Positions 1 through 64,000 of a stretch of DNA of 64,000 nucleotides are shown here, in pieces. The notes below the pieces were generated by a model. The model was given only the letters and a program-made list of their open reading frames with translations, did not search any database and was not told where the DNA came from. The DNA is from Escherichia coli. GTDB taxonomy: Bacteria > Pseudomonadota > Gammaproteobacteria > Enterobacterales > Enterobacteriaceae. The position numbers were made by a program, and so were the translations under genes. Location of the stretch: NCBI RefSeq assembly GCF_051903065.1, contig NZ_CP178438.1; one strand, given 5' to 3'. Numbering within the stretch: position 1 is the stretch's first letter; each line of letters opens with the position of its first letter.

Positions 1-13
1 TTGAGGTGCTCCA

Positions 14-289
14 GTGGCTTCTGTTTCTATCAGCTGTCCCTCCTGTTCAGCTACTGACGGGGTGGTGCGTAACGGCAAAAGCACCGCCGGACATCAGCGC
101 TATCTCTGCTCTCACTGCCGTAAAACATGGCAACTGCAGTTCACTTACACCGCTTCTCAACCCGGTACGCACCAGAAAATCATTGATATGGCCATGAATG
201 GCGTTGGATGCCGGGCAACAGCCCGCATTATGGGCGTTGGCCTCAACACGATTTTACGTCACTTAAAAAACTCAGGCCGCAGTCGGTAA
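14..289 (+). CDS. insA: IS1 InsA (transposition inhibitor / N-terminal part of InsAB')
   Basis: 91-aa [26 protein letters not shown]... with zinc-finger CxxC...CxxC; recognised as IS1 InsA. Confidence 0.9.
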
Positions 290-711
290 CCTCGCGCATA
301 CAGCCGGGCAGTGACGTCATCGTCTGCGCGGAAATGGACGAACAGTGGGGCTATGTCGGGGCTAAATCGCGCCAGCGCTGGCTGTTTTACGCGTATGACA
401 GGCTCCGGAAGACGGTTGTTGCGCACGTATTCGGTGAACGCACTATGGCGACGCTGGGGCGTCTTATGAGCCTGCTGTCACCCTTTGACGTGGTGATATG
501 GATGACGGATGGCTGTCCGCTGTATGAATCCCGCCTGAAGGGAAAGCTGCACGTAATCAGCAAGCGATATACGCAGCGAATTGAGCGGCATAACCTGAAT
601 CTGAGGCAGCACCTGGCACGGCTGGGACGGAAGTCGCTGTCGTTCTCAAAATCGGTGGAGCTGCATGACAAAGTCATCGGGCATTATCTGAACATAAAAC
701 ACTATCAATAA
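208..711 (+). CDS. insB: IS1 InsB reading frame (expressed as InsAB' by -1 frameshift)
   Basis: 167-aa ORF in -1 frame relative to insA, overlapping it across the A6C slippery site; recognised as IS1 InsB. Confidence 0.85.
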
Positions 712-1393
712 GTTGGAGTCATTACCAACCGCTTAGTGCCAGCAAAACACCCAGCGTCAATCTACTGAATTTCGTTGTCAGTCCAGAGGATTTTCGCAAA
801 TTAACCGTTGATGTTTTACCTACCCTGCGAGTTAATTCCGAGCAGGCCTGAAATACCTCTAGAGTGCAATTCCATATCACGCGATAGATTCTATTCATAT
901 AAACGCTCCATATACAAACAATACAGCCACGAAAGAGATGAGTCGTCAGACATTAAAAATGAAATTTATTAAATTGTCAGAGGTCTGTATTGAGTGTTAG
1001 TTGGAGGTGGGAAAGTGTCAATTTGGCTAATTTGCTAATACTTTCGAATTGATAGATTAAAAATTGCATAGTTCTTATTTCATTTAAAAATGAACTATGA
1101 GTTATTGTTGCTTAATAAGAAAACTGTTTCTTTCAGTAGGAAAATTATCATCATCATATTTAACAAAGAATAGCACTAATTGCTAAAAATCGAAGTTTAT
1201 TAAACCCCTTTTGCATCCATTAATGTCTTTAAGAATATTCGTTATAAAATAAGGGTTATGCTTAATTCTTTAAGAAAAATAGCAATTTTCCCTTGAATAT
1301 AGTACTGGTGATGAAACGATGAATCTGCAAGCTGGCATTTAACAAGCCAGCTCTAAAAGAAGGGAAATAAGAATAACTATACTCAAAAACTAA

Positions 1394-1419
1394 CAGCCAC
1401 GGTCATCATGATGTGGCTG
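1394..1419 (-). terminator. Candidate rho-independent terminator downstream of lsrK
   Basis: Inverted repeat CAGCCAC...GTGGCTG just past the lsrK stop, followed on the minus strand by a T-rich tract. Confidence 0.4.
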
Positions 1420-1428
1420 TCAATGAAA

Positions 1429-3021
1429 CTATAACCCAGGCGCTTTCCATAACGACGTCGTCAGTCCATGATCAACCAGCCCCAGCTGATCCTGATAAAC
1501 TGCCTGCCACTTATCGCGTGAATCCTGATAAAGTTCATGCTTTTCCGGGTCTGGTGTGTGCGTCCGTTCCCAGCGAACCAGGCGTTCTCCGGTTTCTGCC
1601 ATTGATGAAAAAATTCCGGCACCGACGCCAGCTGCAATGGCACATCCTAATGCAGTGGCTTCTTTGACCACCGGAATATTGACGGGTAATCCCGAGACAT
1701 CAGCGAGAATTTGACTCCATAATTTCCCTTTTGAACCTCCGCCTGCAAAGACTAACGATGAAGGATGAATATTCGAAAAATCAGCAATTTGCTGCAAGTT
1801 ACACGCTGATACAATCGCCGCATTTTCTTCCAGCGCACGGAACAATGTCGCTTTGTTACATTTATCCGGGTCAATGGACAAATTAATAAAGGAAGGCGCA
1901 GCGTGATACCAGGTTTTAAAGCGCATTCTGTCGGAGAAGATCGGCATTACGCCCCACGACCCAGGCGGCACCCGACTGGCCATCTCTTCCAGCAGCGTAT
2001 AGGTGTCGATGCCTAAATGTTCGGCAATCAGTTTTTCTTCGGCACAGAAAGCATCGCGGAACCAGCGCATGGTGAGTCCGGTAAAAAAGCTTATAGATTC
2101 AGCTTGTACCATGCCAGGAATAACATGAGGATTAACGCGCACGTTCATTTCTGGGTCTGTCACCGGCGCGGCTAAATTTACAACTTGCTGCCAGAATGTG
2201 CCGCCAAGAACCGCGGTTTGTGCCGGACGCACAACGCCTAACCCCAGGCAACCAAGCTGCACGTCGCCTCCTCCAACGACCACCGGAGTGCCCACCTTCA
2301 GACCGCAGAGTTCCGCCGCTTGTGAACTTACCACGCCCAGCAATGTGCCGGTTTCTTTGACAGGAGAAAGAATATCGGCACGCAGGCCAGCCATATCCAG
2401 CAATGCAGGTTTCCAGTCACGGATGGTTAGATCAAGAAGTCCCGTGGTGCCAGCGTTAGAGGGATCCACCGCAAGTTCGCCGCTGAGCATATAGGCCAGC
2501 CAGTCGCTGATCATGGTGATGGTTGATGCCTGACGGTAAATATCGGAACGATGGTGCGCCAGCCAAAGTAATCTGGGGATGGCACTTAAAGCCAGTGTTT
2601 GTCCGGTCGCGCGATAAACTTCGTTTTCAAAGGTATTGTTGTGCAGTTCTTTAAGTTCGCTAACTTCGCGCGCCGCTCTGGCATCCACATTGGCGCAGGC
2701 CCAGATCGGTGTTCCTTCATTGTTATATAAAACAATGCCTTCACGCATCGAACATGCCGAAACGGCAGCTATATACTCCGGGGCTATGCCGGCGTTGTGC
2801 AACGCCTGGCGCATACACTCACACGCCAGTTGCCAGTTTTTGTTGAGATCAAATTCCATAGAACCAGGAACGTCCGGTACTGCCAGATGCCGCCACTCCG
2901 CCTGTCCCACTGCTATTTGATTGCCTTCCAGGTCGAATATCACAGCCCGAATACTTCCGGTGCCTGCATCCAGCGCCATCAGGTAGTACTTTGATTCTGA
3001 AGGGGTAAAGAGTCGAGCCAT
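1429..3021 (-). CDS. lsrK: Autoinducer-2 kinase
   Basis: 530-aa ORF, FGGY sugar-kinase-like; position and divergent orientation relative to lsrA match the lsr locus. Confidence 0.9.
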
Positions 3022-3099
3022 TAGATTATCCTCGGCTTATGCGTTCTGTCTGTTCCTCTATACGTTCTCCATCATTCCCGGTAATAAGGTCATGCAAAT

Positions 3100-4053
3100 T
3101 TAACTACGTAAAATCGCCGCTGCTGTGTCCTGATCGGTAACCAGTGCGTTGATATAACCGCCTTTCATTGCAGCGGCAATTGCTTCGGCTTTATTTTCTC
3201 CCCCTGCCACGCCAACCCGGACGGGTATGGTCTTCAGCGCGCTTAAAGGTAAGCCAATCAGTTCGTTATGTATTTTGATATCCGTGACAACGTCACCTTT
3301 TGCATCAAAAAAGTAGCCTAAAATGTCGCCAACCGCCCCTTTTCGGCCAATCATTAACTGTTCGCCCTGGCTGATATAACCGGAGCGAATGATCGTCGCG
3401 TCGTCTTGTTGACTCACGGCCCCAATGCCGACAATCGCCACATCCGCTGCTTGCGCGGCTAACAGAACATCTTTGACGCAATTTTCATTTTTTAGCGTAC
3501 GGGCAATGTCAGCGGAGGATGCCCGCAACGGAGCCGGAATAATATTCACACTGCACGCCGCGTTAAGCTGTCCGATACCCGTCATATAAGAACCGACGCC
3601 ACCGGAGAGCGTGACCAGGCGAATTTGCTGTGACGAAATAAAACCACTTAAGCGTTGCAGCGTATTCATGGTTGCCTCGCCAAAACCAATCGCCAGCATC
3701 TGTTGTGGTTGAAGTAAACTCATCAACATATGCGCCGCGCCTATCCCCAGTCGCCCGCCGACATCAGCATCCGCAAGCCCAGGGATCACCCGGACATGTT
3801 GCAGCGAAAACTGACTACGTAATTGTGTTTCATATTCCAGACAGCCTTCAAAGCGAGAATTAATCTGCACGCGAATGATGCCGGACTGATGCCCTTTCTC
3901 CAGTAATCGCGACACTTTCAAACGGGTCAGGCCGAGACGATCGCTGATCTCACTCTGGGTCAGCCCGTCGTGGTAGTAAAACCACGCGATCCGCGCGACC
4001 TGTTCTTCTTCACACATTCCCTGTTCTGAAATTGCCGAATCGTTGATTGTCAT
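3100..4053 (-). CDS. lsrR: lsr operon transcriptional repressor (SorC/DeoR-like)
   Basis: 317-aa ORF with N-terminal HTH and sugar-phosphate-binding C-terminal domain; sits between lsrK and divergent lsrA. Confidence 0.9.
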
Positions 4054-4122
4054 AATTCATTCTTCACTTTGAACATATTTAAATCTTTAATGCAATTGTT
4101 CAGTTCTTGCGCATTTATATCT

Positions 4123-4138
4123 GTGATGGCAACCACAG
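4123..4138. promoter_or_regulatory. Candidate CRP-binding site in the lsrR-lsrA divergent promoter region
   Basis: TGTGATGGCAACCACA resembles the CRP consensus TGTGA-N6-TCACA; the lsr intergenic region is known to be CRP and LsrR regulated. Exact site assignment is my inference. Confidence 0.4.
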
Positions 4139-4301
4139 TTTGACTCTACGAGTATGAACAAACGCAACCGTGAAAATCAAAATAGCATAAATTGTGATCT
4201 ATTCGTCGGAAATATGTGCAATGTCCACCTAAGGTTATGAACAAATTAAAAGCAGAAATACATTTGTTCAAAACTCACCTGCAAAACTGAACGGGGGAAA
4301 T

Positions 4302-5837
4302 ATGCAAACGAGTGATACCCGCGCGTTACCGCTACTTTGCGCCCGCTCGGTTTATAAACAGTATTCAGGGGTTAATGTCCTGAAAGGCATCGATTTTACG
4401 TTGCACCAGGGGGAGGTCCACGCCCTGCTCGGCGGCAATGGTGCCGGTAAATCGACGTTAATGAAGATTATTGCCGGTATTACCCCTGCTGATAGCGGTA
4501 CGCTGGAGATTGGGGGCAACAACTACGTCAGATTAACGCCAGTTCATGCTCATCAGCTGGGTATTTATCTCGTTCCCCAGGAACCGCTGCTTTTCCCAAG
4601 CCTGTCGATAAAAGAAAACATCCTGTTTGGGCTGGCAAAAAAACAGCTCTCCATGCAGAAAATGAAGAACTTGCTGGCGGCGCTGGGCTGCCAGTTTGAT
4701 CTGCATAGTCTGGCAGGATCGCTGGATGTCGCCGATCGCCAAATGGTGGAAATCCTCCGCGGGCTGATGCGCGACTCGCGGATTCTGATCCTCGATGAAC
4801 CTACCGCCTCGCTTACCCCTGCGGAAACCGAACGCTTGTTTAGTCGCTTGCAAGAGCTGCTTGCTACTGGCGTGGGTATTGTTTTTATCTCGCATAAGCT
4901 GCCGGAAATTCGCCAGATTGCCGATCGAATTAGCGTGATGCGCGACGGAACCATCGCCTTAAGCGGCAAAACCAGCGAACTGTCTACCGACGACATTATT
5001 CAGGCCATCACGCCAGTGGTACGGGAAAAACCGCTCTCTGCCAGCCAAAAATTATGGCTGGAGTTACCTGGTAACCGCCCACAACATGCCGCCGGAACGT
5101 CGGTGCTGACACTGGAAAATCTGACTGGCGAAGGTTTCAGGAATGTCAGCCTGACGCTCAATGCCGGAGAAATTCTGGGCCTGGCTGGGCTGGTGGGAGC
5201 CGGACGCACAGAACTGGCCGAGACGCTCTATGGTCTGCGTACTTTGCGTGGCGGACGCATTATGCTGAATGGTAAAGAGATCAATAAATTATCCACTGGA
5301 GAACGTTTACTGCGCGGTCTGGTTTATCTGCCGGAAGATCGCCAGTCATCCGGACTGAATCTCGATGCTTCGCTGGCCTGGAACATCTGCGCCCTTACTC
5401 ATAACCTTCTTGGATTCTGGGCGAAAACCGCGAAAGATAATGCCACCCTGGAACGTTATCGTCGGGCGCTGAATATTAAATTTAACCAACCGGAACAAGC
5501 TGCACGGACATTATCCGGTGGCAACCAGCAAAAAATCCTCATTGCCAAATGCCTGGAAGCTTCGCCGCAAGCATTGATTGTCGATGAGCCGACGCGCGGC
5601 GTGGATGTCTCGGCCCGTAATGATATCTACCAGCTGTTGCGCAGCATCGCCGCACAGAATGTGGCAGTGCTGCTTATCTCCTCTGATCTGGAAGAGATCG
5701 AACTGATGGCAGATCGTGTGTATGTGATGCATCAGGGCGAAATTACCCACTCTGCACTGACCGGGCGCGATATTAATGTCGAGACTATTATGCGCGTTGC
5801 CTTCGGCGATAGTCAGCGTCAGGAGGCGTCATGCTGA
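4302..5837 (+). CDS. lsrA: AI-2 ABC transporter ATP-binding protein (duplicated ABC domains)
   Basis: 511-aa ORF with two Walker A motifs ([19 protein letters not shown]) and two LSGG signatures. Confidence 0.9.
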
Positions 5838-6859
5838 AGTTTATTCAGAACAACCGTGAAATCACGGCACTGCTGGCGGTGGTGCTGCTGTTTGCATTAC
5901 CCGGTTTTCTCGACCGCCAGTATTTAAGTGTGCAAACGCTGACCATGGTTTATAGCAGCGCGCAAATCCTGATCCTGCTGGCAATGGGCGCGACGCTGGT
6001 AATGCTTACGCGCAATATTGATGTTTCAGTGGGTTCGATTACCGGAATGTGCGCGGTGCTGTTGGGGATGTTACTGAACGCGGGGTATTCACTACCTGTT
6101 GCCTGTGTCGCGACTTTACTGCTTGGTTTGCTCGCGGGATTTTTCAACGGTGTCCTGGTCGCGTGGCTAAAGATCCCTGCCATTGTTGCCACCCTTGGCA
6201 CGTTAGGGTTGTACAGAGGCATCATGTTGCTGTGGACTGGCGGTAAATGGATTGAGGGGTTACCCGCCGAACTGAAACAGCTCTCCGCACCGCTGCTGCT
6301 TGGCGTTTCAGCAATTGGTTGGTTAACGATAATTCTGGTGGCATTTATGGCCTGGCTGCTGGCGAAGACAGCGTTTGGACGCAGTTTTTATGCCACGGGC
6401 GATAATTTACAGGGCGCTCGTCAACTGGGCGTTCGTACGGAAGCCATTCGCATTGTGGCATTTTCGTTGAACGGCTGCATGGCGGCACTGGCGGGAATTG
6501 TGTTTGCTTCGCAGATTGGTTTTATCCCCAACCAGACCGGTACCGGGCTGGAAATGAAAGCAATTGCAGCCTGCGTGCTGGGCGGTATTAGTTTGCTCGG
6601 CGGTTCCGGTGCGATCATCGGTGCGGTACTCGGCGCATGGTTCCTGACGCAGATCGATAGCGTACTGGTGCTGTTGCGCATTCCGGCATGGTGGAATGAT
6701 TTTATCGCGGGTCTGGTTCTGCTGGCGGTGCTGGTGTTTGATGGACGCCTGCGTTGTGCGCTGGAACGTAATCTGCGGCGGCAAAAATATGCCCGCTTTA
6801 TGACGCCACCGCCATCCGTTAAAACTGCTTCGTCAGGTAAAAAACGGGAGGCCGCATAA
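5831..6859 (+). CDS. lsrC: AI-2 ABC transporter permease
   Basis: 342-aa polytopic membrane ORF overlapping the lsrA stop; operon context. Confidence 0.9.
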
Positions 6860-7851
6860 TGCGTATTCGCTACGGTTGGGAACTGGCTCTTGCCGCACTG
6901 CTCGTTATTGAGATTGTCGCATTTGGTGCAATTAACCCGCGGATGTTAGATCTCAATATGTTGCTGTTCAGCACCAGTGACTTTATCTGCATTGGCATTG
7001 TCGCCCTACCGCTGACGATGGTGATTGTCAGTGGCGGGATAGATATTTCGTTTGGTTCGACCATCGGCCTCTGCGCCATTGCATTGGGCGTACTGTTTCA
7101 AAGTGGTGTGCCGATGCCGCTGGCGATTCTCCTGACCTTACTGCTCGGCGCATTGTGCGGGCTGATCAACGCCGGATTAATTATCTATACCAAAGTTAAC
7201 CCGCTGGTGATTACGCTTGGCACGCTGTATCTGTTTGCTGGAAGCGCTCTGCTGCTTTCCGGGATGGCCGGAGCGACGGGGTACGAAGGTATTGGTGGAT
7301 TCCCGATGGCGTTTACAGATTTCGCTAACCTGGATGTGCTGGGACTCCCCGTTCCGCTGATTATCTTCCTGATATGTCTCCTCGTTTTCTGGCTCTGGCT
7401 GCATAAAACCCATGCCGGACGTAATGTGTTTTTGATTGGGCAAAGCCCGCGCGTGGCGCTTTATAGCGCGATTCCAGTTAACCGCACCTTATGTGCGCTC
7501 TATGCCATGACGGGGCTGGCGTCTGCGGTCGCCGCTGTGCTGCTGGTATCGTATTTTGGTTCAGCACGTTCCGATCTCGGTGCGTCGTTTCTGATGCCCG
7601 CCATCACCGCCGTGGTGCTTGGCGGGGCCAATATTTATGGTGGTTCCGGTTCCATTATCGGCACCGCCATTGCGGTTTTATTAGTGGGATATTTGCAACA
7701 AGGTTTGCAAATGGCAGGAGTGCCAAATCAGGTGTCCAGCGCCCTTTCCGGTGCGCTACTTATCGTCGTTGTCGTAGGTCGTTCCGTTAGCCTGCATCGC
7801 CAGCAAATTAAAGAGTGGCTGGCGCGTCGGGCCAATAACCCATTGCCATAA
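6859..7851 (+). CDS. lsrD: AI-2 ABC transporter permease
   Basis: 330-aa polytopic membrane ORF, start overlapping the lsrC stop. Confidence 0.9.
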
Positions 7852-7862
7852 AGGATATCTTC

Positions 7863-8885
7863 ATGACACTTCATCGCTTTAAGAAAATCGCCTTACTTAG
7901 CGCTCTTGGCATTGCCGCAATCTCTATGAATGTGCAGGCCGCAGAGCGTATTGCATTTATTCCCAAACTGGTTGGCGTGGGATTTTTTACCAGCGGTGGC
8001 AACGGCGCACAACAAGCGGGTAAAGAGCTGGGCGTTGATGTGACCTACGACGGGCCGACAGAACCCAGTGTTTCTGGTCAGGTACAGTTGATTAATAACT
8101 TCGTCAATCAAGGTTATAACGCCATTATCGTTTCTGCGGTTTCGCCTGATGGCTTGTGTCCGGCACTGAAACGCGCCATGCAACGTGGTGTGAGAGTGCT
8201 GACCTGGGACTCTGATACTAAACCGGAGTGCCGCTCTTACTACATTAATCAGGGAACGCCCGCCCAGTTGGGAGGTATGTTGGTGGATATGGCGGCGCGT
8301 CAGGTGAATAAAGACAAAGCCAAAGTCGCGTTTTTCTACTCAAGCCCCACCGTTACGGACCAAAACCAGTGGGTGAAAGAAGCGAAAGCGAAAATCGCCA
8401 AAGAGCATCCTGGCTGGGAAATTGTCACTACGCAGTTTGGCTATAACGATGCCACTAAATCATTACAAACCGCAGAAGGAATATTAAAAGCGTATAGCGA
8501 TCTCGACGCCATTATCGCCCCTGATGCCAACGCCCTGCCCGCTGCCGCACAAGCCGCAGAAAACCTGAAAAATGACAAAGTTGCGATTGTCGGATTCAGT
8601 ACGCCAAATGTGATGCGCCCGTATGTAGAGCGCGGCACGGTGAAAGAATTTGGCCTGTGGGATGTGGTTCAGCAAGGCAAAATTTCAGTTTATGTCGCGG
8701 ATGCATTATTGAAAAAAGGATCAATGAAAACGGGCGACAAGCTGGATATTCAGGGCGTAGGTCAGGTGGAAGTCTCGCCAAACAGCGTCCAGGGCTATGA
8801 CTACGAAGCGGATGGTAATGGCATCGTACTGTTACCGGAGCGCGTGATATTCAACAAAGAGAATATCGGCAAATACGATTTCTGA
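7863..8885 (+). CDS. lsrB: AI-2 periplasmic binding protein
   Basis: 340-aa ORF with signal peptide ([26 protein letters not shown]) and periplasmic sugar-binding fold. Confidence 0.9.
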
Positions 8886-8911
8886 TGTGCATTACTTAAC
8901 CGGAGTAAGTT

Positions 8912-9787
8912 ATGGCAGATTTAGACGATATTAAAGATGGTAAAGATTTTCGTACCGATCAACCGCAAAAAAATATCCCTTTTACCCTGAAAGGTTGCGG
9001 TGCGCTGGATTGGGGAATGCAGTCACGCTTATCGCGGATATTTAATCCGAAAACGGGTAAAACCGTGATGCTGGCTTTTGACCATGGTTATTTTCAGGGA
9101 CCGACTACCGGACTTGAACGCATTGATATAAATATCGCCCCGCTGTTTGAACATGCCGATGTATTAATGTGTACGCGCGGCATTTTGCGCAGCGTAGTTC
9201 CCCCGGCGACCAATAAGCCGGTGGTACTGCGGGCGTCAGGTGCGAACTCTATCCTGGCGGAATTAAGCAATGAAGCCGTGGCGTTATCGATGGATGACGC
9301 CGTGCGCCTGAACAGTTGCGCGGTGGCGGCGCAGGTTTATATCGGCAGCGAATATGAACATCAGTCGATCAAAAATATTATTCAGCTGGTCGATGCCGGA
9401 ATGAAAGTGGGAATGCCGACCATGGCCGTGACTGGCGTGGGCAAAGATATGGTGCGCGATCAGCGTTATTTCTCGCTCGCGACTCGAATCGCCGCTGAAA
9501 TGGGGGCGCAAATTATCAAAACCTATTATGTCGAAAAAGGTTTTGAACGGATTGTTGCCGGATGTCCGGTACCCATTGTTATTGCTGGCGGTAAAAAATT
9601 ACCGGAGCGCGAGGCGCTGGAAATGTGCTGGCAGGCTATCGATCAGGGCGCTTCTGGTGTGGATATGGGGCGTAATATTTTCCAGTCTGACCATCCGGTG
9701 GCGATGATGAAAGCCGTACAGGCGGTGGTACACCATAACGAAACGGCTGATCGGGCATATGAACTCTATCTGAGTGAAAAACAGTAA
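8912..9787 (+). CDS. lsrF: 3-hydroxy-5-phosphonooxypentane-2,4-dione thiolase (aldolase-like)
   Basis: 291-aa ORF; operon position after lsrB. Confidence 0.85.
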
Positions 9788-9809
9788 CTGCGGATTAAGG
9801 AGAAGAAAC

Positions 9810-10100
9810 ATGCACGTCACACTGGTTGAAATTAACGTTCATGAAGACAAGGTTGACGAGTTTATCGAAGTTTTTCGCCAGAACCACCTGGGCTCGGTAC
9901 AGGAAGAAGGCAATTTGCGCTTCGATGTCTTACAGGACCCGGAAGTGAATTCGCGCTTTTATATCTACGAAGCCTATAAAGATGAAGACGCAGTGGCGTT
10001 CCATAAAACCACGCCCCACTACAAAACCTGTGTCGCGAAACTGGAATCTTTAATGACCGGGCCGCGTAAAAAACGTCTGTTCAATGGGTTGATGCCGTGA
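9810..10100 (+). CDS. lsrG: Phospho-AI-2 isomerase (ABM monooxygenase-like fold)
   Basis: Start placed at [14 protein letters not shown] giving 96 aa; the 108-aa ORF from 9774 probably over-extends the N-terminus. Confidence 0.85.
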
Positions 10101-10585
10101 GGCGAATTTATCCGGTGCGCCGTAAAACCCCGTCCTTCAGGGCGGGGATATAAGGCGCGGTTTTCCACCTGACCAGGTGTTTGCTGTTGTTCAATGTATT
10201 GGCGGATGACGGATATTGGCGCACCTCCGCAGCTACTGGCAAAATAGCCAGGACTCCACAAAACGCCTTTGTAGTAATACCTGACTGCAATATCTGGTCG
10301 ATCTCGTCGCAGTAACCTACCTGATACGCTTTTGAGGCTGTTTACCAGACTGGATATCGCCAGTTTGGGAGGATAGTTAATTAACAAATGGACGTGATCT
10401 GGTTCGCCATCCATTTCAACCAGTTCAGCTTCAAAATCAGCACATACATTTGAAAAGTAAGTGCGTAGTTTTTCTGTCGCGTCATGGTCAAAAATCTGGC
10501 GTCGGTATCTGGTGACAAAGACCATGTGAACATGCTTCAGGAAAACACAATGCCTTCCACGCCGGATATCTGTTTCTTTTTTCAC
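10019..10585 (-). CDS. tnpA: IS200/IS605-family Y1 (HuH) transposase TnpA; ORF is C-terminally extended past the likely element end
   Basis: Resembles IS200 TnpA including the HVHLL motif (HuH); 188 aa versus about 150 typical, with the last ~30 codons running over the lsrG 3' end. Confidence 0.75.
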
Positions 10586-11880
10586 AGACCAAAATATAAT
10601 TTGACCTGTGAAACGACTACAGGCATTTAAATTCCAGTTAAGACCCGGTGGTCAACAGGAGCGTGAAATGAGGCGCTTCGCAGGCGCATGTCGTTTCGTT
10701 TTCAATCGTGCTCTGGCACGTCAGAATGAGAATCATGAGGCCGGTAATAAATACATCCCTTACGGGAAAATGGCTTCCTGGCTGGTTGAGTGGAAAAATG
10801 CCACTGAAACGCAATGGCTTAAAGATGCCCCGTCACAGCCATTGCAACAGTCACTGAAAGACCTTGAGTGGGCTTACAAAAACTTCTTCCAGAAGCGGGC
10901 TGCTTTTCCCCGATTCAAAAAGCGGGGACAGAATGATGCATTCCGCTACCCGCAGGGCGTTAAGCTCGATCAGGAAAACAGCCGTATTTTTCTGCCGAAA
11001 CTGGGCTGGATGCGCTACCGGAATAGCCGTCAGGTCACGGGTGTTGTGAAAAATGTCACGGTCAGCCAGTCCTGCGGTAAGTGGCACATCAGTATTCAGA
11101 CAGAAAGTGAAGTATCAACTCCGGTTCACCCTTCAGCATCAATGATCGGGCTGGATGCTGGCGTGGCTAAACTCGCCACGCTGTCAGATGGCACAGTCTT
11201 TGACCCTGTAAACAGTTTTCAGAAAAACCAGAAGAAGCTGGCGAGACTTCAGCGACAGTTCAGCCGCAAGGTCAAATTCAGCAACAACTGGCAGAAGCAG
11301 AAACGCAAAATACAGCGACTGCATTCCCGTATCGCAAATATCCGCAGGGACTACCTTCACAAAGTCACAACGACCGTCAGCAAAAACCACGCAATGATAG
11401 TCATTGAGGATTTGAAGGTCAGCAACATGTCAAAGTCAGCAGCGGGTACGGTCAGCCAGCCGGGGCGCAATGTCCGGGCAAAATCAGGTTTAAACCGTTC
11501 GATACTGGATCAGGGCTGGTATGAAATGCGTCGCCAGCTTGAGTACAAGCAGCTCTGGTGTGGCGGTCAGGTGCTTGCTGTTCCGCCAGCGTACACAAGC
11601 CAGCGTTGCGCGTGCTGTGGTCATACAGCGAAAGAAAATCGCGTGTCACAAAGTAAATTCAGATGCCAGGTATGTGGATATACAGCGAACGCCGATGTAA
11701 ACGGCGCTCGTAACATTTTAGCGGCGGGGCACGCCGTTCTTGCCTGTGGAGGGATGGTGCAGTCAGGCCGCCCGTTGAAGCAGGAACCCACCGAAATGAT
11801 TCAGGCGACAGCCTGAACGTAGCAGGATCCTCGTCATTCAGGGCGTGGAGGATGTCAACAGTTTTATCTACAATTGGGGT
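10101..11880. mobile_element. IS200/IS605-family insertion element (divergent tnpA and tnpB); boundaries approximate
   Basis: Y1/HuH TnpA and TnpB ORFs back to back; a similar 17-mer CGTCnTTCAGGGCGnGG occurs in direct orientation at 10131-10147 and 11832-11848, which I interpret as subterminal end structures. Confidence 0.7.
10608..11816 (+). CDS. tnpB: TnpB (IS605 OrfB family, RuvC-like RNA-guided nuclease)
   Basis: 402-aa ORF with RuvC-like motifs ([26 protein letters not shown]) and a CxxC...CxxC zinc finger near the C-terminus; no internal stops. Confidence 0.85.
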
Positions 11881-11903
11881 AACGCGCTGACGGGAGTAAA
11901 AAA

Positions 11904-12662
11904 ATGTCTGACTGGAACCCCTCTTTATATCTGCACTTTGCCGCTAAACGATCGCGTCCGGCGGTGGAGCTGCTTGCCAGAGTGCCGCTGGAGAATGTCG
12001 AATATGTTGCCGATCTTGGCTGTGGCCCAGGTAACAGCACCGCCCTTCTACAACAACGTTGGCCTGCTGCCAGGATAACGGGCATCGACTCATCTCCGGC
12101 GATGGTTGCCGAAGCACGCAGTGCTTTGCCGGACTGCCAGTTTGTGGAAGCAGATATCCGCAATTGGCAACCGGAACAGACACTCGATCTGATTTTTGCT
12201 AATGCCTCACTGCAATGGCTGCCCGACCACTACGAATTGTTTCCTCATCTGGTTTCGTTACTTAATCCGCAGGGCGTGCTGGCAGTACAGATGCCAGATA
12301 ACTGGCTGGAGCCGACCCATGTGCTCATGCGCGAAGTTGCCTGGGAACAAAACTACCCGGATCGCGGGCGTGAGCCGCTGGCAGGCGTTCATGCTTACTA
12401 CGATATTTTGAGCGAAGCCGGATGTAAGGTCGATATCTGGCGAACCACTTACTATCATCAGATGCCGTCGCACCAGGCGATTATCGATTGGGTGACCGCC
12501 ACTGGATTACGTCCGTGGTTACAGGATCTGACCGAGAGCGAACAGCAGCATTTTCTTACGCGCTACCATCAGATGTTGGAAGAGCAGTATCCACTGCAAG
12601 AGAACGGACAGATACTGCTGGCATTTCCGCGTCTGTTTATTGTTGCCCGGCGTACGGAGTAA
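11904..12662 (+). CDS. tam: trans-aconitate 2-methyltransferase
   Basis: 252-aa ORF with SAM-binding motif ([11 protein letters not shown]); K-12 gene order. Confidence 0.85.
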
Positions 12663-12665
12663 GTA

Positions 12666-13580
12666 TCACGTCAGCTGGTAATGACGATCGGGAAGAATTT
12701 TTGCTGGAATTTCGGCTTCATCGTTCATCTGTAACAGGTCAATTTCAATAGCGTTGCAGATGGCATCCAGTGGTAAATCATTGTTTTCAATACCGAACGG
12801 ATCTTCCAGTTCTTCCGCCAGACAATCCAGCGAAATAAAAGTGTAGGAAATCAGCACAGAGATAAAAGGCGTCATGTAATGCAGGTCCACGACCAGCGCG
12901 AACGGCAGCATGATACAAAACAGATAAACGGTACGATGCAAAATCAGGGTGTAGGCAAAGGGAATTGGCGTGTAGGCAATGCGCTCGCAGCCTGCCAGAA
13001 CCGCTGAAATATCGTTAAGCCGATCGTTGAGGCTAATAAACAGGATATCTGAAAGCTGCCCATTGCGGCGCTGAACCGCCAACCATTCTCCCATTATTAA
13101 CAAGATACGGTTAGCTGGAGAGTTCGAAGCCAGTACACGCTGAAGATCTTCAGTCTTGAGATAATGAGCCAGCACTTCCGCCTGTGGCTGTTTGCGTAAT
13201 GTCATGCGTAAACAGTGGGCGAAAGCGATTTGCAGCCGGGCAAACTCCCTTACACTTGCCGAATCCGGCAATGTCGTTTTTACCTCGCGCAGTAACGACC
13301 GCGAGGCAATCATCAACTGCCCCCAAAGTTTTCGCGCTTCAACGTAACGGGCGTAACCAGCATTATTACGAAAACCAAGAAAAATGGCGATGGCGACACC
13401 GAGAATGCTGAACGGTGCGAGGGTGAATTTAATGCCCAAATGCGTGTACCAGGGCAGCATGAAAATAACAGCGATAGAAAAGACAAAATTGAGTAGTAAG
13501 CGCGAGGATATCTTGGATAATACTGAACCGTGCCAGACAAAAATACGGCGCAGCCAGTGTTGTTGTGGACGAACAATCAT
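12666..13580 (-). CDS. yneE: Bestrophin-family membrane protein
   Basis: Hydrophobic ORF; start placed at internal Met (MIVRPQQHW) to give ~304 aa; the ORF track allows extension to 13631. Confidence 0.75.
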   Translation of the reverse strand: MIVRPQQHWLRRIFVWHGSVLSKISSRLLLNFVFSIAVIFMLPWYTHLGIKFTLAPFSILGVAIAIFLGFRNNAGYARYVEARKLWGQLMIASRSLLREVKTTLPDSASVREFARLQIAFAHCLRMTLRKQPQAEVLAHYLKTEDLQRVLASNSPANRILLIMGEWLAVQRRNGQLSDILFISLNDRLNDISAVLAGCERIAYTPIPFAYTLILHRTVYLFCIMLPFALVVDLHYMTPFISVLISYTFISLDCLAEELEDPFGIENNDLPLDAICNAIEIDLLQMNDEAEIPAKILPDRHYQLT

Positions 13581-13786
13581 GGTTATCTTCAGGCGTGGAA
13601 AAGTCGCCCTATTAAACGTGATTACGATCACATTCTCAAGACACGACTTACAAATTACCTACAAGCTTACAACATTAACAGGCGCTGCATGTGGCACCTG
13701 TTAATGATAAAGGCACACAGGATGTTGTAACTAATATAGTGAAATAAGAAACCCGGTCGAAACCGGGTTCAGAAGTAACGGTGTTA

Positions 13787-15238
13787 TTAGCACAACGGAC
13801 GTACAGCTTCGCGCATCCCTTTTTCAAGAATCGCATCCAGGTCATTAGCAACCTGCTCGACCAGACCAGGCACTTGCGTCAGGTCCTGCTCCCAGTGGTC
13901 TTTTTCTGCCAACACAATCGCTACCAGTTCCTGGGTACCGATAACACGGTCACGATGCTGGCTCCAGAGTTGCTGATAACGTTCCAGCCAGTGTGCATCG
14001 TCCTGTACCGGATATGTTTCTCCGTTACGCTCACCACGATAGAACGCAATCAATGCCGCTAATGCAAAAGTAAGGCGCGCCGGAAGTGTGCCGTTTGCCT
14101 TCTGCCCTGCCAGCAGCTGCGGCAGGATGCGGGTGCGGAACTTGGTCATACCGTTGAGCGCGATAGACAGCAGCTGATGCTTGATGTACGGGTTACGGAA
14201 ACGCCCGGTGACTGCACTGGCGAAAGATTCCAGTTCATCACGAGGCAAATCAAGTACCGGAATAATTTCTTCGTAGATGGCTTTTTCAACGAATGCGCAA
14301 ATTTCAGCATCGTTCATCGCTTCACCTACGGTATCCAGCCCTGCCTGGAACGCCACCGGCACCAACGCGGTGTGTGCACCGTTGAGTATTGCCACTTTGC
14401 GTTCTTTATACGGTTTAATATCGTCAACAATCAGCACGTTGAGCGGATATTTGTCCAGACGCAGTTCAGTCGCTAAGGATTTCGGCCCCTGAATCACAAA
14501 CAGGTAAAAGTGTTCAGCGGTGTCGAGGAAACCATCGTGATAACCCAGTTCTTCTTCCAGTTTAGCTACTTCATCACGCGGATAACCGGTAACGATACGG
14601 TCCACCAGCGTAGAACAGAAGCTGTTAGCCTGATCCAGCCATTGAATAAATGCTTCTGGCAGTGCCCACTCTTGCGCATAGCGCAGCACCAGTTCACGCA
14701 ACGCGTCGCCATTGTAGTCAATCAACTCACACGGGATGATGATCCAACCTTTATCCAGCGCACCGTTGAAATGGCTAAAACGTTCGAACAGCAGACGGGT
14801 CAGTTTTGCGGGATAGCTTACCGCTGGCGCGTCATCGAATTTATCGCCCGCATGGTAGCTGATACCCGCTTCGGTGGTGTTAGAGAAAACAAAGCGCATT
14901 TCCGGGTTGTGCGCCAGTTTCAGGAATTCATCGTATTCACTGTAGACGCTGATTTCACGATTAACCGAGCGAATCAGACGCGCGTCGCTGACCGCTTCCC
15001 CCTTCTCATTCAGGCCACGGATAATGGTGGTATACAGACCATCCTGCGTGCTCAGTGACGGCGGGAATGAAGTTTCAATCGGACGAACAACGACCACGCC
15101 AGAATTCAGATCGGTGTGCTCATTCAGGAGATCGATTTGCCAGTCAACAAAGGCGCGCAGGAAGTTACCTTCACCAAACTGAATGATACGTTCTGGATAC
15201 TGTGCACCGGGAAAATCGCGACGATTTAGTGTTTTCAC
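13787..15238 (-). CDS. uxaB: Altronate oxidoreductase (tagaturonate reductase)
   Basis: 483-aa ORF, mannitol-dehydrogenase family; K-12 gene order. Confidence 0.85.
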
Positions 15239-15464
15239 AATGGGTTCCCTTCTGATTAGTCATACAACCTGTTTGAATTGGTACGACAGGTTAGCAAACT
15301 TTAATACGACGAACCCCTGTTTTGATCAACTCCTGATGATTAATGAGCAGTTTTATGAGAAAAGTGTGGAGCGGATCATGGTTTAATCGAGGAAAAACGC
15401 CTTTTCCTGGATCATAAAGTGGTAGAACACATTGCATTTAAATCGCTCTGAATGAACAAAGATG

Positions 15465-16883
15465 TCAGACAACTTCCTCACCGTAACGCATAGTGCTGGT
15501 ACGGTTGCGCCCATCTTTCTTCGAGCGATACAGACACGTATCGGCTTCGACCATCAATTTATTAAAGTCATCGGTCAGCGTTCGGTACGATGCGCGACCA
15601 CTACCGACGCCAATACTTACCGTGAGATAAAGCGTTTTTTGTTGCCAGGTGAATGGTTGCAGTTCAACGCCTTTACGGATTTTTTCCGCCATTAGCAGAC
15701 CATCGACAGGATTCACCGACGGCACTGCAACAGCAAATTCTTCGCCGCCCATGCGCGCCACCAGCCCCTTATCACCGACAATCTTCTGAATATGCCGGGC
15801 AAACACGCTTAACACTTTATCGCCACATTCATGTCCATAGTTATCGTTAATACTTTTGAAATAGTCGATATCAAGCAGCATGACAGTCAGATGTTGTGTC
15901 TGTTTCAGCGATGGACTTTTCAGCGCCTCATAAAGACCGGACCGTGAGTAAACCTGAGTCAGAAAATCAAAGTCGGCTCGCAGCGCAACTTGCTTCATTA
16001 GCGAATTGATCGCTGCCACGCTAAAAGAAACCATAATTGGGCATATCGCCATCGTGGCAATACCGAGACGTGCGGAGAACATTTCCGGAATGGAGAACGG
16101 CGAACCGACCGAGATATCAATCACCGAATTAGCCACCAGTACGATTTCCACCGCACCGGTGACAAAGGTCAACAGACATGTTACCTGCGGCGTATAGCGC
16201 ACTGCACACCAGATTAATGCAGGCAGCGGGAACGCCAGACTCCCCGCTCCGCCAATGACTACCGAGGCAATAACCGACACAATAAGCGCGATGGCGGGCA
16301 TCATCTGTTCTGCTTTAAAGCGCGGCAGCACTCCAGGAATAGCCAACGTCAGCATACAAGGCACGATCAACACGCCCGTTGAGAATTGCTCACTGAACCA
16401 GTCCGCAAGCAAAGGCCAGAAATCCAGACTATCAATACTGACCGAACCAATCGCCCCGACAATAGCGCATAATAATGCGGCAATCAGACAGTAATTAAAT
16501 AGCCGTAAGGCACTTACTGGCTCATACTTATTTTTCCCCAGACGCTTATCCCGCACGACCAGTAAGGCGACGGTAACAATAAACATCATATTGGAGAAAT
16601 TGATAGCCAGTGAAACCAGTCCCCATTCGGTGGTTATGACATCATAAACCAGCATCGCCACATAACTGATCGCATAGTAATGCAGTCGATTAAGCCAGAC
16701 ATAGCGGGCAAACACCCCCGCCATTACGCCATTCAGCGGCCAGAAAAGAGAAAGTTCGTGAACCAGCCGTAACTCTGCACCAATAAAATAGAACAGCGTG
16801 GTTAGCGCAAAAATAGCGATGCTATTACGTAGCAGATGACCTTCCTGGAACAAACGGAAAGTTGAAATGGGGTGTACATGCAT
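15465..16883 (-). CDS. dgcF: Membrane-anchored diguanylate cyclase (GGDEF)
   Basis: 472-aa ORF: N-terminal multi-TM region plus C-terminal GGDEF domain (RMGGEEF motif). Reference annotations may use a shorter start. Confidence 0.8.
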   Translation of the reverse strand: MHVHPISTFRLFQEGHLLRNSIAIFALTTLFYFIGAELRLVHELSLFWPLNGVMAGVFARYVWLNRLHYYAISYVAMLVYDVITTEWGLVSLAINFSNMMFIVTVALLVVRDKRLGKNKYEPVSALRLFNYCLIAALLCAIVGAIGSVSIDSLDFWPLLADWFSEQFSTGVLIVPCMLTLAIPGVLPRFKAEQMMPAIALIVSVIASVVIGGAGSLAFPLPALIWCAVRYTPQVTCLLTFVTGAVEIVLVANSVIDISVGSPFSIPEMFSARLGIATMAICPIMVSFSVAAINSLMKQVALRADFDFLTQVYSRSGLYEALKSPSLKQTQHLTVMLLDIDYFKSINDNYGHECGDKVLSVFARHIQKIVGDKGLVARMGGEEFAVAVPSVNPVDGLLMAEKIRKGVELQPFTWQQKTLYLTVSIGVGSGRASYRTLTDDFNKLMVEADTCLYRSKKDGRNRTSTMRYGEEVV

Positions 16884-17021
16884 TAATTATCTGTCCATAC
16901 AATTGCGGGTGGCAATTATCTCAACGTAATAAGTAAATTCTCATAAAGGATAGCATGTTCGCTGACAGCGGCGGCAAATAAAGGTACCCTGGGAATGCTA
17001 TTTTATCGTTTTCCGCAATTC

Positions 17022-17381
17022 TCATGGCTGATTCATCTGTACAACCAGCCAGTGATAGATTACCGCCACGATATAACGTTGTTGTTCTTCGCTTAACGAA
17101 ACACCCTGCGGAATGTTATGCCACTTAGCCAGACAACCGCGACAGCAGGTCGCGGTGGCGTGCTGAGCGATAAACACCGGATGCCCGCGCATGGGGGTTT
17201 GTTTACCGTCATTAGCCGGTAATGCCGGAGCAAGACGTTTAGCGACAAAATCCGCCGCATGTTGTTCGATGACTGGCGCGCCTTTCTCCAGACAATACTG
17301 ACGCTCTTTCATGCCCAAACGAAAGCGAGATCGAAATTTTGAACGGGATAAACGCGCGAAGAGTGGATCGAGAGACTGCAT
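17022..17381 (-). CDS. yneG: Uncharacterised protein YneG
   Basis: 119-aa ORF immediately downstream of glsB, same strand; K-12 gene order. Confidence 0.75.
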   Translation of the reverse strand: MQSLDPLFARLSRSKFRSRFRLGMKERQYCLEKGAPVIEQHAADFVAKRLAPALPANDGKQTPMRGHPVFIAQHATATCCRGCLAKWHNIPQGVSLSEEQQRYIVAVIYHWLVVQMNQP

Positions 17382-18307
17382 TAATAAACCGAACGCCCTA
17401 ACTGTTTCGTCAATTGTTCAAGGACGGCGATACCCGCAAGCGAGTTACCTGCATCATCCAGTTCCGGACTCCAGACTGCGATGGCCATTTCATGCGGAAC
17501 AATCGCCACAATACCGCCACCAACGCCAGATTTCGCCGGTAGTCCCACCCGCCAGGCAAACTCCCCCGCGTTCTGGTACATACCACTGGTCGCCATCAGC
17601 GCGTTAATTTGCCGTGCCTGCATTGGCGTCACCACAGGTTCATCAATATGAATAGCTTTCCCCTGATTAGCCAGAAAGACAAACGTCCGGGCCAGCTCTA
17701 CACAGCTCATTTTCAGAGCGCAGTAATGAAAATAGTTTTGCAGAACGGTTGTCACGTCATGATGGAAATTGCCAAACGACTTCATCAGCCAGGCGATAGC
17801 CGCATTTCGCGCGGAATGTTCAAATTCGGAACGCGCTACCACCGTATCGTAGGAAATATCAGACACACCGCTTAAGCCGCGCACGACTTCCAGCATACGT
17901 TGCCGTGGTGCGCTTAATCGCCCTTGCAACATATCGCAGACCACCAGCGCACCAGCATTAATAAACGGATTACGCGGAATACCCTGCTCCATTTCCAGTT
18001 GCACTAAAGAATTGAACGGTGATCCAGACGGATCTTTGCCGACGCGTTGCCAGATTTCCTCTTCGGAGTAATGACGCATGGCGACAACGAGACTCAGCAC
18101 TTTAGAAATAGACTGAATGGAAAAACGTTCTTGCGCGTCTCCGGCCTGAAAAAGCTGTCCGTCAACGGTACAGATAGCAATGCCCAATCGGGAACCGTCT
18201 ACTGTAGCCAGCGCCGGAATATAATCCGCGACTTTACCCTGACCAATGAGCGGCCGCACTTGCCGCAAGATGTTTTCTAAAATTGCATTATCCATGGCGA
18301 CTGCCAC
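17381..18307 (-). CDS. glsB: Glutaminase 2
   Basis: 308-aa ORF, serine-dependent glutaminase family (SGVGGGIVA region). Confidence 0.85.
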
Positions 18308-18370
18308 TTTCTACTCCTGGACCGCAGGTCTGAAAAGACCTGCGAGTATATCAGAGCTGAATATGTCGCG

Positions 18371-19759
18371 TCAGATCCGGTCTTTCCACACCGTCTGGAT
18401 ATTACAGAATTCGTGTAATCCGAAATGGGAAAGCTCACGACCAAAGCCACTCTTTTTCACGCCACCAAAGGCCACTCGCGCGTCGCTGGCACAATAACCA
18501 TTGATAAACACCCCACCGCATTCCAGACGTGCCGCCATCTGTCTGGCCTGTGTTTCGTCGGTGGTAAAAATGGTCGCTGAAAGGCCGAACTCACTATCAT
18601 TAGCCAGTTCCAGCGCATGTTCTGCATCTTTCGCAATGGTGATTGCCGCAACGGGGCCAAACATTTCTTCCCGAAATGCGGTCATTTCTGGGGTAACATT
18701 CGCCAGAACCGTTGGCGGATAGTAGTTACCTGCCCCAGCCATCTTTTCCCCGCCCAGTAACAAACGCGCACCCTGCGCCAGGGTTTTCTCCACCTGATGA
18801 TGCAGCTCATCACGTAAATCGAAACGAGCCATTGGTCCGAGAGCGTTCTCTTCGTCACGGGGATCGCCCATTTTCAAGGCTGCCGCAGCTGCCACAAAAC
18901 GTTCGGTAAATGCCGAAGCAATTCCCTCTTCGATAATAAAGCGTTTTGCCGCTGCACAAACCTGTCCGGTATTCTGATAACGTCCGGCTACCGCCGCTTT
19001 AACCGCCAGTTCCAGATCGGCATCGTTAAGCACAATAAATGGATCCGAACCGCCCAGTTCCAGTACGCATTTTTTCAGTGCCGCTCCAGCCTGTGCACCA
19101 ATAGCCGCTCCAGCACGAACACTTCCGGTCACCGTGATAGCAGCAATGCGCGAGTCTTTAATCATCTGAGTGACACCGTCATTGTCGGCATTCAGCCAGC
19201 CATATACGCCTTGTGGGATTCCCGCATCTTTAAACACCTGGGCAATGAGCTGAACACAGCCCATCACATTCGGCGCATGTTTAAGTAAGTATCCGTTACC
19301 AGCAAGAATGATGGGAACAGCGCCACGCATCACCTGCCATAACGGAAAATTCCACGGCATAATCGCCAGAATCGTCCCCAACGGTCGATACTCAATAACT
19401 GCCTGCTGATTTTCCACCAGCGTAGGTTCCGCCTTCAGCATTGCCGGACCATGTTCTGCATACCAGTCACACAAATTCGCCGATTTCGCCACTTCAGCGC
19501 GCGCCTGGTTGATTGGTTTGCCCATTTCACGGGTGATCATTTGCGCCATTTCTTCGCTACGGGCGCGCAGAGCCTTACCGATATCACGCAGTTTTTCAGC
19601 ACGATAATCTATATTTGTCTCGCGCCAGTCGCGAAAGCCTGCTGCCGCCAGCTGAAGTGCGTTTTCGATATCATCAGCACCAGCCCACGGCAGCACAGAA
19701 AGTTGTTCACCCGTGGCAGGATTTATCGAAATTGCATGAGTTGCCGGAGTAATGGTCAT
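18371..19759 (-). CDS. sad: NAD-dependent succinate-semialdehyde dehydrogenase
   Basis: Aldehyde dehydrogenase family (catalytic Cys region [12 protein letters not shown] motif); start placed at [10 protein letters not shown], while the ORF track extends to 19783. Confidence 0.8.
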
Positions 19760-19859
19760 CGGGGTATCTCCTTTATGAGTCATGGTATGAAGATACGCAG
19801 ATTTACTCTTGCTTTAAAATGAATAATATTAAGCCACTTATTCACGAATCGAGAATATT

Positions 19860-20741
19860 ATGGATCTGACCCAACTGGAGATGTTCAACGCGGTTGCCGA
19901 AGCTGGCAGCATTACGCAGGCTGCAGCAATAGTGCATCGCGTGCCGTCGAATCTCACTACCCGTCTACGCCAGCTGGAAACAGAACTGGGGGTAGATCTG
20001 TTTATTCGCGAGAATCAGCGTTTACGTCTATCTCCTGCCGGGCATAACTTTTTACGCTATAGCCAACAAATTCTCGCGTTAGTGGATGAAGCGCGGAGCG
20101 TTGTCGCTGGCGATGAGCCGCAAGGTTTATTTTCTCTGGGTTCGCTGGAAAGCACCGCAGCAGTGCGCATTCCGGCCACGCTGGCGGAATTCAACCGTCG
20201 TTATCCCAAAATTCAGTTTTCACTTTCCACCGGCCCTTCCGGCACTATGCTGGAAGGTGTGCTGGAGGGAAAACTTAATGCGGCGTTTATTGATGGACCC
20301 ATTAACCATACTGCCATTGACGGGATACCGGTATACCGCGAGGAGCTGATGATCGTCACGCCACAAGGTCATGCGCCAGTAATCCGTGCCAGTCAGGTTA
20401 ATGGCAGTAACATTTATGCCTTCCGCGCCAATTGTTCGTATCGTCGCCACTTCGAGAGCTGGTTTCATGCTGACGGTGCCGCTCCGGGAACTATCCATGA
20501 GATGGAGTCTTATCACGGAATGTTGGCCTGTGTGGTCGCAGGAGCAGGTATTGCGCTTATTCCGCGCTCTATGCTGGAAAGTATGCCGGGGCATCACCAG
20601 GTTGAAGCGTGGCCGTTAGCTGAGCAATGGCGTTGGCTAACAACCTGGCTGGTCTGGCGTCGTGGTGCGAAAACGCGTCCGCTCGAGGCATTTATTCAAC
20701 TACTGGATGTGCCTGACTCGACAAAACAGGGTTACCAATGA
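19860..20741 (+). CDS. yneJ: LysR-family transcriptional regulator
   Basis: 293-aa ORF with N-terminal LysR HTH; divergent from sad. Confidence 0.85.
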
Positions 20742-20818
20742 GCTATTTTTGATAGTTCTTGCGGCTAATATGCTCTATATAGTGATGTTCCGATGACTTA
20801 TGACTATATGGGGCAAAT

Positions 20819-21934
20819 ATGGTTACGCCAGTAAGCATCAGCAATTACATATCTCTTCCTGATGATTTTCCCGTTCGTAATATTGCACCGCAGGTAAAAG
20901 AAGTTTTAAAGGATTTTATTAATGCACTTAGTACAATAATATGTGATGAAGAGTGGCGCACGTCTTTAAACATCAACTCAGCCACAAAAAAGATATTTAA
21001 TAATCTTGACAACTTATCATATATTCAGAGGGCTTCTTTTCGGGGTAACGACACGCTATACAATGAAAAGGTTCAGTTTAAACTCACTTATCCCGCCAGG
21101 AATGGAAGGCACAAAGAAAATATTGAATTTCAGGTAGTAATAAATTTAAGCCCTATTTATTTAGATAATTTCCGCCATGATGGAGAAATTAATATTTTTT
21201 GCGCTCCCAACCCAAAGCCTGTTACTATGGGGCGCGTATTTCAGACCGGCGTCGAGCGTGTGCTCTTTCTGTTTCTGAATGATTTTATTGAACAATTCCC
21301 AATGATCAACCCTGGCGTACCCATCAAAAGAGCGCATACACCACATATTGAATCCCTGCCTCCGGATCACCATACCGCTGCAGATTACTTACGCCAGTTT
21401 GATTTGCTTGTCCTGAATTTTATCTCTCGCGGTAATTTTGTTATACTCCCCCGATTATGGAATAACTCTGAGGTTCACAGATGGTTCGTCAATAAAGATC
21501 CTAACTTGATCACCGCCATTCTCGACATAACGGACAGCGAATTAAAAGAGGATTTATTGCAAAGCCTGATGGATTCATTAGGTTCTAACAAACATGTACT
21601 ACCCGAAGTCTGCATCTGTTTTTTATCCCTTTTAGCAGAACAAGAATCTCCTCATTTTCAGGACTTGTTTTTATTTTTCGCCAATATGTTGTTACACTAT
21701 CACCAATTTATGAATCCCAATGAAAGTGATTTGAATGACGTGTTGATGCCAGCATCATTAAGTGATGATAAAATTATCAAACATATGGCGCGCAAGACCC
21801 TCAAACTGTTTGTAAAAAATGAAACACCGCCAAAAGTTACTCATGAAGACCTGGTGAAAAACAGGCCTCGCTCCCCTGTCAGACCACCTATACCCGCAAC
21901 CTCCAAAACGCCAGACATTCCTGATCGTCATTAA
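20819..21934 (+). CDS. yneK: Uncharacterised protein YneK
   Basis: 371-aa ORF, AT-rich codon usage suggestive of horizontally acquired DNA; K-12 gene order. Confidence 0.7.
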   Translation: MVTPVSISNYISLPDDFPVRNIAPQVKEVLKDFINALSTIICDEEWRTSLNINSATKKIFNNLDNLSYIQRASFRGNDTLYNEKVQFKLTYPARNGRHKENIEFQVVINLSPIYLDNFRHDGEINIFCAPNPKPVTMGRVFQTGVERVLFLFLNDFIEQFPMINPGVPIKRAHTPHIESLPPDHHTAADYLRQFDLLVLNFISRGNFVILPRLWNNSEVHRWFVNKDPNLITAILDITDSELKEDLLQSLMDSLGSNKHVLPEVCICFLSLLAEQESPHFQDLFLFFANMLLHYHQFMNPNESDLNDVLMPASLSDDKIIKHMARKTLKLFVKNETPPKVTHEDLVKNRPRSPVRPPIPATSKTPDIPDRH

Positions 21935-21952
21935 ACCGTGATGTTTACCGTC

Positions 21953-21984
21953 TCTCTGACGCGTGAAAGAATCAGCGTCAGAGA
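21953..21984. repeat. Strong inverted repeat downstream of yneK (possible terminator or protein-binding site)
   Basis: TCTCTGACGC ...12 nt... GCGTCAGAGA, 10-bp perfect stem; no clear T-run follows. Confidence 0.35.
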
Positions 21985-22084
21985 AACGGAAAACGCGATC
22001 CAGATCACAAATGCATTGTATTCACATCATTAACCGTTTTAAGATCATTTCATCACTTTTTCGCAACTCACCCGATAATCTGTT

Positions 22085-23275
22085 ATGACAACAAACACTG
22101 TTTCCCGCAAAGTGGCGTGGCTACGGGTCGTTACGCTGGCAGTCGCCGCCTTCATCTTCAACACCACCGAATTTGTCCCAGTTGGCCTGCTCTCTGACAT
22201 TGCGCAAAGTTTTCACATGCAAACCGCTCAGGTCGGCATTATGTTGACCATTTACGCATGGGTAGTAGCGCTAATGTCATTGCCTTTTATGTTAATGACC
22301 AGCCAGGTTGAACGGCGCAAATTACTGATCTGCCTGTTTGTGGTGTTTATTGCCAGCCACGTACTGTCGTTTTTATCGTGGAGCTTTACCGTTCTGGTGA
22401 TCAGTCGCATTGGTGTGGCTTTTGCACATGCGATTTTCTGGTCGATTACGGCGTCCCTGGCGATCCGTATGGCTCCGGCCGGGAAGCGAGCACAGGCATT
22501 GAGTTTAATTGCCACCGGTACAGCACTGGCAATGGTATTAGGTTTACCTCTCGGGCGCATTGTGGGGCAGTATTTCGGCTGGCGAATGACCTTCTTCGCG
22601 ATTGGTATCGGGGCGCTTATTACCCTTTTGTGCCTGATTAAGTTACTTCCCTTACTGCCCAGTGAGCATTCCGGTTCATTGAAAAGCCTCCCGCTATTGT
22701 TCCGCCGCCCGGCATTGATGAGCATTTATTTGTTAACTGTGGTGGTTGTCACCGCCCATTACACGGCATACAGCTATATTGAGCCTTTTGTGCAAAACAT
22801 TGCGGGATTCAGCGCCAACTTTGCCACGGCATTACTGTTATTACTCGGTGGTGCGGGCATTATTGGCAGCGTGATTTTCGGTAAACTGGGTAATCAATAT
22901 GCGTCTGCGTTGGTAAGTACGGCGATTGCGCTGTTGCTGGTGTGCCTGGCACTGCTGCTACCTGCGGCGAACAGTGAAATACACCTCGGGGTGCTGAGTA
23001 TTTTCTGGGGGATCGCGATGATGATCATCGGGCTTGGTATGCAGGTTAAAGTGCTGGCGCTGGCACCAGATGCCACCGACGTCGCGATGGCGCTATTCTC
23101 CGGGATATTTAATATTGGAATCGGCGCGGGTGCGTTGGTAGGTAATCAGGTAAGTCTGCACTGGTCAATGTCGATGATTGGTTATGTGGGCGCGGTGCCT
23201 GCCTTTGCCGCGTTAATATGGTCAATCATTATATTTCGCCGCTGGCCAGTGACACTCGAAGAACAGACGCAATAG
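22085..23275 (+). CDS. ydeA: MFS sugar (arabinose) efflux transporter
   Basis: 396-aa 12-TM MFS ORF; K-12 gene order. Confidence 0.85.
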
Positions 23276-23278
23276 TTG

Positions 23279-23302
23279 AAAGGCCCATTCGGGCCTTTTT
23301 TA
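23279..23302. terminator. Bidirectional rho-independent terminator between convergent ydeA and marC
   Basis: AAAGGCCCATTCGGGCCTTTTTT: GC stem flanked by A-run and T-run. Confidence 0.7.
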
Positions 23303-23965
23303 ATGATACGTTTTAATGATTTCCAGGATGCCGTTAATAATAAACTGCACCCCCATACATACCAGCAGGAATCCCATCAGACGGGAGATCGCTTCAATGC
23401 CCCCCTTACCCACCAGCCGCATAATTGCGCCAGAGCTGCGTAGACTTCCCCACAAAATAACCGCCACCAGGAAAAAGATCAGCGGCGGCGCAACCATCAG
23501 TACCCAATCAGCGAAGGTTGAACTCTGACGCACTGTGGACGCCGAGCTAATAATCATCGCAATGGTTCCCGGACCGGCGGTACTTGGCATTGCCAGTGGT
23601 ACAAAAGCAATATTGGCGCTGGGTTCATCTTCCAGCTCTTCCGACTTGCTTTTCGCTTCCGGTGAATCAATCGCTTTCTGTTGCGGAAAAAGCATCCGAA
23701 AACCGATAAACGCGACGATTAAGCCGCCTGCAATTCGCAGACCGGGAATCGAAATGCCAAATGTATCCATCACCAGTTGCCCGGCGTAATACGCCACCAT
23801 CATGATGGCAAAGACGTACACCGAGGCCATCAACGACTGACGATTACGTTCGGCACTGTTCATGTTGCCTGCCAGGCCAAGAAATAACGCGACAGTTGTT
23901 AATGGGTTAGCTAACGGCAGTAACACCACCAGCCCCAGGCCAATTGCTTTAAACAAATCTAACAT
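23300..23965 (-). CDS. marC: Inner membrane protein MarC (UPF0056)
   Basis: 221-aa multi-TM ORF divergent from marRAB. Confidence 0.85.
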
Positions 23966-24077
23966 TGGTGGTTGTTATCCTGTGTATCTGGGTTATCAGC
24001 GAAAAGTATAAGGGGTAAACAAGGATAAAGTGTCACTCTTTAGCTAACCTTGCATCGCATTGACCAAAACTTGAACC

Positions 24078-24102
24078 GATTTAGCAAAACGTGGCATCGG
24101 TC
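24078..24102 (+). promoter_or_regulatory. Candidate marbox (MarA/SoxS/Rob activator site) upstream of the marRAB promoter
   Basis: GATTTAGCAAAACGTGGCATCGGTC contains the GCA...AAA core typical of marbox sites; position relative to -35 fits the known marO architecture. Confidence 0.55.
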
Positions 24103-24113
24103 AATTCATTCAT

Positions 24114-24174
24114 TTGACTTATACTTGCCTGGGCAATATTATCCCCTGCAACTAATTACTTGCCAGGGCAACTA
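24114..24174 (+). promoter_or_regulatory. marRAB promoter/operator (marO) with two MarR-binding palindromes
   Basis: -35 TTGACT (24114-24119), -10 TATTAT (24136-24141); palindromes TTGCCTGGGCAA (site I, overlapping -35/-10) and TTGCCAGGGCAA (site II, just before the GTG start). Confidence 0.8.
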
Positions 24175-24176
24175 AT

Positions 24177-24611
24177 GTGAAAAGTACCAGCGATCTGTTC
24201 AATGAAATTATTCCATTGGGTCGCTTAATCCATATGGTTAATCAGAAGAAAGATCGTCTGCTTAACGAGTATCTGTCTCCGCTGGATATCACCGCGGCAC
24301 AGTTTAAGGTGCTCTGCTCTATCCGCTGCGCGGCGTGTATTACTCCGGTTGAACTGAAAAAAGTGTTGTCGGTCGACCTGGGAGCACTGACCCGTATGCT
24401 GGATCGCCTGGTCTGTAAAGGCTGGGTTGAAAGGTTGCCGAACCCGAATGATAAGCGCGGCGTACTGGTAAAACTTACCACCAGCGGCGCGGCAATATGT
24501 GAACAATGCCATCAATTAGTTGGCCAGGACCTGCATCAAGAATTAACAAAAAACCTGACGGCGGACGAAGTGGCAACACTTGAGCATTTGCTTAAGAAAG
24601 TCCTGCCGTAA
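24177..24611 (+). CDS. marR: Multiple antibiotic resistance repressor MarR (GTG start)
   Basis: 144-aa winged-helix ORF starting at GTG ([21 protein letters not shown]...). Confidence 0.9.
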
Positions 24612-24631
24612 ACAAAAAAAGAGGTATGACG

Positions 24632-25015
24632 ATGTCCAGACGCAATACTGACGCTATTACCATTCATAGCATTTTGGACTGGATCGAGGACAACCTGGAA
24701 TCGCCACTGTCACTGGAGAAAGTGTCAGAGCGTTCGGGTTACTCCAAATGGCACCTGCAACGGATGTTTAAAAAAGAAACCGGTCATTCATTAGGCCAAT
24801 ACATCCGCAGCCGTAAGATGACGGAAATCGCGCAAAAGCTGAAGGAAAGTAACGAGCCAATACTCTATCTGGCAGAACGATATGGCTTCGAGTCGCAACA
24901 AACTCTGACCCGAACCTTCAAAAATTACTTTGATGTCCCGCCACATAAATACCGGATGACCAATATGCAGGGCGAATCGCGCTTTTTACATCCATTAAAT
25001 CATTACAACAGCTAG
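24632..25015 (+). CDS. marA: AraC/XylS-family activator MarA
   Basis: 127 aa from [51 protein letters not shown]...; two HTH motifs. Confidence 0.9.
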
Positions 25016-25046
25016 TTGAAAACGTGACAACGTCACTGAGGCAATT

Positions 25047-25265
25047 ATGAAACCGCTTTTATCCGCAATAGCAGCTGCGCTTATTCTCTTTTCCGCGCAG
25101 GGCGTTGCGGAACAAACCCAGCAACCGCTCGTTACTTCCTGTGGCGATGTGGTGGTTGTTCCCCCATCGCAGGAACAACCACCGTTTGATTTAAATCACA
25201 TGGGTACTGGCAGTGATAAGTCGGATGCGCTCGGCGTGCCCTATTATAATCAACACTCTATGTAG
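25047..25265 (+). CDS. marB: Periplasmic protein MarB
   Basis: 72-aa ORF with signal peptide, last gene of marRAB. Confidence 0.85.
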   Translation: MKPLLSAIAAALILFSAQGVAEQTQQPLVTSCGDVVVVPPSQEQPPFDLNHMGTGSDKSDALGVPYYNQHSM

Positions 25266-25295
25266 TTTGTTCTGGCCCCGACATCTCGGGGCTTA

Positions 25296-26195
25296 TTAAC
25301 TTCCCACCTTTACCGCTTTACGCCACTGCAAACCAAATACATTGATATACAGTCCGGCCATAATGAGCACAGCCCCTAAGAATTGCAGACCTGTTAAGCG
25401 TTCATCCAGCAGTAACGCTGCACTTGCCAGACCGACTACCGGCACCAGTAATGATAATGGTGCGACACGCCATGTTTCATAGCGTCCAAGCAGCGTACCC
25501 CAAATCCCGTAGCCAACTATCGTCGCTACAAATGCCAGATACATCAACGCCAGAATGGTGGTCATGTCGATAGTGACCAGACTGTGAATCATTTTTCCGG
25601 AGCCATCGAGAATGAGCGAGGCGACAAAAAACGGAATTATCGGGATTAATGCGCTCCAGACGACCAGAGACATTACCGCCGGACGGGATGAATGAGACAT
25701 GATCTTTTTGTTGAAGATATTGCCACTCGCCCAACTAAATGCCGCTGCCAGAGTCAAAATAAAACCGAGCATCGCCACATGCTGACCGTTAAAGCTATCT
25801 TCGATTAACACCACTACGCCAAAAATCGCTAAGGCGATCCCCGCCAATTGTTTGCCATGCAGTCGCTCACCGAAAGTAAACGCGCCAAGCACGATAGTAA
25901 AAAACGCCTGTGCCTGTAACACCAGCGAAGCCAGTCCAGCAGGCATACCAAAGTTAATGGCGCAGAAGAGAAAGGCAAACTGTGCAAAACTGATGGTTAA
26001 TCCATACCCCAGCAGCAAATTCAGTGGTACTTTCGGTCGTGCGACAAAAAAGATGGCCGGAAAAGCGACCAGCATAAAGCGCAAACCGGCCAGCATCAGC
26101 GGTGGCATGTTATGAAGCCCCACTTTGATGACCACAAAATTTAGCCCCCATACGACCACTACCAGTAGCGCCAACACCCCATCTTTTCGCGACAT
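25296..26195 (-). CDS. eamA: Cysteine/O-acetylserine exporter (DMT superfamily)
   Basis: Multi-TM DMT ORF; start placed at MSRKDGVLALLVVVVWG (299 aa); the ORF track extends to 26216. Confidence 0.8.
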   Translation of the reverse strand: MSRKDGVLALLVVVVWGLNFVVIKVGLHNMPPLMLAGLRFMLVAFPAIFFVARPKVPLNLLLGYGLTISFAQFAFLFCAINFGMPAGLASLVLQAQAFFTIVLGAFTFGERLHGKQLAGIALAIFGVVVLIEDSFNGQHVAMLGFILTLAAAFSWASGNIFNKKIMSHSSRPAVMSLVVWSALIPIIPFFVASLILDGSGKMIHSLVTIDMTTILALMYLAFVATIVGYGIWGTLLGRYETWRVAPLSLLVPVVGLASAALLLDERLTGLQFLGAVLIMAGLYINVFGLQWRKAVKVGS

Positions 26196-26388
26196 TCTAC
26201 CGCCTCTGAATTTCATTTTTTGTCAGCAATCAACTTAGCTGAATTTACTTTTATTTAACAGTTCATTCATTAATCACCGTTTACCACAGCATTAATGGCA
26301 AATAAGTCGCTATACTTCGGATTTTTGCCATGCTATTTCTTTACATCTCCAAAACAAAACATAACGAAATGCACTGTCGGACAGCCAA

Positions 26389-27576
26389 ATGAACTTATCT
26401 CTGAGACGCTCTACTTGCGCCCTTCTCGCCTCGTCATTGTTATTAACTATCGGACGCGGCGCCACGCTGCCATTTATGACTATTTACTTAAGTCGTCAGT
26501 ACAGCCTGAGTGTCGATCTCATTGGTTATGCGATGACAATTGCGCTCACTATTGGCGTCGTTTTTAGCCTCGGTTTTGGTATCCTGGCGGATAAGTTCGA
26601 CAAGAAACGCTATATGTTACTGGCAATTACGGCCTTCGCCAGCGGTTTTATTGCTATTCCCCTGGAGGACAGCGTCACGCTGGTGGTACTTTTTTTCGCA
26701 CTCATCAACTGCGCCTATTCCGTTTTTGCCACAGTGTTGAAAGCCTGGTTTGCCGACAATCTTTCATCCACCAGCAAAACGAAGATCTTCTCGATCAACT
26801 ACACCATGCTCAATATTGGCTGGACCGTCGGCCCGCCGCTCGGCACGCTGTTGGTGATGCAGAGCATCAATCTGCCCTTTTGGCTGGCAGCTATCTGTTC
26901 CGCGTTTCCCATGCTTTTCATTCAAATTTGGGTAAAGCGCAGCGAGAAAATCATCGCCACGGAAACAGACAGTGTCTGGTCGCCGAAAGTTTTATTACAA
27001 GATAAAGCACTGTTGTGGTTTACCTGCTCTGGCTTTCTGGCTTCTTTTGTTAGTGGCGCATTTGCTTCATGCATCTCACAATATGTGATGGTGATTGCTG
27101 ATGGGGATTTTGCCGAAAAGGTGGTCGCGGTTGTTCTTCCGGTGAATGCTGCCATGGTGGTTACGTTGCAATATTCCGTGGGCCGCCGCCTTAACCCGGC
27201 TAACATCCGCGCGCTGATGACAGCTGGCACCCTCTGTTTCGTCATCGGTCTGGTCGGTTTTATTTTTTCCGGCAACAGCCTGCTATTGTGGGGTATGTCA
27301 GCTGCGGTATTTACTGTCGGTGAAATCATTTATGCGCCGGGCGAGTATATGTTGATTGACCATATTGCGCCGCCAGGAATGAAAGCCAGCTATTTTTCCG
27401 CCCAGTCTTTAGGCTGGCTTGGTGCCGCAATTAACCCATTAGTGAGTGGCGTAGTGCTAACCAGCCTGCCGCCTTCCTCGCTGTTTATCATCTTAGCGTT
27501 GGTGATCATTGCTGCGTGGGTGCTGATGTTAAAAGGGATTCGTGCAAAACCGTGGGGGCAGCCCGCGCTTTGTTGA
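26389..27576 (+). CDS. ydeE: MFS transporter YdeE
   Basis: 395-aa 12-TM MFS ORF. Confidence 0.85.
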   Translation: MNLSLRRSTCALLASSLLLTIGRGATLPFMTIYLSRQYSLSVDLIGYAMTIALTIGVVFSLGFGILADKFDKKRYMLLAITAFASGFIAIPLEDSVTLVVLFFALINCAYSVFATVLKAWFADNLSSTSKTKIFSINYTMLNIGWTVGPPLGTLLVMQSINLPFWLAAICSAFPMLFIQIWVKRSEKIIATETDSVWSPKVLLQDKALLWFTCSGFLASFVSGAFASCISQYVMVIADGDFAEKVVAVVLPVNAAMVVTLQYSVGRRLNPANIRALMTAGTLCFVIGLVGFIFSGNSLLLWGMSAAVFTVGEIIYAPGEYMLIDHIAPPGMKASYFSAQSLGWLGAAINPLVSGVVLTSLPPSSLFIILALVIIAAWVLMLKGIRAKPWGQPALC

Positions 27577-27702
27577 TTTAAGTCGAACACAATAAAAATT
27601 TAATTCAGCCTTCGTTTAGGTTACCTCTGCTAATATCTTTCTCATTGAGATGAAAATTAAGGTAAGCGAGGAAACACACCACACCATAAACGGAGGCAAA
27701 TA

Positions 27703-27798
27703 ATGCTGGGTAATATGAATGTTTTTATGGCAGTACTGGGAATAATTTTATTTTCTGGTTTTCTGGCAGCGTATTTCAGCCACAAATGGGATGACTAA
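27703..27798 (+). CDS. mgtS: Small membrane protein MgtS (31 aa)
   Basis: ATG...TAA encodes MLGNMNVFMAVLGIILFSGFLAAYFSHKWDD with an upstream GGAGG RBS; below the ORF-track size cutoff, read directly from the DNA. Confidence 0.85.
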   Translation: MLGNMNVFMAVLGIILFSGFLAAYFSHKWDD

Positions 27799-27825
27799 TG
27801 AACGGAGATAATCCCTCACCTAACC

Positions 27826-27864
27826 GGCCCCTTGTTACAGTTGTGTACAAGGGGCCTGATTTTT
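27826..27864 (+). terminator. Rho-independent terminator of mgtS
   Basis: GGCCCCTTGT...ACAAGGGGCC stem followed by a T-run. Confidence 0.65.
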
Positions 27865-27869
27865 ATGAC

Positions 27870-27968
27870 GGCGAAAAAAAACCGCCAGTAAACCGGCGGT
27901 GAATGCTTGCATGGATAGATTTGTGTTTTGCTTTTACGCTAACAGGCATTTTCCTGCACTGATAACGG
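27870..27968 (-). ncRNA. mgrR: PhoP-activated small RNA MgrR (ends approximate)
   Basis: Minus-strand terminator (stem CCGCCGGTTTACTGGCGG plus U-run) about 100 nt downstream of a PhoP-box-like promoter; lies between mgtS and dgcZ as in K-12. Confidence 0.6.
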
Positions 27969-28005
27969 ATCGTTGACACAGTAGCATCAGTTTTCTCAAT
28001 GAATG

Positions 28006-28023
28006 TTAAACGGAGCTTAAACT
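28006..28023 (-). promoter_or_regulatory. PhoP box (direct GTTTA repeat) of the mgrR promoter
   Basis: Minus-strand AGTTTA-AGCTC-CGTTTA fits (T/G)GTTTA-N5-(T/G)GTTTA. Confidence 0.6.
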
Positions 28024-28907
28024 CGGTTAATCACATTTTGTTCGTCAATAAACATGCAGCGATTTCTTCCGGTTTGCTTACCCTCATACATTGCCCGGTC
28101 TGCTCTTCCAATGACCACATCCAGAGGCTCTTCAGGAAATGCGCGACTGACACCTGCTGTCACGGTAATGTTGATATGCCCTTCAGAATGTGTGATGGCA
28201 TGGTTATCGACTAACTGGCAAATTCTGACACCTGCACGACATGCTTCTTCATCATTAGCCGCTTTGACAATAATGATAAATTCTTCGCCCCCGTAGCGAT
28301 AAACCGTTTCGTAATCACGCGTCCAACTGGCTAAGTAAGTTGCCAGGGTGCGTAATACTACATCGCCGATTAAATGCCCGTAGGTATCATTAACCAATTT
28401 AAATCGGTCAATATCCAACAACATTAAATAAAGATTCAGAGGCTCAGTGTTGCGTAACTGATGATCAAAGGATTCATCAAGAACCCGACGCCCCGGCAAT
28501 CCCGTCAAAACATCCATATTGCTACGGATTGTCAGCAAATAAATTTTGTAATCGGTTAATGCCGCAGTAAAAGAAAGCAACCCCTCCTGAAAGGCGTCGA
28601 AATGCGCGTCCTGCCAGTGATTTTCAACAATAGCCAGCATTAATTCCCGACCACAGTTATGCATATGTTGATGGGCAGAATCCATTAGCCGAACGTAAGG
28701 TAATTCATCGTTATCGAGTGGCCCCAGATGATCAATCCACCGACCAAACTGGCACAGTCCATAAGAATGGTTATCCGTTATTTCTGGCTTACTGGCATCT
28801 CTCGCTACCACGCTGTGAAACATACTCACCAGCCACTGGTAGTGGGCATCGATAGCCTTATTGAGATTTAACAAGATGGCATCAATTTCCGTTGTCTTCT
28901 TGATCAT
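28017..28907 (-). CDS. dgcZ: Zinc-regulated diguanylate cyclase (CZB + GGDEF)
   Basis: GGDEF domain (RYGGEEF); start placed at MIKKTTEIDAIL (296 aa). Confidence 0.85.
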   Translation of the reverse strand: MIKKTTEIDAILLNLNKAIDAHYQWLVSMFHSVVARDASKPEITDNHSYGLCQFGRWIDHLGPLDNDELPYVRLMDSAHQHMHNCGRELMLAIVENHWQDAHFDAFQEGLLSFTAALTDYKIYLLTIRSNMDVLTGLPGRRVLDESFDHQLRNTEPLNLYLMLLDIDRFKLVNDTYGHLIGDVVLRTLATYLASWTRDYETVYRYGGEEFIIIVKAANDEEACRAGVRICQLVDNHAITHSEGHINITVTAGVSRAFPEEPLDVVIGRADRAMYEGKQTGRNRCMFIDEQNVINRV

Positions 28908-29161
28908 TGCCACTCCTTTTTCACAGTTCCTTGTGCGCGTTATTCTAACGAGAGAAAAGCAAAATTACGTCAATATTTTCATAGAAATCCGAAGTTATGA
29001 GTCATATCTGAGATAACATTGTGATTTAAAACAAAATCAGCGGATAAAAAAGTGTTTAATTCTGTAAATTACCTCTGCATTATCGTAAATAAAAGGATGA
29101 CAAAAAGCATAACCCAATACCCTAATGGCCCAGTAGTTCAGGCCATCAGGCTAATTTATTT

Positions 29162-29554
29162 TTATTTCTGCAAATGAGTGACCCGAACGACGACCGGCGC
29201 GCTTTTCTTATCCAGACTGCCGCTAATGTTGATCATCTGGTCCGGCTGAACTTCTCGTCCATCAAAAACGGCCGCAGGAATAACAACATTAATTTCACCG
29301 CTCTTATCGCGAAAAACGTAACGGTCCTCTCCTTTGTGAGAAATCAAATTACCGCGTAGTGAAACCGAAGCGCCATCGTGCATGGTTTTTACGAAATCAA
29401 CGGTCATTTTTTTTGCATCATCGGTTCCGCGATAGCCATCTTCTATTGCATGAGGCGGCGGTGGCGCTGCATCCTGTTTTAAACCGCCCTGGTCATCTGC
29501 CAACGCATAAGGCATGACAAGAAAACTTGCTAATACAATGGCCTGAAAGTTCAT
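29162..29554 (-). CDS. ydeI: Periplasmic OB-fold (BOF/YgiW-family) stress protein
   Basis: 130-aa ORF with signal peptide; K-12 gene order. Confidence 0.8.
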
Positions 29555-29829
29555 ACTAACTCCTTAATTGCGTTTGGTTTGACTTATTAAGTCTGGTTGC
29601 TATTTTTATAATTGCCAAATAAGAATACTGCCAATTGTTATAAGGCATTTAAAATCAGCCAACTAGCTGTCAAATATTCAGAGAGTTTAACTCACTAAAG
29701 TTAAGAAGATTGAAAAGTCTTAAACATATTTTCAGAATAATCGGATTTATATGTTTGAAAATTATTATATTGGACGAGTATACAGAAAAAGCAAATCACC
29801 TTTACATATAAAAGCGTGGACAAAAAACA

Positions 29830-30348
29830 GTGAACATTAATAGAAATAAAATTGTACAACTTGCAGATACCGACACTATTGAAAACCTGACATCCGCGTT
29901 GAGTCAAAGACTTATCGCGGATCAATTACGCTTAACTACCGCCGAATCATGCACCGGCGGTAAGTTGGCTAGCGCCCTGTGTGCAGCTGAAGATACACCC
30001 AAATTTTACGGTGCAGGCTTTGTTACTTTCACCGATCAGGCAAAGATGAAAATCCTCAGCGTAAGCCAGCAATCTCTTGAACGATATTCTGCGGTGAGTG
30101 AGAAAGTGGCAGCAGAAATGGCAACCGGTGCCATAGAGCGTGCGGATGCTGATGTCAGTATTGCCATTACCGGCTACGGCGGACCGGAGGGCGGTGAAGA
30201 TGGTACGCCAGCGGGTACCGTCTGGTTCGCGTGGCATATTAAAGGCCAGAACTACACTGCGGTTATGCATTTTGCTGGCGACTGCGAAACGGTATTAGCT
30301 TTAGCGGTGAGGTTTGCCCTCGCCCAGCTGCTGCAGTTACTGCTATAA
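29830..30348 (+). CDS. ydeJ: CinA C-terminal-domain protein (NMN deamidase-like)
   Basis: 172-aa ORF; K-12 gene order. Confidence 0.8.
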   Translation: MNINRNKIVQLADTDTIENLTSALSQRLIADQLRLTTAESCTGGKLASALCAAEDTPKFYGAGFVTFTDQAKMKILSVSQQSLERYSAVSEKVAAEMATGAIERADADVSIAITGYGGPEGGEDGTPAGTVWFAWHIKGQNYTAVMHFAGDCETVLALAVRFALAQLLQLLL

Positions 30349-30392
30349 CCAGGCTGGCCTGGCGATATCTCCAGGACAGCCATTGGTGGTGT

Positions 30393-32438
30393 TTATATGT
30401 TCAAGCCACGATGTTGCAGCATCGGCATAATCTGAGGAGCCTTACCGCGCCATTGTCGATACAGGCGTTCCAGATCTTCGCTGTTACCTCTGGAAAGGAT
30501 CGCCTCGCGAAAACGCAGCCCATTTTCACGCGTTAATCCGCCCTGCTCAACAAACCACTGGTAACCATCATCGGCCAACATTTGCGTCCACAGATAAGCG
30601 TAATAACCTGCGGCATATCCGCCACCAAAAATATGGGCAAAATAACTGCTGCGATAGCGTGGCGGTATAGCAGGAAGATCCATATTTTCCGCCACCAGCG
30701 CCCGCAATTCGAAATCATCGACATCCTGCATTGCTTCGTTTTCTTCCAGGCAATGCCAGCGCATATCGAGAAGTGCGGCGCTAAGCAGTTCGCTCATCTC
30801 ATACCCTTTGTTGAACAGGCTGGCATTACGCATTTTCTGTTGCAGTTCGTCAGGCATTGCTGCCCCGCTCTGATAATGCCGGGCGTAGCGAGCGAATACC
30901 TGCGGATGCGTTGCCCAGTGTTCGTTGATTTGCGAAGGAAATTCGACAAAATCACGCGGCGTGTTGGTACCGGAAAGCGTGGCATAACGCTGGCGGGCAA
31001 AAAGGCCGTGCAGTGTATGACCAAATTCATGGAATAAGGTTATGACATCATCCCAGAGTAACAACGCAGGCTCACCGGCAACGGGTTTCTGATAATTGCA
31101 GACGTTATAAATTACCGGATGCGTTTCATTAAGCGTTGATTGCTCAACAAAATTGCCCATCCATGCACCGCCGCTTTTTGAATCACGGGCGAAGAAATCA
31201 CCGTAAAATAACGCCAGCCCCACGCCATTATGATCAAATATTTCCCACACACGAACGTCAGGATGGTAGACAGGGATATCAAAACGTTCGACAAACTTAA
31301 TACCGAAGAGCTGATTCGCGGTCCAGAATACACCTTCATTCAACACCGTGTTTAATTCAAAATATGGCTTGAGCTGCGCCTCATCAAGATCAAATTTCTC
31401 CCGCCGTACCTGTTCGGCATAAAATGCCCAGTCCCACGGCTGCGCGCTAAACCCGCCTTGCTGCTTATCGATAACCGCCTGTATGGAGGCTAATTCATCG
31501 CTCGCACGTTGACGCGCCGCTGGAACAATTTCCCGCATAAAGTTAAGTGCTGCTTCAGGTGTTTTTGCCATCTGATCGGCGATTTTCCATGCGGCATAAT
31601 GAGGAAAACCAAGTAGTGTTGCCTGTTGTGCACGGATCTCCACCAGACGTTGAATGATAGCGCGGGTATCATTGGCATCATTTTTTTCCGCTCGCGTCCA
31701 GCCCGCAATAAACAGTTTTTCACGCGTCGCACGATCGCGCATTTCGGCAAGCGCCGGTTGTTGGGTGGTATTCAGCAGCGGAATCAGCCATTTGTTATCC
31801 AGACCTTTCTCGCGAGCCGCCTCTGCCGCCAGCGCAATCTCTTGCTCACTCATTCCTGCCAGCTGCGCGATATCGTTCACAACCAGACCGCCGGATTTAT
31901 TTGCTGCCAGTAATCGCTGGTTAAATTGACTGGTCAGTGTCGCAGCTTCTGTATTCAGTACTTTTAATTTTGCTTTATCAGCTTGTGCAAGTTTGGCTCC
32001 GGCTAGGACAAAACGTTGATGAATCACCTCCACCAGGCGGATGGATTCACTATCAAGCCCCAGAGATTCACGGCGTTGCCAGACAGCATCTACCCGCGCG
32101 AATAATTCACCGTTCAGATAGATATCATTAGCCAGTTCCGCCAGTTCAGCGGAAAACTGCTCGTCAAGACGCTGTAATTCATCATTGGTATGCGCCGCAG
32201 TCATCGCAAAAAAGACGCTGGTAACGCGGGTAAGTAATTCTCCGCTTTGTTCCAGTGCCAGAATAGTATTGTTGAAATCAGGTGTTTGCGGGTTAAGCGC
32301 GATGGCAGCAATTTCTGCCCGCTTTTGCAGCATTCCCTCATCGAATGCCGGGCGATAGTGATGATTGGCAATTTGATCAAAATGGGGAGCCAAATACGGC
32401 AGTGTGCTTTGCACAAGGAAAGGATTCATTGTTGTCAT
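30393..32438 (-). CDS. dcp: Dipeptidyl carboxypeptidase II (M3 metallopeptidase)
   Basis: HEFGH zinc-binding motif present; start placed at MTTMNPFLVQ (681 aa); the ORF track extends to 32504. Confidence 0.85.
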   Translation of the reverse strand: MTTMNPFLVQSTLPYLAPHFDQIANHHYRPAFDEGMLQKRAEIAAIALNPQTPDFNNTILALEQSGELLTRVTSVFFAMTAAHTNDELQRLDEQFSAELAELANDIYLNGELFARVDAVWQRRESLGLDSESIRLVEVIHQRFVLAGAKLAQADKAKLKVLNTEAATLTSQFNQRLLAANKSGGLVVNDIAQLAGMSEQEIALAAEAAREKGLDNKWLIPLLNTTQQPALAEMRDRATREKLFIAGWTRAEKNDANDTRAIIQRLVEIRAQQATLLGFPHYAAWKIADQMAKTPEAALNFMREIVPAARQRASDELASIQAVIDKQQGGFSAQPWDWAFYAEQVRREKFDLDEAQLKPYFELNTVLNEGVFWTANQLFGIKFVERFDIPVYHPDVRVWEIFDHNGVGLALFYGDFFARDSKSGGAWMGNFVEQSTLNETHPVIYNVCNYQKPVAGEPALLLWDDVITLFHEFGHTLHGLFARQRYATLSGTNTPRDFVEFPSQINEHWATHPQVFARYARHYQSGAAMPDELQQKMRNASLFNKGYEMSELLSAALLDMRWHCLEENEAMQDVDDFELRALVAENMDLPAIPPRYRSSYFAHIFGGGYAAGYYAYLWTQMLADDGYQWFVEQGGLTRENGLRFREAILSRGNSEDLERLYRQWRGKAPQIMPMLQHRGLNI

Positions 32439-32574
32439 TTTCTTCTCCTGAACGCGAGGTGTTCCATAGCGTAGGCTTACTGATAACGGAGTGCAATCTT
32501 GCAAACCAGTATTACCCGCTCTTAAGCATCACGTGCTATGTTATTGACACACAAAAGCGTTGAGGAACAGTGAG

Positions 32575-33321
32575 ATGATCGTTTTAGTAACTGGAGCAAC
32601 GGCAGGTTTTGGTGAATGCATTACTCGTCGTTTTATTCAACAAGGGCATAAAGTTATCGCCACTGGCCGTCGCCAGGAACGGTTGCAGGAGTTAAAAGAC
32701 GAACTGGGAGATAATCTGTACATCGCCCAACTGGACGTTCGCAACCGCGCCGCTATTGAAGAGATGCTGGCATCGCTCCCTGCCGAGTGGAGCAATATTG
32801 ATATCCTGGTAAACAATGCCGGCCTGGCGTTGGGCATGGAGCCTGCGCATAAAGCCAGCGTTGAAGACTGGGAAACGATGATTGATACAAACAACAAAGG
32901 CCTGGTATATATGACGCGCGCCGTCTTACCGGGTATGGTTGAACGTAATCATGGTCATATTATTAACATTGGCTCAACGGCAGGTAGCTGGCCGTATGCC
33001 GGTGGTAACGTTTACGGTGCGACGAAAGCGTTTGTTCGTCAGTTTAGCCTGAATCTGCGTACGGACCTGCATGGTACGGCGGTGCGCGTCACCGACATCG
33101 AACCGGGTCTGGTGGGTGGCACCGAGTTTTCCAATGTCCGCTTTAAAGGCGATGACGGTAAAGCGGAAAAAACCTATCAAAATACCGTTGCATTGACGCC
33201 GGAAGATGTCAGCGAAGCCGTCTGGTGGGTGTCAACGCTGCCTGCTCACGTCAATATCAATACCCTGGAAATGATGCCGGTTACCCAAAGCTATGCCGGG
33301 CTGAATGTCCACCGTCAGTAA
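32575..33321 (+). CDS. ydfG: NADP-dependent 3-hydroxy acid dehydrogenase (SDR)
   Basis: SDR with TGATAGFG Rossmann motif; start placed at MIVLVTGATAGFG (248 aa). Confidence 0.85.
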   Translation: MIVLVTGATAGFGECITRRFIQQGHKVIATGRRQERLQELKDELGDNLYIAQLDVRNRAAIEEMLASLPAEWSNIDILVNNAGLALGMEPAHKASVEDWETMIDTNNKGLVYMTRAVLPGMVERNHGHIINIGSTAGSWPYAGGNVYGATKAFVRQFSLNLRTDLHGTAVRVTDIEPGLVGGTEFSNVRFKGDDGKAEKTYQNTVALTPEDVSEAVWWVSTLPAHVNINTLEMMPVTQSYAGLNVHRQ

Positions 33322-33409
33322 TTTTTATACCCGGCGTAACTGCCGGGTTATTGCTTGTCACAAAAAAGTGGTAGACTCATGCAGTTAACTCACTCACAAG
33401 CAAGAACGA

Positions 33410-34096
33410 ATGACCGTCGAAACGCAACTTAATCCCACACAGCCTGTCAATCAGCAAATTTATCGTATCCTTCGTCGCGACATTGTCCATTGCCTGATTG
33501 CCCCAGGCACACCGTTGTCGGAAAAAGAAGTTTCTGTTCGTTTCAATGTGTCACGCCAGCCGGTTCGTGAAGCCTTTATTAAACTGGCGGAAAACGGCCT
33601 GATTCAAATTCGTCCGCAGCGTGGCAGCTACGTCAACAAAATTTCCATGGCCCAGGTGCGCAACGGCAGTTTTATCCGTCAGGCCATTGAGTGCGCGGTG
33701 GCGCGTCGGGCGGCGAGCATGATTACCGAAAGCCAGTGCTACCAACTGGAACAAAATCTTCACCAGCAACGCATTGCCATTGAGCGCAAGCAACTGGATG
33801 ATTTTTTTGAACTTGATGACAACTTCCATCAACTCCTGACGCAGATTGCCGACTGTCAACTGGCGTGGGATACCATTGAGAACCTGAAAGCGACCGTTGA
33901 TCGCGTGCGCTATATGAGTTTCGACCACGTTTCTCCACCAGAAATGCTGTTACGCCAGCATCTTGATATTTTCTCTGCCCTGCAAAAACGTGATGGCGAT
34001 GCGGTAGAACGTGCAATGACGCAACATTTGCAGGAAATCAGCGAATCCGTGCGCCAGATCCGTCAGGAAAACAGCGACTGGTTTAGCGAAGAGTAA
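33410..34096 (+). CDS. ydfH: GntR/FadR-family transcriptional regulator
   Basis: 228-aa ORF with N-terminal GntR HTH and FCD C-terminal domain. Confidence 0.85.
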
Positions 34097-34272
34097 TTCA
34101 TTTCCTCTCATCCCATCCGGGGTGAGAGTCTTTTCCCCCGCCTTATGGCTCATGCATGCATCAAAAAAGATGTGAGCTTGATCAAAAACAAAAAATATTT
34201 CACTCGACAGGAGTATTTATATTGCGCCCGTTACGTGGGCTTCGACTGTAAATCAGAAAGGAGAAAACACCT

Positions 34273-34476
34273 ATGACGACCTACGATCGTAACCGTAACG
34301 CAATCACCACTGGCAGCCGTGTTATGGTTAGCGGCACCGGTCACACTGGCAAGATCCTGTCGATTGATACTGAAGGTCTGACCGCTGAGCAAATCCGCCG
34401 CGGAAAAACCGTAGTTGTTGAAGGTTGTGAAGAGAAACTGGCACCTCTGGACCTGATTCGTCTCGGCATGAACTAA
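34273..34476 (+). CDS. ydfZ: Small protein YdfZ
   Basis: 67-aa ORF; K-12 gene order. Confidence 0.75.
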
Positions 34477-34510
34477 GCGTGTGAATGCCGCCGATGGCGG
34501 CATTGCTTTT

Positions 34511-35971
34511 TTACTTCACGGAATATTTCGCCACGGTCGCTTTCGCACCATGCGCTAATAAAAACAAGTACGCTTCCGTCACTTTTGCAGTAAACAAGCT
34601 ATTGTCTGGCAAATCATCACCAAAGATCGCCTTAATCGCCAGCAATGACTGGACGCGCGCTTTCCCTTCGGCACTACTTTGTACAGCCTTCTGAATAACA
34701 GGTAACAGTGGGTCACTGATTTCAATCGGATTTCCCTGTTCATCAACACCACCGACATAACGCATCCAACCCGCGACGCCCAGCGCCAGCAGATCGAACT
34801 TGCTGTCATGCGCCAGATGCCAGCGAACAGAATCCAACATCCGCTGTGGCAATTTCTGGCTGCCATCCATCGCAATCTGCCAGGTTCGATGGCGTAACGC
34901 CGGGTTGCTATAGCGTGCAATTAATCGGTTAGCGTAATCTTGCAAATCAACGCCCTGCACTTTCAGCGTCGGCGCTTGTTCCTGCAACATCAAGCCATAC
35001 GCCGCATGACGATAATGTTCATCTTCCATACAGTCATTAATGTGCTGATATCCGGCAAGATAACCCAGATACGCCAGGAATGAATGACTGCCGTTGAGCA
35101 TGCGCAACTTCATCTCTTCATAAGGCAGTACATCGCTAACCAGTTCTGCTCCCGCTTTTTCCCATTCCGGACGTCCGGCAACAAAATTATCTTCGATTAC
35201 CCACTGGCGGAAAGGTTCACAGGCAACGCCAGCAGGATCGCGCACACCGGTAAGTTGTTCGATTTTCGCCAGCGTATCCTCTGTCACTGCGGGCACAATA
35301 CGGTCCACCATTGTTGATGGGAAAGTCACGTTATCTTCGATCCATTGTGCCAGTTTTACATCAACGGCTTGCGCGTAGGAAGTGACAACGTCACGCATAA
35401 CATGACCGTTTTCTGGCATGTTGTCACATGACATGACGGTAAATGCGGGAAGTCCTGCCGCTTTACGGCGAGCCAGCGCCTCAACAATCACCCCTGTTGC
35501 TGTTTTCGGCTGGTGGGGATTTTGCACGTCGGCAACGACCATCGGGTGATCGAGCATTAACTGTCCGGTCGCCGGAGAGTGGAAATACCCTTTTTCGGTG
35601 ATTGTCAGAGAGACAATCGCGATTTGTGGTTCACACATCGCAGCCAACACGGTTTCTAAGCCATCTATCTGTACGTGCAAGGCTTTTTTAACGACGCCAA
35701 CGACGCGAGCCGTCCACGCATCGGCCGACATTTCCGCAACGGTATAAAGATTATCTTGCTGTTGTAAATCGGCAATTTGCTGTTCGCCACCGATTAAGTT
35801 GACCTCATAATATCCCCAGTCACTGAAATGTTCTGTAGCAAGAATATCGGCATACACGCCCTGATGCGCACGGTGAAATGCACCAAAGCCTAAATGAACA
35901 ATTCTTGGGGCCAGGTTATTACGATCATAAACAGGGAGTGTCGCTTTTGCTGATAACAAATTATTTCCCAT
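34511..35971 (-). CDS. ydfI: Mannitol-dehydrogenase-family oxidoreductase
   Basis: 486-aa ORF with N-terminal Rossmann fold. Confidence 0.85.
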
Positions 35972-36059
35972 AACAATTCCTTAAATTTAAATATGGCAAG
36001 CTACATGTTTTGTTATATGAAGAAAAATCCCCTCTCCGGTAAGAGAAGGGATTGAGGAT

Positions 36060-37343
36060 TTAAAGACTTCTGGAAGGTTGCGCAGCTCTTACAACACGCG
36101 GTTGATCTTCCGCAGCGTCTTCCAGCGCACTTAAATCACGGTCTTTCACTTCTGGCATTTTCAGCGCAGAGATTAAACCAATCACTGAATATGCCATGAT
36201 CATAATGGCGATTGGATACCAGGATTCCGTCATGGTGCAGAAAATACCCGCCAGGATAGGACCAAAACCGGAAGCGATAAGACCACCAATTTCTTTAGAA
36301 ATAGCCATCCGGGTAAAGCGGTTTTTACAGCCGAACATTTCTGCCATGGTAATGTTTTCCAGAGCAAATAATCCCAGCACCGCACAGTTATGAATCACAA
36401 TCAGTGCAACCATAATGGTGCTCGGGGCATAGCTTTTATCTACGATGATAGAAAGCATTGGCCATGCCAGCACAATCGCGGAGGTATTCATAATAATATA
36501 CGGGATCCGGCGACCAATTTTATCGGATAACCAACCAAGGAACGGAATGGTCATAAAGCCGAGAATCGAACTAATCATCAATGCATCTGTTGGAATTGCT
36601 TTGTTAAACAATAACGTCTGCACTAAATAGCCTGCAAGGAAAGTCTGAATTAACCCGGAGTTACCCGCCTGACCAAAACGCAGCCCTGTTGCCAGCCAGA
36701 AGGATTTGCTCTGGAACATGCTACCAGCAGGTGCAGGTTTTGCTGTCGGTTGGTTGCTGTCGTTAACCTTCTCAAAGACCGGGCTTTCTTTCAGATTCAT
36801 ACGCAACCAGATAGCAAAGACCATCACGACAACGCTCGCCAGGAACGGTATACGCCATCCCCACGCCAGCAGTTCCTCTTTACTGAGAATGAAGAACATA
36901 AAGGCCCAGATTGCCGTTGCGCTTAAGGTTCCGCAGTTAGTTCCCATAGCCACAAATGAGGAGATAATTCCGCGCTTACCTTTTGGCGCATATTCCGCCA
37001 GCATCGTACCGGCACCGGAAATTTCCGCACCTGCACCCAACCCCTGAATAATACGCAGCGTCACCAGCAAGATGGGTGCAAAAACACCAATCTGTGCATA
37101 GGTCGGTAACACACCAATTAAGGTGGTACAGATCCCCATCATGGTGATGGTAATAAAGAGCACTTTTTTACGCCCTATTCTGTCGCCCATTTTGCCGAAA
37201 ATAAATGCTCCGACAATACGCGCCACATAACCTGCACCGTAGGTTCCCATTGCCAGAATTAACGCCATTGCCGTTGATGATTCAGGAAAAAATATTTCAT
37301 GAAACACTAACGCTGCGCCGAGTGAATATAACTGGAAATCCAT
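36060..37343 (-). CDS. ydfJ: MFS metabolite:H+ symporter-family transporter, probably N-terminally truncated at the prophage junction
   Basis: 427-aa MFS ORF whose 5' end abuts an abrupt shift to AT-rich phage-like DNA at about 37345. Confidence 0.7.
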   Translation of the reverse strand: MDFQLYSLGAALVFHEIFFPESSTAMALILAMGTYGAGYVARIVGAFIFGKMGDRIGRKKVLFITITMMGICTTLIGVLPTYAQIGVFAPILLVTLRIIQGLGAGAEISGAGTMLAEYAPKGKRGIISSFVAMGTNCGTLSATAIWAFMFFILSKEELLAWGWRIPFLASVVVMVFAIWLRMNLKESPVFEKVNDSNQPTAKPAPAGSMFQSKSFWLATGLRFGQAGNSGLIQTFLAGYLVQTLLFNKAIPTDALMISSILGFMTIPFLGWLSDKIGRRIPYIIMNTSAIVLAWPMLSIIVDKSYAPSTIMVALIVIHNCAVLGLFALENITMAEMFGCKNRFTRMAISKEIGGLIASGFGPILAGIFCTMTESWYPIAIMIMAYSVIGLISALKMPEVKDRDLSALEDAAEDQPRVVRAAQPSRSL

Positions 37344-37946
37344 AATTCACAGGTGTTTTTTCCCATCCTGTGGTTTCCTTGGCGTTTTCTAGGTTTTTTC
37401 AGATAGTTGCATTTTTTAAAAAGCATCCTAAGTTCGATCTCAGTGTCTATCTGGGGCCTATTTCTGTCCCATATATGCCCCAAAAAAACTCCCCAACAGA
37501 TAAGTAGTTTTTTCATGGATTTATGCGTAAAATCAAGAACGGCTGGAAATCATTCAATACTCACACTATCGAAAAATTTACCAGCCAACCGCAGCACGTT
37601 CTTGCATAAGGCGTGTCTGCGTTTTTTCAACTATTCAGATACATCACTCCCATCACAGTCATTCCTCCGCATCAAAGGCATATAGGCTATATCACCTTGA
37701 TATTTTTCTTTTTCAGATAAAAACTGTTATCTATGTATACTTTTAAACCCAATCCGTGTAGAGTCTCTGCATAAGATAGTTTGCAGTTGCCGCTTCAGCT
37801 TGCGCCATAAACCGCCTGATTTTTGCTGCCACCTGCTAGCATTCCTGTATACCTGAAACGACAATGTTTATCTACGAACTTTAAAAACACCCAAGATAAA
37901 AATTGTCAACTATATCATATATAACACATTACTAATTCGAGGCTAT

Positions 37947-38060
37947 ATGAACAGCATACTGATAATCACTTCTCTCCTTATCATATTCAGCATTTTTAGT
38001 CATGCCCTAATAAAATTAGGGATTGGCATATCCAATAACCCAGACAAAACCGATGTATAA
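37947..38060 (+). CDS. Candidate small hydrophobic protein (37 aa)
   Basis: ATG...TAA encodes [37 protein letters not shown], a single predicted TM helix; no homology check possible here. Confidence 0.3.
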
Positions 38061-38128
38061 GTCAACATATCCTGAATCAGACATACAATATCGCAATGAA
38101 AATCAATAATATTTTAAGGAATATCTTC

Positions 38129-38362
38129 ATGAAATCAAAAGACACCCTAAAGTGGTTCCCTGCGCAGCTTCCTGAAGTAAGAATTATCCTAGGGGATGCT
38201 GTAGTGGAAGTAGCAAAACAGGGAAGACCTATTAATACCAGAACATTGCTTGATTACATTGAAGGAAACATAAAGAAAAAATCATGGCTGGATAACAAAG
38301 AATTATTACAAACAGCGATATCAGTTCTTAAAGACAACCAAAATTTAAATGGTAAAATGTAA
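38129..38362 (+). CDS. ydfK: Prophage cold-shock-induced protein YdfK
   Basis: 77 aa from MKSKDTLKWFPAQLPEVRIILGDAVVEVAK... Confidence 0.8.
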   Translation: MKSKDTLKWFPAQLPEVRIILGDAVVEVAKQGRPINTRTLLDYIEGNIKKKSWLDNKELLQTAISVLKDNQNLNGKM

Positions 38363-38679
38363 TATAATAAACTTACTTTTTTATCATTTTTCCACTTTAA
38401 CAACATTTTTCTCCACTTTTCCACGTCCAAACAACTTGAAATCTGGTTAAAATAACACGCAACACTATTCTTCTTCCTTGAGTCCGCCCGGAACTCGAAA
38501 AACAAACCGAGTTAAAGCCATTTTTCACAAAATCGATTTTGGGTCTCACCAAAAATTACGGGGTTGCATACGCATTCGTTTATTTTCGAACGTGTACATA
38601 CAAATATGCACAAAAATAATCATAATTATTTTCTGAGATGCATTATGATATGAACACCAATTTCGAATAGAGTCTCACT

Positions 38680-39270
38680 ATGTCTCGAATTTTTGCTTAC
38701 TGTCGGATATCAACGCTGGATCAGACCACCGAAAATCAACGCCGGGAAATCGAAAGTGCAGGTTTTAAAATCAAACCTCAGCAAATAATCGAAGAACACA
38801 TTAGCGGCTCAGCAGCAACCAGTGAGCGTCCTGGTTTTAACCGGTTGCTTGCTCGCCTGAAATGTGGTGATCAATTGATTGTGACAAAACTGGATCGCCT
38901 TGGTTGTAATGCAATGGATATCAGGAAAACAGTGGAACAACTGACCGAAACAGGTATCAGAGTGCATTGCTTAGCATTGGGTGGCATTGACCTGACCAGT
39001 CCAACAGGAAAAATGATGATGCAAGTAATTTCAGCAGTCGCTGAATTTGAACGAGACCTTTTACTTGAACGCACTCATTCCGGGATAGTAAGAGCCCGCG
39101 GCGCAGGGAAACGTTTTGGTCGACCACCTGTGTTAAATGAAGAACAGAAACAGGTGGTATTCGAACGAATTAAGTCAGGTGTAAGTATAAGTGCCATTGC
39201 CCGGGAATTCAAAACCTCGCGGCAAACCATTTTAAGAGCCAAAGCAAAACTTCAGACACCTGACATATAA
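38680..39270 (+). CDS. pinQ: Serine recombinase, DNA invertase (Pin/Gin/Hin family)
   Basis: 196-aa ORF with catalytic N-terminus [15 protein letters not shown] and C-terminal HTH. Confidence 0.9.
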
Positions 39271-39367
39271 AAAATAATCTCGGTGTGAGATGCTTTACGT
39301 GTTCCAAGCCCCCTTCCTTGCCGTAAATGGAAAGATACATCTAATTATAGAATTTATATGTTTTACC

Positions 39368-39943
39368 CTACGGCAGTGCTGGCCATTCAATATCCTGTGC
39401 AGTTGACGTATCAACACGGTTCAGCAATACCCGATACTTTTTCCATGCTTCCAGCAACGAGATTTCTTCCTCCGTTGCAATTTCCAGATCTGCAGCATCC
39501 TGAAGCGGCGCAATATGCTCACTGGCTACCTGCATCAGGTTGTTTTTTGTTTCTTCCGCCTCCCGGATCCGGAACAGTTTTTCTGCTTCCGTATCCTTCA
39601 CCCAGGCTGTGCCGTTCCACTTCTGAAACTCCCCTTCCGGCGATAACCAGGTAACATTTTCCGGTAACGGACCGAGTTCAGAAATAAATAACGCGTCGCC
39701 GGAAGCCACGTCATAGACGGTTTTTCCCCGATGATCTTCAACGAGATGCCACGATGCCTCATCACTGTTGAAAACAGCCACGAAGCCTGCCGGAATATCT
39801 GGCGGTGCAATATCGGTACTGTTTGCTGGCAGACCTGTATGAGGCGGAATATATGCGTCACCTTCACCAATAAATTCATTAGTTCCGGCCAGCAGATTAT
39901 AAATTTTTATGGTCTGTGGTTGTTCACTCATTCTGAATGCCAT
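39368..39943 (-). CDS. tfaQ: Tail fibre assembly protein
   Basis: 191-aa ORF of the lambda Tfa family, immediately downstream of stf. Confidence 0.85.
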
Positions 39944-41159
39944 TATGCAAGCCTCACAATATAGTTAAATGCGATGTTTTTGACGGTGTTTTCCGCGTTA
40001 CCAGCAGCGTTAACGGTGATGGTGTGTCCATGTGAACCAATCGCAACGGAGTGCGTATGAGCACCAATACCGACAGTATGTGCATGTGCGCCTGCGCTTG
40101 CAGCAGTGCCGGACAGCGAGTGGGTATGAGCACCATCTGATGATGTCTTCCCTGCATTACGAGTCTGGCCACTACCGCTTGTTGTGCTCATAATCCCCGC
40201 GCTTAGATTTGAAATCGCGGTATAACCATTAGGGAAAATGCTCGTGTTCGTGCCACCAAATGCACCGGAACTCTTGTGTTGGTGCGCACCGGCACTATTT
40301 GCAGTCCCGCTAATACTATGGGTATGCGCCCCGGTGTTATTCGTGGATTTGGTTCCGTAATCAAACGACGATGTGTTTTTCGTCCCCAAATCCGTACTGG
40401 ATGCGCTGGCGCTGTGGGTGTGCGATTTAATGCCGTCCTGTTCCTGAGACAATACGGCACGACCACTGGCGGGTTTGCCCTTAATCGTCCAGCCACGCAT
40501 ATCAGGGATCACGGCTGACGGATAAGCGGCTGCAAGTTTCGGGTATGCAGATTTGTCAAAAGTCTGCCCCTGCATCAGGGCATAGCCAGACGGAACGGTA
40601 TCTGATGGCCACGGGATTGGTGCGCCAGGCGGATAAAACTGCTCTGATGGCGTATAGAGTGAATAAACTGTACCGTCCGTTAACCCTTCCGGCTTATTAG
40701 CAGAATATGCTGGTGACGTATGAATCGTCACGCTGGCATTACTGGTATAATCCCATTGAATATTTACACCAGTCGCATAATTTCCGATTGCAACGTAAAT
40801 ATCGTAAGTATCACCAGATGTATTGACCCAGGCAAAATTTGTAAACCCTGTCGATGTGCGCTGCCATAAAGCACCAGTAATCCCCTTCGGATTACCATTA
40901 CCTGCACGCAAAACAAGTTCAGATATACCTGCCTGTTGAGGTGACCCCACGTTAAATCCCGCGCCACCAATCAACGTAATTGAAACAACAGAACTCGCCT
41001 GTGGCATGGTTACCGTTGCTAATTTGAACCAACCAGCACCACCGCTGAATGACATTGTTGTTGAGTTAAGCGTACCAATATCTTTCGGCGTCAGTGTTAT
41101 ATCCGCTGAAAGCGCCTTACCATTCACCTTACGGGCAGAAGGTACCCGACCATTCGCAT
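39943..41159 (-). pseudogene. stfQ: Side tail fibre protein, C-terminal portion only (5' end cut by the IS903-like element)
   Basis: Open frame runs without a stop from the IS boundary at 41159; Gly/Ser/Thr/His-rich repeats typical of Stf; nearest start (GTG) at 41127. Confidence 0.8.
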
Positions 41160-42216
41160 GGCTTTGTTGAATAAATCGAACTTTTGCTGAGTTGAAGGAT
41201 CAGATCACGTATCTTCCCGACAACGCAGACCGTTCCGTGGCAAAGCAAAAGTTCAAAATCACCAACTGGCCCACCTACAATAAAGCCCTCATCAACCGTG
41301 GCTCCATAACTTTCTGGCTGGATGATGAAGCTATTCAGGCCTGGTATGAGTCAGCAACACCTTCTTCACGAGGCAGACCTCAGCGCTATTCTGACCTTGC
41401 CATCACGACTGTGCTGGTCATTAAACGCGTATTCAGGCTGACCCTGCGCGCTGCGCAGGGCTTTATTGATTCCATTTTTTCTCTGATGAACGTTCCGCTA
41501 CGCTGCCCGGATTACAGCTGTGTCAGCAGGCGGGCAAAGTCGGTTAATGTCAGTTTCAAAACGCCCACCCGGGGTGAAATCGCACACCTGGTAATTGATT
41601 CCACCGGGCTGAAGGTCTTCGGTGAAGGCGAGTGGAAAGTCAAAAAGCATGGCCAGGAACGCCGCCGTATCTGGCGTAAGCTGCATCTCGCCGTTGACAG
41701 TAAAACACATGAAATCATCTGCGCTGACCTGTCGCTGAACAACGTTACGGACTCAGAGGCCTTCCCCGGGTTAATCCGGCAAACCCACCGGAAAATCAGG
41801 TCAGCCGCCGCCGATGGCGCTTACGATACCCGGCTATGTCACGATGAACTGCGGCGTAAGAAAATCAGCGCGCTTATCCCTCCCCGAAAAGGTGCGGGTT
41901 ACTGGCCCGGTGAATATGCAGACCGTAACCGTGCAGTGGCTAATCAGCGAATGACCGGGAGTAATGCGCGGTGGAAATGGACAACAGATTACAACCGTCG
42001 CTCGATAGCGGAAACGGCGATGTACCGGGTAAAACAGCTGTTCGGGGGTTCACTGACACTGCGTGACTACGATGGTCAGGTTGCAGAGGCTATGGCCCTG
42101 GTACGAGCGCTGAACAAAATGACGAAAGCAGGTATGCCTGAAAGCGTGCGTATTGCCTGAAAACACAACCCGCTACGGGGGAGACTTACCCGAAATCTGA
42201 TTTATTCAACAAAGCC
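41160..42216 (+). mobile_element. IS903-like element (IS5 family, IS903 group), 1057 bp
   Basis: Terminal inverted repeats GGCTTTGTTGAATAAATC at 41160-41177 and its reverse complement at 42199-42216; flanking 9-mers differ (CATTCGCAT versus TTTATGACC), so no target-site duplication. Confidence 0.85.
41192..42160 (+). CDS. IS903-group DDE transposase
   Basis: 322-aa ORF recognised as IS903/IS102-like transposase (…[42 protein letters not shown]…). Confidence 0.85.
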
Positions 42217-43317
42217 TTTATGACCTAAAAGAAGTTCGACAATATAAGGATCCGCCCCCATATCATTAAGCGTAGTGGAAAATGTGCGCCTGAAATCATG
42301 TATGCACCACAAGCCATTAGTATCATGACCAAGACACCTGCATATTCTGTTTGCAGCCCCTGTTATTGTCGCCCTTTGCAAAGCACAACCGACAACATAA
42401 CCGCGATTTTTTGTTTCTGCGTAAAGATTAACGATCCATTGTTTTATTCCGTCAGGAACAGGCCTTACTATAGCCTCCTTGTTTTTGCTGTGCTCTTTTG
42501 GGACTGTCCATACCCAGTTTTTTAAATCCCATTCGTCCCAGGTGGATAGCCTCGCCTCCTGCTGTCGGCAACCAAACACCAGGCAGATAACCATTATTCT
42601 TCGGTTATATATTGATGACAGAGTTAGCAAATTATTACCGTAAGCATAAGACCATACATCAGCGGTTTCATTGATATTAAGAACGCGATCCCTTATACCG
42701 GATGAGCGCCCGACATAACTTACGTTAATATCTCCAAAGGGATCGCACGCGATGTATTGCCTGACGCGACAAAAACGCAACGCCTGTTTGATATCAAGAA
42801 AAATTGCACCAGACATAACAGGCGCATTTTTTTTGATCCTGTCAAAGACGGTAAGCCATGTGTGTAATTTGCACTGTTCTATAGCCATATCACCGATATA
42901 GGGGAAGATATGCTTTTCAAATCGTTTTATTAAATATTCATGCTCTTTTCTGGCTGTTGTGGCGTGATTGTCGTACCAGTAAAACAGCGCATCCCTTACG
43001 GTCACTGGTTGCATAGTTTTTTCGGCAGCAAGTTTTATTTGCCTGCGGGGGTCCAGATTTTCAGCCAGCCATTCACGGCACTGATCACGCATGCGCCTGG
43101 CCGTTGCAAGAGACATGTCAGGATAGCGACCAAGTGTAAGCCATACCGGAGGGGATTCCCTGCCACCAAGACGATAGTAAAAAACAAAGCTGATCCCCCC
43201 AACCATGCTTACACGCACAGACAACCCGCGCCCATCCGCTATTGTTTTTTGTTTGTCCTGCCGTTTTCCGACAAGACTCTTTAACAGTTTGTCACTGAGT
43301 TTGTTTTCAATAGCCAT
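42217..43317 (-). pseudogene. P4-like tyrosine integrase, 3'-truncated by the IS903-like element
   Basis: P4-type N-terminus and HDFRRTF...LLGH box, but the frame runs into the IS terminal repeat before the catalytic tyrosine would be encoded. Confidence 0.8.
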
Positions 43318-43335
43318 TAAAAGCCCTCAAGAGAT

Positions 43336-43389
43336 TTGCAATACACACCCATCCCGATCGCCAATTTGCAATACACATTGCAATACACA
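43336..43389. repeat. Three direct copies of TTGCAATACACA immediately upstream of the integrase start
   Basis: Copies at 43336-43347, 43366-43377 and 43378-43389 (last two in tandem); candidate arm-type recombinase or regulator binding sites. Confidence 0.6.
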
Positions 43390-43465
43390 AAACCGCGAAA
43401 AACTGGAAGGGTGATGAACGGTCATCAAAAGCATGGAAAACGACATTCCAGACGCAGCAAGGGTT

Positions 43466-46446
<2,981 letters not shown>

Positions 46447-46472
<26 letters not shown>

Positions 46473-46992
46473 TCAGCAACCCCGGTATCAGTTCATCCAG
46501 CGCGGCTGCTTTGTTCATGGCTTTGATGATATCCCGTTTCAGGAAATCAACATGTCGGTTTTCCAGTTCCGGAAAACGCCGCTGCACCGACAGGGGGATC
46601 CCGTCGAGAATACTGGCAATTTCACCTGCGATCCGCGACAGCACGAAAGTACAGAATGCGGTTTCCACCACTTCAGCGGAGTCTCTGGCATTTTTCAGCT
46701 CCTGTGCGTCGGCCTGCGCACGCGTAAGTCGATGGCGTTCGTACTCAATAGTCCCTGGCTGGAGATCTGTCTCGCTGGCCTGCCGCAGTTCTTCAACTTC
46801 CCGGCGCAGCTTTTCGTTCTCAATTTCAGCATCCCTTTCGGCATACCATCTTATAACGGCGGCAGAGTCATAAAGCACCTCATTACCCTTGCCACCGCCT
46901 CGCAGAACGGGCATTCCCTGTTCCTGCCAGTTCTGAATGGTACGGATACTCGCACCGAAAATGTCAGCCAGCTGCTTTTTGTTGACTTCCAT
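46447..46992 (-). CDS. nohA: Terminase small subunit (lambda Nu1 homologue)
   Basis: 181-aa ORF MEVNKKQLADIFGASIRTIQNWQEQGMPVLRGGGKGNEVLYD... matching lambda Nu1; symbol assumes equivalence with Qin nohA. Confidence 0.85.
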
Positions 46993-47169
46993 TGTTCATT
47001 CCACGGCCAAAAACAGAGAAAGGAAACGACAGAGGCCCAAAAGCTCGTTTTCAGCACCTGTCGTTTCCTTTCTTTTCAGAGGGTATTTTAAATAAAAACA
47101 TCAAGTTACGACGAAGAAGAACGGAAACGCCTTAAACCGGAAAATTTTCATAAATAGCGAAAACCCGCG

Positions 47170-47181
47170 AGGTCGCCGCCC
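47170..47181 (-). other. cosN cohesive-end site (lambda-type 12-nt GGGCGGCGACCT)
   Basis: Reverse complement of AGGTCGCCGCCC; 190 bp upstream of the Nu1 start exactly as in lambda, with cosB-like sequence in between. Confidence 0.85.
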
Positions 47182-47380
47182 CGTAACCTGTCGGATCGCC
47201 GGAAAGGACCCGCAAAATGATAATAATTATCATCTGCATGTCACAACGTGCATCTACGCCATCAAACCACGTCAAATAATCAATTATGACGCAGATATCG
47301 TATTAATTGATCTGCATCAACTTAACGTAAAAACAACTTCAGACAATACAAATCAGCGACACTGAATACGGGACAACCTC

Positions 47381-47614
47381 ATGTCAACGAAGAACAGAAC
47401 CCGCAGAACAACAACCCGCAACATCCGCTTTCCTAACCAAATGATTGAACAAATTAACATCGCTCTTGAGCAAAAAGGGTCCGGGAATTTCTCAGCCTGG
47501 GTCATTGAAGCCTGCCGCCGGAGACTGTGCTCAGAAAAAAGAGTTTCTTCTGAAGCAAACAAAGAAAAGAGTGACATTACTGAATTGCTCAGAAAACAGG
47601 TCAGACCAGATTGA
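47381..47614 (+). CDS. ynfO: Prophage protein YnfO
   Basis: 77-aa ORF on the far side of cos; K-12 Qin gene order nohA-ynfO-ydfO. Confidence 0.7.
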   Translation: MSTKNRTRRTTTRNIRFPNQMIEQINIALEQKGSGNFSAWVIEACRRRLCSEKRVSSEANKEKSDITELLRKQVRPD

Positions 47615-47671
47615 AGCAATTTAGATAATCGTGCAGACTACGCCCCCTCATATCACATGGAAGGTTTATCT

Positions 47672-48082
47672 ATGGATCAGGTAGTCATTTTTAAACAAAT
47701 ATTTGATAAAGTTCGAAACGATTTAAACTATCAATGGTTTTATTCTGAGCTAAAACGTCACAATGTCTCACATTACATTTACTATTTAGCCACAGAGAAT
47801 GTTCATATTGTATTAAAAAATGATAATACAGTGTTATTAAAGGGCCTAAAAAACATTGTGTCTGTCAAATTTTCAAAGGATAGGCATCTTATAGAAACGA
47901 CCTCTAATAAGCTGAAATCCAGAGAGATCACATTTCAGGAATACAGAAGAAACCTTGCTAAAGCAGGAGTTTTTCGGTGGGTTACAAATATCCACGAACA
48001 AAAAAGATATTACTATACCTTTGATAATTCATTACTATTTACTGAAAGCATCCAGAAAACTACACAGATCTTACCACGCTAA
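47672..48082 (+). CDS. ydfO: Prophage protein YdfO (DUF1398)
   Basis: Start placed at [11 protein letters not shown] (136 aa); the ORF track allows 47657. Confidence 0.75.
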
Positions 48083-48233
48083 ACCATAACGTCCGGCTTC
48101 TCTCACTCCTGAGCCGGACTGCATTGGTTTAATAAAAACCATCAACAATTGTGATTTAGATATTCGGAACCATTCAAATATAACAAAACCCCGTAAAAAC
48201 GAGGTTTATGGATAAATTTTATTATTGAATACA

Positions 48234-48407
48234 TCAGATTAAATTAATCTTGACATCATAGCTTTCAAGACCCGTCATTTTTTCCCGTGCGGTAAACTGA
48301 ATACTGGTAACTTCTTTCCCGGTCTTTTTCTTAAGTTCAATAATTTTTTTTGTTATATATTCAGAAATATCTGCTTCTGCTTTTGTTTTTAAGTTTTCAA
48401 TATTCAT
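48234..48407 (-). CDS. gnsB: GnsB (suppressor of secG/fabA phenotypes, GnsA/GnsB family)
   Basis: Read from DNA: MNIENLKTKAEADISEYITKKIIELKKKTGKEVTSIQFTAREKMTGLESYDVKINLI (57 aa). Confidence 0.8.
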   Translation of the reverse strand: MNIENLKTKAEADISEYITKKIIELKKKTGKEVTSIQFTAREKMTGLESYDVKINLI

Positions 48408-48578
48408 CATTTCCTCTTTTAGTCTGTTATGACTTTCCAGTTACACAGTAAGTCGATTATATGGTGCAAACGTGTAAAAGATAAGATGAAACATCGCAAT
48501 AATCAACATACGATAGTCTAAATTTTACACAAACAGACAAAGAGAATTTTCCTGAATTATCAATGCAATAGCATCAAA

Positions 48579-48734
48579 TCAACTCAAGAGCCTTATTGCT
48601 GCTTCCAGAATTTCTTCTGAAGTAACATGTCGATCCGCGGCTACATAAATGACTTTATGATCTCCGGTCAGAGATGGAAACCCTGCGGCCATTACAGTAA
48701 GGTGTGTTTTTTCGCCATTTGGATATTCACGCAT
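48579..48734 (-). CDS. ynfN: Small prophage protein YnfN
   Basis: 51 aa from MREYPNGEKTHLTVMAAGFPSLTG...; start choice based on my recollection of a 51-aa product, with alternative upstream starts available. Confidence 0.55.
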   Translation of the reverse strand: MREYPNGEKTHLTVMAAGFPSLTGDHKVIYVAADRHVTSEEILEAAIRLLS

Positions 48735-49080
48735 GATGGTGTTAACTCCAGTCATCGCTGGCACTACCACTGCTGGTTCAGAGTTAAAAAAAACTATGAT
48801 TTTTTTCATGATGTTACCGTAGTATGTGAGTATCCATCGAATAGACACCAAGCAAAAAAGCTCCCGAAGGAGCCTTCATTTTCACTTTTTTAAATCCAAC
48901 GACAGACGGCTGGCATTTAAGTATTGTGAAATATTATCAAATGTAATCATCATTGATTTACAAAAGATACATTTTGCCCCGAAAGGATTCATGTCAGAAA
49001 CATCAAAAGATGATGTTCTATACTGGGAACCATGACAACACGGGCATCTAAAGTGAATATGGTTTGTAATATTGTCTACC

Positions 49081-49293
49081 TCAAAGCGCCACTACATGAA
49101 CAGCGGCAGGACCTTTAGGTCCGTTCTCAATACCAAATTCAACTTCCTGATTCTCAGTTAATGTTTTGAAATCGTTGCTCTGAATTGCTGAGAAATGGAC
49201 AAACACATCTTTGCTGCCATCTTTCGGCGTGATGAAACCAAAACCTTTTTCAGGGTTAAACCATTTCACTAAACCAGTCATTTTGTTAGACAT
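49081..49293 (-). CDS. cspI: Cold shock protein CspI
   Basis: 70-aa [44 protein letters not shown]... Confidence 0.9.
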
Positions 49294-49655
49294 AATTATT
49301 ACCTTTTGAAGAAATTAGCCCTTGGGCAGAATGGTCCGAAAAAAAATATCAGAGAGAAAAACCAACAAGGAAATCTCAAGAGGTACAAATAATAAAATTA
49401 TAACAATGACTGCTTCAGATAAATTTGTAACAAACCAGAACACCATTAACGCATGATTAACCACCCATAGCAAGGATTACTTTTGTAAAGAAAAACACAG
49501 CAATGAAAGAATAGCTTTATTTATTAATAAAACGTGTCATTCTGATTAAGACCTTTTATCTTACCCTTAAGATTTCAGGAATTTTGGCTCATGGAAGAGT
49601 CCTTTTTATTTAAATTTTACATTCCGCGATGTAAATGTTCCGATTTAATATTACC

Positions 49656-50679
<1,024 letters not shown>

Positions 50680-50683
<4 letters not shown>

Positions 50684-50991
50684 AGATATTTATGATGAGG
50701 ACGCTCGTGCTTATTGGCAGGATTTTCAATCTTAAAGGAGTACTGATGCTGCAGATAAGACTCAACTTTTTCTGACAATTTTTCTGCTACTTCCAGGAAG
50801 ACTTGCCGGACGCTCCTTCTGGCTGCTGCCTCATAAAACTCCAGCGCAGCTCCTTCAACACGGTCCATGGCGACATCCAGGTCAAAAATTTCACCGTCAA
50901 AGCGTTCTTTGTCCTGTAAGGCTACAGTTACCGTAACTTTATTCTCAAAATTACGGACTCCTTTCACAACCAGTTCATAGTCTTGAGTCAT
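50680..50991 (-). CDS. ydfR: Prophage protein YdfR (DUF1327)
   Basis: 103-aa ORF between holin and endolysin. Confidence 0.75.
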
Positions 50992-50995
50992 TGGA

Positions 50996-51211
50996 TTACT
51001 CTCCTCTCGCAGCCTTACGCCTGTCTTCTTTAATCTTGAAATAAAGATTTGTCAGATACGTCAGCAGGCAAAAAACCAGGCTACCCAGCACACCGATTGC
51101 AGCCCACTGTGACGGAGTTACTTTATCGAGTAACTGCAATGCCCAGAAACCAGCATTACCCGCCGATGTGCCATAGGCAACACCTGTTGTTAACTTATCC
51201 ATTGATTTCAT
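50996..51211 (-). CDS. essQ: Class II holin (phage 21 S-like)
   Basis: 71 aa from [14 protein letters not shown]... with two TM segments; first gene of the lysis cassette. Confidence 0.8.
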
Positions 51212-51429
51212 ATCCTCACCCCGATGTACACGGATGGTGCAATATGTTTGAAAAGATCGGAGTCTACGGGGTAGTTTTGACAGCACACGTTGTTCTCAAC
51301 GGCGCTAAAAAACATACACATTAAAAATGTGGGTAATTATTTTGAAAGAAAATCATATATAAAATAATAATACGAGAAATGTTTTCATATTTAGTGTACT
51401 GTATACGGCCATTTATACAGGAAATGCCT

Positions 51430-51600
51430 ATGTCAGAACGTAAAGACTCAAAATCACGCCGTAATTATCTCGTTAAATGTTCCTGCCCAAACTGCACCCA
51501 AGAGTCAGAACACAGTTTTTCAAGAGTACAAAAAGGTGCCCTTTTGATCTGCCCTCATTGCAACAAAGTATTCCAGACAAATCTTAAAGCTGTAGCCTGA
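51430..51600 (+). CDS. ynfU: Small zinc-ribbon protein (56 aa)
   Basis: MSERKDSKSRRNYLVKCSCPNCTQESEHSFSRVQKGALLICPHCNKVFQTNLKAVA with CxCPxC...CPxC; symbol from memory, moderate certainty. Confidence 0.55.
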   Translation: MSERKDSKSRRNYLVKCSCPNCTQESEHSFSRVQKGALLICPHCNKVFQTNLKAVA

Positions 51601-51963
51601 TTGATTTTATTAGTAACAAGTATTTTTTATATTTTAATAATATATTTAAAGCAGATAATAAAAAACCCGCCTGAGCGGGTTTGAGATTGTGGTGCTTTTT
51701 GTGGGAGTCATCCACTTACGCACTTTGTTTTGCGATGCCAGCAGTTAGCTTCTGCTGTGAAACTATTCATGCAGCAAACCTGCACTTCACCACAATGGTT
51801 AGCATACTTTTCCTGATTAAGATTTTGCCAAATATGCTGGCCATTGTTTCATGTATTGGACCTCCTTACTTTTTATTAAAGAGATCCAATATTCACTACT
51901 CTGTCCGTATCTCTACTCAGGCATCAGCCTTCTTCGTTATCGTATACAGACGAGCGATGAATT

Positions 51964-52179
51964 TTAATCAGTAATGATGACATTTACTGCTGCAGGACCT
52001 TTAGCACCACTCTCTATAGAGAAGGTAACCTTTTGACCTTCAAATAAGGTTCGATAATTATCATTCTGAATCGCAGAAAAATGCACAAACACATCTTTAC
52101 TACCATCAACAGGAGAAATAAAGCCGAAACCTTTATCAGCGTTAAACCATTTTACTAAACCAGTCATTTTATTTGACAT
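51964..52179 (-). CDS. cspB: Cold shock protein CspB
   Basis: 71-aa [44 protein letters not shown]... Confidence 0.9.
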
Positions 52180-52489
52180 TCTACATTCCTTAACTTGAGC
52201 CTTTCGGCATAAATGGTTTGCATAACAGAAACGACTTCGTACTTAATTGGAGAGACTCAAAGAAGGAATAAGTGAATAACACCTGAAATGAGAACTGCTT
52301 TAGTAAACTACTTCGTATATCGTCTGTTCTTCAAACCGACGCAGTCATTAACTCATAGTTGAACATATGAAGCAATGTTTATTTTAGACATCCAGCCACC
52401 TTCAATCCTATCAAAAAAGTAGTTTTCTCCAGGAACGTGTGTATGGTGCACCAGGTTATCAGTATTAAGGAGTTTTTCTGTCCCCTAAA

Positions 52490-52690
52490 ATGACAGGAAT
52501 TGTCAAAAACTTTGACGGCAAAAGCGGCAAGGGTCTTATCACCCCATCCGATGGTCGTATCGATGTCCAGCTTCATGTTTCAGCGCTCAATCTCCGCGAT
52601 GCAGAAGAAATTACCACCGGATTACGCGTGGAATTTTACCGGATAAATGGTCTGCGTGGCCCTTCAGCTGCCAATGTTTACCTTTCATGA
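52490..52690 (+). CDS. cspF: Cold shock-like protein CspF
   Basis: 66-aa divergent CSD-like ORF ([30 protein letters not shown]...) opposite cspB. Confidence 0.8.
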
Positions 52691-53111
52691 GCTATATTAA
52701 AGCTTTAATTTCAGGCCCCATCGGATCACACATGGAGAGTTTTTATGAATAACCCCGTCTGTCTTGATGACTGGTTGATTGGCTTTAAAATCTTATGCTG
52801 TACTTTGGCCGTAATAGCTCTGCTAATAATATAATAAGCAGACTCATTGTGTTTAGGGACATTGTACTGGAAGAAAACATTTTAAACATCAGGCAAATAA
52901 CCAAGTCACCAGCTAAATAATAAGTTAACAGACATGAGTCCCGGGATGAGATTCAACATTACCATTGCCCCATTTAAAGCACAAAACCCGCTCATCAGCG
53001 GGTTTTCTACTTTTTCTTAACGTCGGGTATACAAAGCCCATCGTTGAAAAAATTTTATCCATATTTTTTGAAAAATGCAAACATCATGTCGCCATCTTCA
53101 GCAAAAATCAT

Positions 53112-53864
53112 TTATCTCGTCACCTTCCTCAATTGCGCTTCCGCGTATGCTTCTTCCTGCCAGCACTTTGTTACCAGTTTACCAATGACGTCCGCATACC
53201 CCTTATACCACTGATAATCGGTCAGGTCTGGTACCAGCTTCTGGACATGACGTCGTGCCAGCGTGGTCGGTAAACGACTAAACCGGTTTCCATTACAACG
53301 CCCACAAATCTTATATACCGGTACGCCATGAAACCGGGTTCTTTTTTCATCCAGAACAATCCCTTTACCCTTACACCCTCTGCACGCTGTGCTGGCTTCG
53401 CCCTTACCATGGCAATGCTGACATAGTTCCTTCACCCATTCTTCCTTGATTACAGATTCCCCGCGTCTGTAGTGTTTCACCACTTCGCGCAATACATTAT
53501 AAAATCCCGTACCTGAACAATGCTCACAGCGAGCCTTACTTGCCGCAGACCTGGAGTAATCAGCAAAGGCAAAACTCACGAGGTAAGGAATAATCTGTAA
53601 CCGGATTTCTTCACTCAATTTGTTCAATGTCGGGTTATCCAGTGCCATCGCGTAATTTAGCAGGCCTTCAATCGCAAACTGAGGGTCCTGAACACCAACT
53701 TTTGCCAGAAATAAGGCCAACCCAAGTGGTGCTTTCGACTGCACCATCCCCTGCGCTGCCATTACATCCGTAATTGTTAAACAACCGGTGCCTGTCGCTG
53801 GAGCGTCATCGCTCAATTTTGGAGATTTTGGGGAGTAATATTTTGGTAAGGCTTCAAGGTTCAT
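53112..53864 (-). CDS. quuQ: Late-gene antiterminator Q homologue
   Basis: 250 aa from MNLEALPKYY... with Cys-rich zinc-binding region (CEHCSGTG...CQHCHGKG...CRGCKGKG). Confidence 0.8.
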   Translation of the reverse strand: MNLEALPKYYSPKSPKLSDDAPATGTGCLTITDVMAAQGMVQSKAPLGLALFLAKVGVQDPQFAIEGLLNYAMALDNPTLNKLSEEIRLQIIPYLVSFAFADYSRSAASKARCEHCSGTGFYNVLREVVKHYRRGESVIKEEWVKELCQHCHGKGEASTACRGCKGKGIVLDEKRTRFHGVPVYKICGRCNGNRFSRLPTTLARRHVQKLVPDLTDYQWYKGYADVIGKLVTKCWQEEAYAEAQLRKVTR

Positions 53865-53877
53865 GCTCGTTCTCCAC

Positions 53878-54966
53878 TTACGCCAGTACGCCAATTGCCA
53901 GCGCGCGATCGATAAAACGAAATATCAGCTCCAGTTGGGAGCCATACTTATCTTCAAATGCCACTGTATCCGTATGCAGCTCGTTGTGATGCTTTCTGCA
54001 CAAAGGCAACACAAAGAGATCATGTGCTTTTGTTCCCATTCCGCCCTGCCCGTGACCAATCAGATGATGCGGATCGTCGGCTGGCATACCGCAGCAAGCA
54101 CACGGCTGTGTCTTAACCCAACGTGTGTATTTCTCCTTAACCCAGCGGCGACGTTTAGGCAGCTTCATGAAAGATTCCGGAGACTCTGGATCAACGGTGA
54201 TGCTTACCACCGTCTTTTCCTGTGGTGATTTTTGTTGCTGGTGGGCGTAAGGCAACGGTGCAAGATTTTTTGTGCGTTGTTTCAATATGCTGGTGGCGGT
54301 CTGCTCTCCCGGTACGATGTCGCTTTCGCGGTACACCGAGCAGATTTTTTCCGCTGGTAATCCCAGCGAACGACGCGATACAGCCTCAGGTAGTGCATCC
54401 ACCACCTGATTGCAGACCGCCCACCAGGATAATTCAGCCAAAGATAATTCCCGCTCCTGCGTACCGCTTATTGCGTGACGGATGACGTCAATCACCCATG
54501 CTGTCAGATTTTGTTGAGCAAGCAGCTCCAGTGATTCCGATGTCTGGTCACGCAGTTGGTTGTCGCAGTGCCAGCACAACACCATTGCGCCGGTACCATA
54601 ACGGTGAATGACTGTTTCAGTGTGATGGTAATCGCCATTAGGCCACTGGCAGGATGTAACATGACGTAATAGCCAGTCGGACAATGCGCCAACGCCGCCA
54701 GCAGCACGAATCACCCGTTCGTTACTAAAAAACGGCAGCAATGTTTTGTCTTCCGCCAGCGGCTGGCGAACGGCAGGAACGACTCCGGATGGCAGATTAC
54801 GCATGCTTTTTGGTTCCGGTTCCACCAGCACTCGAGGATTATGAAATATCTGTATGGATTCACGGCCCGGCTTAAGGACCACCAGCCCAAGCTCAGGCAC
54901 CAGAACAGGTCTAAGTAATACCCGCACGTTACCTCCAGATCCGTTGCTGGAAAGTGCGGGACGCAC
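53878..54966 (-). CDS. ydfU: Prophage protein YdfU (DUF968)
   Basis: 362-aa ORF with C-terminal Cys/His cluster (CACCGMPADDPHHLIGHG...CRKHHNELH); true start may be internal. Confidence 0.75.
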   Translation of the reverse strand: MRPALSSNGSGGNVRVLLRPVLVPELGLVVLKPGRESIQIFHNPRVLVEPEPKSMRNLPSGVVPAVRQPLAEDKTLLPFFSNERVIRAAGGVGALSDWLLRHVTSCQWPNGDYHHTETVIHRYGTGAMVLCWHCDNQLRDQTSESLELLAQQNLTAWVIDVIRHAISGTQERELSLAELSWWAVCNQVVDALPEAVSRRSLGLPAEKICSVYRESDIVPGEQTATSILKQRTKNLAPLPYAHQQQKSPQEKTVVSITVDPESPESFMKLPKRRRWVKEKYTRWVKTQPCACCGMPADDPHHLIGHGQGGMGTKAHDLFVLPLCRKHHNELHTDTVAFEDKYGSQLELIFRFIDRALAIGVLA

Positions 54967-55207
54967 GTGGTGGGCGTTCGGAATAAGGCAGCCTGACAGA
55001 GATTATCCAGTGCCGATAGTCGAGACTGAGAGCTTTCTTAACCTCGAACCCGCGCCTGCGGTAAGAATGAATCAGCCATTCGGCCTGTTCTGCAGTGCAT
55101 GGAGGGTGCTGGAACCATTCAGACTTGAATGCGTGAGAATACCGCCCGTGCGTGCAGGCAAGAACGGGCGAATTATCAGAATTGTAATATTTTGCGTTGC
55201 GTGCCAT
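54929..55207 (-). CDS. Hypothetical prophage protein (92 aa)
   Basis: ORF MARNAKYYNSDNSPVLACTHGRYSHAFKSEWFQHPPCTAEQAEWLIH... between rem and ydfU; overlaps the annotated ydfU 5' end, so one of the two starts is probably wrong. Confidence 0.35.
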   Translation of the reverse strand: MARNAKYYNSDNSPVLACTHGRYSHAFKSEWFQHPPCTAEQAEWLIHSYRRRGFEVKKALSLDYRHWIISVRLPYSERPPRASRTFQQRIWR

Positions 55208-55273
55208 CGGTTTTCTCCGGTGGCACGGTGTTACTCAGCGGGAGTTCAGCCCCGCGCAAGATTGTAGATGAGT

Positions 55274-55525
55274 TTATTCTCCTGAAAAAGCAGAAAAGCC
55301 AGCTTTTATTCCGATCTCTTTCAATGCCTGTAATGAAGTGACAAACTCACCTTCGCGCAAGATAAATCCGTCCGTGACCCGAGCATCCACAAAATTAATT
55401 AACGCAGCCCCATTCTTTCGCAAACACATAATGCGGTAATGACTAACAAGATTTCCATTTTCAACGCACACAGCATAGAGGCCATCTTCACAAAAAATTT
55501 TACGCAGTTCTTCGATGTTCATCAT
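55274..55525 (-). CDS. rem: Prophage protein Rem
   Basis: 83-aa ORF MMNIEELRKIFCEDGLYAVCVENGNLVSHYRIM... Confidence 0.8.
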   Translation of the reverse strand: MMNIEELRKIFCEDGLYAVCVENGNLVSHYRIMCLRKNGAALINFVDARVTDGFILREGEFVTSLQALKEIGIKAGFSAFSGE

Positions 55526-55654
55526 CAGAATCCTTCCGGATAATTAGCTCTCCCCTTTAAGGGACCATCCCTCTTATCCCTGCGCGCTACTTAAGTATTT
55601 TTGATTCTATTCCGGCACCGTCCAGAACTTCAAACGCGTTGAAAATAAAAACAA

Positions 55655-55680
55655 AAACCCGCCGAAGCGGGTTAAGTGCG
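55655..55680 (-). terminator. Rho-independent terminator / 3' fold of the hokD transcript
   Basis: Minus-strand AACCCGCTTCGGCGGGTT followed by TTTTGTTTTTATTTT. Confidence 0.65.
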
Positions 55681-55741
55681 GGTGCGTTGAGGATGCCTGC
55701 CACATCAGAGGTGGCGAGGGATTTCTCCCCCGCCGGGTCTC

Positions 55742-55897
55742 TTACTCCTCAGGTTCGTAAGCTGTGAAGACAGCGACCTCCGTCTGGCCGGTTCGGATTC
55801 GTACCTCGCAGAGGTCTTTCCTCGTTACCAGTGCCGTCACTATGACGGTTAAACAGATGACGATCAGGGCGATTAACATCGCCTTTTGCTGCTTCAT
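55742..55897 (-). CDS. hokD: Hok-family type I toxin (51 aa)
   Basis: Read from DNA: MKQQKAMLIALIVICLTVIVTALVTRKDLCEVRIRTGQTEVAVFTAYEPEE. Confidence 0.85.
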   Translation of the reverse strand: MKQQKAMLIALIVICLTVIVTALVTRKDLCEVRIRTGQTEVAVFTAYEPEE

Positions 55898-55968
55898 AGC
55901 CTGCTTCTCCTGTCAACGCAAAGCAGAAGTGTCACCTTCGGTGCGAAACAGAGATGTCATGCTTTGGT

Positions 55969-56256
55969 TCAGAGAATGCGTTTGACCGCCTCGCTATATA
56001 CTTCCGAGCGTTCTCTTTTCCCAACAGAAATCACGAAAACGACAACTTTCTCGTCTATAACCTGGTATACAAGGCGATAGCCTGAAGACCGGAGCTTAAT
56101 CTTGTAACAATCAGGCATACCACGGAGCTTGTTTGCTTCAATCCGGGGTGACTCAAGTACTTCAACCAGCTTCTTTTTCAACTGTTCACGTACCGTCGAG
56201 CCCAGCTTTCGCCATTCCTTTAGTGCCCGCTCGTCAAAATCCAGAAAATACGCCAT
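55969..56256 (-). CDS. relE: Type II toxin RelE (ribosome-dependent mRNA interferase)
   Basis: 95-aa ORF MAYFLDFDERALKEWRKLGSTVREQLKKKLVEVLESPRIE... Confidence 0.9.
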   Translation of the reverse strand: MAYFLDFDERALKEWRKLGSTVREQLKKKLVEVLESPRIEANKLRGMPDCYKIKLRSSGYRLVYQVIDEKVVVFVISVGKRERSEVYSEAVKRIL

Positions 56257-56495
56257 CAGAGTTCATCCAGCGTCACACGTACTGGCTTAGGATTACGAAG
56301 CCGTTCTTTCACTATCTCCACAAGTTCAGCATCTTCATCACTCAGGAGTGTCTGTTTGAACGGCAAGCGTTCATTGTCAGCGATATACTCGAGCATGAGA
56401 CGAAGCGCTTCAGAAGGAGTTACACCCATTTTTTCAAGCGCGGCGTAAGAACGCGCTTTAAGTTCATCGTCAATACGCAGGTTAATGCTACCCAT
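56256..56495 (-). CDS. relB: Type II antitoxin RelB
   Basis: 79-aa ORF MGSINLRIDDELKARSYAALEKMGVTPSEALRLM..., start overlapping the relE region as in relBE. Confidence 0.9.
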   Translation of the reverse strand: MGSINLRIDDELKARSYAALEKMGVTPSEALRLMLEYIADNERLPFKQTLLSDEDAELVEIVKERLRNPKPVRVTLDEL

Positions 56496-56499
56496 GTCT

Positions 56500-56535
56500 T
56501 ACACCTCTTGTAATTACAAATGTCATTACAAGTAT
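56500..56535 (-). promoter_or_regulatory. relBE promoter/operator (relO) inverted hexad repeats
   Basis: CTTGTAATTACAAATGTCATTACAAG contains palindromic TTGTAAT/ATTACAA elements immediately upstream of relB. Confidence 0.6.
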
Positions 56536-56825
56536 CGCACTACAACATGCTTAGGGCAAGTCACGAAGGAAGTCAGAAAGTAGTCGTAAGAACGGTGATC
56601 ACTGTCCGCTTTGTGCCAGGAGCAGCCATTGCTAAGTCCATCCTGTATTGTGCAGGTCAGCTCGTTTTTAAAGAGTCCGGCCATCATCTTACTGGTACAG
56701 ACACCATATACTTTGTGACGGTCAGGCTACATATGCACAACTCAACTTATTCATCTATTTTTTGCTTTAGCATGTCAGTGTTGCTTTCTCGTCGGCGGGT
56801 GAGCGGTGACCTGACCTGTCGATAA
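56520..56825 (+). CDS. ydfV: Prophage protein YdfV
   Basis: 101-aa ORF divergent from relB; K-12 gene order. Confidence 0.65.
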   Translation: MSLQVSHYNMLRASHEGSQKVVVRTVITVRFVPGAAIAKSILYCAGQLVFKESGHHLTGTDTIYFVTVRLHMHNSTYSSIFCFSMSVLLSRRRVSGDLTCR

Positions 56826-57027
56826 AGGAACGTAACACGTTTTATGCAACACCCGCATGCGGCAGAAAATTATTGCCGAACGTTTACCCCTGTCAACAAG
56901 CTTTACTTTCTGAGGCGCGCCAGCCCGCGAGGAAAACAATCTGAACATCAAACAATTAATGACACAAGAAATACGATTAAAGATTTTTTTGTACATGCCG
57001 ATAGTGCTTTTTTAAAAGGAGAAATCT

Positions 57028-57360
57028 ATGTCTGTCACAATTCAGGGAAATACCTCAACCGTTATTTCAAACAACTCCGCCCCGGAAGGAACATCAGAAA
57101 TAGCCAAAATCACAAGACAAATTCAGGTGCTGACTGAAAAGCTTGGGAAAATCTCATCGGAAGAGGGGATGACGACACAGCAGAAAAAAGAAATGGCTGC
57201 ATTGGTACAGAAGCAAATTGAAAGCCTCTGGGCTCAACTGGAGCAGTTGTTAAGGCAGCAGGCAGAGAAAAAGAATGAAGACGCGACAGTTCAGCCTGAT
57301 AAAAAAGAAGAGAAAAAAGACGATACAAATACCGCTGGCACCATTGATATTTACGTCTAA
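57028..57360 (+). CDS. flxA: FlxA (FliA-regulated protein)
   Basis: 110-aa ORF MSVTIQGNTSTVISNNSAPEGTSEIAKITRQIQVLTEKLGK... Confidence 0.85.
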   Translation: MSVTIQGNTSTVISNNSAPEGTSEIAKITRQIQVLTEKLGKISSEEGMTTQQKKEMAALVQKQIESLWAQLEQLLRQQAEKKNEDATVQPDKKEEKKDDTNTAGTIDIYV

Positions 57361-57373
57361 GTGACAGCCGTAT

Positions 57374-57402
57374 TGTGGCCCTCATCGGGCCACTTTTCGC
57401 CA
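57374..57402 (+). terminator. Candidate terminator after flxA
   Basis: TGGCCCTCATCGGGCCA stem followed by CTTTTCG. Confidence 0.45.
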
Positions 57403-57796
57403 TCAGCCTTTTCTTTAAAGACATATTATCTTTGTATCATTTCTGATAGTTAACATTACAAGATATAAGTAATGGACGCACTCCCAATTAGTCTATTTAA
57501 ATCGCCACGAGTTTAACTGACAACCCATGATCAATTATGAATTGCAACTATTTCTGTAGTCACTTTTGTGGGGACAGTCCACAAAACTGCCAACTTCCGC
57601 TTCTTGCTCTTAGCGGACATTAGCATAGGCTATTTACCATAACGCCTCATTACGCACACCGCCCAGACTGACTCAGCGCGTTTCTGGCATATCCCCGGTA
57701 AAACAAGTAACAAACCACCCGAAAATGAACACCAGAAACGCGACTTAAGAATCTACCCTATGAATGGATATGCACTCAACCGAATCGATCTTGGTT

Positions 57797-59110
57797 TCAA
57801 TCTTTTTTATCGGGATCAGGCTTCTTTTTAGGTAACTTCGGGGGCTTAACTTGCTGATGACTTTGCGTTCGGCGCGTAAGCCAGGGATGGTCAGCTTTAG
57901 GTTTAACATAGTATTTTGAGCGTAAATCAATACGGGCATTATCCACTCGTTCATGGACACTCTTTTCATCATCCGGTGGTATAGGCTCCGGGCCATCAAC
58001 ATACTTTTCCCAGCCCAGCGCTTTCCCGTCATACAGAACGTTAATTTCACCGTCAAAGTTCTCGCATACAGTAACAACCGAATGCCTAAGTCGATATCCC
58101 CGGCCCTCACTGCGTACCTGAAACGCACTGCTTTTGTACTGGAAAGTGAGATTTTTAGACAGAACGCGCTTCGCCTGTAGGCTGAAGATATAACCCAGTT
58201 CCTCTTCAGAATGGTGCACATCAAGATGAGCATTATCAGTAGTACGAGGCGACGTAGCGAACCGGTTGTTATAGGCTTCAATAAAGGTCGGCAACCATGC
58301 ATTTGCTGTTTCAATATCACTGATATTCTGAAGCCGCATTTCTTTGACCAGCCTGTCCTGTAGTGTCTGATTGGCGCGCTCTACCCGCCCTTTTGCCTGC
58401 GGGCTGTTGGCATGGATTGGCTCGATGCCCAGTGTCTTTATCGCACGAGTGAACTGGGTCAGCTCACCTTCCCGCTCTGGGTTATTTACCCTGAATATAC
58501 TGTGTCTATCAGAGTAGAGAGCGAGCGGTACGCCATGATCATTAAGGTAACCCCGGAGGGTTTCCATGTAAGCCCGGGTTGTTTCAGCAGGCACAAAACG
58601 CAACGCCATCAACGCACTGGTGGCATCATCAATGAAAACGATCAGTGTACATCTGGGGCCTCGATTTTCAAACCAGTCATGAGATGAGCCATCAATCTGG
58701 ATCAGTTCACCGTAAGATGGTCGTCGCATGCGGCGTTGATATATACGGGCAATTTTACGACGGCGTTCACGCCATAACCCCTCTTCTATCATCCACTTTC
58801 TGAGAGTTTCAACGGATAAAGATAAACCGTGTATCTCGCGCAATTTTTCGCACGCAAACGTAGGTCCAAAATCAGCGTAACGGCCTTTGAGGAGTGAAAT
58901 TACTGTTGCTCTGAATTCAGTAGAAAAGGAATTATTAGGACGCTTTCCACGTCGGTGGGAAACCAGACCAGAAGGCCCTTCATTTCTATACCGTTGCACC
59001 AGACGTTTAACCTGCCGAATAGAAATGCCAATGCGTGCCGCAGCTTGTTCCTGAATAATCTGAAGTCGGTGGAGTTCCTTATGACTCATCGTAACAGTCT
59101 CTTTGATCAT
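57797..59110 (-). CDS. Single-ORF DDE transposase with N-terminal HTH and rve integrase core (IS481-like; family uncertain)
   Basis: 437-aa ORF; candidate DDE residues in ...IQIDGSSHDW..., ...LYSDRHS..., ...KGRVERANQT...; Lys/Pro-rich C-terminal tail; no companion helper ORF. Confidence 0.7.
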   Translation of the reverse strand: MIKETVTMSHKELHRLQIIQEQAAARIGISIRQVKRLVQRYRNEGPSGLVSHRRGKRPNNSFSTEFRATVISLLKGRYADFGPTFACEKLREIHGLSLSVETLRKWMIEEGLWRERRRKIARIYQRRMRRPSYGELIQIDGSSHDWFENRGPRCTLIVFIDDATSALMALRFVPAETTRAYMETLRGYLNDHGVPLALYSDRHSIFRVNNPEREGELTQFTRAIKTLGIEPIHANSPQAKGRVERANQTLQDRLVKEMRLQNISDIETANAWLPTFIEAYNNRFATSPRTTDNAHLDVHHSEEELGYIFSLQAKRVLSKNLTFQYKSSAFQVRSEGRGYRLRHSVVTVCENFDGEINVLYDGKALGWEKYVDGPEPIPPDDEKSVHERVDNARIDLRSKYYVKPKADHPWLTRRTQSHQQVKPPKLPKKKPDPDKKD

Positions 59111-59444
59111 GAAAAATCCCCCAGAGAATTGTCTGGGGACATTTTAGAATGGTTCAAAGGGGACATTACAGCTTGGTGTTAACAATAGCCTGCTTCTCCG
59201 TGCCTTTCGGCACGTAAGAGGCTAACCTACATGTGTCTAGCATGAAATTGGCCTCAGATTAATGTTAAGCGTCTTGCAGGACGCGTAATGTTAACTGGGG
59301 CTTTTCTCTATCTGCCGTTGGTGTCCATGCCCGAGGCAGATAGCCTCAAGCACCCGCAGTCATTCTACTTAACTAAGATTTCCCCGCAAACCGTTTTTGT
59401 CCAGCACAGTAAATATCCAACTAAACCAATGGAGTTCGCTGTAT

Positions 59445-59663
59445 TTACCGCCAGTATTCAATGCACATGACCGCCATGAACACCCCTAAAAAAAGGGCAT
59501 TTATATATCCAAATATTAATATCAAAACATCAACTTTTTCCATATACCTTGCTGTGAAGATGATGGGCATACATGATGCGAACAACCAGAACGCAACAAA
59601 CAAAAACTGCAATGCGTTTTTCATTATTCCTCCTACAATCAATGTGCAATTACATTTAAACAC
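59445..59663 (-). CDS. Candidate small membrane protein (two predicted TM segments)
   Basis: ORF ...MKNALQFLFVAFWLFASCMPIIFTARYMEKVDVLILIFGYINALFLGVFMAVMCIEYWR; hydrophobic profile only, no homology assessed. Confidence 0.3.
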   Translation of the reverse strand: MFKCNCTLIVGGIMKNALQFLFVAFWLFASCMPIIFTARYMEKVDVLILIFGYINALFLGVFMAVMCIEYWR

Positions 59664-60776
59664 ACCTCAATTTGGCCGGACATATAAATATCTAAACCAG
59701 AAAAAATCACTTACATAGCGTTACAAACTCTTTAGTCTAAAGGTTCATCGTAAAACATTCCCCATACTTATCAGTCCGTTCCGCGCCAGGTAGCTCATTG
59801 CCTTATCTGGCAACCTGTAATCAGGTTTCCGCTTTTTCAGTTGGCTGGTCGTTTAACCGACATAGTTAATCCATTAATCTAGTTGCCGGATGTTGGTGGA
59901 TTTTCGCGTTTTAGTTGTTCATAAAAGTGCACAGCTTTAACCAGTTCTTCTGATGTAACTGGGACTGGTGAGGCAGTGAATAAGGCCTGAATTTGATAGT
60001 TCGGCCTGTCGTTACAATCCTCTTTTTTCGGTACATATTTCCAGTCACCAGACCACTACTTCCCCTGAAAGTCCGTAACGCCTTTTTTCACGTAGCGATA
60101 TCGCCATGCCACTGGTTTTGCTTGCCCCGCCGTTTCATGCCCTTCCTGATAATTAATCTCGCTCATTCATCGCCCCACTCATCACAATATGCTTCGACCG
60201 GAGTTTTTCCCGCTTCATAGTCATCACGCTAGGATTCGACATCAGCAGCACTTCCACCGCGTAACTCACCATAGTCCATTAATAGTTCATCCCGCTCTTC
60301 AAAACTGATGTTATATTTAGCTGAACAAAAATCAGCCACTTTGTTCTTCCTCATCGTCTTTTATTTCGTGGTATGAGTAATTGCAGTAGTTAAAGAAAAT
60401 TTCTTATGCTCCGTCATGAATTTCCTCAGGTGTTGCGTCATCGTCCACTTCGAATACATCCTCAAAATCTCCACCAGCTATTCCCGTTTCAATAATAATT
60501 TTGAACTTTCGCATTTCACTACCGCCCTTTCGGGCGGCCTCCTGATGTTCTGAGGGTGCAGAAATCCATCCGGTTAAGGATTAAATTTTATTTACAGAAC
60601 TGAATTTAATTATTCAGATATACGTATCTGTAGCCTTACGAATCTACTCACTGGATGCCTCTTTCATAAAAATAATCCAGTGGGTTTTATCGTTTTTTCC
60701 CTGTTCGTTGACAGATAACAGGTTTTCTGTCTGTCAGTGCCAGAATCTGGCTTACCGGTATTTGCGTTTCATTCCA

Positions 60777-61133
60777 TTAAAAAATCAGAACGCCGTGCGG
60801 CCTCAACACCCGAAAGGCTTCTTTAAATCTCTGTCGCGAATCATCACGCCAGGCATCTTTATTCAGCCGTCCATATTTCTTTCCCATCCAGGCGTTATCA
60901 CCAACACTCTCAAGATGCGGAGGGTCTAATACAACCATCGAAAAAGATGCGTCTGCAAATGATAATGCACGAAAATCTGCGATAATGTCAGGGCTGATAA
61001 TCAAGCGTCTCCCATTGCGTAATGTGTATCCTTCTTTTCTGATATCGCTGAATATCGCCCGTTCGTCAGACTTATCGAACCAGAACATGCGGCTGCCACA
61101 GCACATATCAAGAATGGTTGCCGGTGCACTCAC
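60777..61133 (-). pseudogene. SAM-dependent methyltransferase-like protein, probably truncated
   Basis: 118-aa ORF with SAM-binding-like ILDMCCGS and a DPPH motif (compare DPPY/DPPW of N6/N4 DNA methyltransferases); too short for a complete enzyme and followed by degraded coding sequence. Confidence 0.5.
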
Positions 61134-61552
61134 TGCGCCACGTCCTGAAAATTACCCTGATAGAAAGCCAGTATGCGCTGCATAACTTCGCTCTTCCGGC
61201 ACTCGCGACAGATTATGTTTAGGCGACTGTCGTAGCGACGTATTTCTCCGTCAGGTGATGACCAGATAAGGTCCGGATCAACCACAGCAGGTTTCTTCAC
61301 CTTTGCCCTCGAGAGTTTTTTGCGGGCGTTTTGCCAGTCCTTACGCGCCTGTTCAGAGGGGAATAACCCGTAGCCGGAGTTGTATACATCGCCACTGGCT
61401 ACCAGCTCTCTGGCAAGAACGCTCATCAGATATCTAGTCGCACCTGTTTTAGCTTCCAGTTGCCGTAACGTCTCACGGCCGCTCTGGCGCACGAGTTCCA
61501 CCACCTGCCATTTAATTTTTTCCCGCTCTTCTTGTGTAAAAACTTTTGCCAC
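61130..61552 (-). CDS. Hypothetical prophage early protein (140 aa)
   Basis: Uninterrupted ORF within the early-right operon; Lys/Arg-rich middle and CxxC near the C-terminus; function unknown. Confidence 0.5.
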   Translation of the reverse strand: MAKVFTQEEREKIKWQVVELVRQSGRETLRQLEAKTGATRYLMSVLARELVASGDVYNSGYGLFPSEQARKDWQNARKKLSRAKVKKPAVVDPDLIWSSPDGEIRRYDSRLNIICRECRKSEVMQRILAFYQGNFQDVAQ

Positions 61553-61592
61553 AAGTCCCCCTTAAAATTACCTCATGACCTGAAATCAACAC

Positions 61593-62612
61593 TTATCCTC
61601 TGAAACCAGGCGGAATTTCTGTATCCGGTTCAGAAATATGATTAACACAACGCTGTACAGGTGAACGTCCCAGGCGGATGACCAGTTCGTCCCATTTTTC
61701 GAGGAGCTTTGACGGGCTCATGATGTTTTTTACCCAGAATGGATCTCGCTGAACCCGACCAAACATTTCGCAAATTTGTCTGTGGCTTCTGCCATCCAGC
61801 ATCCGCATTGTGCGCACGTCATTGGCCCAGGCAGTCCAGTTAGGCTCTTTTGGTCGCATGATCTCGCCATCATCACTGGCTGCCTGTTCGTAGAGACCCA
61901 CGATCCGCCCCCAGATCCACTGCGCACACGCCAAATCCTCCCTGCTACCCCACTGGCGTTTTTTCGCACTAAACACAACCGCGTCGGAGTTCCGGGTTAA
62001 AAAATCCTGTTCAGTCGTCTGCGGGTCCGGTTGCGAAGCTTCCGGACGAAAAGTGTTTTTATTCTCTGTAGTAATCTCTGTTGTATTCTCTGTAAGATCA
62101 TCAGGCCATTTTGACCCGATGACATTGGGTCGTTTTGAACCAATGGAGCGTTTCATTTTGACCTCTTCCATCGTGTCATTTTGACCTGATGGAGCGGCGC
62201 ATTTTGAACCGATGGATTCGCTCAATTTGCCACCATCTAAAAGCTCGCTCCCATAGTTGATCGTGTAGAAATTGGTCATATCGCGCTTTGATTTATTGAG
62301 CTTTTCACAACGCAAAAGCCCCAGCGTTTTCAGACTTGCAAACGCGCGCTTTAACGTTGACTCTGACCAGAATGGGAACTGTTCCAGCCATTGTTCCGTT
62401 GTGTTATAAATCCAGCGAACACCATCACATTCCATGCCGGAGTTGGTATCTCTCAACCAGTAGTGCAGTTGTTGCAAAACAATGGCTTCGTTTAAGCCAA
62501 TTTTCATTGCCAGCTGCGTGTTTATAACCAGTGGGCGTTCAGCAAAAAGAAGGCTCATAATTCCATCCAGCTTTTTGTTGGTATTGCTGTCGATACGCAA
62601 GTTTGAAAGCAA
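61593..62612 (-). CDS. Putative phage replication initiation / replisome organiser protein (O-like position)
   Basis: 339-aa ORF in the position of lambda O; N-terminal region looks like a winged-helix phage replication organiser domain. Assignment by position and general resemblance only. Confidence 0.5.
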   Translation of the reverse strand: MLSNLRIDSNTNKKLDGIMSLLFAERPLVINTQLAMKIGLNEAIVLQQLHYWLRDTNSGMECDGVRWIYNTTEQWLEQFPFWSESTLKRAFASLKTLGLLRCEKLNKSKRDMTNFYTINYGSELLDGGKLSESIGSKCAAPSGQNDTMEEVKMKRSIGSKRPNVIGSKWPDDLTENTTEITTENKNTFRPEASQPDPQTTEQDFLTRNSDAVVFSAKKRQWGSREDLACAQWIWGRIVGLYEQAASDDGEIMRPKEPNWTAWANDVRTMRMLDGRSHRQICEMFGRVQRDPFWVKNIMSPSKLLEKWDELVIRLGRSPVQRCVNHISEPDTEIPPGFRG

Positions 62613-63060
62613 TTGCTTTTTCTATAAGTTCGTCAGTTTCACGATCCACTACGGCAGGATCAGCAAAAAGCAGTCCGGACTCCACCACATCGCCATATTC
62701 TTTGTTTAACCCGGCGATCATGCACGTGATGCTTTTTCCGTCAGTAATTTCACGATACAACCTGAAATCATTAATCCGGATAGCCTCCATAATTGCAGGC
62801 ACTAGCGCCGTGAACTTTTCACGCTTATCCCTGGTGTCGATAGCCTTCCAGCGTTCAAATATCTTCACTCGATTAACGCCAAGCGCTCGCTGATCAATCG
62901 CGCCACCTTCATATGTGACACGCTGAACATCGATGTTCGGGCGCTCTTTCAAAGCCCAGAATGCTTCAGTGATTAATATCGTCGCCTGCTCCTGTGTCAT
63001 TCCTGGTCGACATATCCAGGCATCCAGAGCCTCACGAGCCTGTTCAGGAGTGATTTTCAT
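62539..63060 (-). CDS. Phage early protein at the cII position (possibly YdaT-like)
   Basis: 173-aa ORF directly downstream of dicC on the minus strand; functional assignment tentative. Confidence 0.45.
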   Translation of the reverse strand: MKITPEQAREALDAWICRPGMTQEQATILITEAFWALKERPNIDVQRVTYEGGAIDQRALGVNRVKIFERWKAIDTRDKREKFTALVPAIMEAIRINDFRLYREITDGKSITCMIAGLNKEYGDVVESGLLFADPAVVDRETDELIEKAIAFKLAYRQQYQQKAGWNYEPSFC

Positions 63061-63274
63061 TGTTCAACCGCCCCGCCCGCTTCGTCTTACGATATTCATC
63101 ATAAACTTTGGGATCATACTGAAGCTCCCCGCCAGATGCCTCCTGTAGACGCATCGCGCGACCTTCGGGAACTAAATCCCCTTTCCAGCTATAAAGCGAA
63201 GCCAAACGAATACCTGCTGCTTGTGCAAGTTTTGTTTTTGAACCGAAATACAAAAGAGCGTCAGTTTTAAGCAT
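63044..63274 (-). CDS. dicC: Cro-like repressor DicC
   Basis: 76-aa ORF MLKTDALLYFGSKTKLAQAAGIRLASLYSWKGD... divergent from dicA. Confidence 0.9.
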   Translation of the reverse strand: MLKTDALLYFGSKTKLAQAAGIRLASLYSWKGDLVPEGRAMRLQEASGGELQYDPKVYDEYRKTKRAGRLNNENHS

Positions 63275-63357
63275 TTAAAACACCTTTATTGTTAGCCATA
63301 ACTAACAAGATAGATGTTAACAAAAACATAGTCAATACGATTTAGCATTAGCTAACT

Positions 63358-63765
63358 ATGGAAACAAAAAATTTAACTATCGGCGAACGCATCAGGTATC
63401 GTCGGAAAAACCTCAAACACACCCAAAGGTCTCTTGCTAAAGCCCTGAAAATCTCCCATGTGTCTGTATCACAATGGGAACGGGGTGATAGTGAACCTAC
63501 AGGGAAGAACCTTTTTGCCCTCAGCAAAGTATTGCAATGCTCACCAACATGGATTCTATTTGGCGATGAAGACAAGCAACCAACACCACCTGTTGAGAAG
63601 CCAGTTGCCTTATCCCCCAAAGAACTAGAGCTCCTTGAGCTGTTTAATGCACTGCCAGAATCAGAACAGGATACCCAGCTCGCCGAAATGCGAGCTCGAG
63701 TAAAAAACTTCAATAAACTCTTTGAAGAATTACTAAAAGCCCGTCAGCGGACAAATAAAAGATAA
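63358..63765 (+). CDS. dicA: Repressor DicA (HTH, controls dicB)
   Basis: 135-aa ORF METKNLTIGERIRYRRKNLKHTQRSLAKALKISHVSVSQWERGD... with Xre-type HTH. Confidence 0.9.
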   Translation: METKNLTIGERIRYRRKNLKHTQRSLAKALKISHVSVSQWERGDSEPTGKNLFALSKVLQCSPTWILFGDEDKQPTPPVEKPVALSPKELELLELFNALPESEQDTQLAEMRARVKNFNKLFEELLKARQRTNKR

Positions 63766-63931
63766 CATCATCAATGAGTTATCTTTTACCACATCAATTA
63801 TGTTAGCTATAGCATACAAAATCACTTGACCGATATGTTAGTCATGGCTAATCTTGTTTGCATCAACACACCGCACGGTGTTCTCAGCAAACAGTTCCGC
63901 TACCCCAGCGTTAAGGGGAAATGAGGTCAGC

Positions 63932-64000
63932 ATGGATACTATCGATCTTGGCAACAACGAATCTCTGGTGTACGGCGTGTTTCCAAACCAGGACGGCACG
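63932..64000 (+). CDS. ydfB: Small prophage protein, partial (window ends within the gene)
   Basis: ATG at 63932 opens MDTIDLGNNESLVYGVFPNQDGT...; symbol assumed from K-12 gene order after dicA. Confidence 0.4.
   Translation, partial: MDTIDLGNNESLVYGVFPNQDGT

Follow-up and report, generated by a model that had tools for sequence, protein, structure and literature searches.

IS1 is said to promote deletions of adjacent DNA, a classical observation of Reif and Saedler in the 1970s. The element is 768 bp long and its target duplications measure 8 to 9 bp (PMC12428005). A multistep pattern in which insertion is followed by an adjacent deletion, with loss of the target duplication, has been documented for IS150 in the long-term evolution experiment (PMC11708052). 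In Escherichia coli K-12 MG1655, the gene order is hipA-hipB-yneO-lsrK-lsrR; yneO (b4696; formerly ydeK/ydeU) is a pseudogene of 5422 nt, and a spacer of 530 bp separates it from lsrK. According to genomic SELEX, the yneO-lsrK spacer contains a constitutive sigma-70 promoter (CTGACA-17-TTTAAT) and carries an H-NS-associated flag (PMC3946193), and a SELEX peak of the RpoS holoenzyme is also located there (PMC5493296). In laboratory evolution, yneO has been reported to mutate repeatedly (PMC7858067), and ydeK to acquire a large insertion (PMC4350175).

We analysed a 64,000-nt stretch of E. coli DNA, hereafter the window, which starts within an IS1 copy and continues toward lsrK. Our main reading, to which we assign a probability of about 0.9, is that the sequence would reflect an IS1 insertion into a yneO/ECSE_1600-family gene, accompanied in some genomes by a later deletion of adjacent DNA, with no large rearrangement of the locus.

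Positions 1 to 726 (+ strand) correspond to nt 43 to 768 of a 768-bp, IS1A-like element. The earlier note on this DNA had placed the end of IS1 at 726, and this boundary proved exact by direct reading, by Pfam and by comparison with the IS1A of K-12, to which 724 of the 726 positions are identical. The right terminal inverted repeat, ATCAATAAGTTGGAGTCATTACC, was read directly at 704 to 726, where it ends in ...GTCATTACC, and it is the sole IS1 end within the window. The first 42 nt of the element, including its left inverted repeat, are beyond the window edge. The element had been described as partial, and indeed only 726 nt of it are visible, but it looks partial because the edge cuts 42 nt inside it: complete 768-bp copies with both ends are present in the relatives ECNB21-M121 (L001) and 23CRST027 (L003), and also in L017, as the same or equivalent insertions.

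The coding parts of IS1 were readily recognized. insA (14 to 289, + strand, 91 codons) matched Pfam Zn_ribbon_InsA (E=1.3e-21) and HTH_Tnp_IS1 (E=4.7e-31), and the insB' frame (208 to 711, + strand), which encodes the catalytic part of the transposase, matched DDE_Tnp_IS1 (E=1.3e-76). The A6C motif TTAAAAAACTC, the site of the -1 programmed frameshift that yields InsAB', was located at 263 to 273 (+ strand). A simulated -1 frameshift at this motif gave a 232-aa InsAB', and a programmed frameshift is annotated at the IS1 transposase of the RefSeq relatives. The element resembles the IS1A of K-12 in insA, insB' and the A6C site; the 768-bp length, seen in the relatives, and the 9-bp duplication, seen in ECNB21-M121, agree with the published properties of IS1 (PMC12428005). 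It differs from IS1A at two positions, both changes being nonsynonymous: at nt 444, T is replaced by G (Ser>Arg), and at nt 558, G is replaced by T (Trp>Cys). These are positions 402 and 516 of the window. The nt 444 change occurs alone in ECNB21-M121 and the nt 558 change alone in 23CRST027. Such a mosaic points to gene conversion or to recombination between copies of IS1, or else to artefacts of polishing. The transposase variant with the Ser>Arg change (WP_103215986.1) is also encoded by LF3-1 and GD33, which are unrelated strains.

Directly beyond the element, an ORF at 722 to 898 (- strand) was assigned to the truncated 5' end of an autotransporter gene of the yneO/ECSE_1600 family. Its product begins with MNRIYRVIWN and matches the N terminus of the reconstructed 1806-aa protein described below. 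It contains an ESPR domain (Pfam, E=1.5e-15), the extended signal peptide of type V secretion. The ORF comprises 57 native codons (727 to 898), followed by a Trp codon and a stop codon that are contributed by the IS1 end, and RefSeq relatives name its product 'ESPR-type extended signal peptide-containing protein', with the C terminus missing. The IS1 target is the 9-bp sequence AACCGCTTA, which represents nt 164 to 172 of the gene, that is, codons 55 to 58, where the signal peptide ends, and its right-hand copy occupies positions 727 to 735. The segment from 727 to 898 is thus the native start of an autotransporter gene, with nothing displaced on the visible side.

This bears on the view, put forward in the earlier note, that some 700 bp of ORF-free, AT-rich DNA follow IS1. 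That description applies to 899 to 1428, which is intergenic and has a GC content of 30.8%, but not to 727 to 898, where the GC content is 43.6% (47.6% for the whole window) and where the autotransporter gene begins. Positions 899 to 1428 form the native AT-rich yneO-lsrK spacer, in which the promoter of the autotransporter gene is located, and the 530 bp of this spacer equal the length of that in K-12. Over 727 to 1428, the window aligned without gaps with K-12, ES5 and ECNB21-M121, with a mean column identity of 98%. The earlier note had proposed an alignment with K-12 and other E. coli to show what had been displaced; the alignment with K-12 and ES5 is collinear, and nothing is displaced. 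The 5' region of the gene together with the spacer was found in 4,256 of 5,426 complete genomes. The AT-rich stretch is therefore a gene start and its promoter, cut by IS1, and not anomalous non-coding DNA.

Several signals were found in the spacer. The published yneO sigma-70 promoter motif, CTGACA-N17-TTTAAT, has a unique match in the 64-kb window, at 952 to 980 (- strand). A terminator-like hairpin followed by a U-rich tract is located at approximately 1389 to 1424 (- strand), directly past the lsrK stop codon, with a predicted RNA folding energy of -17.9 kcal/mol (z = -3.98), in agreement with the lsrK terminator reported in the earlier note. A second small hairpin, AGCTGGC-N9-GCCAGCT, is present at 1330 to 1352, downstream of the lsrK terminator, and varies slightly in K-12 and ES5. 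A scan of 700 to 1500 for consensus promoters and terminators found none; it missed the lsrK hairpin, whose loop is longer than 8 nt, and this hairpin and the published promoter motif were located directly. An Rfam scan of 1 to 1600 (E<=1) gave no match, and a repeat search over 700 to 1450 returned just one weak two-copy match, 19 nt long and AT-rich, which we judged to be due to chance.

lsrK, the gene for the autoinducer-2 kinase, is intact at 1429 to 3021 (- strand, 530 codons). Its product matched Pfam FGGY_N and FGGY_C, and the gene is annotated as lsrK in the relatives. An effect of IS1 on lsrK or lsrR was considered and rejected: both genes are intact, and we infer that they are unaffected because IS1 sits 700 bp beyond the lsrK stop codon and terminator.

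We reconstructed the interrupted gene by removing IS1 and one copy of the repeat from the ECNB21-M121 sequence. The resulting gene of 5421 nt has 1806 codons and no internal stop codon. Its product matched NCBIfam NF011422, the ECSE_1600 family, over positions 1 to 1806 of 1806 with a score of 4121.7 bits, the cut-off for that family being 2335 bits. In Pfam searches, the reconstructed protein contained ESPR, PATR, AC_1/Pertactin and the Autotransporter beta-domain, and the fragment encoded in the window (residues 1 to 57) contained ESPR alone. The reconstructed protein thus has the signal peptide, passenger repeats, autochaperone and C-terminal beta-barrel of a type Va autotransporter of the ECSE_1600/YneO family. 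A putative adhesin function for this family is an annotation-level assignment, drawn from the family name and from an AIDA-I/MisL-like similarity in the C-terminal part.

The earlier note had pointed to a large adhesin-like pseudogene at this position in K-12, and yneO answers to that description. With respect to lsrK and hipBA, its position and strand are those of the gene in the window, the spacer has the same 530 bp, and its 5' end and the spacer are approximately 97% identical to the window. The lesions differ, however. That of the K-12 gene is a frameshift near codon 1290, whereas the window lineage has IS1 at codons 55 to 58, and the ECNB21-M121 gene is otherwise intact. The copy of the gene in ES5 is also frameshifted. 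The yneO-family gene is often decayed in E. coli.

The exact right junction between IS1 and the gene was found in three complete genomes, those of ECNB21-M121, isolated from meat in China, and of 23CRST027 and 23CRST031, isolated from human faeces in Ecuador in a single study. The 58-aa ORF specific to this junction is present on at least 24 NCBI contigs, most of them drafts that break inside IS1; the exact protein matches included a single complete genome. As the same junction recurs in three genomes and on at least 24 contigs, the insertion must have been inherited within a lineage.

The three complete genomes show two states at the other end of the element. In ECNB21-M121, the 768-bp IS1 has AACCGCTTA on either side. 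In K-12 and ES5, the sequence is continuous across the insertion point and contains one copy of AACCGCTTA, and ES5 matches the reconstructed empty site with 0 mismatches. ECNB21-M121 thus carries a simple IS1 insertion that duplicated 9 bp of its target. The right junction is the same in 23CRST027 and 23CRST031, where IS1 is also intact, with 768 bp, but their left end reads ...CGCCAGGTGC|GGTGATGC, with IS1 abutting ...CAATCGCCAGGTGC. Nucleotides 164 to 376 of the gene (213 bp, including the left copy of the duplication) are absent, leaving no duplication. We interpret this loss as an IS1-adjacent deletion that occurred after the insertion, because the IS is retained, one flank is unchanged, the duplication is lost and the precursor state is known. 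This is the same multistep pattern as that of the IS-promoted deletions in the long-term evolution experiment (PMC11708052), which was shown for IS150 whereas the element here is IS1. Directly beyond IS1, all three genomes continue with what remains of the gene, 5.0 to 5.26 kb, and with hipBA and the fimbrial (ydeQRST-type) operon.

The sequence of events may be reconstructed as follows. A complete IS1 transposed into codons 55 to 58 of the type Va autotransporter gene, which is located downstream of lsrK and on the same strand. This original event was a standard insertion that duplicated the 9-bp AACCGCTTA, a state kept in ECNB21-M121. Later, in the sub-lineage of 23CRST027 and 23CRST031, which is the closest to the window, IS1 removed the 213 bp beside its left end, including that copy of the duplication. 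Intramolecular transposition of IS1, or recombination with a second IS1 copy nearby, would give the same product and may each account for the deletion. These near-identical natural isolates, in which the duplication is intact or 213 bp are lost beside the same IS1, provide a textbook example of insertion followed by adjacent deletion.

Two other explanations of the locus were weighed against this history. According to the earlier note, IS1 may mark a larger deletion or rearrangement that displaced the adhesin locus, with 727 to 1428 as residual non-coding DNA. The left side is hidden by the window edge, the lineage is rich in IS1 copies, and elsewhere the genome of the window shows one or more private deletions associated with an IS: at the IS903B element near 41160, approximately 25 kb of prophage are missing relative to 23CRST027. 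Nevertheless, 727 to 1428 consists of the native gene start and spacer, collinear with K-12 and ES5, and each of the three complete genomes with the junction retains, directly beyond IS1, hipBA, the fimbrial operon and no less than 5.0 kb of the gene, so that we regard a displaced locus as highly improbable. What survives of the idea is the loss of 213 bp inside the gene in 23CRST027 and 23CRST031. A simple IS1 insertion flanked by a 9-bp duplication in otherwise conserved DNA, which the earlier note had set against a rearrangement, is the state found in ECNB21-M121.

The 213-bp deletion itself could be an assembly artefact, in which case the whole lineage would have the simple insertion. The two genomes that show it come from a single study, their copies of the gene are frameshifted, and the IS1 transposase of 23CRST031 is annotated as frameshifted, all of which suggests residual long-read errors. 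Such errors are typically 1-nt indels, however, rather than a clean loss of 213 bp that ends at an intact IS1 terminus, and the junction is identical in two separate assemblies. We therefore give an artefact very little credence, and retain insertion followed by adjacent deletion as the explanation for these two genomes.

Whether the genome of the window shares the deletion was addressed through its relatives, as the window starts 42 nt short of the left end of IS1, leaving the left junction outside the view, and the relatives disagree at that junction. We compared the sequences using ES5 and K-12 as outgroups to polarize the changes, and IS1A as the reference for IS1. None of the complete genomes in the collection is identical to the window, 23CRST027 being the closest. 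Over the first 41,159 bp, two differences separate the window from 23CRST027, one at IS1 nt 444 and one at position 27519; over 15,500 bp, seven separate it from ECNB21-M121. Derived states at 5385, 11946 and IS1 nt 558 are shared by the window and 23CRST027, and a change at 14065 is private to ECNB21-M121. Because of these shared derived states, the tree is best drawn as ((window, 23CRST027/031), ECNB21-M121). The shared stem carries at least 3 changes per 15.5 kb, and the private branch of 23CRST027 carries 2 per 41 kb. Judged by the branch lengths only, the 213-bp deletion would very probably have arisen on the shared stem.

The competing view is that the genome of the window keeps the unmodified simple insertion, with the duplication on both sides, as in ECNB21-M121. 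This state is ancestral and has been documented with an identical right junction, and at IS1 nt 444 the window has G like ECNB21-M121, whereas the genomes with the deletion have the consensus T. That nucleotide lies in the part of IS1 nearest the deletion, and one recombination event with a further copy of IS1 could yield both the T and the deletion, which would then be private to 23CRST027 and 23CRST031. On the other hand, the window groups with 23CRST027 by the shared derived changes, and the private branch of 23CRST027 is so short that the deletion is more likely to predate the split. Retention of the simple insertion thus appears rather unlikely, and the phylogeny indicates that the genome of the window probably carries the 213-bp deletion just off the edge, its own left junction being beyond the window. 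This estimate is somewhat lower than that given by branch length because the evidence of nt 444 pulls against it. Any left state other than these two is very improbable, although so IS-active a lineage may have undergone a private rearrangement at this IS1. At position 27519, in ydeE, the window has G and 23CRST027 has A; ydeE is annotated with 1131 nt in 23CRST027 versus 1188 nt in ECNB21-M121, which looks like a premature stop codon private to 23CRST027.

IS1 parts the promoter and the first 57 codons (727 to 980), with the start codon and signal peptide, from the other ~5.2 kb of the gene, which encode the passenger and barrel domains and lie beyond the window edge, and only a 58-residue peptide can be encoded. 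The yneO-family gene is thus expected to be a null allele in the window lineage, which would lack a functional YneO-family adhesin for a reason that differs from that in K-12. This is ordinary gene decay; all its parts are of known kinds and have already been annotated by the NCBI pipeline in the RefSeq relatives.

We also looked for other IS1 insertions in this gene. Seven insertions in the same orientation, from different lineages, were verified by their differing target duplications. Besides that of the window lineage (AACCGCTTA, gene nt 164 to 172), they are found in F404 (GCGTCAATC, gene nt 139 to 147), LF3-1 (GAGTCCTC, about nt 550), DJH_183sputum (GAGGAATCG, gene nt 714 to 722), W137 (CATTATTG, about nt 920), GD33 (CCAATGCCC, about nt 1005) and 2018-02-2CC (ATTATCATC, in the spacer, at 1144 to 1152 of the window). 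A query joining the IS1 end to window positions 727 to 1500 returned 39 records with a nearby IS1 in the orientation of the window, and the mirror-image query returned 33 with IS1 in the opposite orientation, at a number of different spacings. A bias of IS1 toward one orientation in the yneO-family gene was therefore rejected (33 opposite versus 39 same). We estimate that at least 14 apparently independent IS1 events would have occurred in the 5' ~1.1 kb of the gene and the spacer, the counts being uncorrected for clonal inheritance and for selection. A control query in the middle of the gene (nt 2500 to 3273, 54.7% GC) found no IS1 nearby in the same orientation in 4,137 genomes. In 3 of 60 genomes sampled at even intervals, an IS was located within the first 1.6 kb of the gene, IS1 in two of them and IS5 in one.

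IS1 has a regional preference for AT-rich DNA, and its clustering in the AT-richer 5' end and spacer fits this preference. We tentatively propose that the 5' kilobase of the gene and the H-NS-flagged spacer with 31% GC may constitute a natural, population-scale landing zone for IS1, although we consider this somewhat less probable than its contrary. The clustering might reflect targeting of IS1 guided by nucleoid structure or H-NS. Alternatively, it might result from selection for early truncation of the adhesin, for instance to avoid a secreted passenger without a barrel.

The IS load of the relatives was high. The IS1-end query matched ~27 places in ECNB21-M121 and ~36 in 23CRST027 and 23CRST031, the median of the collection being 10 per genome. 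The window lineage is IS-active, with ~27 to 36 IS1 copies and IS-associated deletions both at this locus and in a nearby prophage. In that prophage, an IS903B-like element (IS5 family) at approximately 41160 to 42216 interrupts a tail-fibre gene, and it is associated with a deletion because, past the element and with 23CRST027 as the reference, the window picks up this prophage again ~25 kb farther on. The junction near 41160 was found in no complete genome of the collection. An integrase of 371 aa truncated at the junction (42202 to 43317, - strand) is encoded by only two draft contigs, e.g. GCA_036912935.1. Finally, lsrG and tam are separated by an IS200/IS605-type element, at approximately 10175 to 11816, whose tnpA is partial and whose TnpB/InsQ gene is intact. 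It is present in the relatives of the window and absent from ES5 and K-12, and 3 or 4 of the 7 differences between the window and ECNB21-M121 fall in it or next to it.

Follow-up and report, generated by a model that had tools for sequence, protein, structure and literature searches.

The window, a stretch of 64,000 nt from Escherichia coli (contig NZ_CP178438.1 of assembly GCF_051903065.1), includes the end of the lsr operon of this species, in which lsrB, lsrF (8912–9787) and lsrG (9810–10100, plus strand) are followed by tam (11904–12662, plus strand). These genes were placed from the list of open reading frames (ORFs) and from RefSeq annotation, in the case of lsrG that of the 100% identical record NZ_AP045789.1, mapped onto the window. 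The interval between lsrG and tam holds two divergent ORFs, tnpA on the minus strand and tnpB on the plus strand. The tnpA frame taken from the ORF list, 188 codons with a GTG start (10585–10019), overlaps the last 82 nt of lsrG (10019–10100) in antisense; an earlier note on this DNA had described a TnpA-like ORF of this length running past the usual size over the lsrG 3' end, and the frame was recovered with exactly that extent.

Both ORFs belong to an insertion of 1747 bp (10112–11858), which was delimited by aligning its two junctions with the empty lsrG–tam site of strain EC488 and which starts 11 nt past the lsrG stop. The empty site reads ...GCGAATTTATC/AGTTTTATC..., i.e., TTTATC/AGTTTT with the slash at the insertion point, and in the window ...GCGAATTTAT is followed by the element, which runs from CCGGTGCG to GGATGTCAA, and then by CAGTTTTATC..., i.e., TTTAT(CCGG...GTCAA)CAGTTTT. 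The boundaries carry an ambiguity of 1 nt, given that the C at 10112 may equally be the C at 11859, and comparison of the empty and filled sites reveals no target duplication. The tetranucleotide TTAT (10108–10111, plus strand), identified from the empty site and by comparison of IS609 copies, lies directly 5' of the left end and occupies the same position in 9 of the 9 copies whose flank was read. On the tnpA-sense strand, every such copy ends in ...GCGCACCGG/ATAA (CACCGG/ATAA), and to the left of TTAT the copies at other sites have nothing in common. The comparison of empty and filled sites and this common end together define the span of IS609 as 10112–11858, 3' of TTAT and without duplication. 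In antisense, TTAT supplies codon 159 (ATA, Ile) and the first base of codon 160 of the tnpA frame.

The element is repeated widely in the species. In a megablast search of positions 9700–12100 against 5426 complete E. coli genomes, the internal stretch (10107/8–11858/60) was found at many other chromosomal sites with 97–98% identity, and the whole stretch was present in only 30 genomes. The lsrG–tam junction itself occurs in 31 of the 5426 genomes, from varied hosts, and in 23 of these 31 it is 100% identical over 301 nt. The other chromosomal sites include the vicinity of ydcO (in K-12), yedK, a split TetR gene, a split DUF3251 gene, a DUF1869 gene, yfeD and hslO. The tnpA gene of one copy, to which the window element is 97.9% identical, is labeled in RefSeq as “IS200/IS605-like element IS609 family transposase”. 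Members of the IS200/IS605 family transpose by a peel-and-paste mechanism, carry subterminal hairpins and insert 3' of a tetra- or pentanucleotide. Judged by its sequence, the window element belongs to IS609, a catalogued member of this family, all the family-defining features that lend themselves to testing having been found, and its insertion 3' of TTAT without duplication is the IS200/IS605 pattern. A second copy of the IS609 ends was sought in the window and none was found.

The insertion separates lsrG from tam (10101–11903), compared with a gap of only 56 bp in the empty site. The tam gene is listed as co-transcribed with the lsr operon, and tnpB is oriented like lsrG and tam, which would allow read-through from lsr to tam across IS609.

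In place of terminal inverted repeats, the element has subterminal imperfect palindromes, with the right end being the weaker of the two. The left-end palindrome (10117–10158, plus strand) starts 5 nt inside the element end and, by DNA folding, has a core stem of 10128–10135 paired with 10140–10147 around a TTCA loop; the fold of the top-strand DNA has an energy of -15.1 kcal/mol (z = -2.3). Its sequence is kept in relatives from Klebsiella, Salmonella and a metagenome, and its translation falls in the tnpA frame. The right-end region (11817–11858, plus strand), which ends in ...GTCAA and is defined by the junction with the empty site, is presumed to represent the 3' part of the TnpB guide-RNA scaffold. 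A stem is located at approximately 11800–11817, and the right-end stretch as a whole folds no better than its shuffles (z = -0.6), which makes for weaker evidence than that available for the left end. No curated guide-RNA family of Rfam matched the right end above threshold. Sub-threshold matches to HgcC (RF00062; 11749–11871, plus strand, 23.6 bits versus a gathering threshold of 50), covering the tnpB 3' end together with the right end, and to RAGATH-18 (11743–11786; 28.1 versus 44.9 bits) were not counted as evidence. The window copy also has a private deletion of 1 nt (G) at approximately 11824, between the tnpB stop (11816) and the right end, within the presumed scaffold; this G is retained in all eight other E. 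coli copies, in the plasmid copies and in the Klebsiella relative.

The tnpB gene (10608–11816, plus strand) is intact and encodes a 402-aa RNA-guided endonuclease with the Pfam domains OrfB_IS605, Cas12f1-like_TNB and HTH_OrfB_IS605 and a match to NCBIfam NF040570 (E = 7e-113; 378 bits versus a cut-off of 100). It diverges from tnpA, and the two GTG start codons (10585 for tnpA and 10608 for tnpB) are just 22 nt apart, so that the promoter of each gene must sit within the other; no sigma-70-like site was called at 10585–10608. In the relative from Salmonella enterica (contig positions 2932–3130), the left-end hairpin is split after CCCCGCCCTGAA by an insert of approximately 80 nt, after which AGGACGGGG resumes, and tnpB is cut down to an 80-aa HTH fragment.

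The tnpA frame falls into three parts. Codons 1–138 (10172–10585, minus strand) correspond to canonical TnpA, as delimited by PF01797, NF033573, solved structures and 138-aa relatives: Pfam Y1_Tnp (PF01797) matches aa 14–134 (E = 5e-40), and NCBIfam transpos_IS200 (NF033573) matches aa 8–133 with 141 bits versus a cut-off of 55. In translation, the HUH motif (HVHLL) and the RQYIEQQ tyrosine can be recognised, and the Y1 domain of the window copy is intact, with both of these retained and no internal stop. In other copies an upstream ATG (MILWS...) precedes the frame, and we considered it as a true start that would have been lost here (ATT), but the outgroups also lack this ATG and start at the GTG used in the window, so this is not a defect. 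The remaining 50 codons (139–188) form the extension. Twenty of these (139–158) are encoded by the left end of the element, namely codon 139 (10169–10171, minus strand), which DNA alignments and a per-copy codon table identify as CAG (Gln), and codons 140–158 (10112–10168, minus strand), which were followed in eight translated copies and in database proteins. The other 30 sense codons (159–188; 10022–10111, minus strand) and the TAG stop (10019–10021) lie outside the element, according to the empty site, which assigns the whole of 10019–10111 to host DNA.

Database relatives of this frame place the native stop at codon 139. The 188-aa product yielded 6970 matches. The relatives with 80–85% identity, from Salmonella, Klebsiella, Photorhabdus, Proteus, Yersinia, Xenorhabdus, Arsenophonus and others, are nearly all 138 aa long or, where a short N-terminal extension is present, 143/146 aa; the alignments span 73% of the query, and the sequences finish with ...YIEQQQTPG, ...TPS or ...TPD. 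The relatives with 94–97% identity are E. coli IS609 copies, with 82–87% query coverage and sizes of 160, 163, 168, 173, 199, 204, 213, 222, 224 and 254 aa. In agreement with these lengths, the solved TnpA structures comprise 133–159 aa, and the window TnpA aligns with them only to aa 135–140. Alignment with related TnpA proteins, as recommended in the earlier note, thus locates the stop, and at the same time corrects the size of the anomaly: that note took approximately 150 aa as typical and counted some 30 excess codons, but against the 138 aa of the subfamily the excess is 50. Homologues of approximately 188 aa with a conserved C-terminal extension, which the note had named as the observation that would speak against an anomaly, were not found, and only the 20 residues encoded by the left end are common to the IS609 copies.

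At the DNA level, the intact form of tnpA is closed by its own stop at codon 139 and gives a 138-aa product, but in the window this codon is CAG. The context ACA CCT GGT CAG GTG GAA is found in the window and in six other chromosomal copies. TAG occupies the same position in the Klebsiella plasmid elements, the Salmonella element, one chromosomal copy from an O145 strain and a Logan contig, as well as in IS609-like copies on IncI2 and P1-like plasmids, where the genes are annotated as intact with 417 nt (138 aa). The CAG allele is present at seven or more chromosomal sites and on an Escherichia albertii plasmid, and also in a relative from a JGI metagenome (79% identity; contig positions 739–2429) that has the same left-end layout and TTAT target. 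In this metagenome relative, tnpB is truncated (230 aa), and the adjacent ORFs contain group II intron reverse transcriptase/maturase domains (RVT_1, GIIM). The loss of a stop codon, one of the explanations offered in the earlier note, is thus borne out by the comparison of TAG in the relatives after aa 138 with CAG in the window.

The base at codon 139 is not strictly tied to the insertion site. At the orthologous gltX–yfeD insertion, strain 20R2R has CAG and O145 strain RM9872 has TAG (along with a frameshift); the presence of both alleles indicates that this base changes while the insertion stays in place, through point mutation or gene conversion between copies. A neighbour-joining tree of 16 copies, built to look for a single origin of CAG, has low resolution within the chromosomal clade and groups the O145 TAG copy with the CAG copy from the same site. 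We did not find the TAG-to-CAG change at codon 139 in the literature on IS609, where this element appears almost always as a hit in mobile-element screens.

The two segments of the extension behave differently. Residues 139–158 are identical or nearly so across the read-through copies of IS609, and are common to them because the left-end DNA is common. Past Arg158, the same copies diverge fully: in the translated copies and database proteins, the frame stays open for 5, 10, 12, 17, 30, 41, approximately 60, 91 and 157 codons of unrelated sequence, for total lengths of 160–315 aa. A stretch of 30 or more codons free of stops has a probability of 0.24 with uniform codons and 0.34 when estimated empirically from the six frames of the window, and the flank-encoded tail needs no explanation beyond chance. 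A frame left open by chance in the flank, which the earlier note considered alongside the lost stop, is accordingly also present, given that the frame continues past the element end and that unrelated tails of 5–157 codons occur elsewhere. The same note had placed the last 30 or so codons outside the element, and this number stands, with exactly 30 codons beyond 10112; the hairpin that it took for the boundary does not, being followed by 36 codons beyond its core.

Several lines of evidence bear on the condition of tnpA. In the record identical to the window, and likewise in each chromosomal CAG copy that was fetched, RefSeq lists the gene as a pseudogene (“incomplete; missing C-terminus”), probably because no stop is reached where the alignment to 138-aa references ends. 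Among eight chromosomal copies that were translated, tnpA is interrupted by internal stops in three and shortened by an internal deletion in one, with the 402-aa tnpB present in all eight. The deletion is found in the copy of strain ESC53083 at the yhgE–hslO site, where approximately 248 bp are lost, taking out the middle of tnpA, with tnpB (402 aa) intact. In the window copy, 18 departures from the consensus of the chromosomal copies are private; among them are M17K, L21M and G85S in TnpA and the 1-nt deletion at approximately 11824. Among the CAG copies, dN/dS is approximately 0.56 for tnpA and 0.28 for tnpB, compared with 0.10–0.14 for tnpA between the window and the TAG-bearing plasmid copies, estimates that rest on few substitutions (2–6 synonymous differences per pair); this contrast is only suggestive of relaxed constraint once the stop was lost.

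Taken together, these observations lead us to propose, with considerable confidence, that the extension is read-through after the loss of a stop, with a chance tail taken from the flank, in a tnpA that is decaying next to an intact tnpB. The tnpA of IS609 faces outward across the left end of the element and, in the wider subfamily, is closed by TAG at codon 139, approximately 57 nt inside that end. Under this scenario, a single T-to-C transition in the lineage of chromosomal E. coli IS609 would have changed TAG to CAG. With no other in-frame stop in the element, translation would then add 20 codons across the left-end hairpin and enter the DNA outside. At lsrG–tam, the frame crosses TTAT and the antisense of the lsrG 3' end and meets the first in-frame stop 30 codons on, such that the 50-residue tail would be a by-product rather than a domain. 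The element boundaries, the TAG/CAG difference, the variable tails and the lengths of the homologues are direct observations, and we infer from them that the tail has no function and that the tnpA of the window is inactive or impaired. That tnpA is decaying while tnpB stays intact is the most likely course. If the CAG allele has a single origin, IS609 kept moving after the loss of the stop; such later movement could have relied on a TnpA tolerant of its tail or on TnpA supplied in trans by plasmid TAG elements, which have an identical core left-end hairpin.

A different reading is that the stop-less tnpA still encodes a working transposase, either with a tail that is rewritten at each insertion and tolerated, or through a hairpin-ended non-stop mRNA whose protein is kept low by ribosome rescue. 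We consider this unlikely. The intact catalytic domain of the window copy fits it, as do the sharing of CAG by seven or more sites and the E. albertii plasmid copy and the recurrence of CAG in the relative with 79% identity; furthermore, the TnpA of IS608 naturally extends approximately 18 residues past the aligned core, and UUUUAC follows the hairpin on the tnpA-sense strand. Nevertheless, internal stops and deletions build up in copies with the CAG allele, dN/dS of tnpA is higher inside the CAG clade, and the plasmid copies, which combine an intact 138-aa TnpA with an identical core left-end hairpin, could have mobilised the chromosomal copies in trans. The presence of both alleles at gltX–yfeD further implies that the base flips without transposition. 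The left-end hairpin was rejected as a terminator because the consensus scan did not call it and it has a C-A mismatch on the sense strand and only four U; it is retained solely within this low-probability reading. The K-12 copy gave 0 new insertions in mutation-accumulation lines (PMC5009759), although this copy also has an internal stop. A more elaborate version appears quite unlikely: chromosomal IS609 would have colonised at least seven sites once its stop was gone, and the tail rewritten from host DNA (tolerated or throttling) or the non-stop mRNA at the hairpin would amount to site-dependent attenuation of the transposase, with TnpB keeping the copies in place.

That a TnpA subfamily natively has 188 aa, with a genuine C-terminal extension domain, is very improbable and is refuted by the variable tails: residues 139–158 are indeed conserved in the E. 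coli IS609 copies and in one metagenome relative, but this stretch coincides with the left-end DNA, whose conservation is just as high past TAG in relatives that stop at codon 139, residues from 159 onward are unrelated between sites, with totals of 160–315 aa, and no protein family model extends beyond aa 134. There is an equally slight chance that the boundary is misplaced and the entire ORF lies inside the element, a reading that the empty site refutes. The hairpin boundary of the earlier note was in fact off by 16 nt, the hairpin being subterminal and the true left end (10112) lying 16 nt outside its core (10128–10147), but this shift does not explain the extension: in the empty lsrG–tam site, 10019–10111 is contiguous with the sequence to the right of 11858, 10019–10100 is occupied by lsrG itself, and the sequence left of TTAT is not shared by copies elsewhere. 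An error of sequencing or assembly as the source of the missing stop, in favour of which nothing was found, is extremely improbable and counts as refuted, given that the junction is found in 31 complete genomes, 23 of which are 100% identical over 301 nt, and that CAG is present in independent copies from many strains.

Under the preferred reading, i.e., read-through after the loss of the stop at codon 139, the 188-aa product is neither a new TnpA variant nor a gene overlapping lsrG, and the left boundary of the element is to be set at 10112, after TTAT. The same reading explains the “missing C-terminus” flags of RefSeq on the chromosomal CAG copies and the many IS609 TnpA entries in databases that have 160–315 aa with unrelated tails. 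This copy, with its pseudogene status, is already recorded in RefSeq, and the one-base explanation is routine; the case adds one more example of tnpA decay next to an intact tnpB and has little import beyond correct annotation. Should the stop-less allele be active, it would imply that Y1 transposases tolerate arbitrary C-terminal fusions, which is a modest point.

Among known systems, the closest is E. coli IS609 itself, which has the same family assignment and the same IS605-type layout with divergent tnpA and tnpB (the K-12 copy being tnpA'/insQ by ydcO). The window element shares with chromosomal IS609 97–98% identical DNA over the full 1747–1748 bp, the same ends, TTAT, CAG at codon 139 and a 402-aa TnpB; it differs from the other chromosomal copies in its lsrG–tam site and hence in its flank-encoded tail, and from the K-12 copy in that its tnpA has no internal stop. 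The IS609-like elements on plasmids of E. coli (IncI2 pVE362 and P1-like pEC213_2) and the Klebsiella plasmid element have the same architecture, an identical core left-end hairpin and the same codon positions, with a TnpA core 80–95% identical to that of the window. In these plasmid-borne elements, however, codon 139 is still TAG and TnpA is annotated as intact with 138 aa; at the DNA level, they are 94% (E. coli plasmids) and 77% (Klebsiella) identical to the window element.

More distantly, TnpA of IS608 and ISDra2 (2A6M, 2VJV, 2XM3) belongs to the same Y1 HUH fold family and aligns to aa 6–140 of the query with E values from 1e-15 to 2e-18. In these elements, unlike the window element, tnpA is read inward, parallel to tnpB, and its stop lies well within the element, such that the loss of its stop would not reach host DNA. 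Another point of comparison is IS870 of Agrobacterium vitis, in which the stop codon of the transposase is supplied by the CTAG target. The likeness is that sequence outside the element closes the transposase frame. In IS870, however, the target provides the stop regularly, whereas the TTAT of the window (read as ATAA) contains TAA out of frame only, which leaves the position of the stop arbitrary, and the state seen in the window is derived from an ancestor with an internal stop.

Follow-up and report, generated by a model that had tools for sequence, protein, structure and literature searches.

A resident IS609 copy between lsrG and tam of Escherichia coli carries an intact tnpB gene beside a probably crippled transposition system

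The lsrF-lsrG and tam-yneE region of Escherichia coli lies at about 9.8-12.7 kb of the 64-kb stretch of DNA that was analysed (hereafter, the window), and between the lsrG stop codon (10098-10100) and the tam ATG (11904) there are two divergent ORFs, tnpA on the minus strand and tnpB on the plus strand. The question raised by this locus is what kind of DNA separates the two host genes, and which of its parts still look functional. The original prediction placed an IS200/IS605-family element at 10101-11880, and this was borne out: BLAST identified the element as IS609, and both TnpA and TnpB gave profile matches. In an alignment of 1748 columns, 43 distinguish the element from the O157 copy, which is annotated as IS609 (97.5% identity), and 41 distinguish it from that of K-12. 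An isoform is defined by a nucleotide identity of about 95% or more to a named IS, the reference here being the RefSeq-annotated IS609 copies, and the window element lies within that range. The O157 tnpA is annotated as "IS609 family transposase", and the RefSeq labels for the copies are "IS200/IS605-like element IS609 family transposase" and "RNA-guided endonuclease InsQ/TnpB". Judged by nucleotide identity, the element between lsrG and tam is a copy of the catalogued IS609, and the insertion itself is already known, being annotated at the same site in RefSeq genomes. The first reading had overlooked the name of the element, together with the loss of the tnpA start and stop codons and the weakening of the right-end hairpin.

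Where the element starts and stops can be read from an empty site and from copies elsewhere. In a genome without the element (L002), the lsrG-tam spacer is 56 nt, and the site is filled in 30 of 5426 genomes, in agreement with the expectation of a strain-specific insertion into an otherwise short spacer. The insertion point in L002 falls between GAATTTAT and CAGTTTTATC (also given as GAATTTAT followed by CAGTTTT or, in a longer form, as ...GCGAATTTAT followed by CAGTTTTATCTACAATTGGGG...), the empty lsrG-tam joint being GAATTTATCAGTTTT, and a comparison of the filled and empty sites showed that a target duplication is absent. Five insertion sites were then aligned: lsrG-tam, ydcL-ydcO (K-12), a TetR gene (O157), a DUF3251 gene, and gltX-yfeD. 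At all five independent sites TTTAT is followed by CCGGTGCG, and the base 5' of TTTAT is variable; the left end of every copy is CCGGTGCGCCGTAAAACCCC, directly 3' of TTTAT, and the right end of every copy is GGAGGATGTCAA, after which the sequences diverge. The window element terminates in ...GGATGTCAA, its last four nucleotides being the right cleavage site, TCAA (11855-11858, plus strand), and the same GTCAA end followed by divergence was found in 12 of 12 E. coli copies and in 10 of the 11 sequences of a diverged set. Because the empty site and the termini shared at independent sites define the same limits, the ends were placed at 10112 and 11858, giving an IS609 copy of 1747 bp on the top (plus) strand; the predicted location was right, with ends misplaced by about 11 and 22 nt. 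The target pentanucleotide TTTAT (10107-10111, plus strand) abuts the left end and is the left TnpA cleavage site; it lies 6-10 nt after the lsrG stop codon, and the insertion is 45 nt upstream of tam. From the five insertion sites and the mechanism of the family (PMC8612924), we infer that TTTAT is also the TnpB TAM.

A 12-nt right flank apparently common to the lsrG-tam and gltX-yfeD copies was considered and rejected as a gapped chance resemblance (CAGTTTTATCTA versus GCTGATTCATCTA); the idea arose from BLAST matches that reached query position 2071, and it would have meant a co-mobilised flank or a shared guide. No second IS609 end, and no second copy besides the element itself, was found in the 64-kb window.

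Instead of terminal inverted repeats, the element has subterminal hairpins in direct orientation on one strand, which is the arrangement of its family. A 17-mer, CGTCNTTCAGGGCGNGG, had been noticed near both ends in direct orientation; the 64 kb contain it at just two places, 10131-10147 and 11832-11848, each time on the plus strand, against 0.00 occurrences expected from shuffled sequences, and these two copies turn out to be the cores of the left-end (LE) and right-end (RE) hairpins. The LE hairpin (10128-10147, plus strand), CCCCGTCC-TTCA-GGGCGGGG, has an 8-bp stem with one T.G pair and a TTCA loop. As single-stranded DNA, positions 10107-10165 fold with -14.1 kcal/mol (z = -2.6; 3 of 200 shuffles were as stable), and 11 of the 12 copies have the LE hairpin unchanged. 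The RE hairpin (11828-11849, plus strand), TCCTCGTCA-TTCA-GGGCGTGGA, holds the second 17-mer and is degraded, with two extra stem mismatches (A>T and C>A) and the deletion of one G from the adjacent 5' G-run (11825-11826). Whereas the K-12 RE hairpin, TCCACGTCC-TTCA-GGGCGTGGA, has a 9-bp stem with one T.G pair and folds with -7.7 kcal/mol (z = -2.9), that of the window reaches only -2.9 kcal/mol (z = -0.3), a stability that shuffled sequence also attains. The cleavage site of IS608 is selected with the help of the four bases that lie 5' of each hairpin foot (PMC3201880). The missing G sits at the equivalent position, so by analogy the 1-nt deletion could impair RE processing. All three RE variants are common to most lsrG-tam copies and are partly present in a yfeD copy.

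A divergent Y1 tnpA is present, as predicted, but it is not intact. Its canonical start codon has changed from ATG to ATT (10598-10600) and its canonical stop from TAG to CAG (10169-10171), leaving a defective frame at 10019-10585 (minus strand) whose longest ORF, of 188 aa, begins at GTG 10585, five codons downstream of the lost ATG and in frame with it. This ORF overruns the normal end by 45 codons, running through the LE and antisense into the 3' end of lsrG, and the C-terminal extension is appended directly after the helix that bears the catalytic Tyr. The canonical TnpA of 143 aa, which ends in QQQTPG before its stop codon, is encoded by the O157 copy and by one yfeD copy. Despite the lost ATG and stop, the window protein is recognisably a Y1 HUH transposase of the IS200/IS605 family: it scores 141.4 bits against NF033573 transpos_IS200 (cutoff 55), and it retains the HUH motif DHVHLL and the catalytic-Tyr motif RQYIEQQ, aligning to the solved TnpAs 2f4f, 2ec2, and 2a6m. 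With these motifs and the in-frame GTG in place, tnpA may not be dead. Across the 12 copies, only two have the canonical tnpA ORF, six have lost the stop, and four contain internal stops or frameshifts; the ATG to ATT change is found in just 2/12.

The transposition half of the window copy is probably crippled, given that both the start and the stop of tnpA have been lost and that the RE hairpin is mismatched and carries a 1-nt deletion. The alternative would be a fully autonomous, active IS609 in which TnpA is made from GTG 10585 or from ATT, the 45-aa extension is tolerated, and the variant RE is recognised. The stop-loss allele is indeed common (six of 12 copies), no internal stop interrupts the window gene, and all TnpA catalytic motifs are kept; moreover, the variant RE (A>T, C>A) is also present at gltX-yfeD in strain SRCC 1675, and its occurrence at this second site implies that the variant either moved or was copied. 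We nevertheless consider autonomy unlikely. The canonical start is gone, the extension directly follows the catalytic-Tyr helix, and the RE folds no better than a shuffled sequence; in addition, PGAP calls tnpA a pseudogene in a genome with 100% identity (NZ_AP045789.1), and the orthologous copies L008 and L009 exhibit further tnpA decay in the form of frameshifts and stops. The K-12 copy, which shares the stop loss and also has an internal stop, underwent 0 transpositions in mutation-accumulation lines (PMC5009759).

The adjoining gene is in a different condition. The insQ-type tnpB (10608-11816, plus strand, GTG start) is an intact RNA-guided nuclease gene, its product being 402 aa without an internal stop, as had been read from the ORF. 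It matches NCBIfam NF040570 guided_TnpB ("RNA-guided endonuclease TnpB family") with 377.9 bits against a cutoff of 100, and its Pfam domains, PF12323 HTH_OrfB_IS605 (residues 1-48), PF01385 OrfB_IS605 (162-277), and the PF07282 Cas12f1-like TNB zinc ribbon (304-370), make up the TnpB architecture of HTH/WED-REC, split RuvC, and zinc-ribbon TNB. The protein was compared with PDB sequences using phmmer, and equivalent residues were counted along the printed alignment. Residues 3-376 align to ISDra2 TnpB (8BF8, 8EXA, and 8H1J; E = 6e-56), and the possibility of substitutions at the RuvC catalytic positions was not realised: D183 (motif IGLDAGV), E267 (VIEDL), and D363 (NADVNG) correspond to D191, E278, and D361 of ISDra2, leaving the D-E-D set intact. 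The CxxC...CxxC zinc finger is likewise kept, at C334, C337, C353, and C356. The traits that define IS200/IS605 elements and TnpB nucleases were all present where examined, apart from activity, which is predicted, and the omega-RNA, which is putative.

Of the 12 copies compared, 11 encode the 402-aa TnpB; the exception is a frameshifted copy at lsrG-tam. Among the 11 intact copies, the mean pS is 0.0405 and the mean pN 0.0108, a ratio of about 0.27, and the variable sites number 17, 16, and 37 at the first, second, and third codon positions, respectively. The pN/pS value and the third-position excess indicate purifying selection on the TnpB protein. The window TnpB differs by 15-17 substitutions from the K-12 and O157 copies, and its derived substitutions include R88W, Y160H, and R318C, at positions that are variable in ISDra2 too. 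In a scan for promoters and terminators nothing exceeded the expectation from shuffled sequence, and no sigma-70-like plus-strand promoter was seen upstream of tnpB.

These last two observations are what one would predict if the element were an inert fossil, with tnpB open merely by chance or recent descent, unexpressed or inactive, and with the omega-RNA absent: a plus-strand promoter upstream is missing from the scan, and several of the derived TnpB substitutions are non-conservative. Likewise weakened is the RE hairpin, which would also provide the putative RNA with its 3' stem. Such a reading is doubtful when set against the selection on tnpB, its full length in 11 of 12 copies while the adjoining tnpA decays, and the intact catalytic and zinc residues. 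An IS609 TnpB was also purifiable for assays (PMC12781874), and the 3' end of the element has a structure, described below, that is conserved with compensatory changes.

An omega-RNA would be expected at the 3' end of tnpB, and a search with Rfam covariance models over positions 9700-12300 yielded no match at the gathering score. Relaxing the threshold to E <= 1 over the same interval gave only two matches, both on the plus strand at the tnpB 3' end: HgcC (RF00062) at 11749-11871, with 23.6 bits and E = 0.011 (gathering score 50), and RAGATH-18 (RF03064) at 11743-11786, with 28.1 bits and E = 0.017 (gathering score 44.9). HgcC has been tied to tnpB 3' ends and has an RE-like UUCA tetraloop, as do sotRNAs (PMC4615843), and RAGATH-18 is the guide-RNA (reRNA) scaffold of IS607 TnpBs (PMC11061315). 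Both resemble the window in overlapping tnpB 3' ends and in having a UUCA-tetraloop stem followed by GGAGGA(U/G)GUCA (PMC4615843; PMC11061315), although the matches here are below threshold, and the models of the two families derive from archaeal or IS607-type elements.

Sequences related to the final 300 nt of the element were found on Salmonella, Klebsiella, Serratia, and E. coli plasmids, at 78-95% identity. An alignment of 11 sequences (78-99% identity, from few clades) contains GGAGGA(T/C)G(T/C)CAA in every member, with divergence immediately after it. The RNAalifold consensus for these 11 sequences has 55 pairs, with 94.1% of the cells paired. Double-sided changes affect 10 pairs, a count reached by 0 of 500 column shuffles (5.3 +/- 1.2) and higher than that of partner-slid controls (at most 5), the structure having been derived from the same alignment. 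Folded as a single RNA sequence, 11690-11858 does not exceed its shuffles in stability (z = -0.45). Across the alignment, the structure of the 3' ~200 nt is conserved, with compensatory changes, and stops where the element does. Its last helix is also the ssDNA hairpin of TnpA, and is not specific to RNA.

By analogy with characterised elements, and from this conservation, the presence of an omega-RNA at the 3' end of tnpB is a well-supported prediction. Its putative scaffold is at 11667-11858 (plus strand), overlapping both the end of tnpB and the RE; the prediction of a 3' guide RNA thus stands in respect of the covarying structure that ends at the boundary, but not in its placement at 11817-11903. 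Under the family mechanism (PMC8612924; 10.1101/2023.03.14.532601), the guide would start at 11859, and its likely template is 11859-11878 (plus strand), CAGTTTTATCTACAATTGGG, host DNA directly 3' of the RE and 26-45 nt upstream of the tam ATG. The sequence that precedes this guide is TTTAT in the empty site and GTCAA in the window. The 64-kb window holds no other target for the guide, or for TAM plus guide, within 3 mismatches. In their main text, the papers found on IS609 together with TnpB report neither a TAM nor an omega-RNA for IS609.

In the general mechanism of the family, TnpA cuts the top strand out in circular form and rejoins the donor DNA; TnpB with its omega-RNA then recognises TAM plus guide at the new junction and cleaves it, and the element is regained through homologous repair (PMC8612924; 10.1101/2023.03.14.532601; PMC5027513). 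Applied to the window copy, the 3' part of the tnpB transcript would be processed into an omega-RNA with a scaffold of about 11667-11858 and a guide from 11859 onwards. TnpB with this omega-RNA would be directed to TTTAT plus CAGTTTTATCTACAA..., the predicted target being TTTAT-CAGTTTTATCTACAAT. Such a combination of TTTAT and guide sequence would exist only where the lsrG-tam site is empty and has been resealed; cleavage there would lead recombinational repair from the sister chromosome to restore the element. The occupied site would be protected because GTCAA stands in place of the TAM. Movement of this copy would require intact TnpA from another copy, or may never occur.

The distribution of the insertion was determined by megablast against 5426 complete E. 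coli genomes, using a query of 2401 nt that includes both flanks. IS609 is present at other sites in nearly all of these genomes, and the whole query, i.e., the lsrG-tam insertion, in 30 of the 5426 (0.55%) at 97.4-100% identity; two human isolates from Ecuador are 100% identical. Relative to five other lsrG-tam carriers, the window differs by 0.6-2.2% in the element, 0.2-1.7% in the lsrG flank, and 0.2-6.0% in the tam flank. As the flanks have diverged as much as the element, or more, the insertion is by this measure old rather than a recent hop, and it travels with a recombining region. The RE of one lsrG-tam carrier (RMDEC465) is of the K-12 type, suggesting gene conversion among copies.

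An old insertion that persists in diverse hosts, with a conserved tnpB and a decaying tnpA, could also be imagined as a domesticated nuclease-RNA module, kept at lsrG-tam for a host function after tnpA decayed; since the element parts tam from lsrG and tnpB lies directly upstream of tam in the same orientation, the function might be control of tam/lsr expression or, alternatively, that of a locus guard, with cells that lose the insertion being killed or repaired. We regard domestication, and equally either of these example functions, as highly improbable. Retention of tnpB with loss of tnpA also characterises all other IS609 sites and the plasmid copies, so that nothing ties it to lsrG-tam in particular; the RuvC residues have been kept, in contrast to exapted, nuclease-dead TnpB relatives; the insertion occurs in only 0.55% of genomes; and the guide has no other match in the window. 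Were selection holding the module there as a fixed chromosomal function and no longer as part of a mobile element, the copy would represent incipient domestication of a TnpB within E. coli.

The best explanation of the whole, to which we assign a probability of about 0.9 from the sequence comparisons, is a resident, old, and largely immobile IS609 with a nuclease module that still looks functional. Its closest counterparts are the IS609 copies of O157:H7 and K-12 (insQ/ydcM, at ydcL-ydcO; IS605 group), which are 1748 bp in length compared with 1747 bp in the window. They have the same ends, TTTAT target, and divergent tnpA and tnpB, with 7 nt between the canonical start codons, and are 97.5-97.7% identical. 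The window copy is at a different chromosomal site, lsrG-tam, and its RE has the deleted G and the two hairpin mismatches; it shares the tnpA stop loss with the K-12 copy but not with that of O157. ISDra2 of Deinococcus radiodurans is more distant. The D/E/D residues and the zinc finger of TnpB are conserved between the two, but over the 374 aligned residues the proteins are clearly diverged; ISDra2 likewise has a pentanucleotide target/TAM at its LE and takes its guide from the RE flank (PMC8612924), but the target is TTGAT rather than TTTAT, and its tnpA is co-directional rather than divergent. The Y1 HUH TnpA is similar to that of IS608 from Helicobacter pylori (2A6M, 2A6O, and 2VJU; E = 2e-18), an element that also has imperfect subterminal hairpins, an RE ending in TCAA, and insertion 3' of a T-rich motif without duplication (PMC3201880). 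The two differ in target (TTTAT, not TTAC) and in gene order and orientation, and the tnpA of the window is damaged.

Beyond annotation the significance of this copy is small, as IS609 and its TnpB are catalogued and the insertion was already annotated. With the ends, the TTTAT target and putative TAM, and a predicted guide now defined, a test for the omega-RNA or for cleavage can be designed. The 12 copies provide a clean, small example of a conserved tnpB beside a decaying tnpA. For the host, the insertion cuts tam off from lsrG, and it may alter tam expression in ~0.5% of strains.

The two sides of the IS609 insertion differ in how well they are conserved. Six strains were compared, and over 600 nt on the lsrG side (positions 9512-10111, comprising the lsrF 3' end and lsrG) they differed from the window by just 0.2-1.7%, whereas over the first 600 nt on the tam side (11859-12458) the difference was 3.7-6.2% for five strains and 0.2% for the sixth, GPT24-02. 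This suggests unusually high polymorphism or recombination at tam. Another TTTAT lies at 11863-11867, 5 nt past the IS609 right end and within the predicted guide template; it adjoins the element and is a potential extra IS609 target or TAM-like motif. At the opposite boundary, loss of the tnpA stop codon lets the reading frame continue out of IS609 and across the final 82 nt of lsrG (10019-10100), on the minus strand and antisense to lsrG; the resulting read-through tail of 45 amino acids is coded partly from the IS609 left end and host DNA.

Outside IS609, the window contains several structured-RNA matches at the Rfam gathering score, all on the minus strand: the STnc560 Hfq-binding sRNA (27792-28005), IS009 RNA (39402-39600), two cspA-type thermoregulator leaders (49054-49439 and 51917-52340), and the sok antitoxin RNA (59184-59355). 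The two leaders and the sok match together suggest that the downstream region resembles a cryptic prophage in which cold-shock paralogues occur alongside a hok/sok module.

Relatives of IS609 were also found on plasmids. Three, from Klebsiella variicola and E. coli (L015, L018, and L021), carry an IS609-like tnpB, each of exactly 402 amino acids, and in one case the carrier is a phage-plasmid that also has portal and head genes; tnpA is not annotated beside tnpB in any of the three in the PLSDB gene tables, which are themselves incomplete. The IncY plasmid pEcoUTI1e (L020) has a lone IS609 right-end-like segment at ~1087-1297, directly downstream of repA, which terminates in GGAGGATGCCAA and is without tnpB. 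Most of the predicted base pairs are retained, some of them through compensatory changes, and the segment looks like a solo right end or an omega-RNA-like remnant.

The lsrG-tam copies of IS609 in other strains are not uniform. In the pigeon strains PT62 and LP5-1 (genome matches H53/H54), the element is broken by an IS3-family element, and the match is in two pieces spanning 3.66 kb. The copy in strain RMDEC465 has a K-12-type right-end hairpin, whereas the delta-G/A>T/C>A variant is common to the remaining lsrG-tam copies; its guide flank, the host DNA directly 3' of the right end, differs too (CACTAGGGG versus CAATTGGGG). Taken together, this hairpin and flank suggest mosaicism or gene conversion among IS609 copies.

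Follow-up and report, generated by a model that had tools for sequence, protein, structure and literature searches.

A conserved inverted repeat without a U-tract between yneK and ydeA of Escherichia coli: a candidate protective 3' stem-loop

The window analyzed here is a stretch of 64,000 nucleotides from Escherichia coli (NCBI RefSeq assembly GCF_051903065.1, contig NZ_CP178438.1), read on one strand from 5' to 3'. Within it, RefSeq annotates yneK (20819–21934, + strand, 371 amino acids, putative protein YneK) and ydeA, encoding an L-arabinose MFS transporter, as the genes on either side of an inverted repeat; these are the names that an earlier sequence-only reading of the window had given them. 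The yneK stop codon TAA occupies 21932–21934, and the 150 nt from there to the ydeA ATG are untranslated. The inverted repeat lies just after the 3' end of yneK, and no RefSeq feature is annotated beneath it. Over the 350 nt from 21835 to 22184, the window is 100% identical to strain A16 and 97.7% identical to MG1655; the window is not K-12.

The core of the repeat consists of a 5' arm, TCTCTGACGC (21953–21962, + strand), and a perfectly complementary 3' arm, GCGTCAGAGA (21975–21984, + strand), separated by a 12-nt loop, GTGAAAGAATCA (21963–21974, + strand), in which folding predicts a short inner stem of 3 bp. The perfect 10-bp arms and the 12-nt spacer described by the sequence-only reading were therefore recovered as stated, and its distance of 19 bp from the yneK stop agrees with an arm that begins at the 19th base, with 18 nt in between. 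The size of the repeat had been understated. The core is continued by a strain-variable lower stem, formed by GTTTACCGTC (21943–21952, + strand) and AACGGAAAAC (21985–21994, + strand), so that in this strain the extended arms (21943–21962 and 21975–21994) reach 20 nt each and are complementary at 18 of 20 positions (90%).

Perfect 10-bp repeats with spacers of 3–20 nt were found nine times at six loci in the window, compared with 1.3 ± 1.5 in randomized sequence, and the bare 10-bp repeat is accordingly only mildly unusual. Repeats as good as the extended 18/20 arms occurred at two loci in the 64 kb and in none of 100 randomizations; the extended repeat is not a product of chance. The only other repeat of at least 18/20 in the window lies at 47017–47073, where AGAGAAAGGAAACGACAGAG and CTGTCGTTTCCTTTCTTTTC are 17 nt apart. 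The predicted fold of the + strand RNA (66 nt) has a free energy of -30.4 kcal/mol (z = -5.9), and that of the - strand -33.9 kcal/mol (z = -6.5), with none of 200 shuffled sequences as stable in either case. Among the 80-nt 3' flanks of the 35 long ORFs in the window, that of yneK was the most stable, above flanks containing textbook terminators (-31.7 kcal/mol vs -20.1 kcal/mol for the ydeA/marC terminator). All haplotypes described below retained a stem of at least 10 bp and between -20 and -30 kcal/mol. A second hairpin without a clear T-run, CTCTATATAGT...ACTATATGGGG, is located between the ptrR stop and the yneK start (20769–20813), and the 80-nt flank that holds it folds at -21 kcal/mol.

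The sequence around the stem is U-rich before it and A-rich after it, the reverse of the order in an intrinsic terminator. The 12 nt following the full stem, GCGATCCAGATC, contain two U's and no U-run, the A-rich flank directly after the core alone contains none, and no T-run follows the stem on either strand. A terminator scan of 21700–22300 returned zero terminator-like sites. The sequence-only reading had noted the missing T-run and had suggested that the element might be something other than a terminator; the first point was borne out, and the second holds for a canonical intrinsic terminator. An intrinsic terminator, which needs a U-rich tract within 0–2 nt of the stem-loop, was rejected on both strands; lacking such a tract, the hairpin cannot release RNA polymerase by itself. 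A related proposal is that the hairpin acts as a weak, non-canonical terminator or pause hairpin that slows or partly stops polymerase arriving from ptrR-yneK and thereby insulates the ydeA promoter. The presence of a very stable hairpin between a gene end and the next promoter is consistent with this role, as are the canonical terminators that relatives carry at the corresponding place. Intrinsic termination depends on a U-rich tract for release, and the two U's of GCGATCCAGATC and the empty scan argue against the proposal. Possible intermediate states between intrinsic and Rho-dependent termination, noted by Dar and Sorek (PMC6061677), would leave some room for it, and we consider it improbable.

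The distribution of the element was examined by database comparison. With the 350-nt query, the interval was found in 5,417 of 5,426 complete E. coli genomes, and the element was also present in E. albertii. The 61-nt hairpin query matched a median of one and a maximum of two places per genome in 4,301 genomes, indicating a single-copy element. REP/BIME and other dispersed palindrome families were rejected on this basis, and neither Rfam nor repeat searches revealed a repeat family; the Rfam search of 21500–22500 returned only chance-level matches to eukaryotic and archaeal snoRNAs and miRNAs. An integron attC site was also rejected, since it needs the arrangement RYYYAAC...GTTRRRY and the element, GTTTACC...GGAAAAC, has the opposite one, with the R/Y pattern unmet. 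Ends of the IS200/IS605 or MITE type, which call for similar hairpins or inverted repeats on both sides of the inserted DNA, were rejected too, because the hairpin at 20769–20813 is not evidently similar by eye and the arms are not copied elsewhere in the window.

Two major haplotype groups were observed, K-12-like (4,301 genomes) and B2-type (1,142 genomes, including 1,116 identical to UTI89). The B2 strains lack about 1 kb of yneK, in a deletion that stops ~20 nt short of the end of the gene, but retain the hairpin (about 1,100 genomes). An alignment of 10 distinct haplotypes, including E. albertii, was used for the analysis of variation, and ten more sequences were read. A 9-bp core, TCTCTGACG/CGTCAGAGA (21953–21961 with 21976–21984), is paired in all 10 aligned haplotypes, and its arms are kept in all ten further sequences. 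Variable columns were distributed very unevenly: 1 of 18 in the core arms, 9 of 14 in the loop with its closing pair, and 14 of 18 in the lower stem (Fisher p = 5e-6). The length of the loop is constant in every haplotype and in E. albertii. The sequence-only reading had proposed conservation across E. coli as a check on the repeat; with presence in practically all E. coli and in E. albertii, a near-invariant 9-bp core and a variable loop, the outcome was positive.

In E. albertii, both core arms are identical to those of E. coli, whereas 5 of 14 loop positions are changed and an 8-nt indel lies in the 5' flank; YneK is 68% identical, the last part of yneK is about 70% identical at the DNA level, and the lower-stem pairing is absent. 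In E. albertii and in the B2-type haplotype, the 3' core arm starts with C, and the top pair is thereby opened. The K-12 type has a C·A mismatch at the core base; a change from A to G in the 3' arm turns it into C-G in the B2-type haplotype, and a change from C to T in the 5' arm turns it into U-A in one lineage. The lower stem shows one G-C to A-U double change, together with pair-breaking changes in O157 (G to A), K-12 (T to A) and the B2 type (C to A). Formal covariation is weak, with one pair altered on both sides and 32 of 500 shuffles matching the observed score. From these comparisons, the conserved object is a dyad of 9–10 bp around a centre of 12–14 nt that is free in sequence and constant in length, and the 20-bp stem of this window is strain-specific. 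Invariant arms alone cannot distinguish a function in RNA from one in DNA.

The sole change within the 9-bp core, found in the UTI89-type strains (about 1,116 genomes), converts a C-G pair into U-G. This pair is maintained only in RNA of the + strand and becomes an A·C mismatch on the - strand, which speaks against a hairpin working in an antisense transcript that runs from the ydeA promoter region into yneK. Such a - strand function would agree with the slightly better fold of that strand, with a promoter-like site (22042 to 22015) that points towards the hairpin, and with the O157 change, which makes a G-U pair on the - strand only. It is disfavoured by the lack of a U-tract on that strand as well and by the absence of an antisense 3' end here in the supplements of Adams 2021, and we regard it as highly improbable.

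The gene upstream of the repeat has a restricted distribution. The GC content of yneK is 32–46%, compared with 50–54% in its flanks, YneK has no Pfam family, and among 5.8 billion proteins its homologues were restricted to E. coli, Shigella and E. albertii. One metagenomic contig, under the label "MAG: Caldithrix sp." (SMXE01000224.1), carries ptrR-yneK-ydeA at 97–100% amino-acid identity to the window, and almost certainly represents E. coli contamination of a metagenome bin. Among 80 ydeA loci of other Enterobacteriaceae, yneK was confined to E. coli and E. albertii. In E. whittamii, Escherichia sp. E1V33, SCPM-O-B-8794, Salmonella and several Citrobacter loci, ptrR adjoins ydeA, and in the first three it runs straight into the ydeA upstream block. 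Genomes that have yneK and genomes that lack it carry different PtrR C-termini. Escherichia sp. MOD1-EC7003 combines an E. coli-type ptrR end with about 75 nt in place of yneK.

The junction between this lineage-specific DNA and the older sequence can be placed at the hairpin. Reliable homology to yneK-less Escherichia restarts at GAAACGG(C)AAAA, directly 3' of the core 3' arm and approximately where the 3' half of the lower stem begins, so that the hairpin forms the right edge of the lineage-specific DNA. In E. whittamii, E1V33, SCPM-O-B-8794 and MOD1-EC7003, the sequence that aligns with the motif GAAACGG(C)AAAA(T/C)G is the 3' end of ptrR; the lower 3' arm is thus old sequence, which codes for the PtrR tail in the yneK-less Escherichia relatives. 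A derivation of the whole hairpin from a decayed ancestral ptrR 3' end, suggested by a collinear MAFFT alignment, was rejected because a shuffle test upstream of GAAACGG gave p = 0.1–0.98. The ancestral ptrR ends fold no better than shuffled sequences (z about 0).

This position raises the alternative that the hairpin has no present function and was left behind by the DNA rearrangement through which yneK came to lie between ptrR and ydeA. A relic of this kind would persist because few mutations arise in it, or because repair templated by the palindrome restores the match between its arms. The location at the right edge of the yneK DNA fits this account, and the lower stem is eroding. The gene itself is decaying in many lineages and is often a pseudogene, as in the B2 deletion, an internal stop in O157:H7, and frameshifts in O111 and APEC. 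In opposition, the core arms vary much less than the 14 nt that separate them and the 18 nt that flank them, E. albertii has both arms intact although the neighbouring sequence has diverged by about 30% and contains indels, and the hairpin was retained in the B2 genomes that lost yneK. A functionless relic is therefore possible but unlikely.

The sequence between the hairpin and ydeA is distinctive in its composition. The untranslated tract at 21995–22072 (+ strand) is C-rich and G-poor, with 21 C against 8 G (C/G of 2.6–3.0), and the best 78-nt windows, starting at 21995–22007, reach a C/G of 3.0 when 1 is added to each count, the 99.7th percentile of the window. This tract may serve as a Rho loading region, and it coincides with the conserved ydeA upstream and promoter block. 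Between the hairpin and the ydeA ATG lie approximately 90 nt that show almost no variation in the aligned E. coli haplotypes and are recognizable across the Enterobacteriaceae. The C-rich tract is also present in species without yneK or the hairpin, and its composition consequently did not evolve for the termination of yneK.

Several sequence elements were identified within the ydeA upstream block. The likely -10 element of the ydeA promoter is TAAGAT (22040–22045), with a possible -35 element, TTGTAT (22016–22021), both read from the sequence. In 80 of 80 ydeA loci, a CRP-like dyad, mostly of the form TGAGA-N6-TCACA, precedes the ydeA ATG by about 91 nt; here it occupies 21994–22009 and its left half, CGCGA, is the most degenerate. 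Position C21994 is both the first base of this dyad and the last paired base of the extended hairpin. Three GATC (Dam) sites fall within 50 bp (21997–22000, 22003–22006 and 22043–22046), the third overlapping the candidate -10 element, and TTTAAGAT occurs in 51 of the 80 ydeA loci. Further downstream, the sigma-54 motif TTGGTGTGGCTTTTGCA inside ydeA (Bonocora et al. 2015, PMC4591121) is unchanged at 22410–22426. A bidirectional intrinsic terminator, GAAAGGCCCATTCGGGCCTTTTTT (23278–23300), serves both ydeA and marC, which converge on it, and it matches the published ydeA 3' end at K-12 position 1,618,247.

The proximity of the ydeA promoter also makes it conceivable that the repeat acts as DNA, with a dimeric or tetrameric protein bound to TCTCTGACG and CGTCAGAGA and modulating the transcription of ydeA or yneK. 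The half-site centres would be 23 bp apart and about 50 bp upstream of the candidate ydeA -35. Half-sites separated by two helical turns are unusual for a simple dimer. The invariant arms around a spacer of variable sequence and fixed length, E. albertii included, resemble an operator, the site lies upstream of the conserved promoter block, and the arabinose induction of ydeA has an unexplained mechanism (PMC3429515). In contrast, the element is single-copy in the genome, the ydeA orthologues of other genera keep the promoter block without the dyad, and the dyad has lost its symmetry in B2, where the U-G-type change is fixed. The specific regulators considered also failed to match. A PtrR (YneJ) operator was rejected, because the nearest likeness to its 15-bp box TTCACnAATnGAGAA, CTCTC-N6-GTGAA, is wrongly spaced and partly in the variable loop (judged by eye), and none of the nine PtrR ChIP-exo sites lies at yneK/ydeA. 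Sites for sigma-54/NtrC and for RpoS/RpoH were rejected, as the gSELEX peaks are located near the yneK start or inside ydeA and not at the hairpin. Cra-like half-sites in the loop (TGAA...TCAGC), likewise inspected by eye, have a spacing that is off by one, and the loop is variable. Taken together, we find an operator doubtful. More doubtful still is the narrower version, in which a DNA-binding protein that came with the yneK insertion, or evolved after it, recognizes the 9-bp dyad at its fixed 14-bp spacing and controls ydeA (sotB). If true, the operator would represent an Escherichia-specific control of the ydeA (sotB) sugar/drug efflux promoter and could bear on the unexplained arabinose induction of ydeA.

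The sequence-only reading had left the choice between a protein-binding palindrome and an RNA stability element. The protein part of that suggestion gained no positive support, and the RNA part fits better, given a position 18 nt after a stop codon, the U-G pair kept on the + strand, and the C-rich tract that follows. The best explanation, which we put forward tentatively and at somewhat less than an even chance, is that the hairpin belongs to the U-less 3' stem-loops by which Rho-terminated transcripts of E. coli are protected. Dar and Sorek (2018, PMC6061677) reported that the Rho-dependent transcripts of this species end immediately downstream of stem-loops that equal those of intrinsic terminators in stability. 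Such stem-loops lack a uridine tail, precede sequence with more C than G, and shield the RNA from PNPase and RNase II once Rho has terminated transcription diffusely further downstream. The stability of the yneK hairpin, its missing U-tail and the composition downstream agree with this class, and the selective conservation of the core arms counts in favour of the explanation. So does the situation in Citrobacter, where the ptrR-ydeA gap contains a hairpin after the upstream gene, followed in C. amalonaticus by a T-run.

Applied to this locus, the inverted repeat would act as + strand RNA and form a stable stem-loop in the 3' UTR of yneK; in the B2 strains, with yneK deleted, it would instead sit in a ptrR read-through transcript. 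The distance of the core from the stop codon would presumably be enough for it to stay folded while the ribosome terminates. Transcription would continue beyond the hairpin into the 150 nt of untranslated, C-rich and G-poor RNA, where Rho may load on the C-rich tract and terminate diffusely. The 3'-to-5' exonucleases PNPase and RNase II could then trim the transcript back to the base of the stem, which would block them and leave a stable 3' end.

The sequence-only reading had also suggested transcript 3'-end mapping as a check, and on this point the published data gave no support. No RNA 3' end near K-12 positions 1,616,896–1,616,927 was found in the supplements of Adams 2021, TERMITe 2025 and the TRS study of 2023; those of Adams 2021 were checked both for the gene name and for the K-12 coordinate, with ydeA at 1,617,028 as the anchor, and those of the TRS study do contain the ydeA terminator end. 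This absence, which would also suit a functionless relic, is weak evidence, because yneK was nearly silent in the RNA-seq dataset examined (base mean of 14 vs 222 for sad). The same low expression, together with the pseudogene state of yneK in many lineages, means that selection to stabilize its mRNA would be weak.

Most likely, the hairpin is an ordinary transcript-end hairpin that shields RNA from degradation and not a new kind of element. None of the papers retrieved by the literature searches, including those that name both yneK and ydeA, mentions it, and it is probably an undescribed instance of a U-less 3' stem-loop. As such, it would give the yneK transcription unit a 3' boundary and would add one protective stem-loop of this type at the edge of a recently acquired orphan gene. 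It also illustrates how an orphan gene can adjoin the promoter of the conserved ydeA efflux pump with a hairpin and an untranslated C-rich tract in between. Current understanding is not challenged by this interpretation, and its significance is modest.

The element can be compared with four known systems. With the local dyad operators, such as the PtrR box and marO, it shares perfect symmetry, conserved arms, a variable centre and a position upstream of a promoter, but its centre-to-centre spacing of 23 bp is unusual and the dyad is absent upstream of ydeA in other genera. As with REP/BIME elements, the palindrome is intergenic, follows a gene end and could act as a barrier to exonucleases; unlike them, it occurs at a median of one place per genome, and presumably its sequence has no resemblance to the REP consensus. 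The intrinsic terminators, exemplified by that of ydeA/marC 1.3 kb downstream, also place a GC-containing stem after a gene end, whereas the hairpin described here has no U-tract and its A-rich and U-rich flanks are reversed. Relative to the stem-loops of Dar and Sorek, the 12-nt loop is larger than typical, and no 3' end is listed for the locus in the three published datasets. In its other features it resembles that class: a stable stem-loop soon after a stop codon, with an energy in the range of intrinsic terminators, neither a uridine tail nor a preceding A-tract, and an excess of C over G directly after it.

Follow-up and report, generated by a model that had tools for sequence, protein, structure and literature searches.

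MgrR is an Hfq-dependent small RNA with an antisense mode of action. Its neighbour MgtS (formerly YneM) is described in published work as a small inner-membrane protein with two transporter targets: it stabilises MgtA, a Mg2+ importer, against FtsH, and it inhibits PitA, a phosphate/metal symporter. PhoP activates both genes, and transcription of yneM/mgtS in Escherichia coli K-12 depends on PhoP/PhoQ, according to published studies. MgrR is described there as one of the most abundant sRNAs bound to Hfq in PhoP-inducing conditions; the targets listed for its repression, some of them concerned with LPS modification, include pitA, eptB, soxS, and ygdQ (PMC8313858 and other published work).

Promoters that respond to PhoP differ in where the PhoP box lies. 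For Salmonella promoters with the box in direct orientation, Zwir et al. (2012) distinguish one class in which the box is 12 nt from the -10 element and overlaps the -35 region (mgtA and phoP; slyB belongs to the same "architecture I"), and a second in which it is 21-23 nt from the -10 element and the RNA polymerase alpha C-terminal domain is needed (rstA and ompX, "architecture III"). Both spacings recur at the locus analysed here.

The window, a 64-kb stretch of E. coli DNA, almost certainly carries the ydeE / mgtS-mgtT / mgrR / dgcZ locus, which serves the PhoQ-PhoP low-magnesium response as an output module with two promoters (Table 1). Every element is already published for E. coli K-12, and nothing here is new. 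Alignment of 501 bp with E. coli K-12 MG1655 revealed four substitutions and no gaps, so that coordinates transfer directly (window position equals K-12 position minus 1,594,943). The K-12 genes mgtS (b4599), mgtT (b4775), and mgrR (b4698), at positions 1,622,646-1,622,914, have the same order, strands, lengths, and overlaps as in the window, and the MgtS and MgtT proteins, the PhoP boxes, the -10 elements, and both terminators are identical. Of 5426 complete E. coli genomes, 5416 contain the 501-bp segment.

The four substitutions per 501 bp are what distinguishes the window from the K-12 locus. One (27597) lies upstream of the mgtS PhoP box; two (27732 and 27768) are synonymous differences within mgtS; and the fourth (27968) makes nucleotide 4 of MgrR, in the unpaired 5' tail, C where K-12 has U. 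Both variants of this MgrR nucleotide are seen in other genera.

Table 1. Features of the mgtS-mgrR locus, in window coordinates (minus-strand features are given 5' to 3').
Feature	Positions	Strand	Basis and remarks
395-aa MFS transporter, YdeE match	26389-27576	+	NF007472, 793 bits
mgtS PhoP box, AATTCA-gcctt-CGTTTA	27602-27618	+	Predicted; sequence reading; conserved in register
mgtS -10 hexamer, TAATAT	27631-27636	+	Predicted; sequence reading
17-aa upstream ORF, MKIKVSEETHHTINGGK	27650-27703	+	Read from sequence; TAA overlaps mgtS ATG by one base (TAATG)
mgtS	27703-27798	+	K-12 feature table via gap-free alignment
mgtT	27798-27902	+	K-12 feature table via gap-free alignment
T1, terminator downstream of mgtS	27826-27866	+	Bulged 13-bp hairpin (27826-27856), then UGAUUUUUAU
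T2, mgrR terminator	27900-27874	-	Stem 27900-27881, U8 27881-27874
mgrR	27971-27874	-	K-12 feature table via gap-free alignment; 98 nt
mgrR extended -10, TGcTACTGT	27986-27978	-	Hexamer TACTGT at -12 to -7
mgrR PhoP box, AGTTTA-agctc-CGTTTA	28023-28007	-	Predicted; only exact GTTTA-N6-GTTTA in window
dgcZ (ydeH), diguanylate cyclase	28907-28017	-	K-12 b1535; NF007380, 521.6 bits

An earlier note on this DNA had read the interval 27703-28025, which is flanked by the ydeE-type transporter gene and dgcZ, as the known mgtS-mgrR locus. The gap-free K-12 alignment, the feature table, and the family matches agree with that identification. The alignment could have placed the sRNA on the other strand or given it different boundaries; it put mgrR on the minus strand, inside the proposed interval. 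The gene identities, strands, layout, terminators, and mgrR PhoP box of the earlier reading all stand, whereas mgtT, the 17-aa ORF, and the mgtS PhoP box were omitted from it.

A total of 31 ORFs 20 aa or longer overlap the 1.8 kb around this locus, and the length of the mgtS ORF is therefore no evidence by itself. Its identity comes from other sources. The 31-codon ATG frame encodes MLGNMNVFMAVLGIILFSGFLAAYFSHKWDD in the ORF listing, and the product is 100% identical to K-12 b4599 / YP_001165319; it matches the NCBIfam equivalog model NF033842 over positions 1-31 of 31 (80.6 bits; cutoff 35); and a Shine-Dalgarno sequence, GGAGG (27692-27696), precedes the ATG by 6 nt. Among 25 distinct orthologous sequences, drawn from a scan of species-representative genomes of enterobacterial species, variability at codon positions 1/2/3 is 46/14/197, a pattern that reads as a strong coding signature. 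The MgtS frame proposed from the letters is thereby borne out.

Immediately upstream lies the 17-aa ORF, which falls below the reporting length of the ORF listing. It has the same sequence as "CDS58" of a 2025 PIRT-seq transposon-reporter study, where a tagged product was weak or faint by western blot. The ATG of this ORF is absent in Escherichia albertii and Escherichia whittamii. In the window, the plus strand thus carries three tandem ORFs (17 aa; mgtS, 31 aa; and mgtT, 34 aa), with a one-base overlap at each junction.

On the opposite strand, Rfam model RF01407 (STnc560) gives a covariance match of 281.9 bits (gathering score 55; E = 1.8e-64). This match and the curated K-12 mgrR feature both support the convergent sRNA gene that the earlier note had read from the DNA. 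RF01407, the Salmonella Hfq-binding RNA that corresponds to MgrR, matches over its full length, with the same conserved core and terminator. The boundaries used here are those of K-12 b4698, with a 5' G at 27971 and a 3' end at 27874. Within them the predicted fold consists of a 5' stem-loop, a long unpaired middle, and a terminator hairpin with U8 (dG -25.9, z -2.9). The middle contains an invariant single-stranded core, AAAACACAAAUCUAUCCAUGCAAGC (27929-27905), among 29 distinct sequences, and the consensus structure over the same 29 retains both helices. A Rho-independent terminator with a long U tail, such as the one that closes this 98-nt unit after its 5' stem-loop and core, is typical of Hfq-binding sRNAs. 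No ncRNA feature is listed under the match in any of the 15 RefSeq E. coli records that match best, whereas mgtS and mgtT are called there.

The two transcription units end against each other. T1 (dG -22.6 kcal/mol, z -4.8) and T2 (dG -13.7 kcal/mol, z -4.9) both fold far better than shuffled controls, and the end of the T1 tail and the first base of the T2 U-run stand about 7 nt apart. On the opposite strands, no U tract follows either hairpin. T1 and T2 are real directional terminators, each with a GC-rich hairpin followed by a U-rich tract, and back-to-back terminators, as first read from the letters, are found here by folding and by sequence. A simple terminator scan recovered T2 only; it missed T1 because the stem is bulged, and T1 was recovered through folding and cross-species comparison. 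The U-tract of the E. coli T1 is interrupted. Once mgtT is counted, T1 lies within annotated coding sequence.

The promoter regions of the two units are built differently. At mgtS, the proximal half-site of the predicted PhoP box, CGTTTA (27613-27618), is strong, and the distal half-site, AATTCA, is degenerate. The box ends 12 nt upstream of the -10 hexamer, and transcription would start near 27643-27644. The motif [A/G]TT[C/A]A-N6-GTTTA is in register in 25 of 25 distinct enterobacterial sequences, and TAnnnT is present at the -10 position in most aligned species. The mgtS box thus shares the 12-nt spacing of the architecture I promoters of mgtA, phoP, and slyB, and differs from them in its degenerate distal half-site. 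This box lies outside the interval covered by the earlier note.

At mgrR, the direct repeat GTTTAAGCTCCGTTTA (28022-28007, minus strand) spans the two GTTTA cores of the predicted PhoP box, which have an 11-bp period. Compared with the consensus (T/G)GTTTA-N5-(T/G)GTTTA, the first positions of the two hexamers are A and C (AGTTTA, CGTTTA) rather than T or G. These are 2 departures in 12 positions, and two mismatches are said to be usual for E. coli PhoP boxes; the mgrR box therefore falls within the usual range. With 27971 as +1, the box spans -52 to -36. PMC8313858 attributes the same interval to Moon and Gottesman (2009), and in that account the site was assigned by identification of the consensus motif.

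The mgrR box stops 23 nt short of the -10 element, which is an extended -10: most aligned species keep TGnTAnnnT at a constant spacing from the PhoP half-site. A -35 match is absent at the 17-18 nt spacing, where the sequence reads ACATTC. The mgrR promoter shares with rstA and ompX a single direct box in the range of 21-23 nt from the -10 element, and adds the extended -10 (TGn); dependence on the alpha C-terminal domain has been demonstrated for rstA, and for mgrR would follow from its class. By this analogy, the mgrR promoter should behave as a member of the rstA/ompX class, and the mgtS promoter as a member of the mgtA/phoP class. Both boxes are in direct orientation at integral helical turns from their -10 elements (23 nt for mgrR, 12 nt for mgtS). 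Both boxes and both -10 elements are in register across Escherichia, Salmonella, Citrobacter, Kosakonia, Phytobacter, Pluralibacter, and others. One locus has two promoters with two different PhoP spacings.

The earlier note had placed a GTTTA-N6-GTTTA direct repeat at the right distance upstream of the sRNA. The repeat is present, as the sole exact match in the window. As to its distance, the box coincides with the quoted -52 to -36, but its 23-nt spacing from the -10 element is one helical turn beyond the classical 12 nt.

Other candidate elements in this promoter were rejected. The sequence AAAACT, 12 nt after the mgrR box, would supply a -10 element at the classical spacing; unlike TGnTAnnnT at 23 nt, it is not conserved in other genera. 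TTGAGA (27999-27994) as a -35 element would be separated from the -10 by just 10 nt. A further sequence, TTCATTGAG (28003-27995), lies between the box and the -10 element and is conserved in register across genera. It does not fit as a -35 element, and as a third PhoP half-site it matches at 3 of 6 positions only.

Might the GTTTA repeat have arisen by chance from the way dgcZ ends, with no role in mgrR control? Its distal half-site consists of the final Val codon of dgcZ plus the stop (GTT TAA), and is poorly conserved between genera. Moreover, the one exact match in 64 kb compares with 0.14 expected, and 14 of 100 shuffles of the window hold one such match; the uniqueness count by itself is weak evidence, and a search allowing one mismatch (6 matches against 4.3 expected) is uninformative. 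The proximal half-site tells otherwise. CGTTTA or TGTTTA is present in all species with a PhoP-type promoter, and its spacing from the extended -10 is the same in every sampled genus, even where dgcZ is not adjacent. The coincidence with the site quoted in PMC8313858 points the same way, as do published results in which mgrR-lacZ fusions and MgrR levels respond to the PhoP level. A chance origin is scarcely credible; position and the conserved promoter-proximal half-site make the predicted mgrR PhoP box convincing. The limits of the RNA it would control invite a similar question, since the covariance model aligns end to end over 214 positions (28005-27792) with the full 281.9 bits. Taken literally, the sRNA would be this longer STnc560 unit, running through both hairpins to the end of mgtS, and the T1 sequence does fold well on the minus strand also (dG -23.2). 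The model is wider than MgrR, however, by 34 nt of promoter at one end and 82 nt past the terminator at the other. The match begins between the PhoP box and the -10 element, and its first 34 positions are the stretch from the box to the start, with the conserved extended -10: promoter, not RNA. At the other end, a strong hairpin and U8 already terminate the transcript at 27874; beyond it, the match crosses T1 and reaches the mgtS stop codon, and on the minus strand the sequence after the T1 hairpin is GGUUAGGUGAGG, without a U tract. The curated K-12 annotation also gives 98 nt. The longer unit is very improbable, and the Rfam model would give wrong sRNA boundaries if its match were taken as the RNA.

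The third question concerns mgtT, K-12 b4775, whose 34 codons plus stop begin at an ATG that overlaps the mgtS stop (TAATG, 27796-27800), pass through T1, and end at 27902 inside the mgrR terminator stem, so that 29 nt are shared with mgrR on the other strand. The T1 hairpin might matter as MgtT coding sequence, leaving one shared terminator region at this locus and not two. The gene is annotated in K-12 and by PGAP; the product matches its own Pfam family, PF23498, over its full length (96.3 bits; cutoff 27); and published work detected it through ribosome profiling, through tagging, and in a transposon reporter screen, with low-Mg2+, PhoQ-dependent induction in an mgtS-mgtT operon. In the same literature, MgtT is not membrane-associated, and deletion or overexpression of mgtT is without phenotype. 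Comparison across species also speaks against a coding role. In all 25 distinct orthologous loci, the T1 hairpin stands at the same offset (27-28 nt after the mgtT ATG) and is followed by a U-rich tail, with compensatory changes in its stem (GGCCCCTTG/CAAGGGGCC versus GGCCCCTCGCG/CGCGAGGGGCC versus AGCCCCTTACG/CGTAAGGGGCT). By contrast, six sequences have a stop at codon 9-10 of the frame and five more have one at codon 15, and the remaining frames run from 24 to 83 aa. A length of 34 aa occurs only in E. coli and E. albertii (30 aa in E. whittamii); outside Escherichia the frame is broken or very variable in length, and depending on the genus it ends before T1, inside T1, or far beyond. Codons 2-9 of mgtT have no codon periodicity and no third-position excess among the 25 orthologues (32/43/53, against 46/14/197 for mgtS). 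When K-12 is compared by eye with L011, a divergent Escherichia lineage, nearly all mgtT nucleotide differences are nonsynonymous, whereas MgtS is identical. The frame breaks and the lack of codon periodicity led to rejection of MgtT as a protein conserved across genera. Because the hairpin is kept in 25 of 25 sequences and the frame is not, the conserved object is the terminator; that T1 is maintained for the sake of MgtT is unlikely.

The plus-strand PhoP box would drive the 17-aa ORF, mgtS, and mgtT, and the minus-strand box would drive the 98-nt MgrR, the two transcription units converging on T1 and T2. Most mgtS transcripts would end at T1. Full-length MgtT would need transcripts that read through T1; these alone would encode it, and the last 29 nt of MgrR would have them as antisense partners. 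According to the literature, MgtS and MgrR together raise intracellular Mg2+ and alter lipopolysaccharide modification, so that a protein and an RNA serve one shared physiological goal.

Conservation at the mgtS-mgtT junction covers the AUG and about 25 nt downstream of the mgtS stop, but not the MgtT protein. A speculative and rather improbable extension of this reading is that the conserved part of "mgtT" is not a protein at all and consists of the junction AUG, the approximately 25 nt, and T1: ribosomes re-initiating at the junction would reach T1 and tune the read-through that is antisense to MgrR. If this is true, translation of mgtS would be coupled to formation of the mgtS 3' end, and possibly to MgrR levels, and the 34-aa MgtT of Escherichia would be a lineage-specific by-product.

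The locus is useful as a check on annotation rather than as a discovery. It also offers a cautionary case: mgtT is an annotated and detected small ORF, and its conservation is better explained by an overlapping RNA terminator.

Sequence comparison picks out two conserved elements in the regulatory regions of the mgtS and mgrR genes. AAGGTAAGnGAGG, in the mgtS 5' UTR, is near-invariant in cross-genus alignment; the surrounding features vary between genera, including the rest of the UTR, the start codon of the 17-aa upstream ORF, and the Shine-Dalgarno spacing. This element may serve as a standby site for ribosomes or be bound by an sRNA or protein. TTCATTGAG, conserved in nearly all genera aligned, occupies positions −32 to −24 of the mgrR promoter, between the PhoP box and the extended −10 element. 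Two assignments for this motif were considered: a −35 element, for which there is no match at usable spacing; and a third PhoP half-site, for which only 3/6 positions match.

Features located in the window
Feature	Position	Strand
AAGGTAAGnGAGG, mgtS 5' UTR	27655-27672	
TTCATTGAG, mgrR promoter	27995-28003	-
Terminator-like hairpin, CGTGGGGGCAGCCCGCG followed by CTTTGTTGAT	27551-27567	+
Remaining Rfam matches: IS009, two cspA-type thermoregulator leaders, sok antitoxin RNA	39402-39600, 49054-49439, 51917-52340, 59184-59355	- (all)

The terminator-like hairpin, identified by a terminator scan, overlaps the final codons of ydeE, and the mgtS promoter lies directly downstream. The ydeE 3' end is annotated 57 nt shorter in strain 23CRST027 than in K-12. 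In the 15 best-matching RefSeq E. coli records, annotated by PGAP, mgtS and mgtT are called under the match but an mgrR ncRNA feature is not; of the records compared, only the curated K-12 one carries it. Elsewhere in the window, the remaining Rfam matches point to paralogues of cold-shock genes and to a hok/sok module; the region that contains them, downstream of the mgtS-mgrR locus, is probably prophage-like.

Two loci from the species-representative genome scan are probably assembly contamination. The sequence on a Caldithrix MAG contig (L006) is 100% the same as the E. coli K-12 mgtS-mgrR locus, and that on a contig of "Chryseobacterium sp. 18061" (L036) is very similar to the locus in Citrobacter sp. 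18056; the two genomes belong to one project.

Enterobacteriaceae bacterium RIT691 (L012:1356-3088) carries the mgrR core in two copies, spaced 1594 nt apart. The direct repeat (about 140 nt, 93-96% identity) includes the 3' arm of T1, the terminator 3' of mgtS, along with most of mgrR. Between the repeats, a 1.45-kb insert encodes a 177-aa DUF3828 protein and a 127-aa ORF with weak, below-threshold matches to CHAP, NlpC-P60, and Tae4. The mgtS-adjacent copy has lost its PhoP-type promoter, which is retained by the other copy. This arrangement looks like an insertion with duplication of its target.

The dgcZ stop codon lies within the mgrR PhoP box; in the E. albertii alignment, 11 additional bases lie between the stop codon and the box. 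A terminator scan between dgcZ and mgrR (27971-28023, minus strand) found none. Together, the absence of a terminator there and the position of the stop codon make it probable that dgcZ transcripts continue across mgrR as far as T2, the mgrR terminator. The 3' UTR of such read-through transcripts would then contain the full MgrR sequence.

Follow-up and report, generated by a model that had tools for sequence, protein, structure and literature searches.

Phage lambda integrates by means of a tyrosine integrase with an arm-binding N-terminal domain, which acts on a short core flanked by long AT-rich arms. Its int gene adjoins attP, and the core is duplicated upon integration. Further prophages of Escherichia coli are located in the ends of genes, such as Rac in ttcA and e14 in icd. 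The attachment junction between prophage Qin and ydfJ is already known as well; it is annotated in strain K-12 and has been published. Qin was described as sitting at the 5' end of ydfJ, which has thereby lost its promoter and 28 codons, and was found in 48% of 638 strains (PMC6379469). While e14 rebuilds the interrupted end of icd, the ydfJ phage does not rebuild ydfJ (PMC6379469). The gene is the insertion site of Qin in strains W, K-12, B and Crooks (PMC3032704), and strain SE11 carries a lambda-like prophage between ydfJ and rspB (PMC2608844). In STEC and EPEC, the PPydfJ prophages occupy this gene. For these, Nakamura et al. 2021 (PMC8112680) determined attP experimentally, using PCR with the excised form as template, and the legend of their S7 Fig gives an '18- or 19-bp att sequence'. 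The same source reports excision seen by PCR in the O26:H11 strain 11368.

Here we analyzed a stretch of E. coli DNA of 64,000 nucleotides, in the following named the window. It contains a shortened ydfJ (here referred to as ydfJ') which is followed by AT-rich DNA. We are practically certain that the junction between both was formed by a Qin-type lambdoid prophage that inserted by tyrosine-integrase site-specific recombination into an attB within ydfJ. The value of the analysis lies mainly in the annotation, as the boundary of the prophage is fixed to the base by the core at 37335-37345. The features of the locus are listed in Table 1.

Table 1. Features at the junction between ydfJ and the prophage, with positions in the window
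Feature	Position	Strand	Remarks
ydfI	34511..35971	-	directly downstream of ydfJ; gene order rspA-rspB-ydfJ-ydfI at the empty site
ydfJ'	36060..37343	-	427 codons from the 3' part of an MHS-family MFS transporter gene; from ORF list and translation
extended imperfect att	37332..37349		CTGGAAATCCATAATTCA, 18 bp; attB and far junction have CTKGAAATCCATAAATTCA, 19 bp
att core	37335..37345		GAAATCCATAA, 11 bp, perfect; from three-way comparison; common to attB, window junction and far junction
attP arm, integrase-distal	37346..37621	+	non-coding; no trace in empty site; contiguous with integrase-proximal arm in free phages
Qin-type lambdoid prophage body	37346..64000		continues about 5.7 kb past the window via dicB, exo, xis and int to the second core
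hairpin	37590..37627	+	CGCAGCACG...CGUGUCUGCG and U run; fold -15.2 kcal/mol
ynfT	37947-38060	+	annotation of relatives mapped onto window
ydfK	38129-38362	+	annotation of relatives mapped onto window
pinQ, serine invertase	38680-39270	+	annotation of relatives; Pfam Resolvase and HTH_7

The product of ydfJ' was recognized as an MFS transporter (Pfam MFS_1, E=2.6e-37; Sugar_tr, E=6e-25). Stop codons close the frame upstream of its ATG, which is located at 37343-37341 on the minus strand and corresponds to the internal Met29 codon of the intact gene. The protein is equal to residues 29-455 of the intact YdfJ of 455 aa with 0 mismatches, and the absent residues 1-28 are MTIEKHERSTKDLVKAAVSGWLGTALEF. 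The MFS_1 profile is covered from position 2 by intact YdfJ and only from position 33 by YdfJ' of the window, whose N-terminal region, with the first transmembrane helix, is incomplete in comparison with a full-length MHS-family YdfJ. In the RefSeq records of relatives ydfJ is flagged as 'incomplete; missing N-terminus', and in most of them it is given as a pseudogene. The ORF of 427 aa annotated as 'ydfJ' is a gene fragment and not a short member of the family. A plausible start codon survives because the in-frame ATG of Met29 sits inside the att core. The G+C content, determined in 300-bp windows, was 0.49-0.51 over 36600-37199 and 0.40 at 37350-37649; further to the right it was 0.35 at 37800-38099 and 0.31 at 38100-38399. 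A first-pass annotation of the window had noticed an MFS frame that starts at 37343 with a short N-terminus and an abrupt shift to AT-rich DNA beyond it. Both observations hold, with 28 codons missing and a G+C content that falls from about 0.50 to 0.31-0.40.

The empty site was obtained from the prophage-free genome NZ_CP137705. Here, rspA, rspB, ydfJ and ydfI are located on one strand, ydfJ encodes 455 aa and abuts rspB, and phage genes are absent. When this locus was compared with the window by BLAST, positions 32000-37349 matched at 98.7% and no match was found past 37349. The similarity to the empty site thus ends 6 bp beyond the start codon of ydfJ'.

Both junctions could be studied in strain ECNB21-M121, to which the window is 99.97% identical over 1-41159 and 43513-64000 (BLAST). 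The window itself stops near ydfA/dicA, approximately 5.7 kb before the position of the far junction. In ECNB21-M121 the far junction consists of the integrase gene, an arm, a second core, the missing 84 nt of ydfJ and rspB, in this order. The integrase (426 aa, with the domains Arm-DNA-bind_2 and Phage_integrase) ends 37 bp from the second core and has an excisionase gene beside it. A three-way comparison of the empty site (...aatataactgGAAATCCATAAattcaagcgc...), the window junction (...aatataactgGAAATCCATAAttcacaggtg...) and the far junction of ECNB21-M121 (...gtatgactcttGAAATCCATAAattcaagcgc...) delimited the perfect core. With its imperfect flanks the att sequence reads CTKGAAATCCATAA(A)TTCA and is 18 bp long in the window and attP, and 19 bp in attB. 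The core was directly observed as a direct repeat at both prophage ends in ECNB21-M121 and K-12, and it is present in a single copy within the window. Because the far end lies beyond the window, its duplication is shown in close relatives and not in the genome of the window itself. As described below, the prophage copy of the window is internally rearranged, so that changes at its far end are conceivable as well. The expected far end of this genome would lead from int/xis via ...CTCTTGAAATCCATAAATTCAAGCGC... to the 84-nt 5' end of ydfJ and to rspB.

These results are in agreement with the further claims of the first-pass annotation. It had placed the left boundary of the prophage at the 5' end of ydfJ, and indeed the phage arm starts at 37346, directly after the core. 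The attachment core had been predicted within about 100 bp of 37345, where it was found. An alignment with a prophage-free genome had been suggested as a check, and it recovered both the uninterrupted gene next to rspB and the core. The matching repeat anticipated near the other end of the prophage is present in the near-identical relatives, where it is followed by the missing part of ydfJ. The same short N-terminus in prophage-free genomes would have spoken against the proposal, but these genomes carry the longer YdfJ of 455 aa.

To characterize the phage side of the junction, attP was rebuilt as a sequence of 711 nt from the integrase-proximal arm, the core and the window from 37346 onward. 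It was found in one piece, with 98.3-99.3% identity, in the phages mEp460_ev081 (LR597641), PhiR42_1 (PV340562), Tritos (OV696610) and HannyBb (PP925841). All four share the contiguous order of integrase, arm, CTTGAAATCCATAATTCA and an arm of the window type, and in mEp460 attP is located between the integrase gene and a ydfK-like/Pin cassette. They are complete phage genomes of 45-49 kb, whereas the element of the window is integrated and internally deleted. The contiguity of attP in free phages confirms that the DNA from 37346 on belongs to the phage and that recombination of attP with attB gave rise to the junction. The arm 37346-37621 is common to several different prophages in ydfJ, in which the similarity is kept to about 37621-37625 and then diverges. 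This is as expected of an attP arm.

An ORF which is open, starts with an ATG and matches MFS_1 this well could also be taken for the natural full-length ydfJ, and the K-12 RefSeq record does give ydfJ as an ordinary CDS of 427 aa. The gene would then be uninterrupted and the AT-rich DNA would mark an intergenic region or the boundary of an island. However, 2009 of 5426 complete genomes are uninterrupted across the site and encode 455 aa, the other end of the prophage carries the 28 codons that ydfJ' lacks, and the MFS_1 profile is covered nearly from its beginning by the intact protein only. We regard this explanation as hardly tenable. The divergence of many genomes exactly at about 37621-37625 might in turn be taken as a sign that the true end of the prophage lies near 37621, with 37346-37621 being chromosomal DNA lost from some strains. 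Yet the empty site contains no trace of 37350-37621, the free phages carry 37346-37621 beside their integrase gene, and in genomes that share this segment ydfJ is likewise truncated and followed by a different prophage variant, so that such a boundary is extremely improbable.

Rearrangements did occur in this prophage copy, which contains IS903B and an internal deletion of 17.7 kb. A junction formed by an illegitimate event, that is a deletion or an IS-mediated rearrangement that ended in ydfJ by chance, has nevertheless next to no probability. No IS end is present at 37346 and the breakpoint is identical to the base in K-12, ECNB21-M121, ES6, LCP30S3_I3 and N921. It also coincides with the core that is duplicated at the far end, and the fused arms correspond to the contiguous attP of the free phages.

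Site-specific insertion almost certainly proceeded as follows. The attP of the phage (CTTGAAATCCATAATTCA) and attB (CTGGAAATCCATAAATTCA), the latter within codons 27-31 of ydfJ, were recombined by a tyrosine integrase inside their shared 11-bp core, by which the core was copied to both ends. The order of the strand-exchange steps we infer. The core copy of the window then represents the integrase-distal junction of a Qin-type lambdoid prophage (attR according to the lambda convention). The promoter, the ribosome-binding site and the first 28 codons of ydfJ were shifted by approximately 48 kb in intact phage copies and came to lie beside rspB. The phage type of ydfJ resembles lambda in its integrase domains, in its short core between long AT-rich arms, in the arrangement of int and attP and in the duplication of the core, but differs in core sequence and target.

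Putative roles of the arm 37346-37621 were considered for two elements. The hairpin near its end could be a candidate terminator for transcripts that leave int across attP in the circular phage, and a role in retroregulation of int transcripts is also conceivable. Its fold is unexceptional (z = -1.64, no better than 12 of 200 shuffles), and it was not flagged by a simple terminator scan. The second element is the motif RATAGTTGM, of which the window arm has two copies, 37402-37410 (+) and 37627-37635 (-), while relatives show a single one on their integrase-proximal arm (L008, 2771-2785). Its presence on both arms of attP could make it a candidate for integrase arm-type sites. Its number in the window does not exceed chance, with 4 occurrences against 2.15 expected and 17 of 100 shuffles reaching 4, and the motifs are kept as putative sites. 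An Rfam scan from the core to ynfT found no family.

The hairpin is located in a block at approximately 37524-37622 that is conserved with phage HK97, where it lies directly downstream of the annotated sib site. The lambda core and the sib hairpin, both of which are annotated in HK97, are not conserved in the ydfJ arm, which shares only the block after sib. A sib-like element in the arm was therefore rejected.

The frequency of the occupied and the empty site was determined in 5426 complete E. coli genomes. A megablast search with window positions 36000-39000 resulted in distinct breakpoint classes. At least 80% of this query was covered in 1982 genomes, which carried ydfJ, ynfT, ydfK and pinQ. 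A second class, including NZ_CP137705, ended at query position 1350 (window 37349), and a third one near 1622-1626 (window 37621-37625). In the O157:H7 matches listed, the similarity extended approximately 130-280 bp past the core, with a DinI-like gene under the match and not ynfT-ydfK-pinQ. Intact attB was defined as at least 80% coverage of a 300-bp query centred on attB and was present in the 2009 genomes mentioned above. In the remaining matching genomes the query was split at positions 138-156, which is the core. These genomes matched the query from position 138 or 141 and up to position 156, respectively, with halves overlapping by 16-19 bp. Given 2009 intact sites, approximately 63% of the complete E. 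coli genomes are without an intact attB. This confirms that few attachment sites of lambdoid phages in E. coli are occupied as often as ydfJ.

The insertion probably has consequences for the genes downstream of the junction. It separates ydfI from rspAB, as well as from any promoter that precedes ydfJ, and thus may have a polar effect. On the minus strand, a sigma-70-like promoter was absent from the approximately 790 bp preceding 37343, and the nearest match on this strand was at 38138-38111. The sequence before the ATG of ydfJ' (cacctgtgaattATG) contained no obvious ribosome-binding site. Judged by these absent consensus signals, ydfJ' is probably silent and ydfI is probably left without any promoter formerly located upstream of ydfJ. 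This is in line with published data (PMC6379469).

Each of the five occupied genomes that were examined had an open ORF of ydfJ', and nearly all differences were synonymous. Alleles were compared between the window (36060-37343) and further loci, including L006 (3003-4286) and L001 (4061-5344). Pairs of alleles differed by 0-11 synonymous and 0-1 non-synonymous substitutions, and truncated and intact alleles were interleaved. The truncated ydfJ' of K-12 and the intact allele of FELIX_MS724 do not differ at any of the 1284 nt that they share. Substitution counts were therefore uninformative with respect to selection on ydfJ'; the pattern reflects repeated recent integration. That occupied and empty sites share alleles suggests that the phage integrated or was excised recently, or that recombination took place across the locus. 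As the core is in frame and truncated and intact alleles can be identical, excision of intact phage versions would restore a perfect row of rspAB, ydfJ and ydfI. We consider it very improbable, though, that the insertion acts as a reversible switch or that expression of the ORF of 427 aa still starts in the phage arm. A circulating phage that integrated repeatedly and recently would account for the open ORFs just as well.

The closest annotated relative of the element is Qin of K-12. In MG1655 the 'cryptic prophage Qin' is annotated at 1632277..1652745 (NC_000913.3), and the two cores were located at 1632277-1632287 and 1652746-1652756. The annotated Qin therefore runs from the first core copy to the base before the second one. 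Direct comparison showed the same boundary as in the window, with the same attB, an 11-bp core at the same base, a ydfJ' of 427 aa (b1543) and ynfT-ydfK-pinQ-tfaQ as the first genes. K-12 was 98.7% identical to the window over 33058-40640. The severed N-terminus of YdfJ, MTIEKHERSTKDLVKAAVSGWLGTALEFMDF..., is found in K-12 as ynfP (b4534, 36 aa), fused to phage sequence, and the gene at the integrase end is the pseudogene intQ. The copy in the window is less degraded than Qin of K-12. It has the additional regions 40640-46464 and 57981-62781 and keeps a partial long tail-fibre gene, the terminase, the N-terminal part of portal and genes of the replication region, which Qin of K-12 does not. 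On the other hand, IS903B and a foreign integrase fragment are absent from K-12.

The PPydfJ prophages are lambda-like and located in ydfJ as is the element of the window, and their att length of 18 or 19 bp matches, compared by length alone (PMC8112680, S7 Fig legend). As far as the PPydfJ prophages are described in that source, they differ by type III effector loci (nleG, nleC) and by their occurrence in tandem clusters (PMC8112680).

The prophage of ECNB21-M121 is a lambdoid prophage of 47.7 kb with head, tail, lysis, Q, dicA/dicC, exo, xis and int genes. Compared with it, the prophage of the window lacks 17.7 kb (41159/43513 versus L004 26035-43763). The deleted part contains the C-terminal part of portal, the protease, the capsid, all tail genes, J, lom and the N-terminal part of the tail fibre, so that the prophage of the window cannot make virions. 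This copy is defective and intermediate between an intact phage and the 20.5-kb Qin of K-12.

At the site of the deletion an IS903B of 1057 bp with the terminal repeats GGCTTTGTTGAATAAATCG is located at 41160-42216. It joins a truncated tail-fibre gene (ORF 39943-41127) to a truncated island integrase. The flanks of the IS differ (CATTCGCAT versus TTTATGACC), hence there is no 9-bp target duplication, and the arrangement is compatible with an IS-associated deletion. The junction of tail-fibre gene and IS903B was absent from all complete E. coli genomes searched.

The island integrase is a P4-type tyrosine integrase (42202-43317, minus strand) with the domains Arm-DNA-bind_3, Phage_int_M and Phage_integrase, and it adjoins the truncated portal gene. 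It is identical in 366 of 367 positions to an integrase of 413 aa from N921 and is cut by the IS after LLGHK. In N921 this integrase heads an intact island of 10.9 kb that splits the portal gene of the ydfJ prophage. The island encodes HTH, Bro-N, Icd-like, primase, SSB, major capsid, head decoration and small terminase proteins and contains no tail genes. It is flanked by the repeat CATA(C/A)ATCGCCTT, of which the window keeps the integrase-side copy at 43513-43525. Among the matches listed, the junction of integrase and portal (CATAMATCGCCTT) was present at 99.8% identity or more in at least 14 genomes. Judging from its gene content and position, the island looks like a phage-satellite-like element targeting the portal gene of the ydfJ prophage. 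A literature search returned no paper on a satellite-like island integrating into a prophage portal gene.

Further observations were made in the prophage body. The gene pinQ is located beside tfaQ and a tail-fibre C-terminus (38680-39943), which is the usual layout of an invertible tail-fibre cassette, and an Rfam IS009 match (220.9 bits) was found inside tfaQ at 39402-39600 on the minus strand. Two cspA-type thermoregulator 5' UTRs and a sok antitoxin RNA were found on the minus strand at 49054-49439, 51917-52340 and 59184-59355, as expected of Qin cargo such as cspI, cspB and hokD.

Outside of the prophage, an IS1A interrupts an ESPR-type autotransporter gene in ECNB21-M121 at the position that corresponds to the start of the window (15-712 and flanks). 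A partial IS200/IS605 tnpA together with an InsQ/TnpB RNA-guided endonuclease gene is present between tam and lsrG at 10176-11817, mapped from the 99.97% identical ECNB21-M121. Additionally, a match of Rfam STnc560 (281.9 bits) overlaps the mgtS/mgtT small-protein locus (27792-28005, minus strand, and 27799-27902), of which mgtT is annotated as frameshifted in ECNB21-M121.

Follow-up and report, generated by a model that had tools for sequence, protein, structure and literature searches.

ynfT of a Qin-type prophage and a second small membrane protein gene in Escherichia coli: coding constraint, gene context and possible functions

Introduction

Several small single-pass membrane proteins act as regulators of larger proteins, such as MgrB and SafA for the sensor PhoQ, AcrZ for AcrB and MgtS for MgtA. 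Small membrane proteins are also encoded by prophages as part of morons, and gp15 of phage HK97 is an example of a moron-encoded membrane exclusion protein. Next to these, AriR, YmgA and YcgZ are small cold- and blue-light-induced 'connector' proteins, which feed into the Rcs phosphorelay.

The closest described systems for the locus analysed here are YnaM of the Rac prophage and the gene between ydfJ and ydfK in the Qin prophage of E. coli K-12. The exact same peptide was given twice in the study of VanOrsdel et al. (2018), i.e., as YnaM in the ynaE/ttcC interval of Rac and as a small open reading frame (ORF) in the ydfJ/ydfK interval at 1632890-1633003, which was named ynfQ in that study (PMC6001520). 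Both were positive in tetracycline ribosome profiling, and the chromosomally SPA-tagged YnaM and 'YnfQ' proteins were both detected on immunoblots (PMC6001520). Moreover, it was shown that tagged YnaM accumulates to a comparatively high level in growing cells (bioRxiv 10.1101/511675). In the 2024 y-ome survey ynfT is still found among the uncharacterised Qin genes, and a search of the literature yielded neither a functional study nor a published phenotype for ynfT.

Here, we analysed a stretch of 64,000 nucleotides of E. coli DNA, referred to as the window. A preliminary description of this DNA pointed to two small hydrophobic ORFs, ORF1 and ORF2, close to the prophage ends and suggested that they encode single-helix proteins that are missed by annotation and that might act as toxins, holin-like proteins or superinfection-exclusion factors. 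In the following, the evidence for coding, the genomic context and the possible functions of both ORFs are discussed.

Identity and genomic position of ynfT

ORF1 runs on the plus strand from the ATG at 37947 to a TAA ending at 38060 and comprises 37 codons, and its quoted translation was reproduced exactly. The start codon is preceded by the Shine-Dalgarno sequence GAGG at 37939-37942 with a spacing of 4 nt. The product is identical in 37/37 residues to the translation of ynfT (b4748) of K-12 MG1655 at 1632890-1633003 and identical in sequence to the paralog YnaM of the Rac prophage. In agreement with this, the ORF1 peptide is matched over its full length (1-37) by the Pfam family PF23676 (YnaM-like; 96.2 bits, threshold 27, E 6.5e-28), by the NCBIfam model NF041477 (63.9 bits, cut-off 35) and by the PHROG phrog_35882. 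The gene order ydfJ'-ynfT-ydfK-pinQ-tfaQ in this part of the window is that of K-12 Qin. The window gene and YnaM/YnfT of K-12 agree in sequence, synteny, length and Shine-Dalgarno sequence, without any difference; the Qin-type prophage of the window is larger and more complete than K-12 Qin. A query of 701 bp containing ORF1 matched 2808 of 5426 complete E. coli genomes, and the RefSeq/PGAP labels among the matches listed read 'ynfT: YnaM/YnfT family protein' followed by 'ydfK: cold shock protein YdfK'.

ORF1 is ynfT, a catalogued and translated small membrane protein gene of the lambdoid prophage Qin. It is already known, as it has been named since 2018-2019, is covered by curated family models and has a tagged product that was detected. 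The suggestion that both ORFs escape annotation does not apply to ORF1, which is present as ynfT/b4748, in Pfam and NCBIfam and in PGAP annotation; it holds for ORF2, which is missing from three RefSeq records and is covered on the wrong strand in a phage record. The position of ORF1 just inside the left prophage end was confirmed. The left junction in the window is located at about 37335-37350, prophage-free genomes match only up to 37349, and in K-12 the distance from the Qin start at 1632277 to ynfT at 1632890 places the gene approximately 612 bp inside the prophage end.

The left neighbour of ynfT is a truncated ydfJ on the minus strand (36060-37343). Directly upstream of ynfT on the plus strand lies a conserved block (37895..37946), which begins with GATAAAAATTGTCAA and contains the Shine-Dalgarno sequence GAGG and an A/T-rich promoter-like stretch; the homology to Salmonella starts here. 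A simple promoter scan gave no strong sigma-70 match near this block. By eye, a TATAAC/CATAAT element upstream of ynfT is conserved, and the -35 region is poor. Downstream, a spacer of 68 nt (38061..38128, plus strand) containing the ydfK ribosome-binding site TAAGGAA separates ynfT from ydfK (38129..38362, plus strand), which encodes the cold shock protein YdfK of 77 aa according to annotation, phrog_2718 and the precomputed Pfam assignment PF27475 (YnaE). It is followed on the right by a recombinase ORF (38680-39270, plus strand) and a tail-fibre assembly ORF (39368-39943, minus strand).

Hydropathy analysis predicts one N-terminal transmembrane helix in the ynfT product, spanning residues ~4-22 with Kyte-Doolittle values of 2.5-2.7. 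No positive charge precedes this helix, and a conserved Lys/Arg follows it immediately. The description of the two products as single-helix proteins fits YnfT and does not fit ORF2, for which two helices are predicted (see below).

Purifying selection on the YnfT peptide

The length of the frame was rejected as evidence for coding, as 76% of the shuffles of a non-coding stretch of 785 nt (1514/2000) contained an ATG-initiated ORF of at least 37 codons. Within 3 kb around ORF1, 54 ORFs of at least 20 aa are present. Relatives of ynfT were gathered by using ydfK as an anchor, which avoids selection for the ORF itself and resulted in 28 viral-contig loci. A small ORF with the same start, the same stop and the arrangement GAGG-N4-ATG was found in every ydfK-anchored locus having enough upstream sequence.

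In the Salmonella enterica group, YdfK is 88% identical to the E. coli protein, and ynfT shows a nucleotide identity of 76-81% to its E. coli counterpart. The differences are distributed over the first, second and third codon positions as 6/5/16 and 4/4/14, corresponding to Nei-Gojobori omega values of 0.096 and 0.092, and the other five frames gave omega values of at least 0.34 in this comparison, most of them containing stops. In the tail, i.e., codons 22-36, omega drops to 0.01-0.02; six or seven of the changes there are synonymous, and one is a replacement. The ynfT ORF is also present in two loci with more distant ydfK homologs, L150 and L152 (72% and 67% identical), in which the distance from ynfT to the ydfK ATG is approximately 30 nt versus 68 nt in the window. 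The comparison with L150 yielded an omega of 0.07, and for L152 omega is not computable since synonymous sites are saturated; the codon-position differences are 7/5/18 and 5/4/23, respectively. Across these sequences the invariant core of YnfT reads IIFSI.S.A.I(K/R).GIGISNNPD(K/R)TD, including an invariant polar tail GIGISNNPD(K/R)TD, and the lysines K23 and K34 are replaced only by arginine.

The ynfT frame is conserved and under strong purifying selection with omega values of 0.07-0.10, and selection on YnfT is strongest on the polar tail and not on the helix. Loss of the frame in related prophages or a lack of coding constraint had been proposed as grounds for refuting the two ORFs; both frames are conserved, so that this refutation fails, and the synonymous/non-synonymous pattern shows clear constraint, with omega values of 0.07-0.10 for ynfT and 0.13 for ORF2.

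Purifying selection on the peptide argues for a specific function of YnfT and against a purely regulatory leader. A leader has to be considered here, as transcriptome work, to the extent that it is cited in PMC4152368 and PMC5089854, proposed that riboswitch-like 5' leaders with premature termination lie upstream of ydfK and ynaE, and reported that the short RNAs of these leaders co-immunoprecipitate with Hfq. The proposed leader region is the location of ynfT/ynaM. [quoted passage not shown] However, a pure leader peptide would not show selection at an omega of 0.07-0.10 and of ~0.01 in the tail, ynfT is intact in loci without ydfK, and the protein accumulates stably (PMC6001520; bioRxiv 10.1101/511675). 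Neither conserved RNA structure nor covariation was found, and we consider the leader explanation to be very improbable.

That the ynfT-ydfK interval contains a conserved RNA structure or a terminator was rejected for lack of covariation and of unusual stability. RNAalifold predicted 29 pairs for the ynfT-ydfK RNA with 0 compensatory changes and a covariation term of +0.64, the E. coli RNA folds no better than shuffled sequences (z = -0.93), and a hairpin within E. coli ynfT is broken in Salmonella. Conservation at ynfT resides in the peptide and not in an RNA element.

The ynfT-ydfK module

The alignment of the E. coli and Salmonella loci shows homology from ~52 nt upstream of the ynfT ATG (37895) to the end of ydfK, and the sequences are unrelated further upstream. 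The two genes thus move together, along with an upstream control region that belongs to them. They make up a compact cargo module of the 'moron' type, located between the attachment site and the pin/tail-fibre genes, in which ynfT comes first. ynfT is present upstream of every prophage-type ydfK examined with enough flanking sequence. The surroundings of the module vary: in Qin and Rac it is found beside pin/tfa at the attachment-site-proximal end, in Salmonella it is flanked by the genes for a lipoprotein and a GST-like protein, and in L152 it adjoins DinI and an IS3-type transposase.

The two genes also occur apart from each other. In two Salmonella-type loci (L133 and L134), ynfT and the upstream block are intact and both ydfK and pin are absent. 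Conversely, YdfK-family proteins with 55-64% identity, encoded in Enterobacter, Pragia, Limnobaculum and one E. coli-labelled locus, are found without ynfT, and in these loci the gene is instead divergently paired with a YnfU-family gene. The presence of ynfT without ydfK together with the ydfK homologs of at most 64% identity without ynfT makes an obligate YnfT-YdfK pair unlikely. The split along the series of ydfK homologs, of which those with at least 67% identity carry ynfT and those with at most 64% pair with ynfU, is an observation that relates to a possible young age of ynfT, discussed below.

A HMMER search of 1.84 billion representatives returned no YnfT relatives below 81% identity, all four clusters found being at 81% or above, and scanning a collection with one genome per species for the sequence pattern gave two matches, both labelled as E. 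coli. The more distant members were reached only via the ydfK anchor because gene callers skip the ORF. As far as observed, ynfT does not occur outside the prophages of Escherichia, Shigella, Salmonella and their close relatives. The few relatives found in both scans suggest that the YnfT family is narrow, and by this sequence distribution it looks recent.

The genomic position of ynfT allows for the interpretation that YnfT is a superinfection-exclusion or anti-phage factor in the inner membrane of the lysogen, which blocks the entry of incoming phage DNA. The gene takes a cargo position between attachment site and tail-fibre genes and is preceded by a conserved block of its own, it is retained in loci without ydfK, it is limited to prophages of the genera named above, and YnfT/YnaM is expressed in uninduced lysogens. 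In these respects YnfT resembles exclusion proteins of the HK97 gp15 type, i.e., small membrane proteins that are expressed in the lysogen from an accessory gene among or next to morphogenesis genes, although there is no sequence relationship. On the other hand, none of the PADLOC defence models matches YnfT (nor ORF2 or YdfK), the literature search gave no published ynfT phenotype that would point to exclusion, and the invariant polar tail suggests an interaction on the soluble side, even if this feature does not discriminate between the models. An exclusion role is in our view unlikely, albeit less so than the other alternatives to the partner-binding account set out below.

For the partner gene product YdfK, structure prediction from an alignment of 19 sequences gave a four-helix fold (pLDDT 78.5). 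The best PDB match of this model is YmgB/AriR (2OXL), with a probability of 1.00, TM scores of 0.69/0.84, an rmsd of 1.8 A and a Foldseek E of 0.079. The predicted fold superimposes on that of YmgB/AriR, but the sequence identity amounts to 15%, the match to the YcgZ-family NCBIfam model is weak (E 0.012; 16 bits, cut-off 80), and searches of PDB sequences with YnfT, ORF2 and YdfK gave no match. An association with low temperature is shared by YdfK and the group of YmgB/AriR, YmgA and YcgZ. The fold of YdfK thus appears AriR-like as judged from the model, and YdfK is at most a putative member of the AriR/YcgZ group.

Possible functions of YnfT

Selection that is strongest on the polar tail fits better to a specific protein contact than to a pore or a lipid-disrupting peptide. 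By the positive-inside rule, YnfT would be inserted into the membrane in N-out/C-in orientation; this topology is a guess suggested by the charges flanking the predicted helix, and it would place the tail in the cytoplasm. There, the conserved tail may bind a partner; candidates are the AriR-like YdfK and membrane proteins of the host, for example a sensor or a transporter. YnfT would be a small membrane regulator or anchor acting through its tail rather than a pore former. MgrB, SafA, AcrZ and MgtS are similar to YnfT in size, in having one transmembrane helix and in accumulating stably, and the constraint on YnfT extending past the helix is consistent with a binding surface as in MgrB-type regulators. 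There are differences as well, since no sequence similarity connects YnfT to these proteins, and YnfT is prophage-borne whereas they are encoded chromosomally. We put forward this partner-binding account, with N-out/C-in topology and a tail binding YdfK or a host membrane protein, as a tentative proposal that might well be wrong.

A more far-reaching version would be that ynfT is a young gene born in the 5' leader of the prophage-borne ydfK, and that YnfT and the AriR-like YdfK by now form a signalling module of two parts at the membrane, which responds to cold and alters the envelope or biofilm behaviour of the lysogen. If this were true, the riboswitch-like leader RNA of ydfK/ynaE would be the mRNA of the ynfT-ydfK module. 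This version is speculative and we regard it as doubtful.

Alternatively, YnfT might damage membranes as a type I toxin-like peptide, comparable to Hok, Ldr, Ibs or PepG1, and be held in check at the RNA level. YnfT is small, prophage-borne and contains a single hydrophobic helix, there is a weak match to PepG1 (E 0.055), and the RNA from the ydfK/ynaE 5' region mentioned above binds Hfq. This is opposed by several results. The PepG1 match reaches 13.1 bits with a cut-off of 70, and no Pfam toxin family matches; Rfam yielded sub-threshold noise only at 37300-38700 and no antitoxin RNA. The sole antisense promoter-like site at ynfT matches at 9/12 positions, the scan as a whole finding no more sites than in shuffled sequence, and on inspection of the alignment its hexamers are not conserved in Salmonella. 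Moreover, good accumulation of the tagged protein is seen both during growth and in stationary phase (bioRxiv 10.1101/511675; PMC6001520), and selection is strongest on the polar tail and not on the helix. Hok, YnfT and ORF2 are all small hydrophobic prophage peptides, but neither of the latter two resembles Hok in sequence. The toxin role raised in the preliminary description, like the holin and exclusion roles, is not supported by evidence: a potent toxin is unlikely, considering the abundance of tagged YnaM in growing cells and the score of 13 bits versus 70 for PepG1, and we judge a toxin-like YnfT to be quite unlikely.

A second small membrane protein gene

ORF2 was first read as a frame of 72 codons with a GTG start on the minus strand (59445-59663), located 335 bp from the start codon of a transposase ORF. 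The hydrophobic frame and its proximity to the transposase were found as described, but it is not near a prophage end: ORF2 lies in a replication/nin-like region, and the prophage runs on to the end of the window. The start is most likely the internal ATG at 59624 and not the GTG at 59663, judged from the sequence. A perfect Shine-Dalgarno sequence AGGAGG (59629..59634, minus strand) is positioned 4 nt upstream of the ATG (59624-59622), whereas at the GTG a GAGG is only 1 nt away, and the homology to the relative P0113 begins at the internal Met with unrelated sequence upstream. The 13-codon N-terminal extension to the GTG (59625..59663, minus strand) is probably not translated. Omega, gene calls and hydropathy point to a product of 59 aa (MKNALQ...IEYWR; 59445..59624, minus strand) as the most likely real form of ORF2, with two predicted transmembrane helices (~4-24 and 33-55) connected by a short charged loop.

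No match to ORF2 was found in Pfam, NCBIfam, PHROGs, PADLOC or PDB sequences, and it is absent from the annotation of the three RefSeq records inspected, one of them having a sequence with 100% identity to the window. In GenBank, one phage record has its gene call on the other strand, and the label 'hornerin' is given to the region in two further ones. Protein databases contain ~40 clusters of homologs, which come without exception from Escherichia or Shigella; many are called with 59 aa from the internal Met, and the labels read only 'hypothetical protein' or 'membrane protein'. The exact 59-aa sequence occurs on about 1000 contigs and the region in about 1550 complete E. coli genomes.

The evidence within E. 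coli left it ambiguous which strand is coding. Among 27 close haplotypes from 79 viral-contig loci, nine of ten variable sites are nonsynonymous and one is synonymous; these loci were chosen by protein similarity and are biased, so that the neutral-looking ratio of 9:1 was not used as a decisive test. The comparison with E. coli TA280 (85% nucleotide identity over 59 codons) gave an omega of 0.32, and the antisense frame, which shares the third codon positions, gave an omega equal to that of ORF2. An apparent tandem duplicate of ORF2 in the TA280 scaffold was dismissed, since the same sequence lies on either side of an assembly gap. The ambiguity is resolved by the comparison with P0113. This homolog of 54% identity agrees with ORF2 in length, in its start and in the IEYWR at its end, and it is likewise found in a nin region, in an orientation opposite to its neighbours. 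The omega between ORF2 and P0113 is 0.126 with codon-position differences of 16/10/34, i.e., 34/60 at third positions, while the antisense frame has two stops in P0113 and the homology stops at the ORF boundaries.

From these data it might still be argued that ORF2 is not a gene but an A/T-rich open frame, or that the real gene is the antisense ORF of 85 codons on the plus strand (59461-59718). The missing annotation in the RefSeq records checked, the lack of a family match, the excess of nonsynonymous variants among close haplotypes, the similar omega of the antisense frame in the closer comparison and the antisense annotation in the phage record could all be taken in this sense. Against it stand the omega of 0.126 with its concentration of differences at third positions and the antisense stops in P0113, the perfect AGGAGG in front of ATG 59624 and the confinement of the homology with P0113 to the ORF, and we regard a non-coding ORF2 as improbable. 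Based on these sequence comparisons, ORF2 is evidently a real gene of 59 codons under purifying selection, which belongs to no described family, and its product is most likely an accessory protein acting at the membrane.

A function of ORF1 and/or ORF2 as holin, antiholin or other lysis accessory protein was raised since both are small hydrophobic membrane proteins of a prophage. ORF2 shares with class II holins the presence of two helices, and a weak match to a holin PHROG (E 0.0075) was obtained for one of its homologs. However, the prophage owns a complete lysis cassette at 49656-51286, encoding a P21-type holin, DUF1327, lysozyme and DUF2514 (putative spanin), which is located 8-12 kb from either ORF. 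Furthermore, YnfT and the window ORF2 match no holin model, ORF2 of the window being without any PHROG match, and YnfT/YnaM is expressed in uninduced cells (bioRxiv 10.1101/511675). With its own holin, lysozyme and DUF2514 proteins in the prophage, the holin role put forward earlier is hardly credible for either product.

A toxin locus is found next to ORF2. Approximately 90 bp downstream of ORF2 on the same minus strand lies a remnant of hok/sok, comprising the hok mRNA leader/sok region without the hok coding sequence (59184..59355). It matches the Rfam family RF01794 with 104.1 bits (gathering score 59) over the full model (1-157). An intact relative continues as GGCT ATG AAG CAG (hokD), while the window reads GGCT AT followed by TGTTAACACC, which is the end of an ISNCY-family element; the homology with the intact locus breaks off within the start codon of hok, after AT, where the IS sequence follows with a T. 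This IS end (59111-59184, minus strand) abuts and replaces the hok coding sequence, and the corresponding transposase ORF (57797-59110, minus strand) contains HTH and rve_3 domains and is called by PGAP a pseudogene missing its C-terminus. An intact hokD is present elsewhere in the window (55742-55897). The sequence thus indicates that a genuine small-toxin locus once adjoined ORF2 and lost its toxin gene to the IS element. As homologs of ORF2 are also found away from hok (L139), ORF2 and hok/sok do not form a unit.

Conclusion

As a summary, ORF1 and ORF2 are real small membrane-protein genes. With good confidence, ORF1 is ynfT as part of the ynfT-ydfK module and ORF2 is a second genuine small gene encoding a two-helix protein of 59 aa. 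As a discovery, ynfT adds nothing new, and ORF2, which is undescribed, is an ordinary prophage accessory gene; the current view of prophage biology is unchanged by these findings. The additions are modest. There is, on the one hand, an unannotated gene for a two-helix membrane protein of 59 aa present in ~1550 complete E. coli genomes, for which some records carry the wrong strand. On the other hand, purifying selection on YnfT is quantified across Escherichia, Salmonella and more distant relatives and acts chiefly on the polar tail. Moreover, ynfT and ydfK are described as a mobile module of two genes, and the AriR-like fold predicted for YdfK offers a starting hypothesis for two genes of the 'y-ome'.

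Decay of the prophage on the ORF2 side

Downstream of ORF2, the gene for a 59-residue membrane protein with two helices (59445-59624, minus strand), an orphan hok/sok leader is located at 59184-59355 on the minus strand (RF01794, 104 bits). The end of an ISNCY-family element stands in the place of the hok coding sequence, and the junction at about 59185 splits the hok start codon (ATG to AT/T). The prophage furthermore contains an intact hokD (relF) ORF of the K-12 type downstream of relBE (55742-55897, minus strand). Beside hokD no match to the sok model was found and, therefore, the prophage formerly had two hok loci, each of another type. Moreover, in a record that matches the window with 100% identity over 56500-62500, PGAP calls as pseudogenes two genes nearby, i.e., a frameshifted hypothetical protein gene (59745-60166, minus strand) and a DUF7167 gene that is interrupted by an internal stop (about 60332-60514, minus strand). 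These two pseudogenes and the truncated transposase show that the ORF2-side part of the prophage is undergoing decay.

In public phage records an antisense ORF is annotated over the ORF2 gene or the region is labelled 'hornerin', i.e., in phage PhiR42_1 (L140, 2446-2697) and in phages vB_EcoS-813R8 and vB_EcoS-640R1; these annotations are probably wrong-strand or spurious. In a scaffold of E. coli TA280 (L085) the same ORF2-like sequence is present at 3001-3214 and 3540-3760. A tandem duplication was rejected as the copies flank a run of Ns, which indicates an assembly overlap.

Occurrence of ynfT and ydfK without each other

The small membrane-protein gene ynfT and its downstream cold-shock partner ydfK also occur separately. 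In L144-L148 (around 1170-1734), derived from Pragia, Limnobaculum and one E. coli-labelled locus, YdfK-family genes with 55-64% identity are divergent to a small zinc-ribbon gene of the YnfU family at a distance of approximately 120 nt, and ynfT is absent upstream of the YdfK-family genes in these loci. In K-12, YnfU is itself a small protein of the Qin prophage. Conversely, L133 (~5300-5414) and L134 (~10340-10454, both in oriented coordinates) kept the Salmonella-type ynfT and its upstream block, while ydfK and pin are missing; as judged from the sequence alone, the next gene after ynfT appears to be a tail-fibre-assembly-like gene on the opposite strand.

In L099, a 70-residue ORF (643-855, plus strand) lies upstream of the Salmonella ynfT-ydfK pair at a distance of two genes and is followed by a putative lipoprotein gene. 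By-eye comparison (WLEDKEPLSTALKILDKS vs WLDNKELLQTAISVLKDN) this ORF looks like a divergent YdfK paralog.

RNA-family matches and cold-shock-related elements

Between the prophage end and ynfT, the Shigella chromosomal sRNA CssrB gives a sub-threshold Rfam match (37590-37727, minus strand; 23.8 bits vs a gathering score of 76), which is probably noise. An IS009 RNA family match (Rfam, 221 bits) lies inside the tail-fibre assembly gene tfaQ at 39402-39600 on the minus strand. Two cspA-type thermoregulator leaders (RF01766) were detected on the minus strand at 51917-52340 (159 bits) and 49054-49439 (113 bits) and, therefore, the prophage has several cold-shock-related elements apart from ydfK. 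For the predicted structure of YdfK itself (38129-38362, plus strand), YmgB/AriR (2OXL) is the best PDB match (TM 0.69/0.84, rmsd 1.8 A, E 0.079), and a weak sequence match to the YcgZ family was obtained. This cold-shock protein may thus be one of the AriR/YmgA/YcgZ-like small connector proteins.
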